This document shows, piece after piece, positions 1-64,000 of a stretch of DNA of 64,000 bases. The notes beneath the pieces are model-generated. The model was not told the DNA's origin. It made no database searches and was given only the letters and a program-made list of their open reading frames with translations. The position numbers were made by a program, and so were the translations under genes. Positions within the stretch are counted from its first letter, which is position 1. The number at the start of each line of letters is the position of its first letter. Source of the stretch: an uncultured bacterium (GTDB lineage: Bacteria > Electryoneota > Electryoneia > Electryoneales > Electryoneaceae); contig CAZIDZ010000003.1 of assembly GCA_964538455.1 (NCBI GenBank), positions 129,832-193,831 of the forward strand, in the 5' to 3' direction.

Positions 1-18
1 GTCCAGATAACGTGAGGA

Positions 19-1779
19 TTGCTGCTGTTGACGGAAGAAACGTCTTCAAGGATTCTCGTCATTGACGACGAGTTGAGCATCCGTGAAATGCTCGCCCAGG
101 CGCTGGAAATCGGCGGCTTTCGGGTGGAGACCGCCGTGGATGGGGAGGAGGGACTCGAAAAATTCAGCAAGGATCAGTCGTTCGACGTTATCCTCACAGA
201 CTTGATGATGCCCAAGGTCAACGGAATGCAGGTGCTTGAGCAGGTGAAAAAACTTGACCCCACCGTCGAATTGATTATGCTCACCGGTTTCGGCGGGAAT
301 GAATCCGCAATCGAGGCGATGAAGAAGGGCGCCTACGACTATCTGCTGAAACCGACGAATGTCGAAGAGCTGTTTATTACTGTGCAGAAGGCAATCGAAA
401 GGCGCCGCCTCTCCGAAGAGAACAGACAGTACCAGCGTAATCTCGAGCGTCTCGTCCGGGAGCGAACCCGCGAGCTCAGCGAGACGAAAAACTTCCTCCA
501 GTCGATCCTCGATTCATCGCTGGACTACTCGATCATCGCCACGGGACTGAACGGCGTCATCACGCTTTTCAACAAGGGCTCGGAACGGTTGACCGGGTTT
601 GTAGCCACTGACATGGAGGCGAAAAAGACGATCTATGACTTCGTCCCCGGACTCGAGGAACGCCTGAAAAAGACCGATGAGGACGGTCTCAAGCCTGTCA
701 AGGGGACGCCGAGGGAGACCGTGTGCACGATGCTGCGTGCCGACGGCAGGAGGGTGACCGTTTCGATGTCCATCGCCGCGTTGACCAACCAGAAGAAAAC
801 GGTTGTCGGTACGCTCTTTATTTCCAAGGATATCACTGCGCAGAAAGCGCTCGAACACCAATTGAAAAAGTACACCGAGAACCTCGAACAGATCGTCCAG
901 GAGCGAACGGAGGAGCTCGCACGGCGCAACGATGAGCTCGAAAGAACACTCAGTGAACTGAACGAAACGCAGCAGCAGCTGCTCCAGTCGGAAAAGCTGG
1001 CGAGCATCGGACAGCTGGCCGCCGGCGTCGCGCACGAAATCAACAATCCGATCGGTTTCGTGCACTCGAACCTGAGCAACCTGCAAAAATTCAACAGCAG
1101 GCTTCAGCGCCTGCTTAAGGAAATTCGAGCTTCGGTCAAGGGAGGCGGCCTCTCTGAAACCCGGTATGATCAGCTTTGGAAAGAGGCGAAGCTCGAAAAG
1201 CTGCTACCGGAGCTGGACACGATGATCATGGAATCCCTCGACGGCACCCAGCGTGTGCGGACGATCGTCAGCGATCTGAAGAATTTCAGTAACATTGACC
1301 GCGCACAGGTCCAGGATGCCGATCTCGAGGCGGGGCTGGAGAGCACCCTCAACATCGTCTGGAACGAAATCAAGTACAACGCCGAGGTCGAGAAGCAATA
1401 CTCTAAAATACCAACAGTTACATGCAATCCGCAGCAGTTGAATCAGGTGTTTCTGAATCTCCTGGTGAATGCGGCGCACGCTATCAAGGAACCCCCGGGC
1501 AAGATTATAATACGGACATTACGAATTGACCAGGACCGGGTGGCCGTCGAAATTCAGGACAACGGGGCGGGCATTCCGGAAGGCAACCGGAAAAAAATCT
1601 TCGACCCGTTCTATACGACGAAACCGATTGGAGAAGGTACGGGATTAGGTCTCTCGATCAGCTACCGCATTGTGAAGGATCATGGGGGTGAAATCGAGGT
1701 GGAGAGCCAAGTGGGTGAAGGAACGACTTTCCGTGTGATTCTCCCGATCAAGGGACCCATGAGCGAAGAGGTGGAGTAA
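19..1779 (+). CDS. Hybrid sensor histidine kinase (N-terminal receiver, PAS, HisKA, HATPase_c)
   Basis: The N-terminus has an REC fold (ILVIDDE...ILTDLMMP with the acceptor Asp). The middle looks PAS-like. The H-box is SEKLASIGQLAAGVAHEINNPIGFV, and the G-boxes are DNGAGIP and GTGLGLSI. The start is TTG at 19 or 28; an in-frame stop at 8-10 prevents any extension upstream. Confidence 0.85.
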   Translation: MLLLTEETSSRILVIDDELSIREMLAQALEIGGFRVETAVDGEEGLEKFSKDQSFDVILTDLMMPKVNGMQVLEQVKKLDPTVELIMLTGFGGNESAIEAMKKGAYDYLLKPTNVEELFITVQKAIERRRLSEENRQYQRNLERLVRERTRELSETKNFLQSILDSSLDYSIIATGLNGVITLFNKGSERLTGFVATDMEAKKTIYDFVPGLEERLKKTDEDGLKPVKGTPRETVCTMLRADGRRVTVSMSIAALTNQKKTVVGTLFISKDITAQKALEHQLKKYTENLEQIVQERTEELARRNDELERTLSELNETQQQLLQSEKLASIGQLAAGVAHEINNPIGFVHSNLSNLQKFNSRLQRLLKEIRASVKGGGLSETRYDQLWKEAKLEKLLPELDTMIMESLDGTQRVRTIVSDLKNFSNIDRAQVQDADLEAGLESTLNIVWNEIKYNAEVEKQYSKIPTVTCNPQQLNQVFLNLLVNAAHAIKEPPGKIIIRTLRIDQDRVAVEIQDNGAGIPEGNRKKIFDPFYTTKPIGEGTGLGLSISYRIVKDHGGEIEVESQVGEGTTFRVILPIKGPMSEEVE

Positions 1780-1782
1780 CAC

Positions 1783-3105
1783 ATGGATCAGACAAAAACA
1801 CTGCTCTTCGTCGACGACGAACCGAATATCCTCAGCGCGCTGAAGCGGGTGTTCATCGACGATGAATTTGAGGTTGTCACCGCCAATTCCGGCAAGGAGG
1901 CGCTGGGGATCTTCAACGATCGTGAGATTCAGTTGATCATCTCGGACCAGCGCATGCCGGAGATGAGCGGTTCCGAGCTGCTGGCCAAAATACGCGAATC
2001 CAAGCCGGAAGTCATGCGCATCATCCTCACCGGTTTCGCGGACATGGACGCCGCGGTCGACTCGATCAACAACGGCCAGATCTATCAGTTCATCTTCAAG
2101 CCGTGGAACGATGAGGAGCTCCGCTCCGTCGTCCTCCGCGCCCTCGAAGCCTTCGACCTGCAGCACGAGAACAAGCGGCTTCTTGTCGAGTTGCAAAAGG
2201 CCAACAAGGAACTCGAGGAGCTGAACGACCAGCTCGCGCACAAGGTGAAGGAGCGGACGGCGCTTATCGTCCAGAAAAACCTCGAACTTGGCAAGCTGAA
2301 CAAATCGCTGGAATCCGCCCTGGTCAGCACCGTACGGGTCTTCGTCAACCTGCTCGAACTGAGCCGCCCGGAGGTCAGCCGGCACGCGCGCCGCGTCGCC
2401 ACCCTCGCGACCACCTTTGCGAAGCAGATGGGGTGGGAGGAGAAGCGGATCCACGATATCGAGATCGCGGCCCTGCTCCACGACATCGGCAAAATCGGCA
2501 TCCCCGAGATCATCCTCCGCAAACCCAACGAGGATCTCTCGGACGGCGAGCTGAAAGCGTTGAACAACCACCCGATCCTCGGCCAGAACATGATCGGGGC
2601 GATCGACTCGTTCAATGCCATCGGCAAAATTATCCGCGCCCATCATGAACAGTGGGGCGGCAAGGGTTTCCCGGATGGGCTGAAAGGAGAGGACATTCCG
2701 ATCGAAGCCCGGTTGCTCGCGGTGTGCAACCAGTTCGACCATCTGAAGGAGGATGGGAAAAGCCGGCCCTTCGTCGAGAAGTATTTCCAGAACGCCTCGG
2801 GGGAGAGCTTCGACCCCAAAATGACCGCGATGATGCTTGACTTTATCGGCAGTGCCGCGGGCCTCAATGACAGCGGTGAGGAGGGAGCGGCGCGCGGAGG
2901 CGTCACTGTGGGGGGGCAGCGAAAGGTCAAAGTCCTTCCCAACGAGCTGAAACCTGGCATGGTGCTTGCAGACAACTTGATGACCGGAAAGGGCATCTTC
3001 CTCTTGCCCCAGGGGCAATTGCTCAAGGAAACCCACATCCGGTCCATCCAGGACATTCAGCGGGTCGATCCGATCAAAGGCTCGATTGAAGTCTTGGTGG
3101 ATTGA
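1783..3105 (+). CDS. Response regulator with HD-GYP phosphohydrolase domain (c-di-GMP phosphodiesterase-like)
   Basis: The receiver domain (LLFVDDEPNIL, IISDQRMP) is followed by HDIGKIGIP and HHEQWGGKGFPDGL. This is the HD-GYP signature with Tyr replaced by Phe. The stop overlaps the fliR start. Confidence 0.85.
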   Translation: MDQTKTLLFVDDEPNILSALKRVFIDDEFEVVTANSGKEALGIFNDREIQLIISDQRMPEMSGSELLAKIRESKPEVMRIILTGFADMDAAVDSINNGQIYQFIFKPWNDEELRSVVLRALEAFDLQHENKRLLVELQKANKELEELNDQLAHKVKERTALIVQKNLELGKLNKSLESALVSTVRVFVNLLELSRPEVSRHARRVATLATTFAKQMGWEEKRIHDIEIAALLHDIGKIGIPEIILRKPNEDLSDGELKALNNHPILGQNMIGAIDSFNAIGKIIRAHHEQWGGKGFPDGLKGEDIPIEARLLAVCNQFDHLKEDGKSRPFVEKYFQNASGESFDPKMTAMMLDFIGSAAGLNDSGEEGAARGGVTVGGQRKVKVLPNELKPGMVLADNLMTGKGIFLLPQGQLLKETHIRSIQDIQRVDPIKGSIEVLVD

Positions 3106-3917
3106 CGCAAGACGCTTCGAGGCAGCCGGTGGAAATTCTGAATTGGAATCTCGATCAGCTCGAGCGCTGGTTCCTGATACTTTTCCGCGTCGCCAGCATG
3201 CTGATGGTTTTTCCCCTCTTCGGGTACGCCAGTTTCCCAACCCTGGCGCGCCTTGTGGTGGCCTTCTTCATCGCCTCTCTGCTGCTTCCCATCTACGGAC
3301 CCACTACCGCGATCACGGCGGGGATGGGGGTGCTTTCGTTCTTCAGCATCGTCCTGCGTGAGGTGCTCGTCGGGCTCGCCATCGGCTTCTCCGCTCAATT
3401 CCTCTTCATCGGCGTGCAGTTCGCCGGGCACGTGATCGGCCGCACCATGGGTTTCGCGCTGATGAACGTCATCGATCCCCAGTCGCAGACCAGCGTTCCA
3501 CTCATCGGCCAGTTGATGCAGCTGTTCGTGCTGCTGCTGTTCCTGTTGATGAATGGCCACCATTTCCTGCTGCTCGCACTCGACGAGAGTTTCGTCCAAA
3601 TCCCTGTCGGCACTGGGCTTTTGACGGGACAGGGGATTGAGGGCATCGCCCGCCTCAGCGCGGATATCTTCGTCATCGGAATCAAGGTCGGCGCCCCCGT
3701 GCTGGTGGCGATTATGATCACCGAAGTGGGACTCGGAGTTGTCGCCAGAACCGTCTCCCAGATAAACGTATGGCTCGTCGGTTTCCCCTTGAAGATCGGC
3801 ATCGGACTGTTCACGCTCGCGCTGGCTCTGCCAATGATGGCGTACGTCTTCGGAAAACTGTACGCAGACTGGCAGGGCTCCCTGATCGATTTCATCCGGG
3901 CCATGGCTACGGGGTAG
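3102..3917 (+). CDS. fliR: Flagellar export apparatus protein FliR
   Basis: A 271-aa polytopic membrane protein. Its N-terminus (LERWFLILFRVASMLMVFPLFG) is typical of FliR, and it lies immediately upstream of flhB. Confidence 0.85.
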   Translation: MTQDASRQPVEILNWNLDQLERWFLILFRVASMLMVFPLFGYASFPTLARLVVAFFIASLLLPIYGPTTAITAGMGVLSFFSIVLREVLVGLAIGFSAQFLFIGVQFAGHVIGRTMGFALMNVIDPQSQTSVPLIGQLMQLFVLLLFLLMNGHHFLLLALDESFVQIPVGTGLLTGQGIEGIARLSADIFVIGIKVGAPVLVAIMITEVGLGVVARTVSQINVWLVGFPLKIGIGLFTLALALPMMAYVFGKLYADWQGSLIDFIRAMATG

Positions 3918-3923
3918 AGCTGC

Positions 3924-5003
3924 ATGCCAAAAGAGAACCAGGACGGATCGGAAAAAACCGAAAAACCAACGGCCCGCCGGATCAAGAAGGCCCGTGAGGA
4001 AGGGAATGTTGCGCGCAGCATGGAGGTCAATAGCGCGGGCGTCCTCACCGCGGGCATCGCCGCGCTGGTGCTCTTCGGTGGCTGGATGATGGAGCGCATG
4101 ACCACCCTGATGGTCTGGGTGTTCAAAAGCCTTGGCGAAATCGACGTCTCTCCCGCGTCGCTGCCCTCCTACATGAAAGACGGCGCCGAGTGGATGTTCC
4201 TCACCTTGATCCCGGTGCTCGCCTCGATCGCCGTCATGGGCATCGTCATCAATCTGATCCAGACCGGCCCCCTGTGGACGACGAAATCGCTCAAGTTCCG
4301 CTTCGACAAGCTGAATCCCGTCAGCGGGGCGAAAAAGCTGATCAACCAGCGCGCTTGGGTGCGCCTGTTGACGAATCTCGTCAAGGTGGTGATGATCGGG
4401 TACATCATTTTTCGGGTCATCAAGTCGTCCTGGCCGCAATTCGTACCCTTAATGGATTCCGAAATCCCCAATATCTTCCATTTCCTGATGCGAGAGGTGC
4501 TTAGACTTCTTTTATGGGGCTTATTCGCAATGATTATTATCGCAATCATCGACTTCACCTATCAAAAACATAAATATATCGAAGATCTGAAGATGACAAA
4601 GCAGGAGATCAAAGAAGAACGCAAAATGATGGAAGGTGATCCCCAGGTGAAGGGGAAGATCAGGCAGGTTCAGTTCCAACTCGCTTTCAATCGGATGATC
4701 AAGGAGTTGCCCAACGCGGACGTCGTCGTCACCAACCCGGTTCATGTTGCCGTCGCGTTGAAATACCGCGCGGAGGAGATGACTGCCCCAGTCGTCGTCG
4801 GCAAGGGGTTGCGCCTGCTCGCCGAACGAATCAAGAACATCGCCCGCGAAAATGATATCCCAATCGTTGAAAATCCGCCACTTGCACGTGCCCTCTACAA
4901 ACTCTGCGACGTGGGGGAGGAGATCCCCGGTCAATTCTACCAGGACGTTGCGGAAATTCTCGCCTACATATACCAGTTGCGCCAGGAACAATCGGTAGCA
5001 TAA
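3924..5003 (+). CDS. flhB: Flagellar export apparatus protein FlhB
   Basis: The N-terminus TEKPTARRIKKAREEGNVARS is typical of FlhB. There are 4 TM segments. The C-terminal domain has VVTNPVHVAVALKY, the autocleavage NPTH site in an NPVH form. Confidence 0.9.
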   Translation: MPKENQDGSEKTEKPTARRIKKAREEGNVARSMEVNSAGVLTAGIAALVLFGGWMMERMTTLMVWVFKSLGEIDVSPASLPSYMKDGAEWMFLTLIPVLASIAVMGIVINLIQTGPLWTTKSLKFRFDKLNPVSGAKKLINQRAWVRLLTNLVKVVMIGYIIFRVIKSSWPQFVPLMDSEIPNIFHFLMREVLRLLLWGLFAMIIIAIIDFTYQKHKYIEDLKMTKQEIKEERKMMEGDPQVKGKIRQVQFQLAFNRMIKELPNADVVVTNPVHVAVALKYRAEEMTAPVVVGKGLRLLAERIKNIARENDIPIVENPPLARALYKLCDVGEEIPGQFYQDVAEILAYIYQLRQEQSVA

Positions 5004-5074
5004 ACAGTCACTTACGCTCCGGCACAGGGCTTGCAAACTCTTCCGGGAACCCAACCTTGGAGTGAGTGCGCCCT

Positions 5075-7213
5075 ATGGCCGAAGCCCAGACAAAAGCCTA
5101 CCTATCGACGGAGCAACGTCTCGCCCAAGTACCTTGGCTTGATAAACTTACGAGTCGTGCGGACATCACCCTCGCGGTCGCCGCCGTAGGTGTCGTTGTC
5201 CTCATGATCATCCCGATCCCTCCGGGATTGCTCGATGTGCTGATTTCCTTGAACATCACCTTCGCGCTGATCGTGCTGATGGTCTCGATGTACACCGAGC
5301 GATCACTCGATTTCAGTGTATTCCCCGGACTGCTGCTGCTGCTCACCCTGTTCCGCCTCGGAATTAACGTGGCTTCAACGAGGATGATTCTCGGGTTCGC
5401 TTTCGCGGGAAAGGTCATTGCTGCTTTCGGCAGCTTTGTAGTTGCTGGCAGCTACATCGTCGGCATCGTCATCTTCACCATCCTCGTCGTGATCAACTTT
5501 ATGGTGGTTACCAAGGGTTCCGGTCGCATCGCCGAAGTGGCGGCGCGGTTCACCCTGGACGCCATGCCCGGCAAGCAGATGGCCGTGGACGCCGACATGA
5601 ACAACGGCCTGATTGATGAACATGAGGCCCGCAGGCGCCGCGATGACATCCGCCGTGAAGCCGATTTCTACGGCGCCATGGACGGCGCGGCGAAGTTCGT
5701 GCGGGGGGATGCCATCGCCGGCATCATCATCACCTTCGTCAACATCATCGGAGGCCTGTTGATCGGCGTCCTGCAGCGGAAAATGTCCTTTCCCCAGGCG
5801 ATGACGACGTACACGATCCTGACGATCGGCGACGGCCTGGTCAGCCAGATCCCCGCGCTGATCATCTCCGTCTCGGCGGGCATCATCGTCTCGCGCGCCG
5901 CCTCCGAGATGAACATGGGCCGGGAATTCGCGGGTCAGCTGTTGGTCCATCCGCGGGCCGGTTTCATCACCTCCGGGGTCCTGATGTTCTTCGCCCTCGT
6001 GCCGGGAATGCCCACCCTGCCGTTCCTTTTGCTCTCGCTGGTGACTGGGTACATTGCCTGGATGACGCGGCAATCGCGCAGGAAAACCGAGGAGACCGCA
6101 ATCGTTCAGGCACGCGTCCCGAAAGGCCATGAGGAAAAAATCGAAGACTACCTGTACGTGGATCCGATGGAGCTCGAAATCGGTTACGGCCTGATCCCGC
6201 TCGTTGACAAGGAGCAGGAGGGCGATCTGCTCAACCGGATCACGATGATCCGAAAGCAGCAGGCGATGCAGATGGGATTGGTGATCCCGCCGATTCGCAT
6301 TCGAGATAACATCCAGTTGAAGCCGAGCGAGTACGTGATCAAGATCCGCGGCAATGAGGTCGCCCGCGGCGAACTTCGTCTCGGCTACTATCTCGCTCTG
6401 AATCCCGGCACCGCGAACGGTAAGGTCGAGGGCGTCGCTACCAAGGAGCCGACCTACGGTCTGCCGGCGCTGTGGATCAACAAGAATGTCAAGGAGAAAG
6501 CCGAGAACTACGGCTATACGGTGGTCGAACCGACCGCCGTGCTCGCAACGCACCTCGTCGAGGTGATCAAGGCGAATGCACACAAGCTGCTGACACGCAA
6601 GGATGTAAACAATCTCATCGACAACCTGAAAGCGGACAATCCGACGGTCGTCGAGGAGCTGATCCCGAACATGATGACGGTGGGCGGAGTGCATAAGGTG
6701 CTGCAGAAGCTGCTCAAGGAATCGATCCCGATCCGGGACCTCGGAACCATTCTTGAGACGCTTGCGGATTATGCACCGATGTCGAAGGAACCCGATGTGC
6801 TGGTGGAGTACGTCCGCTATGCACTGGCGCCCACCATCACGCAAAAATTCCAGGACGAGGACGGGCATGTTTACGCCCTGACCCTCGATCCGGAAGTGGA
6901 ACAGGTGATTTCCGACGCTGCTCAGCAGGCGGGCCGGCAGGGCCACTTTGGAGTTGTCGATCTGCCTCCTCAGACTATCAACGCCCTCTACACCAGCCTG
7001 TCGAAGCAGGTCGAACGGATGACATCCGAGGGCCGGCAACCCCTGCTGATCACGTCGCCGACGGTCCGCCAGGCCTTCCGGCGGCTGACTGAGCCTGTTT
7101 TGCCGCAGCTCATCGTGCTATCTTACGGTGAGTTGTTGGTTAACGTTCAGGTCGATTCGATCGGTGTTGTCAGCTTGAATCCGGAGCAGGAGCAGAAGGC
7201 GGCCAAGGCGTAG
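5075..7213 (+). CDS. flhA: Flagellar export apparatus protein FlhA
   Basis: The conserved FHIPG-loop region (MVVTKGSGRIAEVAARFTLDAMPGKQMAVDADMNNGLIDE, FYGAMDGAAKFVRGDAIAG) is present, followed by a large cytoplasmic C-terminal domain. I prefer the ATG at 5075 over the GTG at 5066 because of Shine-Dalgarno spacing. Confidence 0.9.
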   Translation: MAEAQTKAYLSTEQRLAQVPWLDKLTSRADITLAVAAVGVVVLMIIPIPPGLLDVLISLNITFALIVLMVSMYTERSLDFSVFPGLLLLLTLFRLGINVASTRMILGFAFAGKVIAAFGSFVVAGSYIVGIVIFTILVVINFMVVTKGSGRIAEVAARFTLDAMPGKQMAVDADMNNGLIDEHEARRRRDDIRREADFYGAMDGAAKFVRGDAIAGIIITFVNIIGGLLIGVLQRKMSFPQAMTTYTILTIGDGLVSQIPALIISVSAGIIVSRAASEMNMGREFAGQLLVHPRAGFITSGVLMFFALVPGMPTLPFLLLSLVTGYIAWMTRQSRRKTEETAIVQARVPKGHEEKIEDYLYVDPMELEIGYGLIPLVDKEQEGDLLNRITMIRKQQAMQMGLVIPPIRIRDNIQLKPSEYVIKIRGNEVARGELRLGYYLALNPGTANGKVEGVATKEPTYGLPALWINKNVKEKAENYGYTVVEPTAVLATHLVEVIKANAHKLLTRKDVNNLIDNLKADNPTVVEELIPNMMTVGGVHKVLQKLLKESIPIRDLGTILETLADYAPMSKEPDVLVEYVRYALAPTITQKFQDEDGHVYALTLDPEVEQVISDAAQQAGRQGHFGVVDLPPQTINALYTSLSKQVERMTSEGRQPLLITSPTVRQAFRRLTEPVLPQLIVLSYGELLVNVQVDSIGVVSLNPEQEQKAAKA

Positions 7214-7256
7214 AGGCGCCCGGCGATGCAGCGACCGCAGGTGGGGAAAACCCCGG

Positions 7257-8531
7257 ATGATCATTAAAAAATTCATCGCGGATACGATGAACGAAGCCCT
7301 GGCCCAAATCAAGCAGGAGCTGGGGGAGGATGCTGTCATCCTGCAGTCGCGCAGAGTGGAAAAACCCGGACTGCTCGGCGGAAAACAGCAGGTGGAGGTG
7401 ACCGCCGCCACTCCGGACCGCCACCCGGCGCCTCCCCGCGGCAGAAAGCCTCTGGTGAACGAAAGCATGCGCCGTTCCCTCGAGGGCGGGATCGTTCCGC
7501 CACCCGCGCGCCGGCAACCGCTCGGCACCAGGCGGTACAACCGTCCTGACGCCGCCCGCTCCGAGAAACAGCCCCCTGAGGCCGCTCCCTCGCCGGACGT
7601 CGAGGGGATGGAGATGGAAATCCGCGACCTGCGGAAAACCGTTGAAGATCTCGCGTCCCATCTGAAAAGCCAGGAATCCCCGGATGTCCCCGAAGTTCTC
7701 AAACGCGCCTGGAGCGATCTGGTCGCGAACGATGTTTTCAAGGCCACGGCAACGGATCTCGTCGTCGAACTCAGCAGCCGGTTGACTCCTGAACAGCTGC
7801 CCGATGGGGATCTCGTCGAATCGCGGCTGCATGACCTGATCGCTGAAAAATTCCGCATCGCCAGGCAGCGCGGGGCGTTGCGCAGCGAAAACCGCCCGCG
7901 CGCAATCGCCTTGATCGGGCCGACCGGTGTGGGCAAGACGACGACCCTGGCGAAGATGGCGACCAACAGGAAGGTGTTCGGCGAGGCGGATGTCGCGCTC
8001 GTCTCAACAGACACCTATCGCGTCGCCGCCGTGGAACAACTCAAGACCTTCGCCAGCATCGCGGGGATTCCGATGGACGTTGTCTACCGTCCTGAGGAGC
8101 TGGCGCGTTCTCTGGACCGGCACCGGAAGCGCGATGTGATTTTGATCGACACGGCGGGCAGGAGCCAGAATGACCGCGAGGCGCTCAGCGAACTGAAAAC
8201 GTTCATGAACGCCGCGCCGATTGATGAGGTCGTCCTCGTGATGGCCGCCAACACCCGCATCGAGGATCAGCGCCAGATGGTCGAGCGCTTTTCTTCCATT
8301 CCGGCCAACCGTGTGATCATCACGAAATTGGATGAAGCCACCTCGGCGGGCCACCTGCTCGAGATGTCGCGGCTGCTCCCGCGAGGGTGGAGCTTCTTGA
8401 CCACCGGCCAGAATGTGCCGGATGACATCACCGCCGCCGATGAGCTGTTGCTCGCCGCGATGGTCGCCAAGAAAGACTATTTCGAGCAGCTGAGGTCCAA
8501 CGGATTCCGCCTGCCGACGGCGGCCGAATAA
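7257..8531 (+). CDS. flhF: Flagellar biosynthesis GTPase FlhF (SRP-type)
   Basis: The N-terminus MIIKKFIADTMNEALAQIKQELGEDAVIL is FlhF-like. The G1 box is IALIGPTGVGKTT, with DTAGR and TKLDE motifs. Confidence 0.85.
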   Translation: MIIKKFIADTMNEALAQIKQELGEDAVILQSRRVEKPGLLGGKQQVEVTAATPDRHPAPPRGRKPLVNESMRRSLEGGIVPPPARRQPLGTRRYNRPDAARSEKQPPEAAPSPDVEGMEMEIRDLRKTVEDLASHLKSQESPDVPEVLKRAWSDLVANDVFKATATDLVVELSSRLTPEQLPDGDLVESRLHDLIAEKFRIARQRGALRSENRPRAIALIGPTGVGKTTTLAKMATNRKVFGEADVALVSTDTYRVAAVEQLKTFASIAGIPMDVVYRPEELARSLDRHRKRDVILIDTAGRSQNDREALSELKTFMNAAPIDEVVLVMAANTRIEDQRQMVERFSSIPANRVIITKLDEATSAGHLLEMSRLLPRGWSFLTTGQNVPDDITAADELLLAAMVAKKDYFEQLRSNGFRLPTAAE

Positions 8532-8624
8532 GCGGAACGGATGGGTGAGCGAGAACCGCTGTGAATCGGACGGCTTCGCCGCAGGCACGGAAAGAAACGT
8601 GAAAGCGTATCAAAAGGAAATCTT

Positions 8625-9500
8625 GTGACACGGGATCAGGCATCGACTCTTCGTACGCAGAACGGTGATCGTGCAAAAAGGAAGGATCGCGCCTTGCGAG
8701 CACGCCGCATTGCCGTAACGAGCGGCAAGGGAGGCGTTGGCAAGTCGAACGTCAGCCTCAACCTGGCGATCGCGCTCGCCCGCATGGGCCGCCGCGTGCT
8801 GCTCGTCGATGCCGATACAAACCTCGCGAACATCGATATCCTGCTCGGCATCCAGGCGCGGCTCACCCTCGCGGACGCCATCTTCGGAGATGCGTTCTTC
8901 GGGGATATCCTGCTCGAGGGTCCCGATGGGATCGCCATCCTTCCCGGATCGAGCGGCGTTGTTGAAATCATGGAGGAAGACGCTGCCGTTCGCCAGAAAA
9001 TGTTCGACGCGTTCGATGATCTCGAACGCCGATTCGACGTGCTGCTGATCGACACCGGGGCGGGTCTATCCGAAAATGTGCTCCATTTCGTGGCTGGCGC
9101 GGACGATGTCGTGCTGGTGACGAATTCCGAGCCGACCTCGATCACCGATGCCTACGCCATGGTCAAGGTGGCAACCCACATGAATCCGGCGCTCAAGCTG
9201 CAGGTCGTTGTCAACCTGGCGGCCAAGGAACAGGATGCGAAGGACACGTTCGAAAAGCTCCAGTTGGCCGTGCGGAATTTCCTCAGCGTCGATATCGAAA
9301 TGCTGGGCTTGCTGCCCGCGGACAAGAACGTGCTGGCGGCCGTCAACCAGCGGCAGCCGTTTCTCACTCTGTTCCCGAAAAGCGCGGCATCGACGGCGAT
9401 CATGCTGATGGCGCACAAGCTGATGCGCCGCACCCAGGCGCCGTCGGAGGACAGCGAAAACCTCGCCCGCAGAATCTATGACAAGATGGGTGGCGCATGA
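8625..9500 (+). CDS. flhG: MinD/ParA-family ATPase FlhG (FleN/YlxH)
   Basis: It carries the deviant Walker A (IAVTSGKGGVGKS) and LLVDAD, and follows flhF as in polar flagellar loci. The start is GTG. Confidence 0.85.
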   Translation: MTRDQASTLRTQNGDRAKRKDRALRARRIAVTSGKGGVGKSNVSLNLAIALARMGRRVLLVDADTNLANIDILLGIQARLTLADAIFGDAFFGDILLEGPDGIAILPGSSGVVEIMEEDAAVRQKMFDAFDDLERRFDVLLIDTGAGLSENVLHFVAGADDVVLVTNSEPTSITDAYAMVKVATHMNPALKLQVVVNLAAKEQDAKDTFEKLQLAVRNFLSVDIEMLGLLPADKNVLAAVNQRQPFLTLFPKSAASTAIMLMAHKLMRRTQAPSEDSENLARRIYDKMGGA

Positions 9501-9928
9501 CTCCGGGATGGAAGCAAGTCGCGAAAGCGTTCGGTTTTGTCCTGCTGTTCGGCATTATCGCGTGGAACCTCTACGTCGGGGCCGGTGTCTTCAACGCGAT
9601 CTTCCGCGGCCTCGTCGCCTGGCTGATTTTCCAGATCCTCAACATCGTCCTCACCAACGTCGTCGTCCGCCAATTGTCCGAGTACGAATACAAACGGTTG
9701 CGCCAGCTCGCGGAAGAGGAGGAGATGGAGGAGATGCAGCAGGCGCAGAACAACGTCGCCCTCGATGAGGACATCAGTGAGGCGAGCGAACAGGCAAAGG
9801 CGAGAACCGCGGCGCCCGCACCCGAAACCGCCAGGGAAACCGCCCCGGGCGAAGAAACTGCCTCCAGGGAAGAGCCCGCATCCAGCGAAAAGGAAGCCGA
9901 GGGTGAAAAGAGCGGAGACACTGGATGA
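9497..9928 (+). CDS. Small hypothetical membrane protein (2 TM + acidic tail)
   Basis: The start codon overlaps the flhG stop (ATGA) and the stop overlaps the fliA start (ATGA). There are two hydrophobic helices followed by a Glu-rich C-terminus. I saw no recognisable family. Confidence 0.5.
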   Translation: MTPGWKQVAKAFGFVLLFGIIAWNLYVGAGVFNAIFRGLVAWLIFQILNIVLTNVVVRQLSEYEYKRLRQLAEEEEMEEMQQAQNNVALDEDISEASEQAKARTAAPAPETARETAPGEETASREEPASSEKEAEGEKSGDTG

Positions 9929-10716
9929 CGATGCCTGAAATGGCCAGCATGCAGGATGACCAACTCTGGGGCCTGTGGGTGAAGTCGCCCGAGCAACAGG
10001 TCAAGGATGAGTTGGTTATTCGTTATTTGCCCCTCGTCGAACAGGTGGCGGGACGGATGAAGATCGGCCTCCCCGACTCCGTCCAGGTCGACGAGTTGGT
10101 CAATTCAGGAATCATCGGCCTCATCGGCGCAATCGACAATTTCGACCCCTCCCGGGGCTTCAAATTCGAAACCTACGCCGTCAACCGGATCCGCGGCTCC
10201 ATTCTCGACAGTCTTCGCGATTATGACTGGATGCCCCGCTCGATCCGCTCGAAAACACGTTCCCTGGAAACCGCCCTCGTGCGGCTCGAGGGGGAGCTGG
10301 GACGCGTCCCAAGCGATGACGAGGTAGCCGCCGCCCTTGATCTCGATATGGAGGCCTACTTCGCGCTGATCGACGAAGTGAAGGTCGCCAGCATTCTCTC
10401 CCTCGACCAGCCGATCACAGGTTCTGAGGGGGAAACGACATCCCTCAGTGAAATGCTCGAAGATGACGAAGGAGAGAATCTTTCGGACCGAGTGGAATGG
10501 CTTGAGGCGAAGGAAGTCGCAAAACGAATGATTTCGCAACTAAAACAGCAGGAAAGGCTGATTATTGCGCTATATTACTATGAAGAACTGACTTTACGTG
10601 AAATTGGTGAAGTTCTGGGCATCAGCGAATCACGAGTTTCTCAAATACACAGCAGAATTATTCTCACCCTCAAGGGTAAACTTCGCAGTTTGTACGACGA
10701 TAAGAGTCGTGAGTGA
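9925..10716 (+). CDS. fliA: Flagellar sigma factor FliA (sigma-28)
   Basis: It has sigma-70 region 2 (GLIGAIDNFDPSRGFKFETYAVNRIRGSI), region 3, and region 4 (LTLREIGEVLGISESRVSQIHSR). The 263-aa size is typical of FliA/WhiG. Confidence 0.85.
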   Translation: MTMPEMASMQDDQLWGLWVKSPEQQVKDELVIRYLPLVEQVAGRMKIGLPDSVQVDELVNSGIIGLIGAIDNFDPSRGFKFETYAVNRIRGSILDSLRDYDWMPRSIRSKTRSLETALVRLEGELGRVPSDDEVAAALDLDMEAYFALIDEVKVASILSLDQPITGSEGETTSLSEMLEDDEGENLSDRVEWLEAKEVAKRMISQLKQQERLIIALYYYEELTLREIGEVLGISESRVSQIHSRIILTLKGKLRSLYDDKSRE

Positions 10717-10731
10717 CCGGAGGCTGATCGC

Positions 10732-11094
10732 GTGGTCAAACCGATTTACCTGCAAGACAATCTCAGCAAGGCGCCGCTCGCCCAGATCTATCAGGACCTG
10801 GAAAATCCGGGCGCCGAACGCCTTCGTGACCTCCATCGGATGATCACGCTCCGCGAGCAGGAGCGCGCCGAGCAGGAGCAGGCGCCGAAAATGGAGGAGC
10901 GCCCGGGGACAGTGGCGATTCACCCGGACGGATCCTCCCGGGGCCGCGGAGGACGGCAACAGACCGCGTCCAAACGCGCAAAAGGCGCGCAGGGCAAAGC
11001 GAAAGCCGGTCCCGGTGAACGTGAAAACGACCTTCGCTTCCGCCGTCCGGATGACGACAAAGGGAAGGGCGATAAACTGGATCTCGAAGGGTAG
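10732..11094 (+). CDS. Hypothetical protein (basic/charged, 120 aa)
   Basis: The ORF starts at GTG directly after fliA and has biased composition. I saw no motif, so it is retained only for its position and length. Confidence 0.3.
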   Translation: MVKPIYLQDNLSKAPLAQIYQDLENPGAERLRDLHRMITLREQERAEQEQAPKMEERPGTVAIHPDGSSRGRGGRQQTASKRAKGAQGKAKAGPGERENDLRFRRPDDDKGKGDKLDLEG

Positions 11095-11098
11095 CCGG

Positions 11099-12814
11099 AT
11101 GAGGGCTGAGAGCGCACAGAATAGCTTTCGCAGGTCGCGACGGGAGATTGCTTCGCGTCTCGCGCTTCTGCTGCTCGCGTTCTCTATCCCTGCGGCATCC
11201 GCCCTCGCGAACCGCCTCGTATCCGCGAGCGTCGGGACACGCAACAGAAATTCTTCGCTGCTCGTCCTCAAGTTCGACGTTCCCACGCAGCTCACCCTCG
11301 GCGGGCGAGAGGGGAGGTCAATCGTCCTCTCCGGCGGCAGCGTCCAGCAGGGTCCTGAGTCGTTCCACGCTTCGGGCCTGATCCGCAACCTGCGCGTTCA
11401 AGGCGGTGATATCGTCGTCGATGCGACCCGCTATGTCCGGGCACGCATGACTTCCGCCGGGGCAGGCATCTACCTCATCGTGCTGGAATCCGCGAAGGAG
11501 CCAGCGAACGCTCAACCGCAGCGTGCGACCCCCTCGACGCCCGAAGTGACCAAAACCGGGCAGCAGGCGCAACCCGCCGTCGAACGGTCGGAAAAACCGG
11601 TCAAGACGGCGCTGGCGGAACCGGAAAAGGAGCAACCCGTTGAACGGCAGGAAACTGCTCCTCCACCTCAAGTAACACCGCAGACAACGGAGCCTAGCAC
11701 CCCTCAAACTCAGGAGTTCCAAACCTACCAACCGGATCTGACGCAGACCCAGGCCGGGTTCAGGAAGACCCTCGCCGATCTCTATGAGTGGGTTCCCGTG
11801 CATCCGGTCGTGCTGCCGACGACCGTGCAGTTCGCGCTGGAATTGTCGCAGCAGGGCAACCGGGACCGCGCGATTCTGCTGCTCGAATCGATCAAGCCGG
11901 AAGAACCCGAATTTGGCTGGAGTCGTATCGCTCTCGGCCGGATGATGGAGCAGGTCGGAGATTACAACAAAGCCCTCGACTACTACCGTGAGGCGCTCAG
12001 CGACCGCGAAACGGAGGGCGTAGCCGCGGTTCGGATCGCTCTCGCGTTCCAGGCCGTCGGCAACCGAACCGCTTCCGTGGGGCTGTGGGAGCGCGTGCTC
12101 GACATGAACCAGGGACAGATCTACGTCGAACCGTCCGAGATGCCCCAACCGCGCGCTGAACCTTCATCTTACGCGATGCAGACCCCGGCGGAACCCGTCG
12201 CCATCAGCCCGCAGGAACCTTCGACGCCCACGGAGCAGCCTCCCTCCACGGATACCACCGCGGAGTTGAACGCTTCCGCCGGAAAATCCGGTAAGGCCGC
12301 CGAACCGAAGAAAAACACATTCTCCTTCGTCCGTCTCTGGCCGTTCGCCATCGGATTCATCGCGCTCTCCGCGTTGCTCTATTTCGTCCTCAGCCGCTTG
12401 AAAAAGCGCCCCAGTGCCAAGGAATACGACATCCACCAGGATATGGCGAACCTCGGCCTCGATATCGAACTTGACGAAGAGCCCGAGCCCGCCGCCGGGC
12501 CGCGTGTGGCGGATATGTACGCCGCCCAGTCCGGCGAGGCTGCTCCGGAACCCGAAGAGGGGGTCGAACAGCACGAAGAGAAACCTGCCGGTGAGGGAGA
12601 AGAGGAAGAGCAGGAGGATGTCCAGCTCAATGAGATACCGGAACCGAACGATTTGAACATTGACACCAATGATTTCGATCTGAGCGACGACAAGGTAGCT
12701 CAAGTCCGCGAGATGCACGCTCAGGGCGCAACCGTGCGCGAAATTGCTGAAGAACTTGGAATTGGACAGGATGAAGTGCGCATGGCCATCCGCCTCGCCG
12801 AAGCCGGCCAATAG
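11099..12814 (+). CDS. Hypothetical secreted/membrane protein: signal peptide, beta-rich N-domain, Pro/Thr/Gln linker, TPR-like helices, one TM helix, acidic tail, C-terminal sigma-70 region-4-like HTH
   Basis: The start is taken at ATG 11099, after the stop of the previous ORF. The signal peptide is LALLLLAFSIPAASALA and the TM segment is WPFAIGFIALSALLYFVL. The C-terminus ATVREIAEELGIGQDEVRMAIRLAEAG resembles sigma region 4.2. Confidence 0.55.
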   Translation: MRAESAQNSFRRSRREIASRLALLLLAFSIPAASALANRLVSASVGTRNRNSSLLVLKFDVPTQLTLGGREGRSIVLSGGSVQQGPESFHASGLIRNLRVQGGDIVVDATRYVRARMTSAGAGIYLIVLESAKEPANAQPQRATPSTPEVTKTGQQAQPAVERSEKPVKTALAEPEKEQPVERQETAPPPQVTPQTTEPSTPQTQEFQTYQPDLTQTQAGFRKTLADLYEWVPVHPVVLPTTVQFALELSQQGNRDRAILLLESIKPEEPEFGWSRIALGRMMEQVGDYNKALDYYREALSDRETEGVAAVRIALAFQAVGNRTASVGLWERVLDMNQGQIYVEPSEMPQPRAEPSSYAMQTPAEPVAISPQEPSTPTEQPPSTDTTAELNASAGKSGKAAEPKKNTFSFVRLWPFAIGFIALSALLYFVLSRLKKRPSAKEYDIHQDMANLGLDIELDEEPEPAAGPRVADMYAAQSGEAAPEPEEGVEQHEEKPAGEGEEEEQEDVQLNEIPEPNDLNIDTNDFDLSDDKVAQVREMHAQGATVREIAEELGIGQDEVRMAIRLAEAGQ

Positions 12815-12941
12815 CTCCCGTCCTACCCGGCGGCAACTCTTTCCCTTCCGCAGGTGATCCCTTCCGCAATCCACTCCCAAAACACCCTCGAAGTGCTCTC
12901 GTAAGTCTTGCATTAACAGTTCCCTAAACGCCATACATTCC

Positions 12942-12957
12942 CGGCACGGCGTTTGCC
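12942..12957 (+). promoter_or_regulatory. Candidate sigma-54 (-24/-12) promoter for flgF operon
   Basis: cGGCACGgcgtTTGCc matches TGGCACG-N4-TTGCW, with GG at 12943-12944 and GC at 12955-12956. It lies 41 nt upstream of the flgF ATG. Confidence 0.5.
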
Positions 12958-12997
12958 GATCAGCTTGGTGTGCACTCTGGTTTACGGGGACCCAAGC

Positions 12998-13741
12998 ATG
13001 ATACGAGGCATTTACCACTCAGCGGCCGGAATGTTGCCGCGCTACTACCAGTTGGTCAATGTTTCCAATAACTTGGCCAATGCAACAACCACATCCTTCA
13101 AAGCCGACCGCCGTTATTTCAGCACCGTCCTGAACAATGAACTCGTCCAGCCGGGCGCGGGCAACCACGAAAAGCGGCTCGAGGACCTGGACAAGGGGTT
13201 GTACACCAACTTCAGCCAGGGGGCCATCAGCCCCACCGGCAACAAAACCGATTTCGCCCTGAACGGCACCGGCTATTTCGTCATCGAGAATCCCGAAACA
13301 TCCGAGCGGTTCTACACGCGTGACGGGCGTTTCAAGATCAACAACCAGGGCGAACTGGTCACCTCCCTCGGGTACAAGGTGCTCGACGATTCCGGGTCAT
13401 CCGTTATCGTCCATGACAGCAACTTTTTCGTTGACGATAAGGGCACCCTGTTCGTCCGTGGGTCGCAGACGACCGGCCTGATGCTCGCCGACTTTGAGGA
13501 TCCGCACGTCCTGATCAAAAAGGGCGACAGCATGTACCAGACCAAGGATCCGAACGCCTACCCGATCCCCGCGGAAGACACGCGGGTGATCCAGGGAAGC
13601 CTCGAAGCGTCCAACGTGAACATCGTCGAAGAGATGGTGACCATGATCGACCTCAACCGCAACTACGAATCCTCTCAACGCGCGTTGATGGCGCAGGATG
13701 AATCTCTTGGCAAGCTGATCAACACGGTGCCGCGGTTCTAG
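12998..13741 (+). CDS. flgF: Flagellar basal-body rod protein FlgF
   Basis: It has the Flg_bb_rod N-terminus (MIRGIYHSAAGM...NNLANATTTSFKAD) and a conserved C-terminus (LEASNVNIVEEMVTMI). Confidence 0.8.
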   Translation: MIRGIYHSAAGMLPRYYQLVNVSNNLANATTTSFKADRRYFSTVLNNELVQPGAGNHEKRLEDLDKGLYTNFSQGAISPTGNKTDFALNGTGYFVIENPETSERFYTRDGRFKINNQGELVTSLGYKVLDDSGSSVIVHDSNFFVDDKGTLFVRGSQTTGLMLADFEDPHVLIKKGDSMYQTKDPNAYPIPAEDTRVIQGSLEASNVNIVEEMVTMIDLNRNYESSQRALMAQDESLGKLINTVPRF

Positions 13742-13778
13742 TCCGCAGCGCCGTTCGAGGTAGTGGAGGAAACGGACC

Positions 13779-14567
13779 ATGATGAGAGCACTCAGGACAG
13801 CGGCGAGCGGGATGTACGCACAGCAACTGTCCATCGACACGATCGCCAACAACCTGGCCAACGTCAACACGAACGGGTTCAAGAAATCGCAAGTCGAATT
13901 TCAGGACCTGATCTACCAGACCATCCAGGCGACCCATTCGGTGCGCAACCTGGGCACGGTGGTCCCCGCCGAATTGCAGATCGGGCACGGGGTCAAGCCG
14001 GTCGCCATCGAAAAAAGCTTCAGCCAGGGCAGTCCGGTGCAGACCGACAATCCGCTCGACCTGTCCGTCGAGGGCGATGGCTTCTTCCAGGTTAGGAAAC
14101 CCGACGGATCCATCTCCTACACCCGGGACGGCAATTTCAAGCGGAGCCCGGATGGCCGCATGGTCACCAGCGACGGATACGTCCTCGATCCGGAAATCGT
14201 CTTCCCGGACGACACTACGCAGGTCGCCATCGATCGTGAGGGTTATGTCTACGCGAATGTCTACGGCCGGAACGATGCAATCGAACTGGGCCAAATCGAG
14301 CTCGCCCGGTTCACCAACCCGGCCGGACTGCGCGCTACGGGACAGAACCTGTTCACCGAGACGGAGGCCTCCGGCATCCCGATCCTCGGCAATCCCGGAC
14401 AGGAGGGATTCGGCGATCTCAACCAGGGATACCTGGAGGGTTCGAATGTGGAAGTCGTCGAGGAGATGGTCAACATGATTGTCGCCCAGCGCGCCTACGA
14501 AGTCTCCTCAAAGGCGATCAAGACTACGGAAGACATGTTGTACCTGGCCAACAACCTGAAGCGGTAA
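13779..14567 (+). CDS. flgG: Flagellar distal rod protein FlgG
   Basis: MMRALRTAASGMYAQQLSIDTIANNLANVNTNGFKK, DNPLDLSVEGDGFFQV and LEGSNVEVVEEMVNMIVAQRAYE are all present. Confidence 0.9.
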   Translation: MMRALRTAASGMYAQQLSIDTIANNLANVNTNGFKKSQVEFQDLIYQTIQATHSVRNLGTVVPAELQIGHGVKPVAIEKSFSQGSPVQTDNPLDLSVEGDGFFQVRKPDGSISYTRDGNFKRSPDGRMVTSDGYVLDPEIVFPDDTTQVAIDREGYVYANVYGRNDAIELGQIELARFTNPAGLRATGQNLFTETEASGIPILGNPGQEGFGDLNQGYLEGSNVEVVEEMVNMIVAQRAYEVSSKAIKTTEDMLYLANNLKR

Positions 14568-14571
14568 ACCG

Positions 14572-15291
14572 ATGACGACGATGCGAACACTCCTGGCAGC
14601 CATGCTCTTCGGTTTCGCTGCCACGACAGCCGGTGCGGGAGGGGCACCCTTGTCCGTGACGGTTCGCAGCGCCGTTCAGAAGTGGCTGGAAACGCAGTGG
14701 GGAAAAGGACAGGTCGAGTTCGAAATCACGACCCGCCCGCGTTCCCTGAGAATCCCCGAAGGGGCGAAGCTGACTGTCGAGGGAGAATCGCTGCCGCGCG
14801 GAGTCTCGATTCTGTACCTCGAGGTGGATGAAGGCGGACTGCGGGTGCGCCGCGTGCCGCTCAGCGTGCGTGTCCACCCGAAAGCGCTCGTCCCGGTGGC
14901 GAAACACACCCTGAAGCGCGGTGAAACGATCCACGGCGACATGCTCAAATGGGAGCGAAGGGACGTTACCGATGTTCGCGGAGACTGGCCGCTGCACACC
15001 GCGAAACTGACCAGCGGTTCATACTGGATGCGGCGCACGGTTCGCGAAAACGAAGTCATCACCGAAGAAGCGGTTGAGCGCAAGCCGGAAGTGCTGCGCG
15101 GCGAACCGATCACGCTGCTGGCGCGGCAGGGTAAGGTGAATATCGAAACGACCGGGATCGCCATGGAAGACGGACGCAAGGGCGACTGGATTCGTGTTGA
15201 AAATCCGCAGTACAAGACGTTCCTCCGCGCCCAGGTTACGGATTTGGCAACTGCAGTCGTGGGTCCAACCGCGACGAGAGGATCACGATGA
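14572..15291 (+). CDS. flgA: Flagellar P-ring assembly chaperone FlgA
   Basis: It has a signal peptide and a SAF-like C-terminus (GIAMEDGRKGDWIRVENPQYKTFLRAQV), and sits between flgG and flgH. Confidence 0.75.
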   Translation: MTTMRTLLAAMLFGFAATTAGAGGAPLSVTVRSAVQKWLETQWGKGQVEFEITTRPRSLRIPEGAKLTVEGESLPRGVSILYLEVDEGGLRVRRVPLSVRVHPKALVPVAKHTLKRGETIHGDMLKWERRDVTDVRGDWPLHTAKLTSGSYWMRRTVRENEVITEEAVERKPEVLRGEPITLLARQGKVNIETTGIAMEDGRKGDWIRVENPQYKTFLRAQVTDLATAVVGPTATRGSR

Positions 15292-15878
15292 CTGGAATTC
15301 GCAGGCGTGGGGTGCTCGCAGCGCTGCTGTTGATCGCGCTGCTGCCCGCGACTTCGACGGCTCAGACGATGAAAGAGGTCGTCGCCAGGTCGTTCTACGC
15401 CGACAAAAAGGCGTTCAACGAAGGCGACATCATCACCGTCCAGATCGTTGAATTCGCCCAGGGCACAAACCAGACAAACGCCAAAACCAACTCCGACAAC
15501 CGGCTCGACGCCAACAGCAATCCCTCGAGCGTCAGCTGGCTGCCGGATTTCGGCCTCACCAGCCAGATGACCAACCGCCACACCGCCGAGGGAGAGATCA
15601 CCACCAAGGGATCGCTCGAGAGCAAGATGACCGCGGTGGTCACAGAGGTCCAGGACAACGGCCTGCTCTCGATCCAGGGCACCCGGGTCGTGGATGTCAA
15701 CGGTGAAAAACAGACAACTGTGCTGACGGGACTCGTCCGCCCGGAGGATGTTTCCGCGGACAACCTGGTCTTCAGCTACAACATCGCAAACGCGCAGATC
15801 TCGTACAAAGGCAAGGGCATGGTTTCCGAGGCGGGCAAGCCCGGAATCATCGCCAGGATCTGGAATTGGATATTCTGA
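15288..15878 (+). CDS. flgH: Flagellar L-ring protein FlgH
   Basis: A signal/lipoprotein-like N-terminus is followed by SFYADKKAFNEGDIITVQIVE, and the C-terminus has a conserved GLV.PEDV motif. Confidence 0.85.
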   Translation: MTGIRRRGVLAALLLIALLPATSTAQTMKEVVARSFYADKKAFNEGDIITVQIVEFAQGTNQTNAKTNSDNRLDANSNPSSVSWLPDFGLTSQMTNRHTAEGEITTKGSLESKMTAVVTEVQDNGLLSIQGTRVVDVNGEKQTTVLTGLVRPEDVSADNLVFSYNIANAQISYKGKGMVSEAGKPGIIARIWNWIF

Positions 15879-16981
15879 TGAACGGAAATCGCTTCACAGC
15901 CATCCTGCTGATCGCCCTGCTCCTCGTCCCGGGATTTGCGATCGGGCAGTCAAGGATCAAGGATCTCGCCGACGTTGAAGGTCTGGGATCCATGCCACTC
16001 GTCGGGTATGGCCTCGTCGTCGGGCTTGAGGGCACCGGGGACAGCCCCCGCTCGCTCTTCACCAACCAGGCGCTCTCGAACATGCTCGAGCGCTTCGGTA
16101 TCAGTGTCACCAGCGACAAAGTGCGCACCCGAAATGTAGCCGGCGTGATGGTCACCGCAACCCTCAACCCCTTCACCAAAGGCGGCCAGCGTGTGGACGT
16201 CAATGTCTCTTCGCTTGGCGACGCCCGCAGCCTGCAAGGCGGGACGCTGCTGCTCACCCCGCTCGCAGGCGCCGATGAGCATGTTTACGGCGTCGCGCAG
16301 GGGCCGATCAGCATCGGCGGTTACGCCGTCGAATCCGAAGGGGTGAGCGTCCGTCAGAATGCCGCCGCCGTGGGACGGATTCCCGCAGGTTTCCTCGTCG
16401 AGCGTGAGCTCGGAGTCTCGCTGGATGGCCTCGAACAATTCCGCTGGTCTCTGCGTGAATCCGATTTCACCACCTCGCGCCGGATCGCGGAGGCGATCAA
16501 CACGTCAACCGGCCAGACGATCGCCACCGCCATCGACCCGGTGAGCATCCAAGTCAGCGTCCCGGCAAACTATCCCGGCGGCGCCCTCGGCCTGATCGCA
16601 GACACGGAATCGCTGCCGATCACCGTCGACATCCCCGCGCGGGTTGTGATCAACGAGCGCACCGGAACCGTGATCATCGGCGAAAACGTGCGCCTCTCGA
16701 GCGTCGCAATCAGCCACGGAGCTCTTTCGATTTCGATCACCAACGCCCCCGTCGTCAGCCAGCCTGGCGCATTCAGCCCCGGCCAGACAACGGTGCAGCG
16801 CGCGACACAGGTGCAGGTGCAGGAGCAGGGAACGGGCGTTGTCGTGATCCAGCAGACGGCCAATGTCGGCGACGTCGCGGGCGCGCTGAACAGCCTCGGC
16901 GTGACCCCGCGTGACATCATCGCGATCTTCCAGGCGCTGAAAAAGGCCGGGGCGCTGCAAGCGGATCTGGTGATCATCTGA
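15866..16981 (+). CDS. flgI: Flagellar P-ring protein FlgI
   Basis: A signal peptide is followed by RIKDLADVEGLGSMPLVGYGLVVGLEGTGD. There is an alternative ATG at 15878. Confidence 0.9.
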   Translation: MDILMNGNRFTAILLIALLLVPGFAIGQSRIKDLADVEGLGSMPLVGYGLVVGLEGTGDSPRSLFTNQALSNMLERFGISVTSDKVRTRNVAGVMVTATLNPFTKGGQRVDVNVSSLGDARSLQGGTLLLTPLAGADEHVYGVAQGPISIGGYAVESEGVSVRQNAAAVGRIPAGFLVERELGVSLDGLEQFRWSLRESDFTTSRRIAEAINTSTGQTIATAIDPVSIQVSVPANYPGGALGLIADTESLPITVDIPARVVINERTGTVIIGENVRLSSVAISHGALSISITNAPVVSQPGAFSPGQTTVQRATQVQVQEQGTGVVVIQQTANVGDVAGALNSLGVTPRDIIAIFQALKKAGALQADLVII

Positions 16982-17874
16982 TGAGCAGCAATTATTCACT
17001 TGAGGCATTGCGCAGCGATGCCACGCAGCTCTGGGCGAATCAGCCCGTGCCGAAAAACGTCACGGACCCCGAAGCCTACAAGGCGGCACGCGGCTTCGAA
17101 GCCTATTTCGCACGCTACCTGATCAATCAGCTGAAGGGCGATATGAACCTCGTCGGGGGCAAGGGATATGGCGGGGAGATCTATCAGGACATGTACGTCG
17201 AGTCTCTCGCCAGCAAGATCGCCTCGACCGGTTCGCTGGGCATCGCCGAGATGATCTATAGGCAATTGATGCAGAAAAAGGGAGAGGAACCCTTCAAGGC
17301 GGACGATCAGAAGCTGAACCCGCTCCAGTCCATTCAGAAGCTGTCGATCCCGTTCGCGAAGGACGGCCCGCCCGTCTCGCTGAAGATGATCCGCTATCAC
17401 GATTACGTCAGCGAGGCGGCCAACCGCTTCGGGCTTGAGCCGGAGCTGATCTATGCGGTGATGCAACAGGAATCCGGCGGCGACACCAACGCGGTCTCAA
17501 AGGCCGGGGCGAAGGGACTGATGCAGTTGATGGACACGACCGCCGAGCAGATGGGCGTCCGCGATGCCTTCGATCCCCGCGACAACATCATCGGCGGGGC
17601 GAAATACCTGAGGGCGCAGTTGGACCGCTTCGGCAATCTCGACACGGCGCTGGCGGCCTACAACGCCGGTCCCACTGCGGTGTCCGAGTACGGTGGCGTG
17701 CCGCCGTTTAAGGAGACTCAGGATTACGTCAGAAACGTTTCCTCGATCTATGGACGGCTCAAACAGGCCGTGCAGCAGCAGGCGGACAAACAGGCGGATC
17801 GTAGCGGCGATGCTGAACGCACGTCGGCCGCGTCCCGAGTCCTGCAACTGTCCAAAACGGATGGAGAGAGGTGA
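16981..17874 (+). CDS. flgJ: FlgJ-like protein: N-terminal rod-binding domain fused to C-terminal lytic transglycosylase (SLT) domain
   Basis: The rod-binding motif FEAYFARYLINQLK is present. The SLT catalytic region is ELIYAVMQQESGGDTNAVSKAGAKGLMQLM...AAYNAGPTAV. The start overlaps the flgI stop. Confidence 0.8.
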   Translation: MSSNYSLEALRSDATQLWANQPVPKNVTDPEAYKAARGFEAYFARYLINQLKGDMNLVGGKGYGGEIYQDMYVESLASKIASTGSLGIAEMIYRQLMQKKGEEPFKADDQKLNPLQSIQKLSIPFAKDGPPVSLKMIRYHDYVSEAANRFGLEPELIYAVMQQESGGDTNAVSKAGAKGLMQLMDTTAEQMGVRDAFDPRDNIIGGAKYLRAQLDRFGNLDTALAAYNAGPTAVSEYGGVPPFKETQDYVRNVSSIYGRLKQAVQQQADKQADRSGDAERTSAASRVLQLSKTDGER

Positions 17875-18380
17875 GCATGGATAAGGAATTGATTGCGAGC
17901 CTCGTTGACCTGATCAAGCGGGAGGAGGGATTCCTCTACGACTTCCTCGACCTGCTCGAGTCTCAAAAGGCGCTCCTGGTGAAAAACAAGGTCGAGGAAT
18001 TCGAGGTCACGGTACGCCAGCAGGAGGAATTGATCGAGCAGATTCGCGCGCTCGAAACCGAACGGATCGGAGTCGTGCAGCAGATCGCACGGGGGATGAA
18101 GATCGAGGACAACAAGGTGACGATCACCCGCCTCGTCGAAATGTCCCTCGGACAGGTGAGTGACGAATTAAAGAACGTTAAGAAAAATATGACACAGCTC
18201 GTCGATCGCATTCGACGGGCGAATCAGGTCAACCAGTATCTGATCAAGCGTTCCCTGAACCGGGCTCAGCGGTCCATCGATCTGCTGATCGATGAGGGGC
18301 TCCGGGACGTGATTTACGAACAAGACGGCAAAATCCGCGGACAGGACCGCCGTTCGTTGATGATTAACAAAACCCTCTGA
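17871..18380 (+). CDS. FlgN-like flagellar export chaperone (putative)
   Basis: A 169-aa protein, all helical with a heptad-like pattern. It sits immediately upstream of flgK-flgL, which is the usual FlgN position, and its start overlaps the flgJ stop. Confidence 0.45.
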   Translation: MSMDKELIASLVDLIKREEGFLYDFLDLLESQKALLVKNKVEEFEVTVRQQEELIEQIRALETERIGVVQQIARGMKIEDNKVTITRLVEMSLGQVSDELKNVKKNMTQLVDRIRRANQVNQYLIKRSLNRAQRSIDLLIDEGLRDVIYEQDGKIRGQDRRSLMINKTL

Positions 18381-18388
18381 GGACCGAG

Positions 18389-19801
18389 ATGTCGACGACG
18401 TACAACAGTTCACAGCTGCCAACCTCCCTCACGGGCATCATGCAGATGGCCCGCGACGCCCTGCTCGCGCAGCAGGCGGCGATGAACGTGCTCAGCCACA
18501 ACGTCGCCAACGTCGACACCGAGGGATACCACCGGCAGCGCGTCTCGCTCACAAGCCGCTATCCCCTGGAAGGGTACGGGGGTACCTGGGGGCAGGGCGT
18601 AAACATTCAGCAGGTCGAGCGCTCTTACCAGTCGTTCATCACGCGACAGGAGCGCACCGAGGTCGGCAATCTCGGCCGCTGGGAAACCGAACGCGATATG
18701 CTGATGCGCGTCGAGGAGCTGGTCGGAGGCCTCACGGACTACGGCGTCGGCAACGCACTTACGGAATTCTGGAATTCGTGGGAAGACCTGGCGAACGATA
18801 CCGACAGCGTTACCGCACGGCTGAACGTCATCGGACGCGCCAAGGATCTCGGCACGTCATTCGGCAACACCTACACCGATCTCGACAACATCCGCAAGGA
18901 AGTCAACGTCGAGATGAAATCCCAGATCGATACGATCAACAATTACGCCCGGCGCATCGCCGCGTTGAATCAGCAGATCTATACCATTACCGGCCGCAGC
19001 CAGAACCCGAACGACCTGATGGACCAGCGAGACCAGCTCGTCAAGGAACTCGGTAAAATGGCGAACATCACCATCGAAGAGGAATCCAACGGCTCCTTGA
19101 CCGTCTACCTCGGCAGCGAGACCCTGGTGTTCCGCAACGAGTTTCGGACACTCGACTGGAAGGTGGACAGCACGGGATCGACCGGGCCCTCGGGCGGGAA
19201 TGTCGTCTGGTCCGACGACCAGCGGCAGGTCCAGCTCTATTCCGGACAACTGTACGGGGCGCAGCAGGTGAGGGATTATGTCACCGAGATGCTCTCCAAG
19301 CTGGATGATCTCGCGAACACCATCCGCGACGAGGTCAACGCTCTGCACGAAACCGGTATCGGGCTGGACGGGACGACGGACAACGCGTTCTTCCGCACCG
19401 ATCTGGACGGCGCGCAGAGCCTGCAGGTCAATGCGGACCTGCTCAACGATCCCCAGAAGGTTGCCGCCTCGGCGGTGTCCGCGACCGGAGACAACTCCCT
19501 CGCGCATGACATCTTCAACCTGCAGTTCGAAGAGCATTTCGACCAGGGGCAGTCCAATTACAACGACTACTACCAGCAGCTCGTCGTCGAACTGGGAAAC
19601 AAGATTGACAATGCCAAAACCCGCGCCGACGCATCCCAGGCTTCGCTTGAACAGACCGAGTCCTGGCAGCAGCAGTATACGGGCGTCAATCTCGACGAGG
19701 AGATGACCAACATGGTCAATGTCCAGTATGCGTTTACTGCGGCCTCAAAGGTGAATTCGGCGGTCGATGAGATGATCCAGACACTGCTGGCGTCCGTCTA
19801 A
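18389..19801 (+). CDS. flgK: Flagellar hook-associated protein 1 FlgK
   Basis: The N-terminus SLTGIMQMARDALLAQQAAMNVLSHNVANVDTEGYHRQRV and the C-terminus VNLDEEMTNMVNVQYAFTAASKV are both typical. Confidence 0.9.
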   Translation: MSTTYNSSQLPTSLTGIMQMARDALLAQQAAMNVLSHNVANVDTEGYHRQRVSLTSRYPLEGYGGTWGQGVNIQQVERSYQSFITRQERTEVGNLGRWETERDMLMRVEELVGGLTDYGVGNALTEFWNSWEDLANDTDSVTARLNVIGRAKDLGTSFGNTYTDLDNIRKEVNVEMKSQIDTINNYARRIAALNQQIYTITGRSQNPNDLMDQRDQLVKELGKMANITIEEESNGSLTVYLGSETLVFRNEFRTLDWKVDSTGSTGPSGGNVVWSDDQRQVQLYSGQLYGAQQVRDYVTEMLSKLDDLANTIRDEVNALHETGIGLDGTTDNAFFRTDLDGAQSLQVNADLLNDPQKVAASAVSATGDNSLAHDIFNLQFEEHFDQGQSNYNDYYQQLVVELGNKIDNAKTRADASQASLEQTESWQQQYTGVNLDEEMTNMVNVQYAFTAASKVNSAVDEMIQTLLASV

Positions 19802-19818
19802 AGCATCGGAGTTGAGCT

Positions 19819-20835
19819 ATGCGCGTCACCAACCAGATGAAACGCAACCAGCTTCTGATCGACCTGAATCGGCTTCAGAACGACGTCTTCGTCTCGCAGC
19901 AGGTCCTGACCACTGGCACCGAGGTTGCCAAGCCTTCGGACAACCCGTCCGATGCGCGAAGGATCATGCTGCTCCAGAACTCGAGCAGCCGACGCGATCA
20001 GTACCTCCAGAACATTTCCGACGGCGTCGCGAGGATGAGTTACTCCGAAATCCAGACGCAGTACGCCCAGGACCTGCTCGTGGAAGCCCGCACAATTGCG
20101 CTGACCGCCTCCAACGGCGCCACCACGGACAGCGACCGCGCGTCCATGGCCGAGCGCATCGACGGCATGATTTCCGAACTGCTCTCGATCGCTAACAGCG
20201 CGCACGAAGACCAGTACATCTTCGGTGGCTTCAACACCCAGGACCCGCCCTATCAAGCGATCTTCGACCCCACCACCAACGATGTCATCGGGGTCCAGGA
20301 TCAGCCGCAGAACATGGACGGCGAGGTTTACCGGACCACCGCAGACGGCCAGCAGGTGCGCATCAACGTTCCCGGAAAAAACCTGTTCATGACCGGCACA
20401 ACCGGGGATTCGGGAGACATGTTCCAGATCCTCATTGATCTGCGCGATGCACTCCGGGACGGCGTCGATAATGACGAGCTCCAACAGAAGCAGCTCGATC
20501 CGCTCGATCCAAGCTACGATCCTCTGGCGACCTGGTCGCCCGCCCAGTACGACTCGCTGACGACGATTCAGCAGTCCCTGCAGCGGCTGGATGACGCCGC
20601 GGAAACGGCGAGGAACGTTATCACGCGCATCGGCACCGACGTCCAGCGCCTCCAGGCCACCGAAAACCGGCACCAGGATGTCGCGGTCAAGGAGCAGGAG
20701 CACCTCGGCGACACCCAGGGTGCCGACCTGACCGAGTGGATTTCAAAATTCCAGATGCAGACCCTCGCTCTGCAGCAGGCGATCCAGGTGGGCAATACAG
20801 TCCTTCAGTCGTCATTCGTGAACTTCATGCAATAG
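19819..20835 (+). CDS. flgL: Flagellar hook-associated protein 3 FlgL
   Basis: MRVTNQM...DNPSDARRI is a flagellin-like N-domain. Its size and its position after flgK fit FlgL. Confidence 0.85.
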   Translation: MRVTNQMKRNQLLIDLNRLQNDVFVSQQVLTTGTEVAKPSDNPSDARRIMLLQNSSSRRDQYLQNISDGVARMSYSEIQTQYAQDLLVEARTIALTASNGATTDSDRASMAERIDGMISELLSIANSAHEDQYIFGGFNTQDPPYQAIFDPTTNDVIGVQDQPQNMDGEVYRTTADGQQVRINVPGKNLFMTGTTGDSGDMFQILIDLRDALRDGVDNDELQQKQLDPLDPSYDPLATWSPAQYDSLTTIQQSLQRLDDAAETARNVITRIGTDVQRLQATENRHQDVAVKEQEHLGDTQGADLTEWISKFQMQTLALQQAIQVGNTVLQSSFVNFMQ

Positions 20836-20845
20836 GAGCGGGCGC

Positions 20846-23800
20846 ATGCCGGACAAGCGTGACCTGAACCGAGACGCCGCTGAATTTGCTTCGCGTTTTA
20901 CGGAGAGCAGCCCGGAAGAGAGCTCCGGGGACAGCGTTCAAAATGTGCTCATCCTTGCCCACGCGATCCCCACGCTGGCGAGCATCGGAGAGAAAAAGCG
21001 GGCTACGGACGCCGCGTTGAAGCTGCTCCGGATGCGCGACGATCGCGGTGGCTGGGATGACCCCTTACCCACGGTGATCGCTCTGGAAGCGTTCGTCGCC
21101 CTCCGGCTGCGTGGAATGGACCTGGACGATGGCCCGCAGGCTGTCGAGTACGCCGTCCGTTTTCTCCGCGATTCACGCCCGCTGGAGCTGCTCGAGCATG
21201 AGCTTCGCCTCGCGCGCAGCCTCGTTCTCGCTGGGTTGGCAAGGCAGGACGCGGCATTGATCGACGCCGGACTGCTCCGCGCACGATCGGCGCTCGAAAA
21301 AGAGCCGCGCTGGTCCCGCGACCTCGATATCGCCCTGCACGGCCTGCTCGCGGTCGCCGACCTGGTTACGATCACAAAGGACTCCACGACCGAGCAGCTG
21401 ATCTCGAGGCTGCTCGCTGAACACCACCTCGATCAGCCGGAACCGGAAGGGATCGAGGCGCAATCGGTGGCGGTGCTCGCCCGCGCGGGAACCGTGCTCG
21501 AAAAACTGGGCAGGCGCGACGCGGCGGTGGCCATGTACAAAAGAGCCGTGGAAAGCGCCGATGCCGCTTCCCTTGACACCGCTTCGCTCAAGTTCCGGGT
21601 GGAGTTGGGGGTGCGCATCTTCGGTGAGCCCGGTGATCAAGGCGGCGCGGGCGAAATCCCCGCGGGCGGCGAACAACCGGACCAAACGGAGCAGCAGACA
21701 GCGGAGCTGAAACCGGTGAGGTATGACGAGCTGCCTGCGGAGGCGACGTTCAATCGCTCCTCGGTCAGTGCGGTCATTCTCCAGAACGGACCCGCTGAAT
21801 CGGTGATCCAGACCCTGGAAGACCTCGCCGCGCAAACCGAACTGCCGGAGCAGATCGTCATCCTCTGGACCTCTCCCTCGTCACGCGCGCAGCTCCCCGA
21901 CCTGCCCACCGATCTCGCCGAGATTCACGGCGCCTTTGGATGGGGTGAATCCCCCTGGAGACTGGCGTTCCAGGTGGCACGGGCCGACTGGGTCTGGATG
22001 ATCCCCTCCGGCGTGCGCATCCTGCCGGACACCCTGATGGCGCTGAAACAGTCCGGCGGCCGCAAGCAGGCCATCTGCCTCTCGAAAAAAGAAGGCGGCC
22101 TCGACAAGGCCTTCGCTGGTCTCGTCGCGGAACCCACCCTCGCTGCGGAACGGTGCCTGATCAGGAGAGACGTTGCAGCTCACCTGCGTACTCCCCGGGC
22201 GAATGGGAGTTTCTGGGATATTGCGGCGTCCGTGGGAGAAAGGGAAGACTGGCGCGAGGTCGTGGAGAATGGCGAAGTGGGCATTCAGCCGGTCGAACAG
22301 GGTCTCGAATCCCTGCTCGCCGCCGTTCACTCCCTCGCCGGCCACTACCGGCTCTTCCCGGTGGACGGTCCCGAGCAGCGAAAACTGCGCCACGACAGCG
22401 CCGCGCGGTTGCGTGACGAACTCTACCGCGCCTGCCAGGAATGGGAACAGCCTCTCGTTTCGGTGATTCTCGCAGGCTCCACGTCCGGCGGGTCGCTGGA
22501 AAAATCCTTCAGTTCGCTGCTGCGCAACACTCAGGAAATCCCCTTTGAGGTAATCGCGATCCTGCCCGCCGGGGTGGACCTTTCCTTGCGGAATGCGATG
22601 CTCGACGCCGGGGTGCTCATCGTCCCCGGTTCCGAGATCCCGACCGCGGATCTCAACCGCGCCGCCGCCAAGGCGAAGGGACAGATGCTGGTGATCCTCG
22701 AAGCCGGAAGCGAGCCGGAAGAGGGGTGGCTGCAGGCGATGATGGCCGCCGCGTTCGACGAACCAAACGCCGGAATCGTCGGCGGCCTGGTGCAAAGCCC
22801 GGCGATGACCATCCTTCACGCCGGGATTGCCTTCGACGACAGAGCGAATCCGATTTACCTCCACCAGGGCGCGCCGCTCGTCCTCAGCCATATCCATCGC
22901 CGCAGGGCATACCAGGCGGTGGGAGGGGGGATCGTCCTGGCCTCCAGACCGCTTTGGGAGCTGCTTCGCGGACTCGATGAGGGATTCGACGACGCCGTGG
23001 AAAACGCCCTGATCGATTTCTGCCTGCGCGCCCGCGAGAAGGATGTTCGAGTCATCTATGAACCGAAGGCAAAAGCCACCCATCACGTCTCGCAGCCATC
23101 CGCCCCAGAAGCGAACCGGCATTTCATCAAGAAATGGCGGGATCGGGTCGTTCCCGACGTCGAATTGTACGCCCGGATGGACGGCTACCGCGCGGAATCC
23201 AGGGAGCGAAGAATCGTCCTGGTTCCCATCGGACCCACGCTCAAAGCAAACGGGGAGGAGGCCATGAGCAGCTCCTCAACTTCGACACCGTCCCATGTCA
23301 TCAAGGCCGATTCGTCGGACAACGATCTGGCGTCCCTGCTCACCCGTGCTGAAACGCTGATGCGTGACGGGCGTTATGACATCGCCGAGGAGGCCTTGGT
23401 ACAGGGGCAGCACCAGGTGAACGGAAATGTGGGCGCCCGGGTGATCTACTGGACGCTGCTAGGCGACAGCAAATTCCGGCTGAACAAGACCGAAGACGCC
23501 TACGATTGCTACAAGAAGGCCGTGAAGGACGATCCGAGTGCGGAACGCGCCTGGATCGGAATCGCTACCTATCACCTGGTCAAGGGCGAACTCGAGAAAG
23601 CGGAAGACATATTCCGCCGCGTAATCTCGCTCAACGATTCGAGCACTCGCGGCTACCTCGGGCTGGGCAACGTCTATCTCCGCCGCGGCCAGCCCGGTGA
23701 CGCGCTCCCCAGCTTCGTCGAAGCCTCCCGCCTCGATCCCGGCTACCGTCCGACGGTTGTCGGCCTCGTCGCCGCCGCCGTCCAGGCGGAACAGATGCAG

Positions 23801-24004
23801 GAGGCGCTGACCCCGTTGCAGCAGTACCTGCAAATTCATCCCGAGGACAACGAGGCTCGTTTCCACTACGCCGCGATCCTGTTCGGCAACCAGGACAACG
23901 CGCACGCGAAAGAAGAAGCGATGAGGGTGCTCCGGGTGAAACCCGATCACCAGGGAGCGCGCGAACTGCTCGACAACCTGTCCCGGAACAGGGATGCATC
24001 CTGA
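20846..24004 (+). CDS. Large multidomain protein: N-terminal helical-repeat region, two GT-A (family 2-like) glycosyltransferase domains, C-terminal TPR repeats
   Basis: The GT2-like cores are VSAVILQNG.. and PLVSVILAGS..DDAVENALIDFCLRAREKDVRVIYEP. The C-terminal TPRs follow WTLLGDSKFRLNKTEDAYDCYKKAVKDDP. Its 10 nt gap to flgL is the basis for the block being co-transcribed with flgKL. Confidence 0.75.
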   Translation: MPDKRDLNRDAAEFASRFTESSPEESSGDSVQNVLILAHAIPTLASIGEKKRATDAALKLLRMRDDRGGWDDPLPTVIALEAFVALRLRGMDLDDGPQAVEYAVRFLRDSRPLELLEHELRLARSLVLAGLARQDAALIDAGLLRARSALEKEPRWSRDLDIALHGLLAVADLVTITKDSTTEQLISRLLAEHHLDQPEPEGIEAQSVAVLARAGTVLEKLGRRDAAVAMYKRAVESADAASLDTASLKFRVELGVRIFGEPGDQGGAGEIPAGGEQPDQTEQQTAELKPVRYDELPAEATFNRSSVSAVILQNGPAESVIQTLEDLAAQTELPEQIVILWTSPSSRAQLPDLPTDLAEIHGAFGWGESPWRLAFQVARADWVWMIPSGVRILPDTLMALKQSGGRKQAICLSKKEGGLDKAFAGLVAEPTLAAERCLIRRDVAAHLRTPRANGSFWDIAASVGEREDWREVVENGEVGIQPVEQGLESLLAAVHSLAGHYRLFPVDGPEQRKLRHDSAARLRDELYRACQEWEQPLVSVILAGSTSGGSLEKSFSSLLRNTQEIPFEVIAILPAGVDLSLRNAMLDAGVLIVPGSEIPTADLNRAAAKAKGQMLVILEAGSEPEEGWLQAMMAAAFDEPNAGIVGGLVQSPAMTILHAGIAFDDRANPIYLHQGAPLVLSHIHRRRAYQAVGGGIVLASRPLWELLRGLDEGFDDAVENALIDFCLRAREKDVRVIYEPKAKATHHVSQPSAPEANRHFIKKWRDRVVPDVELYARMDGYRAESRERRIVLVPIGPTLKANGEEAMSSSSTSTPSHVIKADSSDNDLASLLTRAETLMRDGRYDIAEEALVQGQHQVNGNVGARVIYWTLLGDSKFRLNKTEDAYDCYKKAVKDDPSAERAWIGIATYHLVKGELEKAEDIFRRVISLNDSSTRGYLGLGNVYLRRGQPGDALPSFVEASRLDPGYRPTVVGLVAAAVQAEQMQEALTPLQQYLQIHPEDNEARFHYAAILFGNQDNAHAKEEAMRVLRVKPDHQGARELLDNLSRNRDAS

Positions 24005-24031
24005 CCGCCTGTCTTGCGAAAGGAGGGCAGG

Positions 24032-25474
24032 ATGACAGGCACCCGTAAAATTGGCGTCGTCCAACTCGCCCGGTTCGGCGACCTGGTCCAGACCACACCG
24101 TTCCTCCAGCGACTCCGCGAACAGGAACCGGGTGCCAGTATCTCGATCATCGTTGATCGGCGAGTCGAAGCTGTCGCCAACCTGCTCGATGACGTGGACG
24201 AGGTTATCGGCGTCGATCTCGCCGGGATTCCCGCTCACCTGACCGGGACCATCCTCGCCGATTACGAAAACCTGCGCGCCTGGGTCAAATCCTGGCGGCG
24301 GGATACGGATTACGACCGGCTGATCCTGCTGAACCACGGGGCGATTCCCGAAGCCGTCGCGTCATTTCTCGGAGCTGAACGCCGCGAGGGCCCGGGACGC
24401 GGTTCCGCCTTCGACCGGCCGCACCGCCTGCTTCGGGCCGCTCTCTCAAACAGGGCATTCATTCCGCTCCATCTCAGCGAGGTTTGGGCGGCGTACGGTC
24501 CTCGAAAATTCCCCGTCCCAGCCCCGAAAATAAAGCCCGTAAAGTCCGGCACAACCTTTGCATTTCTAGATGGAAAAGGGCATGTAAGAGATAATAAAAA
24601 CAAGGTATTTGCGGTCAATTTGGGGGCGGGTGCGGCAGGAAGGCGAATGTCCACGGAAAACCTTGCCGCTCTCGTCCGAACGCTGGTCAATGGCAACCCG
24701 TATAGGCTGGTCGCAGTCGGTACGGATGACGACAGGCAAACCGCCGCCCGGCTGATGCAATCCGTACCGCTGAATAATCGCAATCGTGTAATCGATCTTA
24801 CTGGAAATACGACACTTGAACAACTGACGGGCGTGCTCGAGGCGGTGGACGTCCTGATTTCAGCGGACACGGGCACGTTGCAGCTTGCGGCGGCTGCGGG
24901 AACGGCTTCGGTTGGCCTCTTCTTTGCCAACGCCAACCCAATAGAAACAGGAGCTTATTCCCCCGGCGCCGTGGCTGTTGTCCGCCGCGACACCCTGCGT
25001 CCCGGACCGCAGCCGTCGGCCGGCGACATGGTGTTGGCGGCGAAAGTCGCGACCAGGCTGGTTCAGGGGCAACCCTTGGAGGATCTGGAAGATGAAAGCG
25101 ACACCTGTTTTGTGCTGGTGGCCCGATCTGCACCTGTGGGTGTCGAGTACGAACCCCTGCGACCCGGCTCAAAAGGGAATCTGGGGCAGGGCGGACGATG
25201 GCTTCCTCTGCTCAGGCAGTTCCTCTGGGCGGGAGATCGGATCGGCGAGACGGTTCCGGGCAGCCGCAAAGCCTGGACCGATCTCTTCGGTAGTGAGGAC
25301 GCCCTCCGCCTGAGGGATCTTCACGATCAGATCGTGCAGAACGGGGGAAAACAGCTTGAATCGTGGGATGAGGAAACCCGCTGGCTCGCCCACATCGTCG
25401 CGGAGTTTCCCAATGAGACCGCACTCTGGACAGCTCAGATGCTGGCGAGCAAAGCCGGGAGGATTCACGCATGA
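24032..25474 (+). CDS. GT9-family (ADP-heptose heptosyltransferase-like) glycosyltransferase
   Basis: The N-terminus IGVVQLARFGDLVQTTPFLQRL is the RxGDxV hallmark of Glyco_transf_9. There is a Shine-Dalgarno (AAGGAGGG) before ATG 24032. Confidence 0.7.
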   Translation: MTGTRKIGVVQLARFGDLVQTTPFLQRLREQEPGASISIIVDRRVEAVANLLDDVDEVIGVDLAGIPAHLTGTILADYENLRAWVKSWRRDTDYDRLILLNHGAIPEAVASFLGAERREGPGRGSAFDRPHRLLRAALSNRAFIPLHLSEVWAAYGPRKFPVPAPKIKPVKSGTTFAFLDGKGHVRDNKNKVFAVNLGAGAAGRRMSTENLAALVRTLVNGNPYRLVAVGTDDDRQTAARLMQSVPLNNRNRVIDLTGNTTLEQLTGVLEAVDVLISADTGTLQLAAAAGTASVGLFFANANPIETGAYSPGAVAVVRRDTLRPGPQPSAGDMVLAAKVATRLVQGQPLEDLEDESDTCFVLVARSAPVGVEYEPLRPGSKGNLGQGGRWLPLLRQFLWAGDRIGETVPGSRKAWTDLFGSEDALRLRDLHDQIVQNGGKQLESWDEETRWLAHIVAEFPNETALWTAQMLASKAGRIHA

Positions 25475-25776
25475 GTGAAATGAACCTGGACACGGAGGTG
25501 GCGGCTGCTGCGGAAAGCAGCCTCGGCCGTCCAGACAGCGGTGTGAGACGTGTGACGACGACCCCGTGGGCCGTGTTCGTCCACGCCTCGCCGGTCTACA
25601 TCACGAGCGATCAACCGTCCCGTCCTCGCCGTGGGCGTCCCGCGTCCCATCGAAATGTCGCGCACAATCGCCGCGGGATGCGGTTGCCCGATGATTACCC
25701 CTACGCGAATCGCCGTTGGAGCGAACGACTCCGTGTGCTGCGCGCGGTTCGTCACGATGCGGGAGAACTGTCATGA
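25471..25776 (+). CDS. Possible small basic protein, translationally coupled on both ends
   Basis: Its ATG overlaps the upstream stop (ATGA), and its TGA overlaps the downstream ATG (ATGA). It is Arg/Pro-rich with no motif, so it could instead be a frame artefact in a 300 bp spacer. Confidence 0.25.
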   Translation: MSEMNLDTEVAAAAESSLGRPDSGVRRVTTTPWAVFVHASPVYITSDQPSRPRRGRPASHRNVAHNRRGMRLPDDYPYANRRWSERLRVLRAVRHDAGELS

Positions 25777-27392
25777 ATCTGCTGGCGCTCAACGACACGT
25801 TTTTCGGCGATTCGCTCAACCGCCGCGACCTCTCCATCCTCCGCGTGGGTCCGGGACCCGATAACGACATCGTCATCGATCCCGGGGAAGAGGATCTTCG
25901 CGACGTGCTCGAACGTGCCGGATTCCGTCCCGATAGAATCCTGCAGGTCGACAGCATCGACGAGCGCGTTTTCTTCAAGGGACTCGACGAAATCGAAGCA
26001 CCGCGTGCGTTCTACGCCATTGACGGCCCGATCAACGGGTTCTGGCAGCTTCCCTGGGCGCACAACTTCGACCGCGTCTGGATCGATCAGAAGGATTCTT
26101 TCGACCGTATGGCGGAGAACGGGATCGCCTGGGCAGAATGGCTGCCGCTCGCGGCGGATGAGAATTTGTATCACCCCCCAACGCCTGCCGCAGAGCGCGA
26201 CCTCGACGTCGTCTTCGTGGGAACCGTCGATCCGGAGCGCCGTCCGAAACGGTCCGCGATTCTCTACCGGCTCGAACAAGTGGCGAACCTGACCGTCGTC
26301 AACGGCGACGGCAAGCGTTCCGTCCCCGCCGGGGAGGTTGCGGATATCTACCGCCGCGCGAAACTCGTCGTCAACGAACTGCTCTTCGACGGCGTCAACC
26401 TGCGCACCTTTGAAGCAATGGCCTGTGGTGCGGTGGTGATGACAGAGGAGAATCGTGGCGAGCAGGATCTCTTCGCGGATCTTGGCGCGCTGCAGACCTA
26501 CAACGCGAAAAACCTGGAGACCGTCGTCGCCCGTTTGCTCGCCGATCCCCGCGAACGGACGCGCATTTCCGAGAGTGGGGCCGAGGTCATTCGTGAAAGC
26601 CATCTTGTCGCGCACAGGGCGCGCAACCTGCTCAACCAGTTGGACGAGCTGAAACCTCGCCCCGGACGTGACACCGTTCCTTCGAAAATGCACGCGATGT
26701 GGGGCGTTTGGCAGGCCGGGCTCAAGTGGCAGACATTCAGGTCCACCGCGAAACAGGCGCAGGAGTACCTCGCCGCGCACCTCAACGATATCCCGATCGA
26801 CCGGAAGATCGAGCTGTTCGAAGCGACAGGAAACGGTCCGCAGGCGATGCACCTCCTTTTCGACCAATTCAAGGAAAACCGCCTCCCGGATCGGATGCTG
26901 CCGGTGCTCGCCTCCCTCGCCTTGGCGCAGGGCAGCAACGACCTGGCGGGGGATGTGCTCGGCGTGAAAAACGCCACCGCCTCCGACCTGCATGTCGCGA
27001 TCGCCAACCGTCTGCTTCATGGCGGCAGGGACCTCTCGCCCGGATTCAATCGCACCGCCGGACCGGTCAGCGCCTGGAACGCCTTCGAACATTACCAGCA
27101 CGCGTTCACCTTGGACGAGGAAAATCTCGCCGCCCTGGAAGGCATGGACAGGATTCTGGAGAAGCACAACGCATCGGAAATCTCCATGCCGCTCTGGCAG
27201 AAGTGGCACGCTCGCCATCCGCGTGATCCCGAGGCCATCCGCCGCTTCATCAACCGGGCGCGCAACGGCTATTTCAACGTGCCCACGGAATCGCTCGAAG
27301 GGAGGGGTGCGGAATACCCTTTTTCGGCAGTGTCGGCGCGTTCAACCGACCGGACGCCGTCCAGTGGCCAATCCGCAAGGAGTCGAGCGTGA
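25773..27392 (+). CDS. CgeB/DUF3880-like glycosyltransferase domain protein with helical C-terminal region
   Basis: VVFVGTVDPERRP...NLRTFEAMACGAVVMTE...SHLVAHRARNLL matches the Glyco_trans_1_2 (CgeB) pattern. There is a Shine-Dalgarno (GGAGA) before ATG 25773. Confidence 0.65.
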   Translation: MNLLALNDTFFGDSLNRRDLSILRVGPGPDNDIVIDPGEEDLRDVLERAGFRPDRILQVDSIDERVFFKGLDEIEAPRAFYAIDGPINGFWQLPWAHNFDRVWIDQKDSFDRMAENGIAWAEWLPLAADENLYHPPTPAAERDLDVVFVGTVDPERRPKRSAILYRLEQVANLTVVNGDGKRSVPAGEVADIYRRAKLVVNELLFDGVNLRTFEAMACGAVVMTEENRGEQDLFADLGALQTYNAKNLETVVARLLADPRERTRISESGAEVIRESHLVAHRARNLLNQLDELKPRPGRDTVPSKMHAMWGVWQAGLKWQTFRSTAKQAQEYLAAHLNDIPIDRKIELFEATGNGPQAMHLLFDQFKENRLPDRMLPVLASLALAQGSNDLAGDVLGVKNATASDLHVAIANRLLHGGRDLSPGFNRTAGPVSAWNAFEHYQHAFTLDEENLAALEGMDRILEKHNASEISMPLWQKWHARHPRDPEAIRRFINRARNGYFNVPTESLEGRGAEYPFSAVSARSTDRTPSSGQSARSRA

Positions 27393-29236
27393 ACGGATCT
27401 GACGGCATCCTTGAAAGAAACCTCGCTGTGTTGCGCAAACGCGGGCAGGGTGATCTGGCGAACGCCCTGGCCGCTTTGCCCGTCTCTGAAAGGGTACAGG
27501 CGTCTATCGCGCGCTCGGGCGATCCTACGTTGAAAGTCAACGGTCAAAACATTCACAGCCCCTACGATCCGAAACGGGAGGCGGCGGCGCTCGCGGAAAA
27601 ACTGCTCGGCGGCATCGATCCGGCGAAACCGGTTCTGTTCGTCGGGGGTGGCTGCGGCTACGTCCTGGAGCAGGGAAAAGACTGCCTGCAAAACACGCAG
27701 ATCGTCCTTGCCGAACCGGTTCCCGAGGTTCTCGCCGCGGCCATCCGTTCGCGTGATATGAGCGAAATCTTCTCCCTTGCCAACCTCGCTTTCGGCGATT
27801 CGATCCCCTCGCTTGCGGACAATATCCGCTCGCTGCTTGGGGACCGCGCCGAGCAGGCTCAGGTCGTCGTTCTTCCTTCGGCACGATCGTCGGCTCCCCG
27901 AGAGGTGGACGCCCTGCTGAGCGCGCTTTCCACGAAAACGGGAAACGCCGACCTCGGAAACCTGCGCATCCTGCTCGTTGGACCTGTGTACGGGGGCAGT
28001 CTTCCGGTCACCCGGTATGTGCACAGCGCGCTGAAAAAGCTCGGCCACACCGTCGAATGGCTCGATTTCTCTCCGCTTCATGAAAGCGTACGGTTTTTCG
28101 ACGGTATCACTCGGAAGCAGGAGCACCGCAAGGCGTTGCAGGGGCAGTACACCCACCTGATGGCTCAGACCGTCCTTGCGCGCGCTGAGCTCTTTCAGCC
28201 ACAGATCGTCTTTTTCATGGCGCAATCCCCCGGCGCTCCGAATGTCCTGGAGGAGCTGCGCAATGCGGGGATCCCGACCGCTTTCTGGTTCGTCGAGGAC
28301 GGCAAGCTCTTCGATTACGGCATGAAGATGGCTCCCTATTATGACGTTTTCTTCCACATCCAGGGGGCTTCCTTTACCGAACAATTGAAGCAGGCCGGAG
28401 CCCGCCATGTCCATTACCTCCCGCTCGCCGCCGACCCGGACGTTCACAAACCGCTGCAGCTGACCGATGACGAACAGGCCGAATACGGCAGCGACATCAG
28501 CCACGTCGGCGCCGGGTACCCCAACCGCCGCAGATTCTTCCCCTCGCTGCTCGACTTCAACTTCAAGCTCTGGGGCAGCGACTGGGAGCAGCCCGGTCCG
28601 TTGGGCAAGGTGCTGCAGCGCGGGGGCGAACGGATCTCCACCGAGGATACCGTGAAAATCTTCAACGCGTCGAAGGTGAACCTCAACCTGCACTCCTCGA
28701 CTTTCACCGACGGCGTGAACCCGGACGGCGATTTCGTCAATCCGAGAACCTTCGAATTGGCCGCCTGCGGAGCGTTCCAGCTCGTCGACGAACGCAGCCT
28801 GCTTCCTTCGCTGTTCAGCGTGGATAGCGAGATGGTCACGTTCCTCGGTGTCTGGGACTGTCGAGAGAAAATCGCCCATTACCTGGAGCACCCGGAAGAG
28901 GCGAAAGCGATCGCCGACGCCGCGAGGAACAGGGTGTTGCAGCAGCATACCTATGCCCATCGGATGCAGGAAGCGCTCTCGGTGATCGCGGCGGCCTGCC
29001 CCATCCCTGAAAACCGGGTGATGCGGAACACGGTGGCTTCGCTGGTCGCACAGGCGGGGAAAAACCGCGAACTCGCGGAAATCTTCGGACAGATGGGGCA
29101 GCCGGAGGACGAGTTGACGTTGTCGGAGATCGCGGATACGATCCGCCACGGACAGGGCAAAATGAATGAGAGCGAAGCGCTGCTGCTGCTGATGGATGAA
29201 TTCCACACGTGGGCGAAGGAAAAGGGAGTCGCATGA
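27389..29236 (+). CDS. Fusion protein: N-terminal Maf/DUF115-like (motility accessory factor-like) domain + C-terminal CgeB-like glycosyltransferase domain
   Basis: The N-terminus has KPVLFVGGGCGYVLEQ (DUF115-like Gly-rich loop). The C-terminus has RTFELAACGAFQLVDE...QQHTYAHRMQEAL. The GTG start overlaps the upstream stop. Confidence 0.6.
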   Translation: MNGSDGILERNLAVLRKRGQGDLANALAALPVSERVQASIARSGDPTLKVNGQNIHSPYDPKREAAALAEKLLGGIDPAKPVLFVGGGCGYVLEQGKDCLQNTQIVLAEPVPEVLAAAIRSRDMSEIFSLANLAFGDSIPSLADNIRSLLGDRAEQAQVVVLPSARSSAPREVDALLSALSTKTGNADLGNLRILLVGPVYGGSLPVTRYVHSALKKLGHTVEWLDFSPLHESVRFFDGITRKQEHRKALQGQYTHLMAQTVLARAELFQPQIVFFMAQSPGAPNVLEELRNAGIPTAFWFVEDGKLFDYGMKMAPYYDVFFHIQGASFTEQLKQAGARHVHYLPLAADPDVHKPLQLTDDEQAEYGSDISHVGAGYPNRRRFFPSLLDFNFKLWGSDWEQPGPLGKVLQRGGERISTEDTVKIFNASKVNLNLHSSTFTDGVNPDGDFVNPRTFELAACGAFQLVDERSLLPSLFSVDSEMVTFLGVWDCREKIAHYLEHPEEAKAIADAARNRVLQQHTYAHRMQEALSVIAAACPIPENRVMRNTVASLVAQAGKNRELAEIFGQMGQPEDELTLSEIADTIRHGQGKMNESEALLLLMDEFHTWAKEKGVA

Positions 29237-30810
29237 ACGTGCTCCTGATCAATCTGGCGCGCATCGGGGATCTCGTGCAGGTGTCGCCTGTTTCCCAGGG
29301 CCTCATGGATGAGCTGGGAGCGCGGGTGACGTTGCTCGCCCCGGAGAAGTACGCGGAGTTCGCGCGCCGACTGTCAGGAGTCGACGAAGTCATCGGCGTG
29401 GATGATTCAGACCTCAATCGTGAAGGTATCGTCCTGTCGTCGCTGATACACTCCGATCCGAAGCTGAGTCAGGCGATCGCAGACCTGCGAGCGCATTCCT
29501 TCGACCTCGCGATCAACCTTACCCACGATGAGCTCTCCACCGCGCTGGCGAGCGCGATCGGGGCGAAAGCTGTGCGCGGCCGTTTCGGACAACCCGGACA
29601 TATCCAGGTGAGGGGGGATGCCTTCCGCTATTTCTACACCGTGCTCGAGCATCGCATGATGAACGGCATCAACCTTTGCGACATCTACCGGATCGGCGCG
29701 GGAATCGCCAACGGCCGCCGTCCGGTCTCGATGGCGCCTGTGCCAGAGGATCGGCGGGCAATACGCGATCGAATCGGCGAAACATCAAGGCCCGTGATCC
29801 TGCTGCACCCCGGCGCAAACCATCCTCACCGCAGGTGGCCGGTGTCGAAGTACGGAGCGCTGGCGAAGATGCTGCACGCGGAGGGCGCGGAGGTGCTCGT
29901 GCTCGCCGGTCCGGCCGAGCGTGATCTCGCTGGCGCTGTCGTGCGTTTATCCAACGGTTCTGCGCGCGCGATGGATAAACCCGTACCTGTTGAACTGCTG
30001 CCCGCGCTGTTTGCGGAGGTAAACCTCGTCGTCACCAACGACACCGGTCCGCTCCACATCGCCGCGTCTGTCGGCACGCCAACCGTGTCGCTGTTCCTCG
30101 CCATGGCGCGCCCCCAGGACACAGGCCCCTGTTCGCCCGAACATCTGATCCTGGAGACGCTCGAAAGCTGTCATCCCTGCCCGGAGCACAGCGCATGCGA
30201 TTCTCCCGTGTGTGGTGATTCGATCCCGGTAGAGGTGGTGTTCGCCGCCGTCCGGGCGAGATTGTGCGAATCGTTTCCCGCTGAATACGTCTTCAAACCC
30301 TTCGGCGGACGCTTCCGGGCGCTCGTCACTCGCTGGGGCGCGAACGGGATGATCGAGCTCGAAGAAATCTACCGTTCCGTTCCCATACCGGATGGCTTCG
30401 ATGTCGGCTCCGCATGGAAACCGGTCTGGCTCTCGCTGTTCGCGGGGGATAGCCCTTCCGGGGAGGTGTTGAAACAGCTCCGGGGGACTTTCAGCATCTC
30501 GGAGCAGCGATCGATGCTCGCGGTGGTCACCCTCTGCCGGGGAATTCTCGCTCGTCTAAACGGGGAACCGCTGCAGGACGAACAAGGCAATCCGCTCAGC
30601 GTGGCCGTGCTCGAGGATTTCGCTCTTCAGGAGGAGCAGCGTTCGCAATCGGCGAAAACCCTGCTGCTGCCCTTCCGGTTGGAGCGCGAAGCGCTCTACG
30701 CCCGGGGGATCGATGCCGTGCGAAACGAAGCGGAGAGCCGCTTTTCCCGCTGGATCGGCACCCTCGCCGCGCTCAGCCCGGACGCTGTCCGGGAGGAGGT
30801 GGCGGCATGA
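29233..30810 (+). CDS. GT9-family heptosyltransferase-like protein with Cys4 cluster
   Basis: MNVLLINLARIGDLVQVSPV and TNDTGPLHIAASVGTPTVSLF are GT9 motifs. The Cys cluster is CHPCPEHSACDSPVC. The ATGA overlaps the upstream gene. Confidence 0.7.
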   Translation: MNVLLINLARIGDLVQVSPVSQGLMDELGARVTLLAPEKYAEFARRLSGVDEVIGVDDSDLNREGIVLSSLIHSDPKLSQAIADLRAHSFDLAINLTHDELSTALASAIGAKAVRGRFGQPGHIQVRGDAFRYFYTVLEHRMMNGINLCDIYRIGAGIANGRRPVSMAPVPEDRRAIRDRIGETSRPVILLHPGANHPHRRWPVSKYGALAKMLHAEGAEVLVLAGPAERDLAGAVVRLSNGSARAMDKPVPVELLPALFAEVNLVVTNDTGPLHIAASVGTPTVSLFLAMARPQDTGPCSPEHLILETLESCHPCPEHSACDSPVCGDSIPVEVVFAAVRARLCESFPAEYVFKPFGGRFRALVTRWGANGMIELEEIYRSVPIPDGFDVGSAWKPVWLSLFAGDSPSGEVLKQLRGTFSISEQRSMLAVVTLCRGILARLNGEPLQDEQGNPLSVAVLEDFALQEEQRSQSAKTLLLPFRLEREALYARGIDAVRNEAESRFSRWIGTLAALSPDAVREEVAA

Positions 30811-33761
30811 AGCGGCCCGTCGCGATCCTCAACATGACACGCATGGGCGACCTGTTGATGACCGGTCCGATGCTGCACCGTCTCCGCGAACAGTGGCCCG
30901 GGCACCCTCTCCACCTGATCGCGGTGGACGGATTTATGCCGATCGCGCAGGGAATGGACGTCGACAGGGTAATCTCACTCGATTACGACAGGTTGACCAC
31001 GCTGGCGGTGTCCGCGGGTGAAGCACGCCGCGTCAACCTGATCGACGCACTCGGCGAATTCCGTGACGTGATTCGCGAACTGCAATCCGTTGACTACGAG
31101 GCGATTTACAATGTCAGCCACACGCGGATCAGCGCGATCATTGCGACCCTGCTTAACGGCGAGGTTCGCGGGGGCCTGCACCTCGACAGCCAAGGGTTCA
31201 GGGTCATCGCGGGACGTTGGGCTCGCAACTGGTTCGCAGGGAATCTCAATCGCGGAGTGAACCCCTTCCACCTCGTCGACATGAACATCGGAATCGCCGG
31301 CGGCGGCGTCTTTCCGGCCGATCAACGGAAGCTTCATTACCACGTTCCCGGCGACGCGCGTGAGGAAGCCGCGTCCATCCTGGAATCCTTAGGGATCGGC
31401 GATCAAACTCCGTTCATCGTTGTCCAGGTGGGGGCCTCGACGGAGGATAAACGTTGGGAGCCGGAAAAATTCGGCCAGGCCGCGGCTCAGATTCTCAAGG
31501 CTGCCGGTGTGCGCCCGGTCTTCGTCGGCACGCACTCCGAACGCGAATGGGCCGGGACCGCCGCCCGGATCGTGGGCGGTGAGGCGGCCGTGCTAGCGGG
31601 GCAGACCACGCTTCCCGTGTTGGCGGCTGTGCTCGAGCGCAGTTCGCTGCTGGTCACCAACGATACGGGCACGATGCACCTCGCTCAGGCGGTGGGCACC
31701 CGCTCGCTCGACATTACCCTCGGCGCGGCGCTCTCGGACGAGACCGGCCCCTACGGAAGCGGAAGCGTGATCCTCGAACCCGACATTGCCTGCTTCCCCT
31801 GCGATTTCAACGCCGTTTGCCCGCATCACAACTGCCACGGCTTGATCACCCCGGATCTGGTCGCGAGCGTTGCCTGCGCCATGCTCGAAGGCCAGCCACT
31901 CGAGCAGGTGATCGGCCGCCTCGATACCCGCGGCGCCCACATCTGGGTAACCGGATTCGACGCCGATGGATGGTGGAGAAAGTATCCGCTCGCGGAAAAA
32001 ACGCTGCAAGCGAAGGACGTGATCCGTGAATGCTACCGGGAAATTCTGAAAGCGGATCTCGAGCCGGACCTGCGTCCAAACGGGGTCGATTCGCAGGCGG
32101 TGTTGCAGTCCCTGGGGTCATACGACTCGGCCAGTGCAGACAGTACTGCCGCGCTGCAGCCGGACACTGAACTTGGAACCGAACTGCTCGCTCTGATACG
32201 CAGGGCCGCCGGCTTGGCTGAACGCATCGTGCGAATTTCCCCGGACGAACCCGGGGCCGTGGAAAAGCTGGCTGATTACGGGCAGGAACTGGCGCAGCTC
32301 GACGAAAGCATTCTCCAGTCGTTCCTGCACAGCACGCTCTGGGCGCCCGTGTTGGCGCTGTTCCGCTTCGATCTCGAAAACCTGCCGGAAGACGGTCTTG
32401 AGGCACAGTCCCGGCGTACTCTCGAGTTGCACGAACGGCTTGAAACCCTTGTTCAGTCCCTGCTGAGCCTCCTCGCTGACGTGGCGCGGTCTGTCCCGTC
32501 GAACGGTTCACACGGACGGGGCCGCGACCGCGTAATTACGAAGACGGGAACAGCTCACGACAGCTACGACAGCTTCCGACGGCCGCGAATGCGCGGCGAG
32601 CGGCTGAACATCGTGCTCCCGACCAGCGGCTACTATTTGCAGCAGGAGATCGCGACGGCGTTGACACGACTCGGCCACCGCGTCCACCCGTTGCCGTTCG
32701 CCGGCAGGGAGGACGTCATCGAGCGGCTGTTGCTGCTCAGCCGCGACGCGGATCTGCTCGTCACCGTCAATCACCTCGGATTCGATCAGTTCGGCGAACT
32801 CGCGCATCTGCTGGATCGCATCGAACTGCCCTACATCTCCTGGTACGTTGACCGGCCCGCGTTCATCCTGCTCGATCACGCCATCGGTCCCGCGGAGAAC
32901 GCCCTGATCGCCACCTGGGAGCAGTCGACGATCGAGGAGATCCGGTCCTACGGATTCGAAAACGTGGTCTATCTGCCGCTGGCGACCGACGAAAAACGTT
33001 TTTCGCCCAAGACAGGCCAGTTTGACCCCGGTACGCCTCACTGGGTGGCGAATTCGATGGTTTTGCCGAGCCGCGAATGGCAGGAAAAAGCCTCCCTGTA
33101 CGACGGCGATCCCCTGCTCCAGAGAGCGGTTGCCTTGCAGCGGGCGGGGCGCCTTGAACCGGAGGCGGTGCTCGCGGCGGCGGCTTCGGCGGAAGGCGTT
33201 GAGCTTGACGACTGGGACAAACGCAGGAAATTGAACGCGGCGTCGGCGATTGCCCTGACCGCAACGCGCCAGTTGCGCCGCGATCTTGCCAGCGAAACTG
33301 CACCGCTGGGACTGCAGCTTCACGGGGATCAGGGGTGGGGCGAAATCGCACCCCGGGCGGCGCTCAACCCCCCGGTGGAATACCCCAGGGGCTTGGTCGA
33401 GGCCTATCGCAATTCGTTGCAGCTGAACGCCACCAGCTACCAGATGCCCACCGCCGTCAACCAGCGGGTGTTTGACGTTCCCGCGGCCGGCGGGGTGCTT
33501 GTCACCGATGCCCAGGAGGCGCTCGGCGAACTCTTCGATCATGAGACGGAATGTATTGTTTATACGGAACCTGGTGAAATCGCCGAGAGCATTCGTTGGG
33601 TGCGCAAAAACCCTCAGGATGCGCAGCGGCGGTCGATCCGGGCACGTCAGCGGATACTCAACGAACACACATACACGCACAGAATGCGAATGCTGCTTGA
33701 ACGGGCTCGCCTGCACGGAGTTCACGCTTCTGTGTCTACAGCGGGAGGAGCGGTACGATGA
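30807..33761 (+). CDS. Fusion protein: N-terminal GT9 heptosyltransferase-like domain (with Cys cluster) + C-terminal CgeB-like glycosyltransferase domain
   Basis: VAILNMTRMGDLLMTGPMLHRL and TNDTGTMHLAQAVGTRSL are GT9 motifs. The Cys cluster is CFPCDFNAVCPHHNC. The C-terminus has QRVFDVPAAGGVLVTD...NEHTYTHRMRMLLE. Confidence 0.7.
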   Translation: MKRPVAILNMTRMGDLLMTGPMLHRLREQWPGHPLHLIAVDGFMPIAQGMDVDRVISLDYDRLTTLAVSAGEARRVNLIDALGEFRDVIRELQSVDYEAIYNVSHTRISAIIATLLNGEVRGGLHLDSQGFRVIAGRWARNWFAGNLNRGVNPFHLVDMNIGIAGGGVFPADQRKLHYHVPGDAREEAASILESLGIGDQTPFIVVQVGASTEDKRWEPEKFGQAAAQILKAAGVRPVFVGTHSEREWAGTAARIVGGEAAVLAGQTTLPVLAAVLERSSLLVTNDTGTMHLAQAVGTRSLDITLGAALSDETGPYGSGSVILEPDIACFPCDFNAVCPHHNCHGLITPDLVASVACAMLEGQPLEQVIGRLDTRGAHIWVTGFDADGWWRKYPLAEKTLQAKDVIRECYREILKADLEPDLRPNGVDSQAVLQSLGSYDSASADSTAALQPDTELGTELLALIRRAAGLAERIVRISPDEPGAVEKLADYGQELAQLDESILQSFLHSTLWAPVLALFRFDLENLPEDGLEAQSRRTLELHERLETLVQSLLSLLADVARSVPSNGSHGRGRDRVITKTGTAHDSYDSFRRPRMRGERLNIVLPTSGYYLQQEIATALTRLGHRVHPLPFAGREDVIERLLLLSRDADLLVTVNHLGFDQFGELAHLLDRIELPYISWYVDRPAFILLDHAIGPAENALIATWEQSTIEEIRSYGFENVVYLPLATDEKRFSPKTGQFDPGTPHWVANSMVLPSREWQEKASLYDGDPLLQRAVALQRAGRLEPEAVLAAAASAEGVELDDWDKRRKLNAASAIALTATRQLRRDLASETAPLGLQLHGDQGWGEIAPRAALNPPVEYPRGLVEAYRNSLQLNATSYQMPTAVNQRVFDVPAAGGVLVTDAQEALGELFDHETECIVYTEPGEIAESIRWVRKNPQDAQRRSIRARQRILNEHTYTHRMRMLLERARLHGVHASVSTAGGAVR

Positions 33762-34366
33762 ATGTGATTGTGGATGGCAAACCGGTCGAGCTGCCTGCGG
33801 AGGGGCAGAAGACGATCGGCGACGTCGTCGGGTCCGTGTCCAAGGATCTGGACGCGAAACGGCGGATCATCAAGGTGGTCGTCGACGGCCAGGACATCAC
33901 CGGTCAGGCGGAGGCCCATCTGCAGAGCAGGAGCGGCGGCGAAAAGGTCGAGATCACGACGGGCCTGGCCAGCGAACTGGCGCTCGAAACTCTGGACGGG
34001 ATCCGGGATTTCCACGGTGCGCTCGAGTTGGAGTTGAACCGCACCGCGGACGAATTCCGGATGGGTAACAACCAGAAATCCAACGAGATGTTCGCCCGCT
34101 GCCTGGATGGATTGCAGATCCTGCTGCGCACAACGGTTTCCGTCGCCAACCTGCTGCAGGTCGACAGCGCCAAGGTGAAAGCGGGATCCGGCAACATGAA
34201 TGCGGTCACCGAAAACATCGCCCGCGTCCTCCAGGAGTTGATCGAGGCGCAGATCAATCGGGATGCGATTCTGATCGCCGATCTGATCGAGTACGAACTT
34301 AAACCTCTGTTGGACGATTGGCAGGACGCCCGAGAACAGCTCCGGCTGATCGGAAAGGCGGCCTGA
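33758..34366 (+). CDS. Hypothetical protein (beta-rich N-terminus + helical C-terminus), last-but-one gene before flagellin promoter
   Basis: The ATGA overlaps the upstream gene. I saw no known motif. Confidence 0.5.
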   Translation: MNVIVDGKPVELPAEGQKTIGDVVGSVSKDLDAKRRIIKVVVDGQDITGQAEAHLQSRSGGEKVEITTGLASELALETLDGIRDFHGALELELNRTADEFRMGNNQKSNEMFARCLDGLQILLRTTVSVANLLQVDSAKVKAGSGNMNAVTENIARVLQELIEAQINRDAILIADLIEYELKPLLDDWQDAREQLRLIGKAA

Positions 34367-34779
34367 TGCTGCGCGACGCCCCACAGGACAACGAGCAGAT
34401 TCTGAGGGAATTGCTTTCCGTCACGGAAGATACCGTGGCGGCGGCGAGGATCGATCACCGTTCAGCGCTGGATCCGCTGCTCGATCGACGCGGGAAGCTG
34501 CTCGCGGTGTTTTGGGGTTTCCCTCCCGATCAGCCGCTGCCGCTGTTCGACGACAGCAGGGTGGGGAGCACTCCGCCAAGCCTTTCAGGAAGCGAAAAAC
34601 GGCTGTTGAAACGCGTTATATCTTTGGATAACAAAGTCTTAAAGTATCTGAACGCCAACAGGGAACGGCTCTTGAACGAGTTTCATTCCCTGCGGCGTGG
34701 CGAACGGGCGATCTCCGGCCTTCGCGATCTCCTGCGAGATGGCAGAACGGGGGGAAAAAGGGTAGACATGAGAGGGTAA
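34366..34779 (+). CDS. Hypothetical helical protein (possible flagellin-associated chaperone/regulator)
   Basis: The TGATG overlaps the upstream gene. It is a 137-aa helical protein with no family recognised. Confidence 0.45.
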   Translation: MLRDAPQDNEQILRELLSVTEDTVAAARIDHRSALDPLLDRRGKLLAVFWGFPPDQPLPLFDDSRVGSTPPSLSGSEKRLLKRVISLDNKVLKYLNANRERLLNEFHSLRRGERAISGLRDLLRDGRTGGKRVDMRG

Positions 34780-34890
34780 GTACCTGTTCTTTCACAAGCT
34801 GCAGACGGACTTGCGAGAATCAACCAATGTCTTGGTTGCTGCGTGCTTTTAACGTTCGGGTTTTGTTGAAACGAACCTGAAAGTCTTGCT

Positions 34891-34917
34891 CAAGGTTTAC
34901 TCCTGGCCTGCCGATAG
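34891..34917 (+). promoter_or_regulatory. Sigma-28 (FliA) class III promoter for flagellin
   Basis: cAAgGTTT-N11-GCCGATAg compares with TAAAGTTT-N11-GCCGATAA. It is followed by the Shine-Dalgarno AAGGAGG 8 nt before the fliC ATG. Confidence 0.6.
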
Positions 34918-34967
34918 AGGGACTAGCAAGGGTTTCCTCTTCGGGACATAGTGCAAGGAGGTGCAGC

Positions 34968-35801
34968 ATGAGTACTCGCATCAACCACAACATCCTCGCA
35001 CTCACCGCCCAAAGGAATATCTACCGAACCCAGACAGATTTGGACCGCACTCTCACGCGGCTCTCCTCGGGTTTGCGGATCAACTATTCCTGGGACGACC
35101 CCGCGGGGTTGGCGGTGAGCGAGAGATTCCGTGCCCAAATCGCCTCAATGGTCGAAGCGGAACGGAACGCAAATTACGACGTCAACCTGCTGGCGACTGC
35201 AGAAGGGTCGTTGCAGACCATTGACAACACACTGACGCGTATGCGCGCGCTGGCGATCCAGGCGTCCAACGGCGCCCTGGCATCCCAGGATCGGGCTTCG
35301 CTGGACGAGGAATTCCAGCAGCTCGCTTCAGAGATCACGCGTATCGCGCACACAACCAATTACAACGGTCTTTACCTGCTGAGTGGGGACTATTCCACGG
35401 CTGGAATCAAGTTCCACATCGGCACGTACAACGTGAGTGGGCAGGATTACTACTACGTCACGTTGAACGACATGAGCGCCAGCGCGCTCGGGTTGACTGG
35501 CCTGAATCTGTTGAACACTGTCAGCGCCCAGAACTCGATCGCTTCGCTGGATGCGGCAATCAACACCAAGGATACTGAGCGGACACGCATCGGTTCGCAG
35601 GTTTCTCGTCTGCAGAACACGATCACGAACCTGCAAGTCGCCAAGGAAAATGCGTCTTCGTCCGAGTCGACCATCCGTGACGCGGATATCGCCGAAGAGA
35701 TGAGTGCTTTCGTGCGATCCCAGTTGCTGATGCAGACTGGCATCTCGATGCTTTCCCAGGCGAACATGGTGCCGCAAATCGTTGCGGGTTTGGTCGGGTA
35801 A
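34968..35801 (+). CDS. fliC: Flagellin
   Basis: The N-terminus MSTRINHNILALTAQRNIYRTQTDLDRTLTRLSSGLRINYSWDDPAGLAVSERF and the C-terminus AFVRSQLLMQTGISMLSQANMVPQIVAGLV are flagellin-like. At 277 aa the variable D2/D3 domain is minimal. Confidence 0.9.
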   Translation: MSTRINHNILALTAQRNIYRTQTDLDRTLTRLSSGLRINYSWDDPAGLAVSERFRAQIASMVEAERNANYDVNLLATAEGSLQTIDNTLTRMRALAIQASNGALASQDRASLDEEFQQLASEITRIAHTTNYNGLYLLSGDYSTAGIKFHIGTYNVSGQDYYYVTLNDMSASALGLTGLNLLNTVSAQNSIASLDAAINTKDTERTRIGSQVSRLQNTITNLQVAKENASSSESTIRDADIAEEMSAFVRSQLLMQTGISMLSQANMVPQIVAGLVG

Positions 35802-35863
35802 CCGCTCCCGGCCGAACGTCTCGATCCTGATCCGGTGATCAGGCGGGGCGAGTCGAAAAAAAC

Positions 35864-35918
35864 GACACCCATGGAAGGCGCAGGTTCAGGGTGAGTTGCG
35901 CCTCCATGGGTGTTTTCT
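35864..35918 (+). terminator. Rho-independent terminator after fliC
   Basis: GACACCCATGGAAGGCGCA...TGCGCCTCCATGGGTGT forms a long GC stem followed by TTTTCTGT. Confidence 0.6.
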
Positions 35919-35984
35919 GTGAGGCCATCCCGATCGTTGCAGGTCGCTGACCCCGTCATGCCACGTGCATCCGGCGGAGGAGTC

Positions 35985-37634
35985 ATGGCTTCACCAACTA
36001 CAGTTAGCGGAATCTCGTCCGGCATTGACTGGCAGGCTACTGTCGATGCCCTGATGCAGATCGAGTATCAGAAAGTGCAGATACTCGACGACCGAAAATC
36101 CGCTTTCGAAAGCAAAAAGACAGCCTGGTCCAGCATCCAAACCAAGCTGCAGACGTTGAAATCCACGTCTGACGACATGGACAAACTCAATGAGGTCCTG
36201 CTCAAACAGGCAACCAGCTCGAATACGGATGCGATTACTGTCAGCGCCAAGGCGAGTGCGGTGGAAGCCACGCACACCGTTGTTGTCAATCAGCTCGCCA
36301 AAAACGAAGTCCTGGTGCACAGCGCCGGTTGGGCGGACGCTTATTCCACCTCGCTGACGACCGCCGGCAACGACTTCGTTTACACGTTTGACGGGACGGA
36401 CTATACAATCACGCTGTCGAATGGATCGACAATCGCGGACCTCGTCGCTGCAATCAACGAAGATACGGATAACCCGGGAGTGACTGCGTCGTTTATTGAT
36501 GATGGCGGAAGCAGTGATCCCGTGCACCTTGTGCTCGCTGCCGATGATCCGTCCGCGGCTTCGGTGCTCTCGATCAACGATGCCGGAACAACGATCGGAG
36601 CGACCGCGGCCGACTTCGATACGGCAAACTGGACGCAGACGCAGGCGCCCCAGGAAGCGCAAATCCGTGTCGACGGGTATCCTCCGGCCTCCTGGATCAC
36701 GCGCACGACGAATACCATTGACGACGTGATCTCCGGGGTGACACTCAATCTCAAGGCCGTCGATGCCTCCGGCACAACGATCACAATCGCAAACGATTCC
36801 GATGCAATCAAATCGAAAATTCAGGGGTGGGTGGACGCGTACAACGACGTCGTCCAGACGATCAATGACTTTTCCTCCTATGATTCGGAAAACGAGATTC
36901 GTGGTGTCCTGATGGACGACAGCCAGGCACGGCTCGTGCGCGATCAGCTGATCTCCGCGGTCACGTCGGAGATCGCGGATCTGCCGGCGGACTCCGCCTA
37001 CACCACGCTCGGTTCAATCGGGGTCGACATCGGCGCCGGCGGACTGCTCACCGTTGACAGTTCCCAGCTCGATGATGCGCTCGCGGATAAGGCGGATGAA
37101 GTCGCAAGTGTTTTCGCGTTCACATCGTCCACGTCGAACTCGACCCTGGAATATCAGTCGTCAAGACCCGAAACTCAGGGCGGCACCTACGACGTTTTCG
37201 CAACCTACACGGCGGCGGGGGTGCTCGATAAAAACGGTACGAATACGATCGGGGGATACGCCGCCACCGTGGAAGGCACCAACATTTTGCGGGGCAAGAA
37301 CGGTACACCCGTTGAAGGATTGAGAATCTGGTTTAACAGTCCCGGAACCGGATCGCCTGGCACGGCGAGCGCCACAATACGCGTCGGGAACGGGCTCTCT
37401 ATCGTCGCCAGTGACCAGGTGGAGCAACTCACTGATTCCGTGGACGGGTTGATCAAGTTGGTCCAGGACAGCTACTCCGAGCAGATCTCGAACCTCGAGG
37501 ACCAGATGGCCGCGTACCAGACACGGCTGGATCAGAAGAAACAGATGCTGACGAATCAGTTCATTGCGATGGAAAAGGCCGTTTCACAAGCCAAGAACCA
37601 GGCGAATTGGGCATCGAGCGCCCTGTCGTCATGA
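35985..37634 (+). CDS. fliD: Flagellar filament cap protein FliD
   Basis: The N-terminus ISGISSGIDWQATVDALMQIEYQKVQ is FliD-like, and the C-terminal coiled coil is LTNQFIAMEKAVSQ. There is a Shine-Dalgarno (GGAGGAG) before ATG 35985. Confidence 0.8.
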   Translation: MASPTTVSGISSGIDWQATVDALMQIEYQKVQILDDRKSAFESKKTAWSSIQTKLQTLKSTSDDMDKLNEVLLKQATSSNTDAITVSAKASAVEATHTVVVNQLAKNEVLVHSAGWADAYSTSLTTAGNDFVYTFDGTDYTITLSNGSTIADLVAAINEDTDNPGVTASFIDDGGSSDPVHLVLAADDPSAASVLSINDAGTTIGATAADFDTANWTQTQAPQEAQIRVDGYPPASWITRTTNTIDDVISGVTLNLKAVDASGTTITIANDSDAIKSKIQGWVDAYNDVVQTINDFSSYDSENEIRGVLMDDSQARLVRDQLISAVTSEIADLPADSAYTTLGSIGVDIGAGGLLTVDSSQLDDALADKADEVASVFAFTSSTSNSTLEYQSSRPETQGGTYDVFATYTAAGVLDKNGTNTIGGYAATVEGTNILRGKNGTPVEGLRIWFNSPGTGSPGTASATIRVGNGLSIVASDQVEQLTDSVDGLIKLVQDSYSEQISNLEDQMAAYQTRLDQKKQMLTNQFIAMEKAVSQAKNQANWASSALSS

Positions 37635-37703
37635 TAGACTGAGTCATACCACCGCCCTTGACGGCGGTGTTCAAGGCCGAGTACACTTGAAGAGGTGTGT
37701 GCC

Positions 37704-38084
37704 ATGCCTGTGCTGAATCCGTACAAGCAGTACGACGACGTCACCTTCGGAACGGCGCATCCGCTGTCGCTGGTCATCTCGACCTATGACGCTGCGATCC
37801 GCTCGCTGAAGGAGGTAATCCGCAGCCTCAAGTCGAACGACGTTGAAAATCGCGTCAAAAACGTCGACCTTTCTTTTGAGTTGATCAGCGAACTGCGGAA
37901 GTCGCTGGATCCGGAAAAAGGCGGCGACATTGCCGAAAAACTGAGCTCGCTGTACGAGTTCTTTATCCGCGAGATCACCGTGGCGAACGCGTATCAGGAT
38001 GCCGACCGCCTCGAACCGGTGATCAAAATATTGCAGGAGTTGCGCGACTCCTGGGTTGAGGTGCGCAGGCAGGTGAAATCCTGA
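37704..38084 (+). CDS. fliS: Flagellin-specific chaperone FliS
   Basis: NPYKQY...TAHPLSLVISTYDAAIRSLKEV...LYEFFIREI is the FliS pattern. Confidence 0.85.
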   Translation: MPVLNPYKQYDDVTFGTAHPLSLVISTYDAAIRSLKEVIRSLKSNDVENRVKNVDLSFELISELRKSLDPEKGGDIAEKLSSLYEFFIREITVANAYQDADRLEPVIKILQELRDSWVEVRRQVKS

Positions 38085-38120
38085 TCGTTCCAAAATACCC
38101 CGATGGGAGGGATCGCCCAG

Positions 38121-38591
38121 ATGGTTAACGGCATTGATAAAACAGGCGCTGCAGGTCCCCTGGGTCCGAAACCGGTCGACCGCGCGCCCGCGCAGGATAC
38201 AGACAAAACCCGGCCGGTTGAGCAGGATGCCGAAACCGGCCGCGGAAAGGACACCGCAAAAATCTCGCCTTCTTCCGCGGAGGTGGCCCGGTACCAGGAA
38301 ATGGCCCGGCTCCACCGCGAGGCGTACGGCCCGCAGGAGCGGACCAAGAAGCTCGATGACGTCCGCCGGCGCGTTCAGGAAAACTATTACGATCAACCCG
38401 AGGTGATTGACAAAATGGCGGGCGGCATCGCCAAGGCCGTGCAGGGAGCTGCCGATGAAACCGGTGTCGAACGGGCCCGTCGTCGAAGCGAAGAGGAATT
38501 TTATGACCGGCCCGAGGTTGTCGACAAAACCGCCGAGAAACTGATCGAACAGATCATTCCCGGACTACAGCGTCAACGGGGCGGGGGTTGA
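38121..38591 (+). CDS. FlgM-like anti-sigma-28 factor (putative; C-terminal motif duplicated)
   Basis: Two copies resemble the FlgM sigma-binding helix (G.Y.VD..KIA..LI): RVQENYYDQPEVIDKMAGGIAKAV and EEFYDRPEVVDKTAEKLIEQII. The N-terminus looks disordered. There is a Shine-Dalgarno (GGGAGGGA) before ATG 38121. Confidence 0.45.
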   Translation: MVNGIDKTGAAGPLGPKPVDRAPAQDTDKTRPVEQDAETGRGKDTAKISPSSAEVARYQEMARLHREAYGPQERTKKLDDVRRRVQENYYDQPEVIDKMAGGIAKAVQGAADETGVERARRRSEEEFYDRPEVVDKTAEKLIEQIIPGLQRQRGGG

Positions 38592-38616
38592 TCCGCTGCC
38601 GCTTTTCAGCCAGCTC

Positions 38617-38641
38617 GGGGCCGTTTCGGCCCCTTTTTCTT
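38617..38641 (+). terminator. Rho-independent terminator
   Basis: GGGGCCG-TTTC-GGCCCC is followed by TTTTTCTT. Confidence 0.7.
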
Positions 38642-38703
38642 GCGGAGTTGCCGCTCCTGTCATGTGAGCGTACCTTCGCAGGTTGACCTCGAAGGTGTTG
38701 CGA

Positions 38704-39813
38704 GTGAACGAACAGAAACGCAATTCCTATTATCGTGAATTGGGCGTCCAGCCGGACGCGACTCCCGGACAGATTCGCGACGCTTATAGGAAACTCGCCA
38801 AACGATACCACCCCGACCGCAACCCGGGCGACAGGGTGGCCGAGGAGCGTTTCAAACGAGTCGGTGAGGCGTACCGCATCCTCACCGATCCCGCACAGCG
38901 GATCGTCTACCATCAGAAAGAGGCGGTGCGCACCCGCGCCAGGGCCGCGGAGAAGAAGAAATCAACCGCTTCCTTCGCGGAACTGTTCAAAAAGGTCTTT
39001 CAGAGCGGTTTCGGCGGAGATACAGACGGGCCCGCCGCCAACGCTCCCGCCCGTGGCAAGGATCAGAAAATCAGCCTGGAGCTCGACGCCTTCGAACTGG
39101 CGGAGGGCACCCGCCGCACCCTCAAGGTCAAGCGGGATATCTCCTGTGAGGTTTGCGGCGGCACGGGGATCAAACCGGGGCACGGGCTGCACGAGTGCTC
39201 CATCTGCCAGGGACTGGGCGAGGTGCCGCGCGTCAAGGACGGGAAAACCATTTTTGTCACCTGTACCAACTGCCAGGGCACCGGGCAGATCATCAAGGAA
39301 CGATGTCTCAATTGCGGCGGGCGAAGCATCGTCCGGAGCGCCGGCACGATTACTGTCGACATCCCTTCGAACAGCCGCGAAGGAACGGTCATTCGCATCT
39401 CAAAGCAGGGGAACGCGGGTCCGTACAGGGGCCGGCCGGGCGACCTGCTGATCGAACTCCGTTCGAAAAACAGCGCCTATTTCGAACAGGACGGGGAGGA
39501 GTTGGTCTACCATTTACCGGTGACGCTGCTTGAGGTTGTAACCGGGGGCGACGTCGAGGTGCCCACGCCCAAGGGGAAGGTAAAGCTGACTCTAAAACCG
39601 GGAGTCGCTCCGGATGCGATTCTGCGAGTGAGGGGAAAGGGGCTGCCAATAACGGGAGGTGGCGCCGGAGACATCCTCGTCCATGTCCACTACCACCTGC
39701 CCGATCGGCTCACCGAAAAAGCGCGGAAGTTGCTCGAGGATCTGGTCAAACAACCGGGATGGTCGCCGCAGAAGGATGAAAACGGATTTGTCCGGAGATC
39801 AAACGAAGAGTAG
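38704..39813 (+). CDS. dnaJ: DnaJ-family chaperone (J domain + CxxCxGxG zinc finger + C-terminal domains)
   Basis: The J domain is YYRELGVQPDATPGQIRDAYRKLAKRYHPDRNP. Four CxxCxGxG repeats are present. I chose GTG 38704 (Shine-Dalgarno AAGGTG) over the upstream TTG 38683. Confidence 0.75.
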   Translation: MNEQKRNSYYRELGVQPDATPGQIRDAYRKLAKRYHPDRNPGDRVAEERFKRVGEAYRILTDPAQRIVYHQKEAVRTRARAAEKKKSTASFAELFKKVFQSGFGGDTDGPAANAPARGKDQKISLELDAFELAEGTRRTLKVKRDISCEVCGGTGIKPGHGLHECSICQGLGEVPRVKDGKTIFVTCTNCQGTGQIIKERCLNCGGRSIVRSAGTITVDIPSNSREGTVIRISKQGNAGPYRGRPGDLLIELRSKNSAYFEQDGEELVYHLPVTLLEVVTGGDVEVPTPKGKVKLTLKPGVAPDAILRVRGKGLPITGGGAGDILVHVHYHLPDRLTEKARKLLEDLVKQPGWSPQKDENGFVRRSNEE

Positions 39814-39904
39814 GAAGCCCCATACGATCTCAACGCCCTGGCTTCCGCTTCTGTTTCTTGAATTATTCCAGCAATAGTAGTCCGTGTTAGCCGCCTATAG
39901 TCAT

Positions 39905-39955
39905 CCCCCGGCTTAACCGGGGGACCCAGTTGTAGCCCGGATTATCGAATCCGGG
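39905..39955. terminator. Two tandem perfect hairpins between convergent dnaJ and trkH (probable bidirectional terminators)
   Basis: The hairpins are CCCCCGG-CTTAA-CCGGGGG (39905-39923) and CCCGGATT-ATCG-AATCCGGG (39936-39955). There is also an upstream GGAAGCC...GGCTTCC stem followed by TCTGTTTCTT at ~39825-39872. Confidence 0.45.
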
Positions 39956-39973
39956 TATCCCGCTAACCGCCGC

Positions 39974-41413
39974 TCACCGGCTCCAGAATGTCCGTGTGAA
40001 CAGCACGAGCACCGTATAGATCTCCAGTCGCCCGGTGATCATCATCATGCTCAGCACCCACTTCCCGACTCCGGGAATCGCCGCGTAGTTGTCCGTCGGG
40101 CCTACTCCGCCGAGACCGGGCCCGATGTTGCTGAGACATGCGACAACGCTGGTAAACGCCGTTACGTGGTCGAGATCGATCAGTGACATGATCAGCGTTC
40201 CGATCGCGAGCAGCACGGCATAGAGCAGCGCAAACGCCAGCACGTTGAGAACGATCTCTTCCTGTATGATCCTTCCTCCCTGGCGGATAGGGTAGAGCGT
40301 CTGCGGGTGGACGAGTTTGTGGAGTTCCACCCGCGCCTGCTTCATCAGCAGCTGGATGCGAATCGCCTTCATCCCGCCCCCGGTGGATCCCGCCATGCCA
40401 CCCATGATCATCAGCAGCACGAGGGCGATCTGCGCCACTGGGTGCCACGCCTCGAAGTTTGCCGTGGCATAGCCCGTCGTCGTGGTGATCGACACTGCGG
40501 TGAACGCTGATTCCCGCAGCGATTTCTCGAGCGGATCCCCCTCGACGAGACGCAGCGCGGTCATCGCGAGCACCGCCGCGATAATGATCGACGCGAAGAA
40601 TCGAAACTCGGGGCTTTGCAGGTACTGCTTCGGCTGTCCTCGCAGGGCATGGTAGTGGAGGTTGAAGCTGACTCCCGCGAGGAACATGAAGACGATGATC
40701 ACCCAGTGGATGTACGCCGAATCGTAATACCCGATCGACGCGCTTTTCGTAGAAAAACCGCCCGTCGCAAGCGTCCCGAACGCGTGGCAGGCGCTGTCGA
40801 AAAGGGGCATTCCGCCGAGCGTCAGCAGCACAACCTCGCAGACCGTGAAGAGCACGTACACGCCCCACAGGATTTCTGCCGTGCTCTTGATGCGGGGGGT
40901 GAGTTTATCGGCGGTCGGCCCCGGGGACTCCGCCTTGAACATCTGCATCCCGCCGATGCCGAGGAACGGGAGAATGGCAATCGAAAAAACGATAATTCCC
41001 ATGCCCCCGACCCAATGGGTGAAGCTGCGCCAGAACAGGATGCCGTGGGGAAGGCTCTCGATGTTCGTCAGGATCGAGGCGCCGGTCGTCGTAAATCCGC
41101 TGGCGGACTCGAAAAAGGCCTCCGTGAACGTCGGGATTGCGCCTGTGATCAGGAAGGGAAGGGAGCCGGCCAGGGACATGCAGAACCAGCCGAGGCTGAC
41201 GACGGCGAATCCATCGCGAAGAGTCAGGTCCACCTTGCCGCGCTTCAACAGCACCAGCAACGACCCGGTAGCCATCACGATCAGCGCGGAAAACGCAATC
41301 CCCAGCGCGTCCCCGTCACCATAAATCAGCGCGATTCCCACCGAGAGCAGCATCGAGGCTCCCAGCAGCAGCAGCAGGGTGCCAACGATGCGGAAAACGG
41401 TTCGTGGATTCAT
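39974..41413 (-). CDS. trkH: TrkH/KtrB-family potassium uptake membrane protein
   Basis: A 479-aa polytopic membrane protein with repeated pore-loop GG motifs (TTTGAS, TTTGYA, GGFSTK). Confidence 0.8.
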   Translation of the reverse strand: MNPRTVFRIVGTLLLLLGASMLLSVGIALIYGDGDALGIAFSALIVMATGSLLVLLKRGKVDLTLRDGFAVVSLGWFCMSLAGSLPFLITGAIPTFTEAFFESASGFTTTGASILTNIESLPHGILFWRSFTHWVGGMGIIVFSIAILPFLGIGGMQMFKAESPGPTADKLTPRIKSTAEILWGVYVLFTVCEVVLLTLGGMPLFDSACHAFGTLATGGFSTKSASIGYYDSAYIHWVIIVFMFLAGVSFNLHYHALRGQPKQYLQSPEFRFFASIIIAAVLAMTALRLVEGDPLEKSLRESAFTAVSITTTTGYATANFEAWHPVAQIALVLLMIMGGMAGSTGGGMKAIRIQLLMKQARVELHKLVHPQTLYPIRQGGRIIQEEIVLNVLAFALLYAVLLAIGTLIMSLIDLDHVTAFTSVVACLSNIGPGLGGVGPTDNYAAIPGVGKWVLSMMMITGRLEIYTVLVLFTRTFWSR

Positions 41414-41422
41414 CGACCAGTC

Positions 41423-42766
41423 CTAGCTGAACAATCGCAGGACGTCCGGCACAGACTCTGGGATGCAGAAGACGACGACACGGTCGCCGACGTAGATCGG
41501 GGTGTCGCCGACCGGGATCTCTCCGAAATCTTTGTGTTCCACCGCGACCACGATAGAACCCTTCGGAAAGTTGATCTCCCGCAGTTTTTTGCCCACGATC
41601 TCCGACCCGGGATCGACCTCGAACTCGTAGGTCTCCGCGTCGACTCCCACCATGTGGCGCAGACTGATGATCCGGCCGATGCGGATGAATTTCAGGATCG
41701 CGTTCGAGGTCAACAGCCGGGGGTTGATCGCCACATCGAGCCCGATCGTTTTCACGATCGGCACGTATTGCGTCTTGCCGATCAGCGTGATCGTTCTCGG
41801 AACCCGCAGGTGGCGCGCGAGCAGCGAGGTGACGATGTTGTCCTCGTCGTCGTCGGTCAGCGCCGCGAAAACATCCATGTCGATGATCCCCTCGCGGGAG
41901 ATCAAATCGATGTCGCTCGCCTCGCCGACAACGATGTCCGTGTTGTCCAGGCCCTCCGCTGCGGCGAGCCCCCGGTCACGGTTCCGTTCGATCAGCTTGA
42001 CGTGAATGCTCTTTTCCTGCTCCAGCTCCTTCGCCACCATCCGACCGATCGGCGTCGCGCCGTACAGCATCACCCGGTGGGTCTCCCAATCCTGATGGCC
42101 CGCAAGCGCAAAGGCGTCCTGGAGGTTCTTCGTATAGCAGGAGATATAGATGTCGTCGCCGACCTCGATATGATCGCTGCCGCGCGGAATGATCGTGCGG
42201 TTTTCGCGGTTGACCGCGACCAGGCGATAGGCGAATTTCCGCAGCTCCGCGATCTCCTGGAGTTTCTTCCCGGCGATCGGCGAACGCTCGACCACCTTCA
42301 AGCCGATGATTGCGATCTCGTCGTTGCAGAAGGTGATGATTTCCTGGACCTGCGGGTAACGAATCAGGCGTACGATTTCCCGGGTCGCCTCCAGCTCCGG
42401 GTGGATGATCAGGTCAATCCCCAGGTCTTCGGGTTTGAGAAAACTGCCCCCGGTGGAAAAGTCCCGGTTGCGAACCCGTGCGATCTTGGTTTTCACGCCG
42501 AATTGCTTCGCGATCATGCAGGTGAGCACATTGACTTCGTCCACGGTGGTCACCGAGATCAGCATGTCCGCGCTCTCGATGCCCGCCTCCTTGAGCACGG
42601 ACGGGCTCGTCCCCGGCCCCTCGATCGCAAGCACATCCAGCGTGTTCGAGATATACTGAATGCGGTCCGGATCGTGATCGACCACCGTGATGTCATGGTT
42701 TTCCTGGCTCAACAATCGCGCCAGGTGGCCGCCGACCTCACCAGCACCGATGATCAAAATATTCAA
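41423..42766 (-). CDS. trkA: TrkA potassium uptake regulator (two RCK/NAD-binding domains)
   Basis: The first RCK domain starts MNILIIGAGEVGGHLARLL and the second starts VMLYGATPIGRMVAKEL. Confidence 0.85.
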   Translation of the reverse strand: MNILIIGAGEVGGHLARLLSQENHDITVVDHDPDRIQYISNTLDVLAIEGPGTSPSVLKEAGIESADMLISVTTVDEVNVLTCMIAKQFGVKTKIARVRNRDFSTGGSFLKPEDLGIDLIIHPELEATREIVRLIRYPQVQEIITFCNDEIAIIGLKVVERSPIAGKKLQEIAELRKFAYRLVAVNRENRTIIPRGSDHIEVGDDIYISCYTKNLQDAFALAGHQDWETHRVMLYGATPIGRMVAKELEQEKSIHVKLIERNRDRGLAAAEGLDNTDIVVGEASDIDLISREGIIDMDVFAALTDDDEDNIVTSLLARHLRVPRTITLIGKTQYVPIVKTIGLDVAINPRLLTSNAILKFIRIGRIISLRHMVGVDAETYEFEVDPGSEIVGKKLREINFPKGSIVVAVEHKDFGEIPVGDTPIYVGDRVVVFCIPESVPDVLRLFS

Positions 42767-44046
42767 AGCTTGACTCCGATAATCTGATCGACACCGCCGA
42801 GATACGGTTGCAGCGGCTTCGGAATGAGGATCCGTCCCTCCGGCGTCTGGAACGTCTCCAGCAACGCCACCATCAACCGGCTCGTCGCCAATCCCGATCC
42901 GTTCAGCGTGTGCGGATACTCGGGCTTGCTGCCAGGCTCACGGCGAAAACGCAGGTTCATCCGCCTCGCCTGGAATTCACCAAAGTTGCTCACGCTACTG
43001 GCCTCAAGCCAAGCGTTTGTGCCCGGAGCCCAGATTTCGATGTCAAAGCATCTCGACGCTCCAAAACTGAGATCTCCCGCGCAAAGCTCCACTATCCGGT
43101 AGGGGAGGGCCAGTGCTTCAAGGATTGCTTCGGCGTGCGAGAGAATCTCCTGTTGCGCCTTCGCACTCTCTTCGGGACGGACGATCTGGACCAGTTCGAC
43201 CTTGTTGAATTGATGGACCCGCCGCAGTCCGTGAGTCTCCTGCCCGTGCGAACCGGCCTCCCGGCGGAAACACGGAGTGTAGGAACAATACTTCTTTGGC
43301 AACTCATCCGGCCCCAGAATCTCATCCGCATGGAAATTCGTCACCGGAACTTCCGCCGTCGGGATCAGGAAAAAATCCTCGCTCTCGATGCGGTAGAGAT
43401 CGTCCTCGAACTTGGGAAGCTGACCTGTGCCGATAGCTGTCGCCCGGTTGACGACGAGGGGCACGATCAGCTCTGTATACCCGTGCTGGCGAGTCTGCAC
43501 GTCGAGCATGTAGTTGATCAGCGCGCGCTCCAGTGCGGCGCCCGCCCCCACATAAACCGGCCAGCCCGTGCCCGTCAGCTTGGCCCCAACCGACATGTCG
43601 AGAATGCGGAGCGATTCGGAGAGCTCCAGGTGATCCTTCAGCTCGAAATCGAACTTCCGTGGTTTGCCCTCCTGCCGCACTACGACATTCGCCTCTGCAC
43701 TCGAACCATCGGGCGCGGACGCATCCGGCTCGTTCGGCCAGTCGAGTAACAGCGCGTCGATCCGCTGGCGAAGATCGCGCTTCCTGTCGTCGATGCCGAC
43801 AGCCTCTTCCCGGATCCGGCGCGCGGCATCCATCTCCTCCGCGGCGTCGCGGCCCGCCTTTTTCGCATCCCCGATCGCTTTACTCGCACGATTCAGATCC
43901 GCCTTCAGATCGTCCGCCGCCTTTGTCAAATCGCGCCACTCCGAATCGAGTTTCAGCACACTCTCGACATCCGCGTCGAATCCCTTCCTCGCGAGCGAAG
44001 CACGCACTTCCTCCGTGTGTTCACGTATCCGGCGAATATCATGCAT
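42763..44046 (-). CDS. serS: Seryl-tRNA synthetase
   Basis: An N-terminal coiled-coil arm is followed by class II motifs (FRREAGS, GLRRVHQFNKVE, GSGLATSR). Confidence 0.9.
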   Translation of the reverse strand: MHDIRRIREHTEEVRASLARKGFDADVESVLKLDSEWRDLTKAADDLKADLNRASKAIGDAKKAGRDAAEEMDAARRIREEAVGIDDRKRDLRQRIDALLLDWPNEPDASAPDGSSAEANVVVRQEGKPRKFDFELKDHLELSESLRILDMSVGAKLTGTGWPVYVGAGAALERALINYMLDVQTRQHGYTELIVPLVVNRATAIGTGQLPKFEDDLYRIESEDFFLIPTAEVPVTNFHADEILGPDELPKKYCSYTPCFRREAGSHGQETHGLRRVHQFNKVELVQIVRPEESAKAQQEILSHAEAILEALALPYRIVELCAGDLSFGASRCFDIEIWAPGTNAWLEASSVSNFGEFQARRMNLRFRREPGSKPEYPHTLNGSGLATSRLMVALLETFQTPEGRILIPKPLQPYLGGVDQIIGVKL

Positions 44047-44079
44047 CTTCTTTGTATCCCAAGTGTTACGATTCCCGAT

Positions 44080-45483
44080 TCAACGCCCTCTGGCGGTGAT
44101 CATCACCCAAAACGTGTTCAACAGAATCTTAATATCGAGCGACACCGACATGTTCTCAAGGTAGAACAGGTCGTACTGGAGCTTCTCGCGGACATCGTCA
44201 AGGTTCGTGTCGTACCCGCGGCGGATCTGCGCCCAGCCGGTGATCCCCGGCTTCGCGTTCAGCCGCCTCGCGTAAAACGGGATCTCTTTGCTGAATTCAT
44301 CGACGAACACACGTCGCTCCGGACGGGGGCCGACCAGGCTCATCTCGCCGAGCAGAACATTCCAGGCTTGGGGGATTTCATCCAGACGGGTGTTCCGCAG
44401 AAAACGACCGACCCGCGTGACCCGCGGATCGTCCGGCGTCGCCCACACCGCGCCCGTCCCTTTTTCCGCATCCGCCTGCATCGTCCGGAATTTGACCACC
44501 GTAAATTCACGCCCCCGGTACCCGACACGCCTCTGCCGGAACAGCGCCGGACCTTTCGAATCGAGCCGGATTGCGAGCGCAATCAGCGCCATGAACGGCA
44601 ACCCGGCGACCAACAGGAACAGCGAGACGAGAATGTCCAGCAACCGCTTGATCAGCTTCCCGGTCGGTGTCATCAGCGCGGGAAACACCTCGAGCAGCGG
44701 AACACCGTACAACTCCCGCGTTTTGGCGTACCCGGCGAGCACCTGCATGAAGTCTGGTTCGATCATCGTGCGCAGCGCATGACGGCTTGCCAGTTCGATT
44801 ACCTCCAGCGTTTTTCCCCTCTCTTCCGGCTCAAGTGCGATCAACGCATACTCGAGAGTCTCCGGGCCAGACTGGTTGGCTTGGGTGATTTTCTCGAAAT
44901 CCTGAAGGGAAATGAGGGGGACGTCCGGCTTCACGGCGGGAAGTTTTTTCTGCGTACAAACCACGTAATGGACCTCGTACCCGTATTCCGGCCTCTGGCT
45001 GATGTGACGGTACAGATTCATCGCTCGCGGACCGCAGCCGAAGAGTGCCGAATGATAGAGCCCGATGCGCCTCATGTACAGCAGGCGCACGAATGTCCGG
45101 AACAGGCTGTGTCCACCACCGACGAAAATCACGAGAAGGATGCCGTAGCTGACCAGCACGATTCTTGTGTTCGTCACCGGGTGGCCGGGGTCCATGCTGA
45201 TGAAAAAGAGCAGGATCACTCCGACTACGACGCCTTTGAAAATCCTCTCCACGGCCTCAAATCGCGAGGTGCTGATCGTCCTCGCGTAGATCCCCTGCAG
45301 GGCGAAGAGCAGCAGCCAGAATACTGTCAGCATCGCAGCAACTGGAATGAACTGTGGCTGCAGCGGCTCGCGGAACAGCCCCGAGGAATAGCGAAGCTGG
45401 TAGGTGAGATAGAAGGCGGCCTGCAGCATCACCAGATCGATCAGCAGCAGGACGGGCGCACGATGGCGGATCAGCCATTTCAT
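44080..45483 (-). CDS. Undecaprenyl-phosphate sugar phosphotransferase (bacterial sugar transferase family, WcaJ/WbaP-like)
   Basis: The N-terminal half has TM segments. The C-terminal half has FTVVKFRTM, RVTRVGRFLRNTRLDEIPQAWNVLLGEMSLVGPRP. Confidence 0.8.
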   Translation of the reverse strand: MKWLIRHRAPVLLLIDLVMLQAAFYLTYQLRYSSGLFREPLQPQFIPVAAMLTVFWLLLFALQGIYARTISTSRFEAVERIFKGVVVGVILLFFISMDPGHPVTNTRIVLVSYGILLVIFVGGGHSLFRTFVRLLYMRRIGLYHSALFGCGPRAMNLYRHISQRPEYGYEVHYVVCTQKKLPAVKPDVPLISLQDFEKITQANQSGPETLEYALIALEPEERGKTLEVIELASRHALRTMIEPDFMQVLAGYAKTRELYGVPLLEVFPALMTPTGKLIKRLLDILVSLFLLVAGLPFMALIALAIRLDSKGPALFRQRRVGYRGREFTVVKFRTMQADAEKGTGAVWATPDDPRVTRVGRFLRNTRLDEIPQAWNVLLGEMSLVGPRPERRVFVDEFSKEIPFYARRLNAKPGITGWAQIRRGYDTNLDDVREKLQYDLFYLENMSVSLDIKILLNTFWVMITARGR

Positions 45484-46628
45484 CTCGTGTGATCCCAGAT
45501 CATCTGCGAACCCTTGGTCACCGCGTTGAATACTCCCGTGGCTGCGGCGCGCAGCATTAGCACAAGGTAATACGCGTGCGAAAGCAGGGGGATGGGACGT
45601 TCGGAGCCAAGCCCCCGGCCTAATAGACCAAAGAAACCGAGCAGCGAAGAGGCTCCGAAGACGGCAACGTCGAAGCCGTTGTTGCGGCGGGTGAGGATGC
45701 GTAAAGTCGAGGCCAGCAGGGCGGCCCCAAGCAGAAATGGCGAGAGCCAGCGTAAAACCTTATGACTCCACAACAGCAGCGCGAGCCGGCCGCTTCTCCC
45801 AGGATTGAGCAGTTCGGGGAACTTGAGCACACTCGCCACGGAGCGACGCACGATGCGCTCTTTGCGCGCGAGCTCGGCTCGGAAATCCTGTTCCGCCGAT
45901 TCCCAGGCCACAGCCTCCGGCGCATAAACCGTCCGGTAGCCTGCCTGGGCGATCAGTAGCGGTTCGAGCAGGTCGCTGATCGCGTCGGCAGGGAGGGGAA
46001 TGTACTGCTCGCGGCGGACCGCATAGATCGAGCCGTTCGCCCCGATCAGCCCGCCGGTCCTCGATTCCGCCCGCTTCAATCCCGTTTCCAGAAAATTCCA
46101 ATAGGCGGATTCGGTGGCGTCGGTGGCACGCTCGCCGTTTCTGTACCGGTGGCGGCCGCTCACCGCGCCGATCGCGCTCTCCGTAAACGGTGCGACCAGC
46201 GGGCGCAGGGCATCTTCTTCGAACAGCGTGTTGGCGTCGGTGAACGCGAGAATCTCGGCTTCTGAGTCCGCTGCCGCACGGTTCTGCGCCTCTGTCTTGC
46301 CGATCTCGCCGAACTCGAGCACTCGCACTCCCCGATCGTCGTAACCGCGGGCGATTTCCACGGTGTTGTCCTTACAACCGTTGGCCAGAACCGTGGTCTG
46401 CAGACGGCCTTTCGGGTACTTCAGATTCAGGCAATTCTCGATTCTACCCGCGATCCCCGCCTGCTCATTGCGCGCCGAGATGAATAACTCCACCTGCGGC
46501 AAATCCGCGTCCTCCGGAATCGCCCATTCCGTCTCCCGTTTCCTCGATGCTGCAGCCAGCAGAATCACAGGGAAGAGGAGGAAAGAGTAAAAAAGGAGGA
46601 GAAGACATGATATGAGCAGAGCGGCCAC
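45480..46628 (-). CDS. Family 2 glycosyltransferase (membrane-anchored)
   Basis: The GT-A core is VELFISARNEQAGI...VLANGCKDNT...AFTDANT. Confidence 0.7.
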   Translation of the reverse strand: MAALLISCLLLLFYSFLLFPVILLAAASRKRETEWAIPEDADLPQVELFISARNEQAGIAGRIENCLNLKYPKGRLQTTVLANGCKDNTVEIARGYDDRGVRVLEFGEIGKTEAQNRAAADSEAEILAFTDANTLFEEDALRPLVAPFTESAIGAVSGRHRYRNGERATDATESAYWNFLETGLKRAESRTGGLIGANGSIYAVRREQYIPLPADAISDLLEPLLIAQAGYRTVYAPEAVAWESAEQDFRAELARKERIVRRSVASVLKFPELLNPGRSGRLALLLWSHKVLRWLSPFLLGAALLASTLRILTRRNNGFDVAVFGASSLLGFFGLLGRGLGSERPIPLLSHAYYLVLMLRAAATGVFNAVTKGSQMIWDHTR

Positions 46629-46790
46629 GTTCTACCCTCGCTTCCCGGGTTCATACCCCGAAGACGCCGGAATTGATGACAGTTGGTGCACAGGATACAC
46701 GGTCAATCCTACTCTGCTCACGGAAAAGGGCTGATCTTGAATTCGGAATAGACTCTGCAAAGCCAGCGAATTTTGAGACGTACAAGGATG

Positions 46791-48257
46791 TTAGAGCCGT
46801 TCCCAATTTTCGGTATCACATTCATAGACGTTGTTGATACGATTTCGCTTGATAATATAACGTTCGTAAAGGATGATGGTTATTGCAAAAACCATCATCC
46901 AGATGTACACGTGCGCAAAATAGATCATCGACACTTCGGTCATGCCCGAAAACATGATGCCGGCGATCGCGGTGAACAGAGACGCACCGATGATCCGCAA
47001 TTCAACGTGTTCGGCTCTTTTGTAGATACGGTAGGAACGCTGCAATGCGGTAAAATAGACGGCGCAGAGTAGAATCAACTGAATGATACCGCCCTTGAAC
47101 AAGGCGATCACGTAGCTATTGTCAATGAATCGAAAGGAACTTCCGGTACCTGCAGAACGAAGTTCCGAGCCGGCGCCCATGCCGAGCAGGAAGTTTCCGT
47201 GCAGAATCTTTAACGCTCGGTTGATATCAAAGAACCTCATCAGGAGGGAATTATCACTCAGGTTTCCCACACCTTGCCAACGGCCCAGAATGATATTGAT
47301 ATCTACGTTGAACAAGCTTGCGCTAAAATAGAGCAAACCAAATAAAAACATAAAGTATATCGCGTACAATAAGATACTTTTGAAAATTCTATTGAATGTG
47401 ATACCGTATCTGTTAATATAAAGGAAATAAAATAACATGAACAAAAAGATTAATTCAACCCATAACATCCTTTTCTGCGATAAAATGATCAATAATATTT
47501 GGATAAATCCCAATATGCTTAGCGAAATTCGCCATAGCATCTTTTTCTTTATGTGGAAAAGACCGAGTGTCAGCGGTAAGCCTACAACTCCAATATACGC
47601 ATGATTCGTTATCGGCCTGAATATCACAAAATCCAATATGTTGGTAAACGCTCTGCTGATAAGATACCCAAACTCTAGCGACACAAAAGTCGATAGAATT
47701 ACAATATATAATAGCCATCTCATGATATTTTTATTATATAATACATAATACCAAATAAAGAAACCTAAAAACATAAATAGTTGGCTAAATTCTATTAGTA
47801 AATTTGCTGAATTATTTCCAAATGCCATACCACGCACAATTGCAAAAATAGCATAATAAATATAAGCATAAATTATAATGTTCAAATAATTATCTGCAAC
47901 AACGGCTTTCACCTCTGTTCTCTTAATGAATGAGGTACTATAAAAAACTACACAAAGGCTTAATATTATAATAATATAAATCGTTTTATCATAGAAATAG
48001 AATGGAAATATATTGAACACCTCACCCCAGTGTTCTGCCGGAATTAAAGCTACATATAGTAGAAACAATACCGGGAGAAACCAGTTCTTCCACGCAAACT
48101 TGATGAAAATAAACATGGCGAAGAGGAAGATGATCCCATACGCCATATTGAATTTTATCGAAATCAGCAGAAAGGCGGGAATGAACAGCCACCAAATGGC
48201 TTTCACATACTGGCGAAGGCTGAAAAGCTGCCCTGATTTTTGTACGATCGCGTTCAT
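46791..48257 (-). CDS. Wzy/O-antigen ligase-like polytopic membrane protein (polysaccharide polymerase candidate)
   Basis: A 488-aa protein with more than 10 TM segments, rich in F/I/Y/L. The gene is strongly AT-rich compared with its flanks and lies between the wzz-like gene and GT2. Confidence 0.55.
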   Translation of the reverse strand: MNAIVQKSGQLFSLRQYVKAIWWLFIPAFLLISIKFNMAYGIIFLFAMFIFIKFAWKNWFLPVLFLLYVALIPAEHWGEVFNIFPFYFYDKTIYIIIILSLCVVFYSTSFIKRTEVKAVVADNYLNIIIYAYIYYAIFAIVRGMAFGNNSANLLIEFSQLFMFLGFFIWYYVLYNKNIMRWLLYIVILSTFVSLEFGYLISRAFTNILDFVIFRPITNHAYIGVVGLPLTLGLFHIKKKMLWRISLSILGFIQILLIILSQKRMLWVELIFLFMLFYFLYINRYGITFNRIFKSILLYAIYFMFLFGLLYFSASLFNVDINIILGRWQGVGNLSDNSLLMRFFDINRALKILHGNFLLGMGAGSELRSAGTGSSFRFIDNSYVIALFKGGIIQLILLCAVYFTALQRSYRIYKRAEHVELRIIGASLFTAIAGIMFSGMTEVSMIYFAHVYIWMMVFAITIILYERYIIKRNRINNVYECDTENWERL

Positions 48258-48266
48258 TGGCGCAAT

Positions 48267-49490
48267 TCAGCCAAGCTCGTCGAATGAGTCTTTGCGGAAG
48301 AACTGTTTCAGATTCAAATGGTCAAATACATACCTGACTTGATCATATTTCTCTCGATTTCCGTCCTTCAGGTTGTTGACCCATTCCACGAAAGAAACGA
48401 CCGTGTAAATAATCAGAAAACCGAGCATCACAAATGCGATCACAATCAGAGCGCGTTTCGGTCGGATCCGTTTATCCGGCACCTGCCCCCAGTCAAGCAC
48501 GTACACGTTGCTGTTTTCGCGAAGTTCTGAAATTCGTGCTTGCTCGTATTGCGGCAATAGGAACTGCAGTATCACGGTTTGCAGGTCTAGCTCGCGCTCC
48601 ATGTGGTAATAGCGCACACCGACTTCGGGAGCGACATCCAGAGTGAGGATATAATCTGTCGCACGCTTGTCACTCTGTTCCGTGACACGATCGAGTTCCC
48701 CGCGCAACGCTTTCACACGTTCACGGAGCAGCGAGATGTCGGTCGTGTTCTGCGGGAGGGTCTGTTCCATGACTTTCAGGTTTACTTCCGCGATTACGAG
48801 ACTCTTATAGATTTCCGTTGCGGCTTCAACCGCGGCATGGACCTGATCCTCAACGGAAACAACGCCTGTCTTTTTCTGAAAAGCGATGAATTCATCTTCC
48901 AGCTTATGAATGTCGTCATAGGTCTCGTCGACGCGCCTGCCGATATATTCACGTTGGTTTTTCGCTTGGGAGTGGATCACATCGACATAATGATCCTGCA
49001 TCCAATTGACGATGAAATTGACCGTATTGGCCGCAAGTTCGGGTGTCTTTTCATCGACAGAAATCGAAATGCTGCCCTGCTCCGTAAACTCCCATCGAAC
49101 CAGTTTTTCGTAGATTTTATACCCCTCCATCCGCGATTTCGCCTTGTGATTCTTAGTCCAATCGAATTTGTCTATCACGGCGTCCCGCAGGTTTCGGCTC
49201 TCAAGGATCGCCATTGCTAGGTACGATTCATTGCCCATCGCTCCGGGAACGCCAATCGCTCCCAATCCCAATCCTGGCAGCAAGGAGCTCAATCCTGTTT
49301 GCTCCGCTGGCGGCGGCAGAACCAGAGCTTCACTTCTGAACCACTGCTGCGCCAGCAGTGCGTAAACGACGGAAGCGGCGGCGACAAGAGCAAGGAAAAG
49401 GATAAAGGTCCGTCTCCACCGGATGATACGTGCGAGGTGATCCCAGAGTGTGACCCTGTTCTCTTCCGCTTCACGGGACTGCATCTTCAC
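48267..49490 (-). CDS. Polysaccharide co-polymerase (Wzz/chain-length determinant family)
   Basis: It has an N-terminal TM, a ~300-aa periplasmic coiled-coil region and a C-terminal TM (ALIVIAFVMLGFLIIYTVV). This is the PCP topology. Confidence 0.6.
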   Translation of the reverse strand: MKMQSREAEENRVTLWDHLARIIRWRRTFILFLALVAAASVVYALLAQQWFRSEALVLPPPAEQTGLSSLLPGLGLGAIGVPGAMGNESYLAMAILESRNLRDAVIDKFDWTKNHKAKSRMEGYKIYEKLVRWEFTEQGSISISVDEKTPELAANTVNFIVNWMQDHYVDVIHSQAKNQREYIGRRVDETYDDIHKLEDEFIAFQKKTGVVSVEDQVHAAVEAATEIYKSLVIAEVNLKVMEQTLPQNTTDISLLRERVKALRGELDRVTEQSDKRATDYILTLDVAPEVGVRYYHMERELDLQTVILQFLLPQYEQARISELRENSNVYVLDWGQVPDKRIRPKRALIVIAFVMLGFLIIYTVVSFVEWVNNLKDGNREKYDQVRYVFDHLNLKQFFRKDSFDELG

Positions 49491-49660
49491 TCCAATTACG
49501 AGGATAAGCTGTCGTTGTGATCCTATCTTTCATCCAGCTTGCAAAGGTAAACCTTGCCCCTGCTGGACGCAAGGTATACTTTTGCTGCTGCCGCCGGGAG
49601 TATGCTGTTTAGGTTATTGATATTAAAGCGTATTAAGAGTGCATTTGAACGGACACGCCG

Positions 49661-51178
49661 GTGAACAAGACTAAAAAACAGCCTGCTCCTGTAAGCACGC
49701 TAGCCAGGGGAATCGCCTTCCTTTCCGGGGGTATGTTTCTCTCCTTTCTCCTCTCGTTTTTCTCCGCCCCGATTACTTCACGCCTGTTTCCGCCCCAGGC
49801 GTTTGGCCTGGCGGCGCTCTTCGCTTCCTTCGGTACGATTGTGGGTCCGATCGCCGCGCTAAGATATGACAAGGCAATCCTGCTGCCCAAAGAAGGCCGC
49901 GATGCCTCGCAGCTATTCGTCCTCTCTCTGTTCTGGATTGCCATCGTTTCGGTCCTGCTGTTTTTCGGCGTCTATCATTGGGGCCCAGCCATCCTTCAAC
50001 GGCTACAGGCATCTTCGCTGATACGTGTCCTCTGGTGGTTCCCGCTTAGCGTAACTCTGTTTGCGCTGGCGCTGCCAATTCAGGCGTGGCTGACAAGGCG
50101 CGAAAACTACCGTGTCCTCGCCGAGCAGCGTGTGTGGAAACAGGGAGGCCTGTCCGCTTTCGCTATCGGCGGTGGTGCTATCGGCTTTCAAAGCGGAATG
50201 CACCTCGCAGGGCTTCGCCTCCTCGGTCTGATCCTTGGCCCACTGCGGATGATCTTGTTCATGCTCCGGCATCGCGGGACTCTACCGAATGGCGTCTATC
50301 TCCGCGGCGTCGTCCAACAGATGAAACGCTACTGGAAATTCCCGGCTTTCTCGGTGAGTGATTCCCTGCTGGAAGCCGCTGGACGCGAAGCTCCGGTGAT
50401 CCTGCTTGCGTACTTTTTCAACCCGGCGATCGTCGGCTTTTATACGCGCGCAGCTGTCCTCGTGAGGATCCCTTTCCTTGTGCTCGGACTCGCGCTGGAG
50501 CAAGTGTTCTTTCAACAGGCGAGCGCTCGGCATGCGAACGGGCAGAGTATTCGCGAACTGACCGAACGCCTGTACCGGAGTGTCATCCGCTACATGTTTC
50601 TTCCATTTGCGCTGTTGTGCCTGCTCGGCCCGGATCTCTTCCAATTCTTCCTGGGTGCGCCCTGGCGTGAGGCCGGAGTGTTCGTATCGCTTCTGGCCCC
50701 GTTTATTCTCCTCAGGCTCGTCGTCGTCCCGCTGGGCACCCTTTACAACGTCCTCGAACGGCAGGGGGTGGGGCTGACTTTCACACTGACACTTTTCGTG
50801 GTGCAGATCGCGGCGCTGATCGCAGGCGGGAAAATCGGAAATTCACGCACGGCTTTGCTTGTCTATTCGCTCGGTGGCATCGTCGTGCTGGCGCTGCTCG
50901 GTGCCTGGTCGTTGCGCGCGGCCGAGGTCCCGCTGTTGCGTTCTATCTGGCTTCTCCTGAAATCCGCCGTTGTCAGCGGTTTGTTTCTCCTGCCCGCGCT
51001 GGTAATGCAGCTGATGCTGAAACTCTCGTTCGGTTGGGTCGCCCTCGCCGCCGCAGTCACCGTCGCGGTTTATTACACGCTTCACATCGCCAGCGATCCG
51101 GACGCTAGGAACCTGATCGAGAGTATTCGCTCTCAACTCGGAACCAACCGCGATGGCGGATTCGACATCCGGGAGTAG
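49661..51178 (+). CDS. Wzx-like oligosaccharide flippase (MOP/polysaccharide biosynthesis protein family)
   Basis: A 505-aa protein with ~12-14 TM segments. Its size and position next to the polysaccharide genes fit Wzx. Confidence 0.6.
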   Translation: MNKTKKQPAPVSTLARGIAFLSGGMFLSFLLSFFSAPITSRLFPPQAFGLAALFASFGTIVGPIAALRYDKAILLPKEGRDASQLFVLSLFWIAIVSVLLFFGVYHWGPAILQRLQASSLIRVLWWFPLSVTLFALALPIQAWLTRRENYRVLAEQRVWKQGGLSAFAIGGGAIGFQSGMHLAGLRLLGLILGPLRMILFMLRHRGTLPNGVYLRGVVQQMKRYWKFPAFSVSDSLLEAAGREAPVILLAYFFNPAIVGFYTRAAVLVRIPFLVLGLALEQVFFQQASARHANGQSIRELTERLYRSVIRYMFLPFALLCLLGPDLFQFFLGAPWREAGVFVSLLAPFILLRLVVVPLGTLYNVLERQGVGLTFTLTLFVVQIAALIAGGKIGNSRTALLVYSLGGIVVLALLGAWSLRAAEVPLLRSIWLLLKSAVVSGLFLLPALVMQLMLKLSFGWVALAAAVTVAVYYTLHIASDPDARNLIESIRSQLGTNRDGGFDIRE

Positions 51179-51186
51179 CGCCCCGC

Positions 51187-52863
51187 TTACCCGGGCGGCG
51201 TCCCCTGCCCGCTAGCACGGAACCAGCGCGGAAGAATCGCCAGCACCGCAACTCCGAAAATCAGGCCTACCCATGCGGGAATTCCGAGTCCGGAGGGGAG
51301 ATAGCCGAAGATGAGGGCGACCGCGCCCGAGATCAGGGCGTACGGGATTTGCGTGTTCACATGGTCGATATGGTGGCAGCCGCTCGCCATCGAGGAGAGG
51401 ATCGTCGTGTCGCTGATCGGGCTGCAGTGATCGCCGAATGTCGCGCCCGCGAGCACGGCGCCGACGCCGCCCAGCAGCACCCCGTGCGCAACAGCCGCGC
51501 TGCTCCCCGCTTCCAGCGGAAGCTGGTGAGCAAGCGGTATCGCGATCGGGATCAGGATCGCCATCGCTCCCCACGATGTCCCCGTCGAGAACGCCGTCGC
51601 GCAGGAGACGACGAAGAGCACGGCGGGGAGCAGAGCAGGGGTCAGATTTCCAGTCGCGCTGTCGATCACAAATTGCGCTGTCCCAAGCCTGCTGGTCACG
51701 TCACTCAACGACCACGCAAGCAGCAGAATCACCATCGCCGGCACCATCGAACGCAGCCCGTCGATCAATCCCTCGGATACTTCGCTCACTTTCACTCGCC
51801 CGATGGTGCCCGCGAGCAGCGCGGCGGAGAGCACCCCGAGAAACGATGAGGCGAGCAGCACGGAGGATGAATCCGCCCGGCCGAGAATCTCGAATAGTGG
51901 CGCCGGGTGCCCCAGCGCCGAACGCCCGGAGACGTACAAACCGACGAAGGTGGCGACAATCACCAATCCAATCGGGATCAGGGCGATCGCCAGCGCGTTC
52001 AATCCCGCCGGGGTCTCCGCCTCGACCGTGGAAATCGCATCCGCCTGACGGCTGGGATCGTTGCCCGCAACCGTCGCGCGCTCGACGGCGAGCATCGGGC
52101 CGATGTCGCGCTGCCAAAACGCCAGCGACGCCACGAGGATCAGCGTGAAGATGCTGTACGCGCGGTAAGGGATCGCCTGCAGGAACAGCGCGTAGGCGTC
52201 GCCGATTCCCGCCAGACCAACCGAAGCGTCCCGGATCAGACCCACTTCGAAGCCGATCCAGGTGCTGATCACCGCGATCGACGCGACAGGTGCAGCCGTC
52301 GAGTCGACGATGTACGCCAATTTCGCCCGCGAGATCCGGAGCCGGTCGGTGTAGGGGCGAAGCGTGTTGCCGACCAATAGCGTGTTTGCATAATCGTCGA
52401 AGAAGATGAACAGGCCCATCGCCCAGGAGACAAGCAGGCCGCCACGCCGCGTGTTGGAAAGTGCCCCGAGCGCTCGCACGATTCCCGCCATCGCCCCGGA
52501 GCGGGCGAGAATCCCGACCATGCCCCCAAGCATCAGGCTGAACAGTACTACGGAGGTGTGTGTCGGATTCGCCAGCGCGTTCTGCAGGAAATCCGTCGCC
52601 AAACGAACCAGCGCGCGCCCCGGTTCCGTCGGCGTCAGCAGCAGGCTCCCGACGTAAATACCCAGCAGCAGGGAACCCACCACCTCCTTTAGGATCAGCG
52701 CCAGTCCGATCGCGACGAGCGGCGGCAGGATGGACGTCCAGTGCGCGTGGGGCAGAGGGGAATCGATCGACGCCCAGGCGGCGGACACCACTCCGAAAAA
52801 GAGTGCCGCGGCGATTACGGTGCGAACCATGCCGCGTCTTTGAAATGGGTTTCTCAGCATCAT
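51187..52863 (-). CDS. NhaC-family Na+/H+ antiporter
   Basis: A 558-aa polytopic protein. Its N-terminal region (SILPPLVAIGLALILKEVVGSLLLGI) resembles NhaC. Confidence 0.6.
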   Translation of the reverse strand: MMLRNPFQRRGMVRTVIAAALFFGVVSAAWASIDSPLPHAHWTSILPPLVAIGLALILKEVVGSLLLGIYVGSLLLTPTEPGRALVRLATDFLQNALANPTHTSVVLFSLMLGGMVGILARSGAMAGIVRALGALSNTRRGGLLVSWAMGLFIFFDDYANTLLVGNTLRPYTDRLRISRAKLAYIVDSTAAPVASIAVISTWIGFEVGLIRDASVGLAGIGDAYALFLQAIPYRAYSIFTLILVASLAFWQRDIGPMLAVERATVAGNDPSRQADAISTVEAETPAGLNALAIALIPIGLVIVATFVGLYVSGRSALGHPAPLFEILGRADSSSVLLASSFLGVLSAALLAGTIGRVKVSEVSEGLIDGLRSMVPAMVILLLAWSLSDVTSRLGTAQFVIDSATGNLTPALLPAVLFVVSCATAFSTGTSWGAMAILIPIAIPLAHQLPLEAGSSAAVAHGVLLGGVGAVLAGATFGDHCSPISDTTILSSMASGCHHIDHVNTQIPYALISGAVALIFGYLPSGLGIPAWVGLIFGVAVLAILPRWFRASGQGTPPG

Positions 52864-52924
52864 AAATCGCCAGCAAACTTAGGCTTTGCGCTTCGTAGAG
52901 GCAAGGGTTCGCCGCTAAGTATCG

Positions 52925-52953
52925 TTGCAGGGTTCCGAGGCACTGTGTATATT
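52925..52953 (+). promoter_or_regulatory. Candidate sigma-70 promoter
   Basis: TTGCAG-17 nt-TATATT lies ~30 nt upstream of ATG 52985. Confidence 0.4.
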
Positions 52954-52984
52954 CACGTTCAACTTTGATCAATCCGGCGGAACC

Positions 52985-55558
52985 ATGGTCCGTACAGCGA
53001 GTTCCCCCGCCCTTGCACTGTTGCTTGCGTTGCTTCTCGCCGTGCCTGCGGCGGCCTCGCATGACTTTGCGTACCGGGCCGGGGATCCTTCCCAACCCTA
53101 CATACCCCAGACCGGGTTGTTCGCTCCCACCTCGGCCACCTGGTACAAACCGCTTTCGGGAACGTGGCACCTGCAGAGGGGAAAGGACCAATCCAGCCAG
53201 ATTGTAGTTCCCGGATGCTGGCCCAGCGGCGAAGGGAAAGTAACCCTCTCGACGACGTTCCGGATCCCCCCGGAGTACCAGCAGCGGCATCTTCACCTCG
53301 TCTTCTGGGGCGCGAGGCGGCATCTGTCGGTCAAGGTGAACGGCCGCCTTGTCGAGGCCTGGGACGCCGACTGGCCCACCTTCGACATCGAGCTTCCACG
53401 CTGGCTGCTGCAGTTCGACAAACCCAACGATCTTGAGGTCGAAATCCACGACGAGCTCAGCGCACGGCAGTCGATCCCGTTGAAACCAAAGCTGTATGAT
53501 TCCGTTCCCTATTCCGGCCTCTTCTCCGACGTCGCACTGGTGGCCGGACCCCTGATCGGAGTGGAGGATCTCGATTGGGACGTGCGCTTTCGAGACGACT
53601 ATTCGATCGCGGATTGGAAAATTGCCTTTTCCCTGCGCAACCTCCGCAATCCGAATATCGATTCGGTTGTCGTACAGAAACTCTCGATTCACGCCGAGTG
53701 GGATTCTCCGGACGGCCAGACACACGGCCGCAGCGAATCCGTCCCGATCACCATCGACGCGGTCGAACGCGTCCAGGGCGAAGTGCACGGCTCCATCCAG
53801 CACCCCCAACTCTGGAATCTTGAGAAACCGATTCTGTATTCGTTCCGCCTTGTCTTCCAGAGTGGTGACAGCGTCTGGTCCATCCCGTTCCGCTTCGGGT
53901 TGAGCGAGATCCGCTGGGCTCCCGACGGGATTTTGCTCAACGGAAAGCGCCTCCAGATCCGCGGTGTCGATGTACGGCAGGAAACGATCGGCCGCGGCAT
54001 TGCCCTCACGTCCGATGAGGTGCGCGCCGACCTGGAGAGGGTGAAAAACCTCGGCTTCAATCTCGTCCGCATCATCGGCGATCCGCCCCATCCCGCTACC
54101 GCGCGCATCTGTGACGAATTGGGCCTGCTGCTGGTGCCGCAGCTCGGGCTGCGGGGAATCCCCGAAACCATCTTCCTCTCAACGCCGTTTCACGATCGCC
54201 TCGCGAAAATGCTCACCGCTATGGTCCGCCGCGAGGGCATGCACCCGAGCATCGCCGCCTGGGGGTTGATCAATTGGGCTCCTCCGTCCGATGCCGTCGT
54301 CGACGATATCGGCCAACTCGCGTCGAACATCTCACAGCTCGATCAGCGCCCTTTGATGGCGGGATTCGCGATCAACGGATCGCGGCAGCTCCCCGAACAT
54401 GTCGTCGGGGTCGCCGAGCGATCGCCCTACCTCATTTTCAAGCCACTCGCCCCGCTGCATAACACTGCCGAGCCCTGGCTAATCGGCGGCCTCGGGGCGT
54501 TCGCGACACGCAACAGTCTCGCGGAAGACAGCATCCGCGGACAGGTTCGGCAGTCGGATGCGCTGCTCCACCAGCTCAAGGCGGCCCGCGCCATGCCCTC
54601 GGCGGGCTTTATCATCGACGCTTACGCCGACCGCCTCAGCGCCCTGCCGATGCTCATCGCCGGAGGAGAACGACTCAACAACGAAATCGCCCGCGGCCTG
54701 ATGACAAGCGACCGGGAGAAGCGCATCGCCTGGCAGAAAGTCGGCGAGGCGATGGGGCAACTCCGGATCGAGGCCCCGACACTCGAGACTCCTCATCCGG
54801 AATTCCCCATCATTTTCCCGCTCGCGACGATGGCGGTCGGGGGGTTCCTGCTGCTGATGATGCGCCAGAACAATGTCTTCCGGCACAATCTGCAGCGGAT
54901 GTTCGCGCACATGCACGGCTTCTTCGTTGACATTCGCGACAAACGTTACTTCCAGTCGGGCCAGACTTTCCTCGTTGCGCTGCTCTATTCCGCGCAGCAG
55001 GCGATCATCGAGGCTGGCTGGCTGCATCACAGCCGCTCGGATTTCGGCCTGGACTACCTGCTCACCCTGGCCATCCCGTTCTTCCAGGTGAAGGCGAGGC
55101 TCGTGGAATGGGCCTGGCAGCCGCTCCAGGGGCTGCTCGCTTTCACCGTGATCAATTTCCTCGGTCTCGTGCTGCTCGCCTTGCTCGTCCGCATTGTCTC
55201 AATTCCCTTCCGCGGCTCGTTGACCATCAAGCAGACCTTCAGCCTCGTCTCCTGGGCAAGCACAAATTTTCTGCTGCTGCTTCCGCTCGGCCTGATTCAC
55301 TACCGCCTGCTCGATTTCAGCTGGTTCCAGGTGACGGTGCTGATCCTGTACACAATCTTCATCTTCTGGTTCCTGGTGCGAATCGTCTCGATGATCCGGA
55401 TCGGCTACCGGGTGACCGTGCAGTCGGCTTGGCTGATTTTCCTGTTCATGATCGTTGTGCTCGCGGGCACCCTGCTGGTGCTCTACCGCAGCGGGTTTGC
55501 GATGCCGGAATACATCGACTTTTACACGAACGTGATCTCGCCCTGGGTAAAGGGCTGA
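52985..55558 (+). CDS. Secreted GH2-like (beta-galactosidase/glucuronidase fold) domain protein with C-terminal polytopic Yip1-like membrane domain
   Basis: The signal peptide is LALLLALLLAVPAAAS. The GH2-like region is LNGKRLQIRGVDVRQE...GFNLVRIIGDPPHP. The C-terminus has ~5 TM helices. Confidence 0.55.
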   Translation: MVRTASSPALALLLALLLAVPAAASHDFAYRAGDPSQPYIPQTGLFAPTSATWYKPLSGTWHLQRGKDQSSQIVVPGCWPSGEGKVTLSTTFRIPPEYQQRHLHLVFWGARRHLSVKVNGRLVEAWDADWPTFDIELPRWLLQFDKPNDLEVEIHDELSARQSIPLKPKLYDSVPYSGLFSDVALVAGPLIGVEDLDWDVRFRDDYSIADWKIAFSLRNLRNPNIDSVVVQKLSIHAEWDSPDGQTHGRSESVPITIDAVERVQGEVHGSIQHPQLWNLEKPILYSFRLVFQSGDSVWSIPFRFGLSEIRWAPDGILLNGKRLQIRGVDVRQETIGRGIALTSDEVRADLERVKNLGFNLVRIIGDPPHPATARICDELGLLLVPQLGLRGIPETIFLSTPFHDRLAKMLTAMVRREGMHPSIAAWGLINWAPPSDAVVDDIGQLASNISQLDQRPLMAGFAINGSRQLPEHVVGVAERSPYLIFKPLAPLHNTAEPWLIGGLGAFATRNSLAEDSIRGQVRQSDALLHQLKAARAMPSAGFIIDAYADRLSALPMLIAGGERLNNEIARGLMTSDREKRIAWQKVGEAMGQLRIEAPTLETPHPEFPIIFPLATMAVGGFLLLMMRQNNVFRHNLQRMFAHMHGFFVDIRDKRYFQSGQTFLVALLYSAQQAIIEAGWLHHSRSDFGLDYLLTLAIPFFQVKARLVEWAWQPLQGLLAFTVINFLGLVLLALLVRIVSIPFRGSLTIKQTFSLVSWASTNFLLLLPLGLIHYRLLDFSWFQVTVLILYTIFIFWFLVRIVSMIRIGYRVTVQSAWLIFLFMIVVLAGTLLVLYRSGFAMPEYIDFYTNVISPWVKG

Positions 55559-57037
<1,479 letters not shown>

Positions 57038-57063
57038 GCCCGCTGAAGATCTTTGAGAGAGGA

Positions 57064-57090
57064 AACGGGGAACGCAGCGCGTTCCCCGTT
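57064..57090. terminator. Bidirectional terminator hairpin between guaB (+) and rpsT (-)
   Basis: AACGGGGAACGC-AGC-GCGTTCCCCGTT forms a 12-bp perfect stem. Confidence 0.55.
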
Positions 57091-57128
57091 GTGTACCTTA
57101 CAGGTGGAAGGCGGATTCCGGAGTGGAT

Positions 57129-57386
57129 TCAGCCCTGGCGGCCGCGGACGATTTTCGCGAGACGGGACTTCTTGTCGGCGGCGCGGTTCTTGTGGATGAT
57201 CCCTTTCCCGGCGGCGCGGTCGAGTACCTTCACTGCCGCCGAGAAGGTTTCGGTGGCCTGCTCGGAGCTCTCCGAGTCGCGAACCGCACGGACCGCATCC
57301 TTGATCTTCGCCCGGTATGCCCGGTTGCGGCTGCGTTCACGATCCGACGTCCGCATCCGTTTCTCGTTTGACTTGTGCTGAGGCAT
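57129..57386 (-). CDS. rpsT: 30S ribosomal protein S20
   Basis: An 85-aa Lys/Arg-rich protein with MPQHKSNEKRMRTSDRERSRNRAYRAKIK. Confidence 0.85.
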   Translation of the reverse strand: MPQHKSNEKRMRTSDRERSRNRAYRAKIKDAVRAVRDSESSEQATETFSAAVKVLDRAAGKGIIHKNRAADKKSRLAKIVRGRQG

Positions 57387-57443
57387 CTTCGTATTCCAAC
57401 TTGCAACGGCCGTTTCGTTTCAGAGGCGCAAATATAGGTCACG

Positions 57444-58229
57444 ATGGACAGGCAAGCAAGCGACAAAATCGCGGCTCTCGCGGAGCAGATGCTCGGCGAA
57501 AAACGTGTCTGCGCTCTCACCGGAGCGGGAGTTTCCAGGGAAAGCGGCGTCCCCACATTCCGCGATGAGGACGGCCTCTGGAAAAAGTTCAGGCCCGAGG
57601 AGCTGGCCAACGTCCAGGCCTTTCTCTCCAACCCGGTGCGGGTGTGGGAGTGGTATGATTGGCGGCGCCAGCTGATCGCCGACGTCACTCCGAACCCGGG
57701 GCACGTTGCCTTGGCCGAGTTGGAGCAGCTCGTCTCGCACTTCGTCCTGATCACCCAGAACGTGGATAACCTGCACCGTCAGGCCGGCAGCCGCGACGTA
57801 ATCGAATTGCACGGCAACATCCGCAGGAACAAGTGCTTTGATTGCAATACCGTCTTCCAACTCGAATCCCAGGAATCCCGGCTCGAGTTCGTCCCGGGCG
57901 AGTTGCCCCGCTGCCCGGCGTGTGGCGGACGGCTCCGGCCCGACGTTGTCTGGTTTGGCGAAAACCTCCCCGCTGAGGCGATCGACCGTGCCTGGAGCGA
58001 GGCGGAGCGCTGCGACGTCTTCTTCTCGATCGGGACCTCGGCGATCGTCTATCCGGCCGCCGCGCTGCCGCAGGTCGCTAAGGCCGCAGGGGCGTTTCTC
58101 GTCGAGGTCAATCTTAAGGCCACCGAGTTGACGCCCTTCGCCGACGTTGTTTTCCACGAGGAGTCCGGGCACGTGCTCCCGCTCATCGTAACCGCGTTGA
58201 AAAGCGCCAGACGGGAGGCGCAGGCATGA
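57444..58229 (+). CDS. cobB: NAD-dependent protein deacylase (Sir2/CobB family)
   Basis: GAGVSRESGVPTFRDEDGLW and QNVDNLH are Sir2 motifs. The Zn ribbon is CFDC...CPACGG. Confidence 0.85.
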   Translation: MDRQASDKIAALAEQMLGEKRVCALTGAGVSRESGVPTFRDEDGLWKKFRPEELANVQAFLSNPVRVWEWYDWRRQLIADVTPNPGHVALAELEQLVSHFVLITQNVDNLHRQAGSRDVIELHGNIRRNKCFDCNTVFQLESQESRLEFVPGELPRCPACGGRLRPDVVWFGENLPAEAIDRAWSEAERCDVFFSIGTSAIVYPAAALPQVAKAAGAFLVEVNLKATELTPFADVVFHEESGHVLPLIVTALKSARREAQA

Positions 58230-60505
58230 AACATCCCGCTGCATTCCGCTTGGTCCTCGTCCTGATGGCCGCCGCGGTGATCGCCGGCGGGTGCGCCTAT
58301 TTCAACTCTTTTTACAACACCCGGAAATACTTCGAGCAGGGTGAAAAGGAGCGGGAGAGCACCGCCAGCCAGGGAGCCCGCCCGCAGCAGTACAACAAGT
58401 CCATAGAAGCCGGATCGAGGCTGATCGAATTCTATCCCGATTCGAAGTATATAGACGATGCCCTGTTCATCATGGGGCAGTCCTATTACTGGCTCGGCGA
58501 TTACCACAAGGCGCAGAGAAAATTCCAGGAACTCCAATCGAACTATCCGAACAGCCCCTACTTCGACGCTTCACGCCTCTGGACCGGCAAGGTGTTCGTC
58601 AAATTGAAGAAGCGGCAGGAGGCGACCAACACCCTCCGCGGCCTCATTGCCGATACGGAGGACCCGCAGCTTGTGTCCGGCGCTCAGTACGCGATCGCCG
58701 AGCTCTACTTCGACGATTCCCTCTTCGTCAAGGCGGAGCAGGAGTTCATCAAGGTCACCGCCATCCGCGGTGCAAGCGACGAGACCGTCGGTGAGGCTTA
58801 CTGGAGGGCGGGGGATGCGGCCTTCCGCGAGGGACGGTTCGATGCCGCCGCCGCTCACCTGAAAAACGCCCTCAAGCATAACCTGTCGAGGAGCCTCGTC
58901 TTCGAGGTCAGATTGCTGTATGGCAAGGCGTTGCTCAACGGAGGAAATCCCGAGAAGGCCCTCGGTGAATTCAACTCCCTGCTCAACGACAAGCGCTATT
59001 TCGAGTCCCACAGCAAGGTTCTGATCGAGCAGGCAATCGCGCTGCGAGGGATTGGAAAAGGGGAGCAGGCTCGCTCCGACCTGCAGACGGTGATCGACAC
59101 CTCGCCCCGCTCCGAAGCCGCGGCGCAGGCCTATTACCTGCTCGGCTTCTGGGCCCTGAAGGATGAGGCGGCGCCCGTGAAAGCCCGCGAACTCCTGGAA
59201 AAGGCCAAGGTGGAGCGGGCCCGTTCGCTCTACTCGTTGAAGGCGGACACCCTGCTCAATCGGATTAACAAGGTGCGCAGCCTGAATGAACAGAGACGCT
59301 GGCTCGATCAGCGAATCCACCTTCTCGAGCGGTGGATCGCGGATCCGGTGAATCCGGCGGACACTCTCGCACTCAGCGGGAAGGAGTACTTCGAAAGCAC
59401 GCTTTTCGACAGCCTGAGAATTGCCCCGTTGCTTGCCAGGGCGTATACGGCGGATACCTCCTCGACCGCGGACACCCTTGGCGAGGCGGTCGCCTTTGAC
59501 CCCGAGCCCGTACTCGATTCCCTCGCCCTCGACCGCATCGCGCTGCAGACGGCCCGCTTTCAACTCGGCGAGCTGCTGCTCTTTGAAATGGGGGAGCAGG
59601 ACAGCGCGCTCGCCGTCTTCCGGGAACTCGCTCAGCGCTCCGGCATCGATTCGGTGAGGGCGCGCGCCTGGCTGGCGATCGCCTACCTGCACAAGATGAG
59701 GGGCGAACAGGCCGAACACGATTCGCTGCTCAATAAAATCGCCGATGAGTACGCAACTACGCGCTTCGGCGCCTTCGCCTCGAAAAAACTCGGCCGCGAA
59801 ACCGGGCAGGAACAACTCATCCGCCCCGATCAAGAGGCGTACAGGGACGCCGTCGCCTTGTACACCGATGTCGATCGCCGTCCCGAGGCCTATTCCAAAT
59901 TCCGCTGGATCATCGACCGCTACCCGAATTCCCCCCTGGTCGCCCCTTCGCTCTACGCCGCCGCGCTCATCGCCGTCCGCGACATGGGGGACAGGGCCGC
60001 CGCGGAGGAACTGCTCAACCAACTGGCGAGCAGCTATCCCGCCTCACGCCAGGGCCAGCAGGCCAACCAGTTGCTCGCCGACCTCCAGGAAATACGCGAC
60101 AAGGAGATGGCCGATAGCCTCGGAACGGACACCGGCGAAAGCGATATCCTGTCGGAGGATGAAGTCGACCGGAAACCCGTAATCGTCGGCGGCGTACAGG
60201 CGCTTTCCTCCGTGCTCGACTCGCGCGGGCTGTTGCCCCAGGAGGTGCTCAACGGAGCCGGGGGAGACGTGCTCTTGCGCTACATTGTGCACGCTGACGG
60301 GAGCGCCAGCAATTTCCGCGTCGTCCTCGAGGATCCCCCCGGACGCGGTCTGGCGCGGGCGTTGATTAGCGGCTTGCAGTTGATGGACTTTGCACCCGGA
60401 CTGAAAGCGGGCGAAAAAGTCGACACCCGTGTCGAGCACCGGTTCTCGCTGCCTCTCGATGCACCTCCGAATGTGCGGCCTTTACCAAAGAGACGGGGAG
60501 CGTGA
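58226..60505 (+). CDS. TPR-repeat lipoprotein with C-terminal TonB-C-like domain
   Basis: The lipobox-like signal is AAVIAGGCAY. It has multiple TPR-like helices. The C-terminus VLLRYIVHADGSASNFRVVLEDPP...DTRVEHRFSL is TonB_C-like. Confidence 0.55.
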   Translation: MKHPAAFRLVLVLMAAAVIAGGCAYFNSFYNTRKYFEQGEKERESTASQGARPQQYNKSIEAGSRLIEFYPDSKYIDDALFIMGQSYYWLGDYHKAQRKFQELQSNYPNSPYFDASRLWTGKVFVKLKKRQEATNTLRGLIADTEDPQLVSGAQYAIAELYFDDSLFVKAEQEFIKVTAIRGASDETVGEAYWRAGDAAFREGRFDAAAAHLKNALKHNLSRSLVFEVRLLYGKALLNGGNPEKALGEFNSLLNDKRYFESHSKVLIEQAIALRGIGKGEQARSDLQTVIDTSPRSEAAAQAYYLLGFWALKDEAAPVKARELLEKAKVERARSLYSLKADTLLNRINKVRSLNEQRRWLDQRIHLLERWIADPVNPADTLALSGKEYFESTLFDSLRIAPLLARAYTADTSSTADTLGEAVAFDPEPVLDSLALDRIALQTARFQLGELLLFEMGEQDSALAVFRELAQRSGIDSVRARAWLAIAYLHKMRGEQAEHDSLLNKIADEYATTRFGAFASKKLGRETGQEQLIRPDQEAYRDAVALYTDVDRRPEAYSKFRWIIDRYPNSPLVAPSLYAAALIAVRDMGDRAAAEELLNQLASSYPASRQGQQANQLLADLQEIRDKEMADSLGTDTGESDILSEDEVDRKPVIVGGVQALSSVLDSRGLLPQEVLNGAGGDVLLRYIVHADGSASNFRVVLEDPPGRGLARALISGLQLMDFAPGLKAGEKVDTRVEHRFSLPLDAPPNVRPLPKRRGA

Positions 60506-61314
60506 AGACACTCGAAAATGCCACCGTCGTGGCCAACAACCCGATCCGTGAGACCATCGTTTCTCTCTGGCTGAGGGCTCCCCTGATCGCAGCACGCGCA
60601 CAACCCGGACAGTTCGTTCACGTTCGCATCGCACCGCCCGCGTTTCAGCCGCTCCTCCGAAGGCCGCTCAGCATCGGCAGGGTGCACGGGGAAACGATTG
60701 AGCTCGTCTGGAGGATCGTTGGACAGGGTACGGAAATGCTCGCTCATGTCCGGCCCGGAGACTCCGTGGATCTGCTCGGACCCCTCGGCCATCCCTTTTC
60801 GCTCGATCCGCCTGCGGAAAAATCGCTGCTTGTCGGTGGCGGGCTGGGTGCGCCGCCGATCGTTTTCCTTCACGAATACCTCAAGTCGCTGGGACACGAC
60901 AGCGAGCTGATGATCGGTACGCGGTCACGTGCGGATCTTCCGCTCGCGGACGACGATCCCGTGCTGCAGGAAAGTGCCCTCGCTTTCGAACTCCCCGGCG
61001 ATGGCGCCCATACTGGACTCGTCACCGATCCGCTGGCCGAGAGGCTTTCGAAGCTGCGCGACGAAGGAGCGCTCGCGGGCACCGCCGTGTATGCCTGCGG
61101 ACCCTGGGGCCTTGTCGCCGCTCTGCAGCGGCTGTTGCCCCGGTTCAACCTGTTGCGCGCCGAGGTGTCGCTCGAACAGCAGATGGGGTGCGGGGTGGGG
61201 GTCTGCCAGGGTTGCGCGGTCGTCGCCGAGGGCGGACCGACTCCTTACAGGCTCACCTGCTCGGACGGCCCGGTGTTCGATCTCTTCGCAGTGGAGGTGC
61301 CCGGTGGCCTTTAG
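60502..61314 (+). CDS. pyrK: Dihydroorotate dehydrogenase electron-transfer subunit PyrK
   Basis: It has an FAD/NAD-binding ferredoxin-reductase fold (RPLSIG) and a C-terminal 2Fe-2S Cys cluster, CGVGVCQGCAV. Confidence 0.8.
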   Translation: MKTLENATVVANNPIRETIVSLWLRAPLIAARAQPGQFVHVRIAPPAFQPLLRRPLSIGRVHGETIELVWRIVGQGTEMLAHVRPGDSVDLLGPLGHPFSLDPPAEKSLLVGGGLGAPPIVFLHEYLKSLGHDSELMIGTRSRADLPLADDDPVLQESALAFELPGDGAHTGLVTDPLAERLSKLRDEGALAGTAVYACGPWGLVAALQRLLPRFNLLRAEVSLEQQMGCGVGVCQGCAVVAEGGPTPYRLTCSDGPVFDLFAVEVPGGL

Positions 61315-62248
61315 CCTGAAAACGTCCGTCGGCTCACTGGCGATGAACAGCCCGATCATCGCGGCGTCGGGGTGCTACGGCTACGGAATCGAATACCGCG
61401 AAGTCGCCGATCCCGCCCAGCTCGGTGCGTTTGTCACAAAAAGCATCTCTCTCGAGCGTTGGAAAGGCAACCCGCCTCCCCGGCTGGCGGAGAGCGGGAC
61501 CGGGTTGATCAACAGCATCGGCCTCGCCAACATGGGCGTCGAGCAATTCCTCAACGAGATCGGCCCGCAGCTCTCGACTCTCGGTACAAAAGTGATCGTA
61601 TCGGTCGCCTGCAAGGTTATGGAGGAGTACGCGCAGGTCGTCGAGCGGCTGGAATCGTGTGACGCCGTTGACGGGTACGAACTCAACATCAGCTGCCCGA
61701 ACGTCAAGGAAGGCGGAATGGCGTTCAGCCGCAATCCGCGAGTCACCGAGCAGCTCGTTGCGAGCGTGCGCAAGGTGACGAAAAAGTGGATCTCGTCCAA
61801 ACTCACGCCCAACGTCGCGGAAATCGCAGACGGCGCCATCGCGGCGGAGGCCGGCGGCAGCGACGCGCTCAGCCTGATCAACACTCTCGTCGGCATGGCG
61901 GTGGACTGGAAATCCCGTCGCCCCAGGGTCGCGACCGTCACCGGCGGCTATTCCGGACCGCCGATCAAACCGATCGCCCTCGCGAAAGTCTGGGAGGCGT
62001 ACAACGCAGTCAAAATCCCGATTATCGGCATCGGGGGAATCGTCTCCTGGACCGATGTGCTCGAGTTTCTCATTGTCGGCGCCACCGCCGTGCAGGTGGG
62101 GACAGCACTGTATGCGGATCCGCAGATACCACAAAAATTGAATCTGGAATTGACAAAATATGGCATCGAGCATAGCTTGAGCTCGCTGTCCGAATTGGTC
62201 GGCAGCCTGAAAACGGATCGTGCCGCAACGGTGGGAGTTCCAAGCTGA
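61304..62248 (+). CDS. pyrD: Dihydroorotate dehydrogenase (class 1B) catalytic subunit PyrD
   Basis: NSPIIAASGCYGYG, NSIGLAN and GGIVSW are present. The GTG start overlaps the pyrK stop. Confidence 0.85.
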   Translation: MAFSLKTSVGSLAMNSPIIAASGCYGYGIEYREVADPAQLGAFVTKSISLERWKGNPPPRLAESGTGLINSIGLANMGVEQFLNEIGPQLSTLGTKVIVSVACKVMEEYAQVVERLESCDAVDGYELNISCPNVKEGGMAFSRNPRVTEQLVASVRKVTKKWISSKLTPNVAEIADGAIAAEAGGSDALSLINTLVGMAVDWKSRRPRVATVTGGYSGPPIKPIALAKVWEAYNAVKIPIIGIGGIVSWTDVLEFLIVGATAVQVGTALYADPQIPQKLNLELTKYGIEHSLSSLSELVGSLKTDRAATVGVPS

Positions 62249-62736
62249 TGGACAAGTTTGCCGTCACCCCTGGCAGGGCTTTGCTGCTTCCCCTCGTATT
62301 CCTGGCCCTGATCGGGTTGACCTCGTGCGCTCCGGCTCCGATCTACAAAGGCAGTCGCGGAAGCGTCACCCCGCGAGTCCCGGCTCACGGTCGTTCCACC
62401 GGAACCGAACCCACGGAAAGTTTCCGCGTCGGACAGGTGCTCGTCGGGGAGGCGAGCTATTATGGTCCCGGGTTCCACGGCAAGCTGACGGCGAATGGAG
62501 AGGTGTACGATCAGAACGATTTGACGTGCGCTCACAAAACCCTGCCGTTCAACACAAAACTTCGAATTACATTCATCCCGACGGGAAAATCCGTGATCGT
62601 GCGTGTCAATGACCGTGGTCCCTACAAGCGCGGACGAATCCTCGACCTCAGCGTGGAAGCGGCGCGAAGGCTCGGGATGACCGGAGACGGAACTGGTCTC
62701 GTCCGTGCCCAGATCATCAGCTTGGGAGAGCCGTGA
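62248..62736 (+). CDS. rlpA: RlpA-like lipoprotein (DPBB domain)
   Basis: The DPBB core is GEASYYGPGFHGKLTANGEVYDQNDLTCAHKTLPFNTKLRI...VRVNDRGPY. Confidence 0.75.
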   Translation: MDKFAVTPGRALLLPLVFLALIGLTSCAPAPIYKGSRGSVTPRVPAHGRSTGTEPTESFRVGQVLVGEASYYGPGFHGKLTANGEVYDQNDLTCAHKTLPFNTKLRITFIPTGKSVIVRVNDRGPYKRGRILDLSVEAARRLGMTGDGTGLVRAQIISLGEP

Positions 62737-63557
62737 ACAATCTGTTCAAACGGATTCTCGTTGCGGTCGTCGGCATTCCCTTTGCCGTGGTTGTCATTCT
62801 CCTGGGCGGGTGGGTCTTCACGGCAGTGATCTCGATCCTCGCCGCCGGCACAGCCTACGAACTCATCCGGCTCTCGAACCGCCTTCCCGTCCAGGGAGGC
62901 CCGTGGAAAGCCGCTGTCTTCTCCGCCGCGATGCCGGTCGCCTGCTGGCTGTGGGGCGCGGGAGGGATGCTCATCTTCCTGCTGCTTGTCTTTCTCGTCT
63001 TTTCAATCACTTCCCTGCGCCATCCTCCTCAACAGGGCTTCCCGCATATCACGCTGAACCTCTTCGCCGTCGTCTACAGCGGCGTCCTTTTCGGCGCCAT
63101 GATCCTGTTGAGAAACTCCGGAACCGGCGGGCAGGTGCTCAACGGCGGTTGGTTGCTCCTTTACGCGATGGCCGGGGTGTGGATTGCGGATTCGATTGCG
63201 TTCTTCGTCGGCTCGAGCGTGGGGCGGCGCCCTCTCTCGCCGGTGCTCTCGCCGAAAAAAACCTGGGAGGGGACGATCGCCGGAATCTTCGCCGCCGTCG
63301 CCTGGGGCGTATGGGCGCCGATCATGCCCGAAGGCCTGCTCAGTCTGCCCGACCGAATCGTCGTCGGCGTCCTCATCGGAACTATGGCGGTGTTCGGAGA
63401 TCTGACCGAGTCGATGATGAAACGCGCCGTGAATCTGAAGGATTCAGGAAAACTCTTTCCGGGACACGGCGGCATGCTCGACCGCTTCGACAGCCTGCTG
63501 GTCGTTCTTTCTTCCGTGTACGTGTATCTGGTCATTCGCGGAATAATTCCCCTTTAG
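62733..63557 (+). CDS. cdsA: Phosphatidate cytidylyltransferase
   Basis: A polytopic membrane protein with the C-terminal signature KTWEGTIAG...DLTESMMKRAVNLKDSGKLFPGHGGMLDRFDSL. Confidence 0.8.
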   Translation: MNNLFKRILVAVVGIPFAVVVILLGGWVFTAVISILAAGTAYELIRLSNRLPVQGGPWKAAVFSAAMPVACWLWGAGGMLIFLLLVFLVFSITSLRHPPQQGFPHITLNLFAVVYSGVLFGAMILLRNSGTGGQVLNGGWLLLYAMAGVWIADSIAFFVGSSVGRRPLSPVLSPKKTWEGTIAGIFAAVAWGVWAPIMPEGLLSLPDRIVVGVLIGTMAVFGDLTESMMKRAVNLKDSGKLFPGHGGMLDRFDSLLVVLSSVYVYLVIRGIIPL

Positions 63558-63999
63558 ACGGATTCGCCGCCGTCCGCCAAAAGGCCGCCTCCACCCTCCG
63601 CACCCGGCTCCGCAGTGTGTGCCACGACTCCCGTGGATGGAATTTCGAGGATGAATTTCGCCCCGCCCAGCGCTTCCGAGGTTTCCATACGAATCTCCCC
63701 GCCGTGCCGCCGCGCCACATTCCGCACCACCGGCAACCCGAGCCCGATCCCGGAGCTCTTCGTCGTCTGGTAGGGCTCGAAGATCGCATCGCCGAGTTCC
63801 GCGGGAACCCCGGGGCCGGAGTCTTCGACAATGAATCTCAACACATCTCCCGCTTCCCTGACCGTCAATCGCACCTGCCCGTCGCCGGCAGCCTGACACG
63901 CGTTTTCGACAAGGTTGAGCAGCGCTCGTTTCAGCTTTTCGCGGTCCACCGGAATCTCCGCGTTACTGCCCTCGATCACGCAGTCGAGCCGCTCCTTGT
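63554..63999 (-). CDS. Sensor histidine kinase, C-terminal part only (gene continues past window end)
   Basis: HATPase_c motifs are present: LLNLVENACQA, EDSGPGVP, GIGLGL. Confidence 0.7.
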   Translation of the reverse strand, partial: KERLDCVIEGSNAEIPVDREKLKRALLNLVENACQAAGDGQVRLTVREAGDVLRFIVEDSGPGVPAELGDAIFEPYQTTKSSGIGLGLPVVRNVARRHGGEIRMETSEALGGAKFILEIPSTGVVAHTAEPGAEGGGGLLADGGESV

Positions 64000-64000
64000 A

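Follow-up and report, generated by a model that had tools for sequence, protein, structure and literature searches.

A GT-B glycosyltransferase with a Maf-type N-terminal domain in a flagellar gene island

Gene content of the flgL-fliC island

In the window (the whole stretch of 64,000 nucleotides that was analyzed), genes for FlgN, FlgK and FlgL are followed by an island of glycosyltransferase genes and then by genes for FliC, FliD and FliS. The gene that is our subject, which we call the target, lies within this island at positions 27389..29236, between flgL and fliC, and all genes described below are, like it, on the + strand. The left border of the island is an FlgL-like hook-filament junction protein (19819..20835), recognized by Pfam Flagellin_N and by its position after FlgN and FlgK. 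Directly after flgL comes a gene for a 1052-residue protein (20846..24004) with C-terminal TPR repeats (Pfam TPR families) and a weak GT2-like region at approximately residues 584-747; its Glycos_transf_2 match is below the cutoff (E = 0.0035, 17.7 bits) and its NCBIfam match, which is MftF-like, is also weak. Homologs of this TPR protein are found at the same position in related loci. The next gene codes for a GT9 (heptosyltransferase-family) protein of 486 residues (24014..25474; Pfam PF01075, E = 1.5e-12).

Overlaps of 4 nt join the five consecutive genes that follow, from 25716 through 34366. The first codes for a CgeB-like glycosyltransferase (25716..27392; Pfam Glyco_trans_1_2) with an unassigned C-terminal extension of about 250 residues; it has 24% identity to the GT-B domain of the target, and its stop overlaps the start of the target gene, the second in the chain. 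The third, whose ATG overlaps the stop of the target, is a GT9 partner gene (29233..30810; PF01075, E = 1.3e-26) with a helical C-terminal extension and a CxxC...C...C motif, and its start agrees with the gene call on an independent contig. The fourth is a 984-residue fusion of GT9, helical extension, DUF3880 and CgeB-like glycosyltransferase (30807..33761; Pfam), whose alignment to the GT9 partner extends as far as residue ~560. Translational coupling ends with the fifth gene, which codes for a conserved 202-residue protein (33758..34366) without a Pfam or NCBIfam match; homologs of it are present in 33-36 of 80 related loci, and a shorter relative of ~144 residues in 17 further loci. An earlier note on this DNA, made from the sequence alone, had described a CgeB-like protein directly upstream of the target and a GT9+CgeB fusion downstream, and Pfam bears out both, with the separate GT9 partner gene lying in between target and fusion. 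The island holds seven glycosyltransferase domains–the weak GT2-like region in the TPR protein, three GT9 and three CgeB-like domains–in addition to the 202-residue protein.

Beyond the island are a short flagellin of 277 residues, the presumed acceptor (34968..35801; Pfam Flagellin_N and Flagellin_C), the filament cap FliD (35910..37634; Pfam FliD_N and FliD_C), and the flagellin chaperone FliS (37695..38084), which we identified by a TBLASTN search with a Pfam-confirmed FliS from a related locus, L042 (39% identity, E = 9e-28). By Pfam and NCBIfam searches we found no flippase, polymerase, lipid-carrier transferase or membrane protein in the island. It also contains no sugar-nucleotide biosynthesis genes, there is no nonulosonate synthase or cytidylyltransferase among the annotated ORFs of the window, where sporulation genes were not seen either. 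In flagellin glycosylation islands of the Pseudomonas type, glycosyltransferase genes are likewise clustered between flgL and fliC, at the same insertion site as here, but the enzyme content differs (GT9, CgeB-like and Maf_N-bearing enzymes in the window).

Domain structure of the target protein

The target gene is exactly one ORF of 615 codons, as the earlier note had it, and the motifs quoted there can all be located in the protein: the Gly-loop VLFVGGGCGYVLEQ at residues 82-95, FELAACGAF at 455-463 and HTYAHRM at 520-526. Its start codon is GTG, with the Shine-Dalgarno sequence AAGGAG 6 nt 5' of it; the start overlaps the upstream stop (GTGA) and the stop overlaps the next ATG (ATGA). The region is of high GC content and has long ORFs on both strands, for example an antisense ORF of 645 codons at 27269-29206. 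The target gene is genuine and the fusion ORF is not an artefact. Databases contain more than 3000 homologs that align over the full length, which is conserved throughout the family; among the matches listed, more than 100 are of ~600-630 residues, come from many phyla and cover 93-100% of the query. Many of the >3000 carry PF20157 and PF13524 together as precomputed annotation, so that a database search for the same fusion, which the earlier note had proposed, does recover it. At least 575 loci of the family occur in species-representative genomes, in lineages that include Nitrospirota, Nitrospinota, Calditrichota, Thermodesulfobacteriota and Binatia (genomes assigned to Caldithrix abyssi and Desulfobacca acetoxidans are among the carriers), and, judged by these matches, the architecture is not peculiar to the source genome. 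An identical protein is present on an independently assembled sequencing-run contig (Logan), and the AlphaFold model (pLDDT 93) is confident across both domains. The target is a single soluble glycosyltransferase of three parts: a Maf-type N-terminal domain, a GT-B domain, and a family-specific tail.

The N-terminal domain (residues 1-182; 27389..27934) is predicted to consist of two helices, a beta-hairpin and a 4-stranded degenerate Rossmann fold, and has the conserved motifs HSxYDPxxEA (56-65), GxGxGY (86-91) and E109-P. Its assignment as a Maf N-terminal domain rests on family-level profiles and structure and not on the target's own score against PF20157 (Maf_flag10_N), which, at 16.4-16.9 bits, falls short of the 23.5-bit cutoff. 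PF20157 is matched by 29 of 35 family N-domains (best E = 1.4e-11). The best match of the family N-domain profile among PDB sequences is the Maf protein 5mu5 (E = 3.8e-5), which is also the top Foldseek match (E = 1e-5); no other PDB fold reaches E ≤ 1e-3. Alignment by hhalign of the family N-domains with those of ten PF01973-confirmed Mafs gave a probability of 100% (E = 3.2e-40, ~177 columns). By these profile and fold comparisons, residues 1-182 are a homolog of the accessory domain at the N-terminus of Maf, which is non-catalytic.

The catalytic domain of Maf, PF01973 (MAF_flag10/DUF115, MptE-like), is absent from the target. It was not matched at E ≤ 10 by the whole protein or by residues 1-210, nor by any of the 35 family N-domains, whereas true Mafs in related loci match it at 1e-24 to 1e-44 in the same procedure. 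The target is therefore a single GT-B enzyme that carries the non-catalytic N-domain of Maf; it does not combine two enzymes, one of them a Maf. Thus the earlier description of the N-terminus as Maf-like stands with respect to the accessory domain (PF20157, 5mu5 and hhalign), but not with respect to DUF115/MAF_flag10, whose absence from profile searches the earlier note had itself named as grounds for refuting it, and the domain boundary, which had been put at ~330, is near residue 190, where a flexible linker (residues 183-192; 27935..27964) is modeled with low confidence (pLDDT ~61 for 181-190, and below 50 at 184-186).

The CgeB-type C-terminus proposed earlier is well founded. Residues 193-540 (27965..29008) are identified by Pfam, Foldseek and invariant columns as a GT4-like GT-B glycosyltransferase of the CgeB/YkvP type: Glyco_trans_1_2 (PF13524) matches residues 380-530 (E = 3.7e-39; score 134.4 bits, cutoff 25; 143 of the 144 profile positions covered) and DUF3880/YkvP_N (PF12996) matches residues 299-377 (E = 2e-14; score 54 bits, cutoff 25.2). 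In Foldseek searches this part matches 7qsg, BshA, MshA and PglA, which are GT4-type, at E ~1e-10. The predicted fold has the hallmarks of GT-B, with two Rossmann-like subdomains, an acidic-x7-Glu motif, and a basic residue opening the C-terminal subdomain, and the putative catalytic residues G202-G203, R380 and D448-x7-E456 are invariant across 67 sequences, as is H520. By homology and model, the domain is intact and predicted to be catalytic.

The C-terminal tail (residues 549-612; 29033..29224) is conserved and modeled by AlphaFold as helical. An HMM of the tail matches 80 of 80 orthologs but, in the 80 loci and the window, none of the other ORFs, so these 64 residues appear to be restricted to orthologs of the target. 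When the full model was used in a fold search it gave GT-B matches only, and no similarity of the tail to the C-terminal domain of Maf was found.

Several known systems resemble parts of this protein. The Maf proteins of Magnetospirillum magneticum (5MU5), Aeromonas caviae (Maf1) and Clostridium botulinum, which are nonulosonic-acid transferases, have an N-domain homologous to that of the target, with the same best fold match and the motifs NLxxL, HSxxDPxxEA (in part of the Mafs) and GxGxGY...VEP, and are likewise soluble, ~600-650 residues long, and encoded near flagellar genes. They differ in having the central PF01973/MAF_flag10 catalytic domain where the target has a GT-B fold enzyme, in their alpha-helical C-terminal domain, to which the tail of the target showed no similarity, and in being encoded with a CMP-nonulosonic acid pathway, genes for which are lacking among the annotated ORFs of the window. 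Because PF01973 is replaced and nonulosonic-acid genes were not seen in the window, the donor of the target is probably not CMP-nonulosonate.

Bacillus subtilis CgeB/YkvP shares PF13524 and DUF3880/YkvP_N with the target, both above Pfam thresholds, but the target adds the Maf-type N-domain and the family-specific tail, and the flagellar loci that encode its family belong to lineages that do not sporulate. Homologs of the target are labeled 'spore maturation protein CgeB' in databases, which is an automatic transfer by name only. The best fold matches to residues ~193-540 are retaining GT4-type GT-B enzymes (BshA, MshA, PglA and the M. hassiacum mannosyltransferase 7QSG; target-normalized TM ~0.65), with which the target has in common the acidic-x7-E motif (D448...E456) and a glycine-rich first loop; identity is only 10-15%, they use small molecules or lipid-linked sugars as acceptors, and a Maf-type N-domain is absent from all of them.

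Conservation of the locus and distribution of the N-terminal domain

The target ortholog is followed directly by a GT9 gene in 79 of the 80 related loci examined. Among the 55 related loci that are at least 15 kb long, 39 have flagellar genes (counted as flagellin, FliD, FliS, FlgK, FlgL, FlgN or MotAB) within 10 kb and 16 have no such marker detected in that range, on gene calls that are crude (longest ORFs). The position between flgL and fliC is kept in all close relatives (L001-L018), the motility genes MotAB, FliS and PilZ are near target orthologs in distant phyla, and true Maf genes adjoin target orthologs in Nitrospinota. The locus is a probable flagellar sugar-decoration operon of a type that occurs in many environmental bacteria, and the flagellar glycosylation setting implied by the earlier note is supported.

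The same N-domain is found fused to PF01973, CgeB-like GT-B, GT9, GT2, GT17+CgeB, and class-I methyltransferase domains. Examples include single-chain GT9+Maf_N+CgeB fusions (L015 and L039) and two proteins that join it to a complete class-I methyltransferase domain (an L076 ORF and P0137). An HMM of the N-domain finds it once among the seven glycosyltransferase domains in the window, and not in the 984-residue fusion. CgeB had been proposed as the shared partner domain of this system, and CgeB-like domains do recur with different partners, but by these domain combinations the Maf N-domain is the more general shared module.

Proposed role of the target and alternatives

From its context, the target is probably a flagellin-directed glycosyltransferase of the flgL-fliC island operon that uses a Maf-type adaptor domain. 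We infer that flagellin is the acceptor. The island enzymes would carry out cytoplasmic flagellar glycosylation, before export of flagellin through the flagellar type III system. The N-domain would act as an adaptor through which the catalytic domain reaches flagellin that is unfolded or free of chaperone, or an enzyme complex acting on flagellin; the GT-B domain would transfer a sugar from a nucleotide-sugar donor to flagellin Ser/Thr or to a growing O-linked glycan; and its constant GT9 neighbor, together with the other transferases, would add the remaining sugars. To our knowledge, the region of Maf that binds flagellin has not been mapped. Maf binds flagellin directly in vivo, without donor sugar (PMC4065374), and its N-domain has been described as a degenerate Rossmann-like fold of unclear function (PMC11339370). 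There is a precedent for joining a flagellin-binding domain to a glycosyltransferase domain in the cytoplasmic protein FlmG of Caulobacter crescentus (PMC7591256), whose N-terminal targeting module and C-terminal glycosyltransferase domain act on flagellin, and we propose that the target follows the same logic. FlmG binds through TPR repeats within the enzyme and transfers pseudaminic acid, whereas the target has a Maf-type N-domain and the TPR protein with the weak GT2-like region (20846-24004) is separate in the operon; no sequence relationship between FlmG and the target was detected.

We consider it unlikely that the N-domain serves mainly in oligomerization or docking, assembling the GT9 and CgeB-like transferases or tethering them to the export gate without recognizing flagellin. 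Such a role would fit the translational coupling of the five genes, the nearly invariant GT9 neighbor and the single-chain GT9+Maf_N+CgeB fusions, as well as the presence of one Maf_N among seven glycosyltransferase domains, next to a separate TPR-bearing protein that could bind the substrate. However, stand-alone Mafs with the same N-domain act alone on flagellin in heterologous hosts (summarized in PMC7591256 and PMC11339370), and the family-specific tail is an equally good candidate for partner docking.

It also seems rather improbable that the operon builds an LPS-core-like or capsular oligosaccharide instead of a flagellin glycan, with its flagellar position being incidental. For the GT9 enzymes the highest-scoring models are those of LPS heptosyltransferases (far below the cutoffs), CgeB-type enzymes are known from spore-surface polysaccharide maturation, and a flagellar gene was not detected within 10 kb in the 16 long loci mentioned above. 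Against this are the constant flgL-fliC placement in L001-L018, the motility genes nearby in distant phyla, the adjacent true Mafs in Nitrospinota, the island's lack of flippase, polymerase, lipid-carrier transferase and membrane protein, and the other known occurrences of the N-domain, which are all in flagellin glycosyltransferases.

The family keeps the GxGxGY motif (86-91) and, where the next strand ends, E109 without exception; this pattern is typical of nucleotide or SAM pockets, so the N-domain may bind a small molecule instead of, or besides, a protein. That it is an active SAM-dependent methyltransferase (or aminopropyl-transferase-like enzyme) modifying flagellin or a sugar, with the GT-B domain glycosylating, is very unlikely. 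These residues do form the classic class-I nucleotide-binding pattern, flagellin methylation occurs in some bacteria (PMC9290775), and second-tier matches are to spermidine synthases, COMT and other class-I methyltransferases. These matches are non-significant (HMM E = 0.2-2, Foldseek E ~2e-3), in contrast to the Maf match, and a methyltransferase Pfam model is touched by only 1 of 35 family N-domains (E = 0.006). The four predicted parallel strands fit the published degenerate fold of the Maf N-domain (PMC11339370) and not a complete class-I methyltransferase core, which has seven. Moreover, a Maf_N with methyltransferase activity of its own would have no need of the complete methyltransferase to which it is fused in the L076 ORF and P0137.

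The last alternative, a small Maf-like gene and a CgeB gene read as one ORF through frameshift or misassembly, might draw on the high GC content and the long ORFs on both strands, but is refuted by the full-length homolog alignments, the conservation across 67 sequences, the confident model with its short linker, the tail kept in all 80 orthologs, and the Logan contig.

Taken as a flagellin-directed enzyme, the target suggests that the front domain of Maf is a portable module directing different enzymes to the flagellum. Tentatively, we suggest the possibility that Maf_N is a general recognition adaptor for flagellin (or flagellar type III substrates) on at least six unrelated modifying enzymes (PF01973 sialyltransferase-like, CgeB-type GT-B, GT9, GT2, GT17+CgeB and class-I methyltransferase), and that the widespread pair of Maf_N-GT-B and GT9 enzymes may constitute an undescribed flagellin glycosylation system, whose product, an oligosaccharide that is not a nonulosonate and possibly contains heptose, would be carried by the short (~277-residue) flagellins of Nitrospirota, Calditrichota, Nitrospinota, Thermodesulfobacteriota and their relatives.

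Domain composition of the 615-residue protein

The coordinates 27389-29236 (+) match exactly a single ORF of 615 codons, and every sequence motif cited in the earlier note is found in it. Its GTG start is preceded, at a distance of 6 nt, by AAGGAG and overlaps the TGA that ends the preceding gene (GTGA). At the other end, the TGA of the ORF overlaps the start codon of the next gene, a GT9 (ATGA, with the ATG at 29233); a public contig encoding an identical protein has this GT9 start in its own, independent gene call. We take the 645-aa antisense ORF (27269-29206) for an artefact of high GC content, since the homology, the Shine-Dalgarno site and the operon structure all favor the + strand. Scans for sigma-70 promoters and terminators gave results no better than shuffles. 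The enterobacterial (E. coli-type) sigma-28 pattern TAAA-N14-16-GCCGATA had no match in the whole window, including 34367-34967 upstream of fliC, even though the window has a gene for a FliA-like sigma factor (9925-10716).

The C-terminal assignment to the CgeB type is borne out by Pfam: Glyco_trans_1_2 (PF13524) matches residues 380-530 far above its cutoff (E = 3.7e-39; 134 bits vs 25), preceded by DUF3880 at residues 299-377 (E = 2e-14). The protein is thus a member of the CgeB/YkvP-type Pfam families, and we regard the label "spore maturation protein CgeB" as a misleading automatic name transfer; an NCBIfam search returned nothing meaningful (flavodoxin, E = 0.09). In an AlphaFold model made from an alignment of 67 family members (mean pLDDT 93), residues 193 to ~540 form a predicted two-lobed GT-B enzyme. 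Foldseek searches of the PDB with the full model matched GT-B enzymes only, with GT4-type enzymes (the M. hassiacum mannosyltransferase 7QSG, BshA, MshA and PglA) at E ~1e-10. The glycine pair G202-G203, the D448-x7-E456 motif and, at the start of the C-terminal lobe, R380 are invariant in all 67 sequences; by analogy with GT4 enzymes they are predicted to be the donor-binding and catalytic positions. The enzyme looks intact.

The N-terminus had been described as Maf (DUF115)-like. It is indeed Maf-related, with an N-domain of the PF20157 (Maf_flag10_N) type, but the PF01973 (MAF_flag10/DUF115) catalytic domain is absent. The search against DUF115/MAF_flag10 suggested for the N-terminal half gave no PF01973 match at E ≤ 10, either with the whole protein or with residues 1-210, and none of 35 N-domains from the family matches PF01973. 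We therefore rejected the description of the protein as a Maf enzyme fused to CgeB: enzymatically it does not belong to the Mafs, whose defining catalytic domain we looked for and did not find. The domain boundary lies in a disordered linker at residues 183-192, not at residue 330 as previously placed.

Taken alone, the protein scores below threshold against PF20157 (16.4 bits vs a cutoff of 23.5, residues 77-129), and a single-sequence search of the PDB gave noise only (acetoacetate decarboxylase, E = 0.7). PF20157 is matched by 29 of the 35 family N-domains, with a best E-value of 1.4e-11. When a profile of these N-domains was compared to all PDB sequences, the best match was the Maf protein of Magnetospirillum magneticum (5MU5, E = 3.8e-5), followed by class-I methyltransferases at non-significant E-values. 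For the N-domain modelled alone (pLDDT 94), 5MU5 is also the top Foldseek match in the PDB and the sole one at E ≤ 1e-3, with spermidine synthases next at E ~2e-3. An N-domain HMM recovers PF01973-confirmed true Mafs in related loci–for example, the one at 3192-5090 in locus L063 (E = 1.6e-15)–and a profile-profile comparison with the N-domains of ten such Mafs gave a probability of 100% (E = 3.2e-40, 177 columns). Because the PF20157, PDB profile, fold, HMM and profile-profile tests all point to homology with the Maf N-domain, we conclude that residues 1-182 are a genuine homolog of the Maf N-terminal accessory domain, without the Maf catalytic domain. Its predicted fold, with two helices, a beta-hairpin and a four-stranded parallel sheet with flanking helices, fits the degenerate Rossmann-like fold published for the Maf N-domain, whose function is stated to be unclear (PMC11339370).

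The protein ends in a conserved helical tail (residues 549-612). An HMM of this tail finds all 80 orthologs in the related loci that we compared, and nothing else in those loci or in the window. The tail therefore marks the orthologous family; we rejected the idea that it is a docking motif common to neighboring proteins, since it is confined to the orthologs.

A glycosyltransferase island between flgL and fliC

Over its first 38 kb the window carries flagellar genes, among them those for FliR, FlhB, FlhA, FlhF, FlhG and FliA; for FlgF, FlgG, FlgA, FlgH, FlgI and FlgJ; and, flanking the island in this cluster, for FlgN, FlgK and FlgL and for flagellin, FliD and FliS. Between flgL (19819-20835), on the left, and the flagellin gene (34968-35801), on the right, are seven genes on the same (+) strand: a protein of 1052 aa that has a weak GT2-like region and ends in TPR repeats (20846-24004), a GT9 protein (24014-25474), a CgeB-like glycosyltransferase (25716-27392), the gene under study (27389-29236), its GT9 partner (29233-30810), a 984-aa GT9 + DUF3880 + CgeB fusion (30807-33761), and a 202-aa protein without a family match (33758-34366). 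The neighbors named in the earlier note, CgeB-like upstream and a GT9+CgeB fusion downstream, are thus both present. The island contains seven glycosyltransferase domains in total, and from its third gene to its seventh, neighboring genes overlap by 4 nt (stop with start), as is typical of translational coupling. The protein under study is the sole carrier of the N-domain in the window, which has no second Maf_N domain and no true Maf; the N-domain HMM does not match the 984-aa fusion.

We found no sugar-nucleotide genes in the island, and no flippase, polymerase, lipid-carrier transferase or membrane protein. This second absence suggests that the glycan is assembled on a cytoplasmic acceptor, for which flagellin, exported through the flagellar type III system, would be the obvious candidate. 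The flagellin is only 277 aa long, essentially D0/D1 plus a central segment of ~50 residues with several Ser/Thr; on a protein this short, one may speculate, a large glycan could dominate the filament surface.

Other proteins of the island have features of their own. The 20846-24004 protein, which directly follows flgL, a position conserved in close relatives, has ~500 N-terminal residues without assignment, then the GT2-like region (~584-747) and TPR repeats (~820-1050), and could be a TPR-type flagellin-binding transferase of the island. The 202-aa protein has no Pfam or NCBIfam match; it is the last link of the overlap chain, just before the flagellin gene, and has homologs in 33-36 of the 80 related loci; 17 further loci have a shorter relative (~144 aa) with the same DLIEYEL-PLL motif. 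The 202-aa protein may serve glycosylation here as a dedicated chaperone or accessory factor. The system's GT9 proteins (29233-30810 and 30807-33761, both +, and 1620-3093 in locus L040) have in common a helical extension of ~180 aa and, close behind the GT9 domain, a cysteine cluster, CxxC-x5-6-C-x4-C (as in CHPCPEHSACDSPVC and CFPCDFNAVCPHHNC), which we take to resemble the iron-finger of the protein-heptosylating TibC/AAH family, although the NCBIfam scores of these GT9 proteins favor LPS heptosyltransferase models, all far below cutoff.

Elsewhere in the window, a 162-aa ORF downstream of FliS (38103-38591, +) has no Pfam match but has homologs in the same position in 10-11 related loci, and is possibly an uncharacterized flagellar accessory protein. 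A 599-aa protein between fliA and flgF (11015-12814, +) has only sub-threshold matches to TPR, DUF6115 and DUF2802. A polysaccharide block at 44080-51178 (mostly on the - strand) encodes a Bac_transf initiating transferase, a GT2, a Wzy-like ligase/polymerase, a Wzz/GNVR chain-length protein and a flippase-like protein. It is on the opposite strand to the island, beyond housekeeping genes and without an obvious tie to it, and the drop in GC content at 46-50 kb (46-50%, vs ~60% elsewhere in the window) suggests that it was horizontally acquired.

Conservation of the locus and distribution of the N-domain

The protein has more than 3000 homologs, and the best 120 are mostly 590-630 aa long and align over 93-100% of the query. 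Many are already annotated as PF20157+PF13524 in precomputed data; the architecture is thus present in databases, and we claim no discovery of the gene as such. At least 575 loci encoding a relative turned up when one genome per species was scanned, and we compared the best 80. Their hosts belong to Nitrospirota/Thermodesulfovibrionia, Nitrospinota, Calditrichota, Thermodesulfobacteriota, Binatia, Zixibacteria, Latescibacteria and unclassified lineages; genomes assigned to Caldithrix abyssi and to Desulfobacca acetoxidans are among them. Because genes in these loci were called crudely, as longest ORFs, counts are approximate: a same-strand GT9 gene follows the ortholog in 79 of the 80, generally within tens to a few hundred nucleotides, and of the 55 loci that span at least 15 kb, 39 have a gene for a flagellar structural or motor protein within 10 kb. 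The entire flgN-flgK-flgL-island-fliC-fliD order is kept in close relatives (L001-L018). In more distant lineages the neighbors include FliS, MotA, MotB, a PilZ protein and a CheY-like regulator, and sometimes flagellin and FliD.

By searching the related loci with the N-domain HMM and scanning the hits with Pfam, we found the N-domain joined to several kinds of enzyme. It occurs with PF01973 in true Mafs, some of them directly upstream of the ortholog; in a paralogous DUF3880 + CgeB-like family of ~560 aa; in single chains of GT9 + Maf_N + DUF3880 + CgeB (L015, L039) or GT2 + Maf_N + DUF3880 + CgeB (L025); and with a complete class-I SAM methyltransferase (Methyltransf_23, E = 4e-22), at 8683-10011 in L076 and in protein P0137. 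Among 1.84 billion representative proteins, the N-domain profile has 9,091 matches at E ≤ 1e-3, counted as clusters at 50% identity, and 4,691 at E ≤ 1e-10. Sampled matches of odd length include direct Maf_N+GT9, Maf_N+GT2 and GT17+Maf_N+CgeB fusions and one Maf+TPR protein. The N-domain therefore moves independently of the Maf catalytic domain, onto several enzyme types in flagellar loci. CgeB had been put forward as a shared partner domain, and this has some support, as CgeB-like domains do recur with several partners, but the more general common denominator is the Maf N-domain.

The methyltransferase fusion gene of L076 is directly upstream of the ortholog, and its product is a candidate for methylating flagellin, or the flagellar glycan, by way of the same adaptor. 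There is further domain shuffling in this system: 17 Nitrospinota and Nitrospirota loci (for example, L035 6362-9772) encode, just upstream of the ortholog, a protein of ~970-1140 aa that combines GT4 (Glycos_transf_1), DUF3880/CgeB-like, class-I methyltransferase and TPR domains.

Proposed role of the N-domain

Since the N-domain is common to enzymes that differ in fold, donor and chemistry (sugar or methyl transfer) within the same type of locus, it should serve a feature that they have in common, most simply the acceptor or its surrounding machinery. In vivo, Maf binds directly to flagellin even when the donor sugar is absent (PMC4065374), and the unrelated enzyme FlmG consists of a flagellin-binding module and a glycosyltransferase module (PMC7591256). 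We consider it rather likely, with moderate confidence, that, before export, Maf_N brings the GT-B enzyme to flagellin, or to a multi-enzyme complex acting on it, by targeting or docking; the GT-B domain would then add one sugar from a nucleotide-sugar donor, and the adjacent GT9 and other transferases would complete an O-linked oligosaccharide. The overall working logic would be the same as in FlmG and Maf.

A rival that fits the same evidence, to which we give a lower probability, is that the N-domain would mainly dock enzymes to one another. An active methyltransferase in the N-domain is less plausible: the invariant GxGxGY...E pattern would fit such an activity, but the fold is truncated to four strands, the similarity to methyltransferases is non-significant, and Maf_N also exists fused to a complete methyltransferase. 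That the island makes an envelope glycan instead of a flagellin glycan is argued against by the conserved flagellar synteny and by the lack of any membrane or lipid-carrier step. A fusion artefact is excluded by the near full-length alignment of the homologs, the confident model, the identical protein on the public contig and the universal presence of the tail in the orthologs.

Work on flagellin O-glycosylation has centered on the nonulosonic acid transferases Maf and FlmG. In the literature searched, whose coverage was incomplete, work on CgeB and flagellin, DUF3880, heptosyltransferases and flagellin, and Nitrospirota flagellin glycosylation does not describe this family, and we found no description of the Maf_N/GT-B architecture or of a GT9-containing flagellar island. 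To our knowledge, flagellar glycans in the environmental phyla that carry the system have not been examined before. The value of the locus lies in the function it implies for the Maf N-domain, giving the concrete hypothesis that this domain is the targeting or docking module, and in a widespread, uncharacterized flagellar glycosylation system whose conserved core is a GT-B enzyme and its GT9 partner. If the proposed role is correct, it would extend the chemistry known for flagellar glycans, and cytoplasmic protein glyco-engineering would gain a portable module for targeting.

Follow-up and report, generated by a model that had tools for sequence, protein, structure and literature searches.

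A putative flagellin glycosylation island with three GT9-family paralogues in the flagellar locus of an uncultured Electryoneota bacterium

The flagellar locus of this uncultured bacterium contains a compact block of sugar-transferring genes that most likely represents an undescribed cytoplasmic flagellin glycosylation island. The block was analysed within the window, that is, the whole 64-kb stretch of DNA, and the coordinates given below refer to its + strand. It encodes three paralogues of glycosyltransferase family GT9, here called GT9a, GT9b and GT9c, which we interpret with moderate confidence as soluble cytoplasmic GT-B glycosyltransferases of a glycosylation island dedicated to the flagellum. 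Because they lie in a conserved sugar-adding block between the hook-junction genes and the flagellin gene, the GT9s probably decorate the flagellar filament, and since the flagellar linkage is conserved across phyla, glycosylation of the flagellum is the best reading of the locus. The family, fold, motifs, synteny and cross-phylum linkage of these proteins come from the present analysis.

Pfam places fliR, flhB, flhA, flhF, flhG, fliA, flgF, flgG and flgA, together with flgH, flgI, flgJ, flgN, flgK and flgL, upstream of the glycosyltransferase block in the window, while fliC (277 aa), fliD and fliS lie downstream of it. The location in a flagellar operon given for the GT9 genes in the preliminary description is therefore borne out. 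The flagellar locus encodes FlgH and FlgI (the L- and P-rings), implying that the bacterium has an outer membrane. At its upstream end the block is bounded by flgL (19819..20835), the gene for a hook-filament junction protein with a Pfam Flagellin_N match whose position is kept in orthologous loci. The locus is bounded downstream by fliD and fliS (35910..38084), identified by Pfam (fliD) and by tblastn and Pfam in orthologous loci (fliS). All three GT9-like ORFs reported previously (486, 525 and 984 aa) were recovered; they lie between flgL and fliC in a single, densely packed operon, where several successive genes overlap by 4 nt and one gap measures 10 nt. The island would comprise nine genes over ~13.9 kb, co-transcribed with flgK-flgL and ending just ahead of fliC. 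A scan of the block for sigma-70 promoters and terminators gave a result not above chance, and Rfam detected no RNA family over the window.

The GT9 genes are embedded among other putative sugar-transferring and flagellum-associated genes. The 1052-aa protein at 20846..24004, with C-terminal TPR repeats (Pfam TPR families), is a candidate flagellin-binding glycosyltransferase. Its own Glycos_transf_2 (GT2) match in Pfam is weak and below the cut-off; both GT2 and TPR are found in its orthologues (1047-1106 aa), and its Nitrospira counterpart of 1733 aa combines a methyltransferase, three GT2 domains and TPR. A conserved small ORF of 101 aa (25471..25776) has counterparts of 99-115 aa at the equivalent place in orthologous loci, with 46-47% identity by tblastn in two of them (L001 and L004); a family search with it gave no match. 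It is followed by a CgeB-like (PF13524) GT-B glycosyltransferase of ~538 aa (25776..27392; Pfam Glyco_trans_1_2, 72 bits), whose longest ORF begins at 25716 and whose orthologues measure 535-539 aa. Directly upstream of the flagellar GT9 is a 615-aa glycosyltransferase (27389..29236) that joins a Maf_N-like region to DUF3880 (54 bits) and a CgeB-like domain (PF13524, 134 bits). It scores 16.7 bits against Maf_flag10_N (PF20157), below the cut-off of 23.5 (E = 0.005-0.01). The same family matches 9 of 16 orthologues, with a best E of 2.4e-7, and a paralogue (L012:4879-6639) at 36.3 bits against that cut-off. A PDB sequence search with the 615-aa protein returned chance matches only. Downstream of the GT9s are a 202-aa protein of the DUF8042/TP0873_N family (33758..34366), assigned from Pfam families on its orthologues, and a small FliT-like protein (34318..34779), a putative flagellar export chaperone with a Pfam FliT match below the cut-off (E = 0.0027). 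Its orthologues likewise match FliT weakly, and L012:12333-12689 does so at E = 3e-5.

All three GT9-like proteins belong to PF01075 (CAZy GT9; cut-off 22 bits): GT9a (24014..25474, 486 aa) at 47.8 bits, GT9b (29233..30810) at 93.8 bits and GT9c (30807..33761, 984 aa) at 73.5 bits. GT9b consists of a GT9 domain (residues 1-345) and a C-terminal extension (346-525) that is modelled as a beta-hairpin followed by helices. Its start could be 29209 or 29233, and nine orthologues begin at the ATG at 29233 (MNVLL...). GT9c carries, according to Pfam, a GT9c-type domain (~1-345), a linker, DUF3880 (678-735) and a CgeB-like PF13524 domain (832-964); the fusion of one GT9 to a CgeB-like domain noted previously is thus confirmed, with DUF3880 present as well. 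Orthologues of 959-1024 aa share this fusion, as ORF lengths and Pfam indicate. An apparently unfused 553-aa GT9c (P0121) was rejected, its sequence being cut by the contig end. The solved structures closest to the predicted GT-B fold are those of the GT9 family, with WaaF, WaaC and the Veillonella structure 3TOV as the best sequence and fold matches. Neither the catalytic Gly-Asp motif nor the donor motif D-T-G-x-x-H has been lost from GT9b and GT9c. All nine GT9b orthologues have G12 and D13, which align with G12-D13 of WaaC, and the donor motif aligns with WaaC D261-H266. Judged by their sequences, GT9b and GT9c are well supported as genuine GT9 enzymes. GT9b is a lineage-restricted paralogue. 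The N-terminal part of GT9c shares 32-35% identity with flagellar GT9s of 520-600 aa in Nitrospirota, Deltaproteobacteria, Calditrichota and Fibrobacterota.

GT9a lies outside the interval covered by the preliminary description (29233-33761). Its catalytic G-D motif is intact and so is the D-T-G core, but the donor motif is degenerate (ADTGTLQ, with Q replacing H), R-R-M-S stands in place of K-R-W-P, and the entire protein has a single Cys and no cluster. With such a donor site GT9a may be inactive. In a crude neighbour-joining tree, for which the generic set was gathered with GT9b as query, the flagellar-locus GT9s separate from 109 generic GT9s in 56 of 60 bootstraps. The GT9a-type clade, which takes in 411-aa Nitrospira genes, appears in 42 of 60 and the GT9c-type clade in just 17 of 60.

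A CxxC-x5-C-x4-C cluster had been described in two of the three GT9-like proteins, and it is indeed present in GT9b (CHPCPEHSACDSPVC, residues 313-327; 30169..30213) and GT9c (CFPCDFNAVCPHHNC, residues 329-343; 31791..31835). It does not follow the TNDTGxxH motif immediately, as had been stated, but begins 43 residues past the Asp of that motif. Four Cys within 15 residues are improbable under random placement of each protein's Cys (P = 0.004 for GT9b and 0.0006 for GT9c). Conservation among orthologues is uneven: ~25 GT9c-type genes of flagellar loci keep all four Cys, whereas the cluster is eroded in GT9b orthologues, in which H314, P315, E318 and C327 are invariant, the first Cys is retained in 3 of 8 and two retain the last Cys only. 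Within the wider GT9c-type family the cluster is found in 55 of 82 sequences and missing from 27, one of them truncated. Natural homologues that lack the Cys include P0153 and P0168. The GT9c Cys align with C339, C342, C358 and C370 of TibC, whose iron finger had suggested that the cluster marks an enzyme resembling the autotransporter heptosyltransferases (BAHT). That argument is not supported: four proteins that pass the HepI/HepII equivalog cut-offs (P0012, P0089, P0019 and P0028) carry the cluster in the same columns and the same short form, and ~80% of 110 generic GT9 matches have at least three Cys in the corresponding segment. As far as sequence comparison can tell, the cluster is an ordinary feature of the GT9 family and no marker of a TibC-like protein-modifying enzyme. 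Most likely it is a small metal knuckle with a structural role that was passed down from ordinary members of GT9, with metal binding presumed.

The association with the flagellum extends well beyond this lineage. Synteny of the full cassette extends to relatives (39-67% identity), and several phyla share a core module made up of the Maf_N-like/DUF3880/CgeB enzyme, the DUF8042 protein and a GT9 that is extended at its C-terminus. This module adjoins fliC-(flaG)-fliD-fliS in Nitrospirota, Deltaproteobacteria/Thermodesulfobacteriota, Calditrichota and Fibrobacterota, and is held in a fliW-csrA-DUF8042 operon in Hydrogenedentes-type contigs. Where the module is detached from fliC, a FliT-like gene comes after it; copies without a flagellin gene within 10 kb are L009, L011, L012, L014, L020, L033 and L093. 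The DUF8042 gene is the constant companion of the GT9c-type gene: it lies 3' of the GT9 in delta-proteobacterial loci, L092 and L094 have it in their fliW-csrA operon, and in L093 the GT9 is its sole partner. A Maf_N/CgeB enzyme usually accompanies the pair.

Components of the island resemble several known systems. Like the Maf enzymes of Campylobacter, Helicobacter, Aeromonas and Magnetospirillum, it is encoded next to flagellin genes, and the 615-aa partner has a Maf_flag10_N-like N-terminus, albeit with a score below cut-off in the window protein itself. However, the DUF115 catalytic domain of Maf is replaced here by DUF3880 and a CgeB-type GT-B domain, the GT9 is an obligatory neighbour, and Pfam detected neither DUF115 (MAF_flag10) nor pse/leg/neu-type genes for pseudaminic or legionaminic acid synthesis in the island. 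The DUF3880 and Glyco_trans_1_2 pair of CgeB/YkvP (PF13524, PF12996), which act in spore-crust maturation in Bacillus subtilis, occurs in two block proteins and the Glyco_trans_1_2 domain alone in a third; here these domains are fused to a Maf_N-like or GT9 domain, in a flagellar operon and with no sporulation context. The 1052-aa protein recalls Caulobacter FlmG, whose TPR region binds flagellin (PMC7591256), in combining TPR and a glycosyltransferase in one protein alongside a flagellin of ~275 aa (277 aa here). The two differ in several respects: the order is reversed, with the glycosyltransferase N-terminal and the TPR C-terminal, the transferase is of GT2 type rather than GT-B, and the block holds about eight glycosyltransferase domains instead of a single enzyme.

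The presumed acceptor is the product of fliC (34968..35801), a minimal flagellin of 277 aa with Pfam Flagellin_N and Flagellin_C. All 21 flagellins beside the module measure 272-283 aa and have a Ser/Thr-rich central segment; this is also the size class of the Caulobacter flagellins glycosylated by FlmG. Inspection of the sequence upstream of fliC revealed a sigma-28-like promoter belonging to this gene, CAAGGTTT-N11-GCCGATAG (34891..34917). It is among the two best matches in the window (2 mismatches) to AAGTTT-N11-GCCGATAA, the consensus of FliA promoters; the window contains 10 matches to it with at most 3 mismatches, against 2.8 expected.

These observations can be assembled into a working model. 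The evolutionary core of the island would be the Maf_N-like/DUF3880/CgeB glycosyltransferase, the GT9 with its helical C-terminal extension and the DUF8042 protein. In this lineage the GT9c-type gene would have been fused to a second DUF3880/CgeB unit and duplicated to give GT9b, with the GT2-TPR protein, GT9a and another CgeB-like enzyme as later additions. TPR, Maf_N-like or C-terminal helical domains may grip unfolded or chaperone-bound flagellin, after which one enzyme would place the first sugar on Ser/Thr in the short exposed segment of the 277-aa flagellin; the remaining glycosyltransferase domains would lengthen the glycan before export via the flagellar type III system. Catalysis by the GT9 domains would be inverting, the conserved Asp13 serving as base. 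ADP-heptose, the default donor in this family, may serve the window GT9s as well; Pfam found no nucleotide-sugar synthesis genes in the island from which the sugar might be read. What is said here on acceptor, donor, sequence of enzyme steps and binding of metal is inferred, and all functional claims rest on association.

The preliminary description regarded GT9b and GT9c as BAHT-like iron-finger enzymes that, like TibC and AAH, would transfer heptose from ADP-heptose straight onto Ser/Thr of flagellin, a reading we consider unlikely. It agrees with the intact catalytic Asp and donor motif in the GT9 family, the linkage of the GT9 genes to flagellar genes, the four Cys in columns homologous to those of TibC, and a presumed cytoplasmic action on a secreted protein ahead of export. 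A GT9c-type gene in Desulfoplanes has DUF8042 as its sole companion, and two loci (L007 and L017) have one glycosyltransferase besides the GT9c-type enzyme, so in these the GT9 could contact the protein. Heptosylated flagellin also exists, contrary to the earlier statement that the modification had not been reported for flagella: heptosylated Ser/Thr in FliC of ETEC H10407 were published in 2016 (PMC5000012). Yet none of the three GT9s matches the BAHT model TIGR04414 (cut-off 200 bits) at E <= 0.01, whereas TibC, as the control, scores 613.5 bits. The TibC N-terminal beta-barrel (residues 1-97; PMC4358343) is missing: structure prediction starts the first Rossmann strand of GT9b at residue 2, and the alignment of GT9b and GT9c with WaaC begins at residue 1. 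TibC is a ring-shaped dodecamer with a beta-hairpin thumb; the modelling here covered a monomer. The Cys spacing is CxxC-x5-C-x4-C rather than the CxxC-x15-C-x11-C of TibC, TibC has lost the D-T-G motif that GT9b and GT9c keep, and the cluster itself is frequent in LPS HepI/II equivalogs and dispensable within the family. In ETEC tibC abuts tibA, but Pfam scans found no autotransporter family in the window. The ADP-heptose genes are unlinked as well: the window contains no gene of the pathway, and neither does the 10 kb around any of the flagellar GT9 loci; tblastn with E. coli GmhA, GmhB, HldE and HldD gave none in the window or the flagellar loci. What stands of the earlier proposal is a role in flagellar glycosylation, given the linkage conserved across phyla; the Cys cluster as a BAHT sign does not. 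That the GT9s are instead ordinary LPS-core heptosyltransferases (WaaC/WaaF/WaaQ-like) that merely adjoin flagellar genes is extremely improbable, even though WaaF, WaaC and 3TOV are their top matches, databases label relatives 'ADP-heptose:LPS heptosyltransferase', and they share with these proteins the N-terminal G-D, K/R-R-W-P and D-[ST]-G-x-x-H motifs and, with many non-enterobacterial members of the LPS heptosyltransferase family, the Cys4 knuckle. On the models for LPS heptosyltransferases I, II and III (TIGR02193, TIGR02195, TIGR02201), which have cut-offs of 185.3, 134.6 and 170.2 bits, the window GT9s reach no more than 68.0, 62.7 and 62.0 bits, ranging over 39-68 bits; the E. coli WaaC control reaches 433.5 bits, and flagellar GT9s of Nitrospira and delta-proteobacteria are also under the cut-offs. 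Furthermore, the window GT9s carry 180-640 additional residues, as the beta-hairpin and helical C-terminal domain or the DUF3880/CgeB fusion. By tblastn, gmhB and hldE adjoin ~30 non-flagellar GT9 loci in the same data set, whereas the flagellar ones have no waa or ADP-heptose neighbours. Together with the cross-phylum flagellar synteny and the distinct clade (56 of 60 bootstraps), this speaks against a grouping with LPS-core heptosyltransferases.

Two further alternatives concern the acceptor and the activity of the GT9s. The island glycan could be built on something other than flagellin, such as FliD, a hook or junction protein, a small molecule, or the polysaccharide of a sheath or matrix; about eight glycosyltransferase domains are more than a simple flagellin O-glycan would be expected to need, certain copies of the module stand apart from fliC, and flagellin as the acceptor is itself presumed. 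We regard this as quite improbable, since the companions are flagellin-specific (fliW-csrA, the FliT-like gene, the Maf_N-like domain), the flagellins are all minimal and Ser/Thr-rich, and Pfam found no flippase, lipid-carrier priming enzyme, membrane-embedded glycosyltransferase, polymerase or exporter within the block. No membrane segments are predicted (maximum 19-residue Kyte-Doolittle mean <=1.47), and Bac_transf, Wzy and Wzz genes lie ~10 kb off on the opposite strand. It is more doubtful still that one or more GT9 paralogues are catalytically dead scaffolds organising a multi-enzyme complex, like the GT9-like PnsB1 of the chloroplast NDH complex. GT9a is the foremost candidate, having DTGTLQ and R-R-M-S in place of the usual motifs and lacking the Cys cluster; but it keeps the G-D motif and D-T-G core and its type is conserved between this lineage and Nitrospira, while GT9b and GT9c keep all motifs.

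Flagellin glycosylation is known chiefly from pathogens, and the known systems employ Maf, FlmG/Fgt-type and GmaR-type enzymes and nonulosonic acids, rhamnose-based glycans or GlcNAc. Full-text literature searches returned nothing on the GT9/Maf_N-CgeB/DUF8042 set, on GT9 or CgeB in flagellar glycosylation, or on flagellin glycosylation in Nitrospira. The set of GT9, Maf_N-like/CgeB and DUF8042 genes recurs beside the flagellin genes of environmental phyla, including the nitrite oxidiser Nitrospira. For TibC, the view of its iron finger as "unique" is corrected, since its four Cys sit where the common GT9 Cys4 knuckle sits. It is conceivable, though we think it unlikely, that the GT9c-type proteins are cytoplasmic protein O-heptosyltransferases that arose independently, as a second such family, and that they draw on housekeeping ADP-heptose to coat minimal flagellins in Nitrospirota, Thermodesulfobacteriota, Calditrichota, Fibrobacterota, Hydrogenedentota and the present lineage; if so, heptose would be widespread as a sugar of flagella, and flagellin glycosyltransferases would gain a new class in GT9. 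If the flagellin glycosylation island is confirmed, it would add new families of flagellin glycosyltransferases, give a function to GT9 and CgeB-like genes of flagellar loci, whose present annotation is 'LPS heptosyltransferase' or 'spore maturation protein', and tie very small flagellins to heavy glycosylation.

A long run of flagellar genes is encoded on the plus strand of the window, and within it a glycosyltransferase block lies between fliR, flhB, flhA, flhF, flhG, fliA, a TPR protein gene, flgF, flgG, flgA, flgH, flgI, flgJ, flgN, flgK and flgL on its 5' side and fliC (277 aa; 34968-35801), fliD and fliS on its 3' side. The gene between fliA and flgF (11015-12814) encodes a 599-aa protein with weak TPR matches and a C-terminal end resembling DUF6115/DUF2802. 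The block, on the same strand, consists of a 1052-aa TPR protein with a weak GT2 match (20846-24004), the heptosyltransferase-family (GT9) protein GT9a (486 aa; 24014-25474), a small conserved ORF (101 aa; 25471-25776), a CgeB-like enzyme (about 25776-27392), a 615-aa DUF3880/CgeB-like enzyme (27389-29236), the GT9 proteins GT9b (525 aa; 29233-30810) and GT9c (984 aa, GT9 + DUF3880 + CgeB-like; 30807-33761), a 202-aa protein of the DUF8042/TP0873_N family (33758-34366) and a FliT-like protein (34318-34779). The small ORF overlaps GT9a by 4 nt, precedes the CgeB-like gene, measures 99-115 aa across relatives and matches no family. With 4-nt overlaps or 10-nt gaps between adjacent genes, the block reads as a single operon with flgK-flgL. 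A sigma-28-like promoter-type site, CAAGGTTT-N11-GCCGATAG, is located at 34891-34917, 50 nt 5' of fliC, which implies that flagellin would be transcribed separately from the glycosyltransferase operon.

GT9a, GT9b and GT9c all pass the Pfam GT9 threshold. Nine GT9b orthologues share an invariant N-terminal G12-D13, an R-R-W-P segment and T-N-D-T-G-P-L-H, which align with G12-D13 (the catalytic base), K192 and D261-H266 of WaaC. The AlphaFold model of GT9b (pLDDT 87.6, pTM 0.87) assigns residues 2 to approximately 345 to a GT-B domain, with a beta-hairpin and a helical bundle after it. Its comparison scores were 32.1 with 3TOV (a Veillonella GT9), 29.8 with WaaF, 27.7 with WaaC, 23.0 with PnsB1, the GT9-like subunit of chloroplast NDH, and 18.7 with the autotransporter heptosyltransferase TibC (257 residues aligned, 10% identity). 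3TOV, WaaF and WaaC ranked top in Foldseek, with TibC outside the top 50; the same three were matched in the PDB by a profile of the GT9b orthologues, and TibC was not, even at E <= 10. The comparison with TibC and WaaC/WaaF envisaged in the preliminary description places the modeled fold closer to 3TOV, WaaF and WaaC than to TibC. BLASTP gave 1e-12 for GT9b and WaaF, 1e-6 for GT9c and WaaF and 5e-6 for GT9c and WaaC; against TibC, GT9c reached 0.089 and GT9b had no match. The three proteins scored 39-68 bits with the NCBIfam models of LPS heptosyltransferases I, II and III (cut-offs 134.6-185.3) and did not match TIGR04414, the model of the autotransporter heptosyltransferases (BAHT), with which TibC of ETEC H10407 scored 613.5 bits as a positive control. 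Therefore, they are GT9 enzymes that are neither LPS HepI/II/III equivalogs nor BAHT members. The features that set TibC and AAH apart comprise an N-terminal beta-barrel, a beta-hairpin thumb, an iron finger and a dodecameric ring (PMC4358343); the cysteine positions are the only part of this set recognized in the window GT9s.

Those cysteines had been proposed as a sign of BAHT-like flagellin heptosylation. Both motifs are indeed present, at residues 313-327 of GT9b and 329-343 of GT9c, and such clustering is improbable by chance (P = 0.004 and 0.0006, respectively), but the cluster starts 43 residues past the donor-motif Asp and not immediately after the motif. Nor is it a BAHT hallmark. We surveyed 120 GT9 relatives among the GT9b matches listed, inspecting the 85 residues after D-[ST]-G-x-x-H; among these matches, 88 of the 110 motif-bearing relatives have at least three cysteines there, mostly as CxxC-x4-6-C-x3-6-C. 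Cluster-bearing relatives include proteins that pass the equivalog cut-offs for heptosyltransferase II (P0019, 201 bits; P0028, 192 bits) and heptosyltransferase I (P0012, 200 bits; P0089, 238 bits). In a joint alignment, the four cysteines occupy identical columns in GT9b, GT9c, the Nitrospira and delta-proteobacterial flagellar GT9s, P0019, P0089 and TibC, which differs by longer inserts between them; E. coli WaaC and WaaF lack all four. The TibC iron-finger cysteines are C339, C342, C358 and C370 (PMC4358343); described as unique to BAHTs, they (TibC gene, L088:3640-4860) align column by column with window positions 30169-30213 and 31791-31835. Conservation of the cluster among orthologues, on which the preliminary description made its reading depend, holds in part. 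All four cysteines are kept in all of the approximately 25 GT9c-type genes of flagellar loci, but GT9b orthologues keep the first cysteine in only 3/8 cases, two (P0004 and P0005) retain the last alone, and the invariant cluster residues are H314, P315, E318 and C327. The cluster is also missing from 27 of 82 members of the GT9c-type family taken more broadly (E < 1e-30, 520-600 aa), one of them truncated and the others with an Arg-rich segment instead, and at least two Cys-less genes occupy the same kind of operon as Cys-bearing ones. Thus, the cluster is an ancestral, dispensable GT9 feature, presumably a structural metal site, and is uninformative about a protein acceptor. This short Cys4 knuckle is common to most non-enterobacterial GT9s, HepI and HepII equivalogs among them, and has been lost from E. 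coli WaaC/WaaF.

The flagellar association, on the other hand, is reinforced by synteny across phyla. Contigs whose GT9b orthologues have 39-67% identity retain the full cassette, with gene order unchanged between flgK and dnaJ-trkH. More distant relatives were sought by scanning one genome per species and searching those loci with the window proteins by tblastn. A gene pair encoding a 600-aa DUF3880/CgeB enzyme and then a 520-600-aa GT9 directly adjoins fliC-(flaG)-fliD-fliS or flgK-flgL in many Nitrospirota, in Deltaproteobacteria and Thermodesulfobacteriota, in Calditrichota and in Fibrobacterota, often with a DUF8042 gene next. GT9c belongs to this widespread type (32-35% identity), GT9b is restricted to the window's lineage, and the GT9a counterpart is a second, Cys-less GT9 located upstream in Nitrospira. 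Hydrogenedentes-type contigs have the order fliW-csrA-DUF8042-[CgeB + methyltransferase]-[CgeB-like]-GT9, the DUF8042 gene lying directly 3' of fliW-csrA (L092:3284-3910, L094:3263-3889); in a Thermodesulfobacteriota MAG the island lies away from fliC, yet is terminated by DUF8042 and FliT-like genes. Evidence against grouping with LPS-core heptosyltransferases comes from the separation of all flagellar-locus GT9s from 109 generic GT9s in 56/60 bootstraps of a crude neighbor-joining tree whose generic sample is skewed to GT9b-like sequences (GT9b clade 54/60, GT9a-type 42/60, GT9c-type just 17/60). We conclude that the link to flagella is genuine and of long standing.

Over its first 200 residues, the 600-aa partner is similar to the N-terminal domain found in Maf flagellin glycosyltransferases. 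PF20157 is matched by 9/16 partner orthologues (best E = 2.4e-7) and by a paralogue (36.3 bits; cut-off 23.5); the window protein scores 16.7 bits, below that cut-off. Its architecture (27389-29236), Maf N-terminal-like + DUF3880 + CgeB-type GT-B, is previously undescribed, and in several phyla the protein, at approximately 600 aa, is conserved directly 5' of the flagellar GT9. The DUF8042/TP0873_N protein of approximately 200 aa (33758-34366) is a companion of the GT9c-type gene and, in a Desulfoplanes MAG (L093:10751-11341), the sole partner of a GT9. In Caulobacter FlmG, a TPR region is able to deliver small flagellins to the GT domain (PMC7591256); by analogy, the 1052-aa TPR protein may have a similar delivery role. 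Its position just 5' of the GT9 genes is held in Nitrospira sp. DJ by a 1733-aa protein with a methyltransferase, three GT2 domains and TPR repeats (L026:1595-6796).

No block protein has a membrane-helix-type hydrophobic segment, and the block encodes neither a flippase nor a polymerase nor a lipid-carrier priming enzyme, which fits protein glycosylation in the cytoplasm before flagellar export. Genes of that kind belong to a separate surface-polysaccharide locus at 44080-51178, which contains Bac_transf, GT2, Wzy_C-like, Wzz/GNVR and Polysacc_synt_3 genes; G+C at 46-50 kb is 0.46-0.50 versus about 0.61, which suggests horizontal acquisition of that stretch. The flagellins adjoining the module of Maf_N-like/DUF3880/CgeB enzyme, GT9 and DUF8042 protein (the window's, 34968-35801, and those of 20 related loci) are 272-283 aa in 21/21 cases, whatever the phylum, and consist essentially of the conserved helical domains and a short central Ser/Thr-rich segment.

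Flagellin heptosylation is not unreported, as had been stated: using direct LC-MS/MS, Boysen et al. detected heptose on 14 Ser/Thr of FliC from ETEC H10407, and BEMAP added many further sites; they did not identify the responsible transferase (PMC5000012). As for the donor, no nucleotide-sugar synthesis genes were found in the island, whether here or in Nitrospira, and tblastn with E. coli GmhA, GmhB, HldE and HldD gave no matches in the window or any flagellar locus. The same search found gmhB and/or hldE adjoining about 30 non-flagellar GT9 loci, and ADP-heptose is therefore plausibly available, at least in the Nitrospira carriers, but nothing links it to the flagellar GT9s. In Nitrospira MAGs L027, L031, L034-L037, L039, L041, L044 and L062, paired non-flagellar GT9 genes flank a gmhB homologue, an arrangement that resembles an LPS inner-core locus and is separate from the site of the flagellar GT9s in this genus. 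The GT9 enzymes may themselves heptosylate flagellin, a possibility that we regard as rather unlikely. The literature searched holds no description of flagellar glycosylation by enzymes of the GT9 or CgeB-like kind, and the likeliest function of the block, which we consider reasonably probable, is O-glycosylation of flagellin by an undescribed enzyme set.
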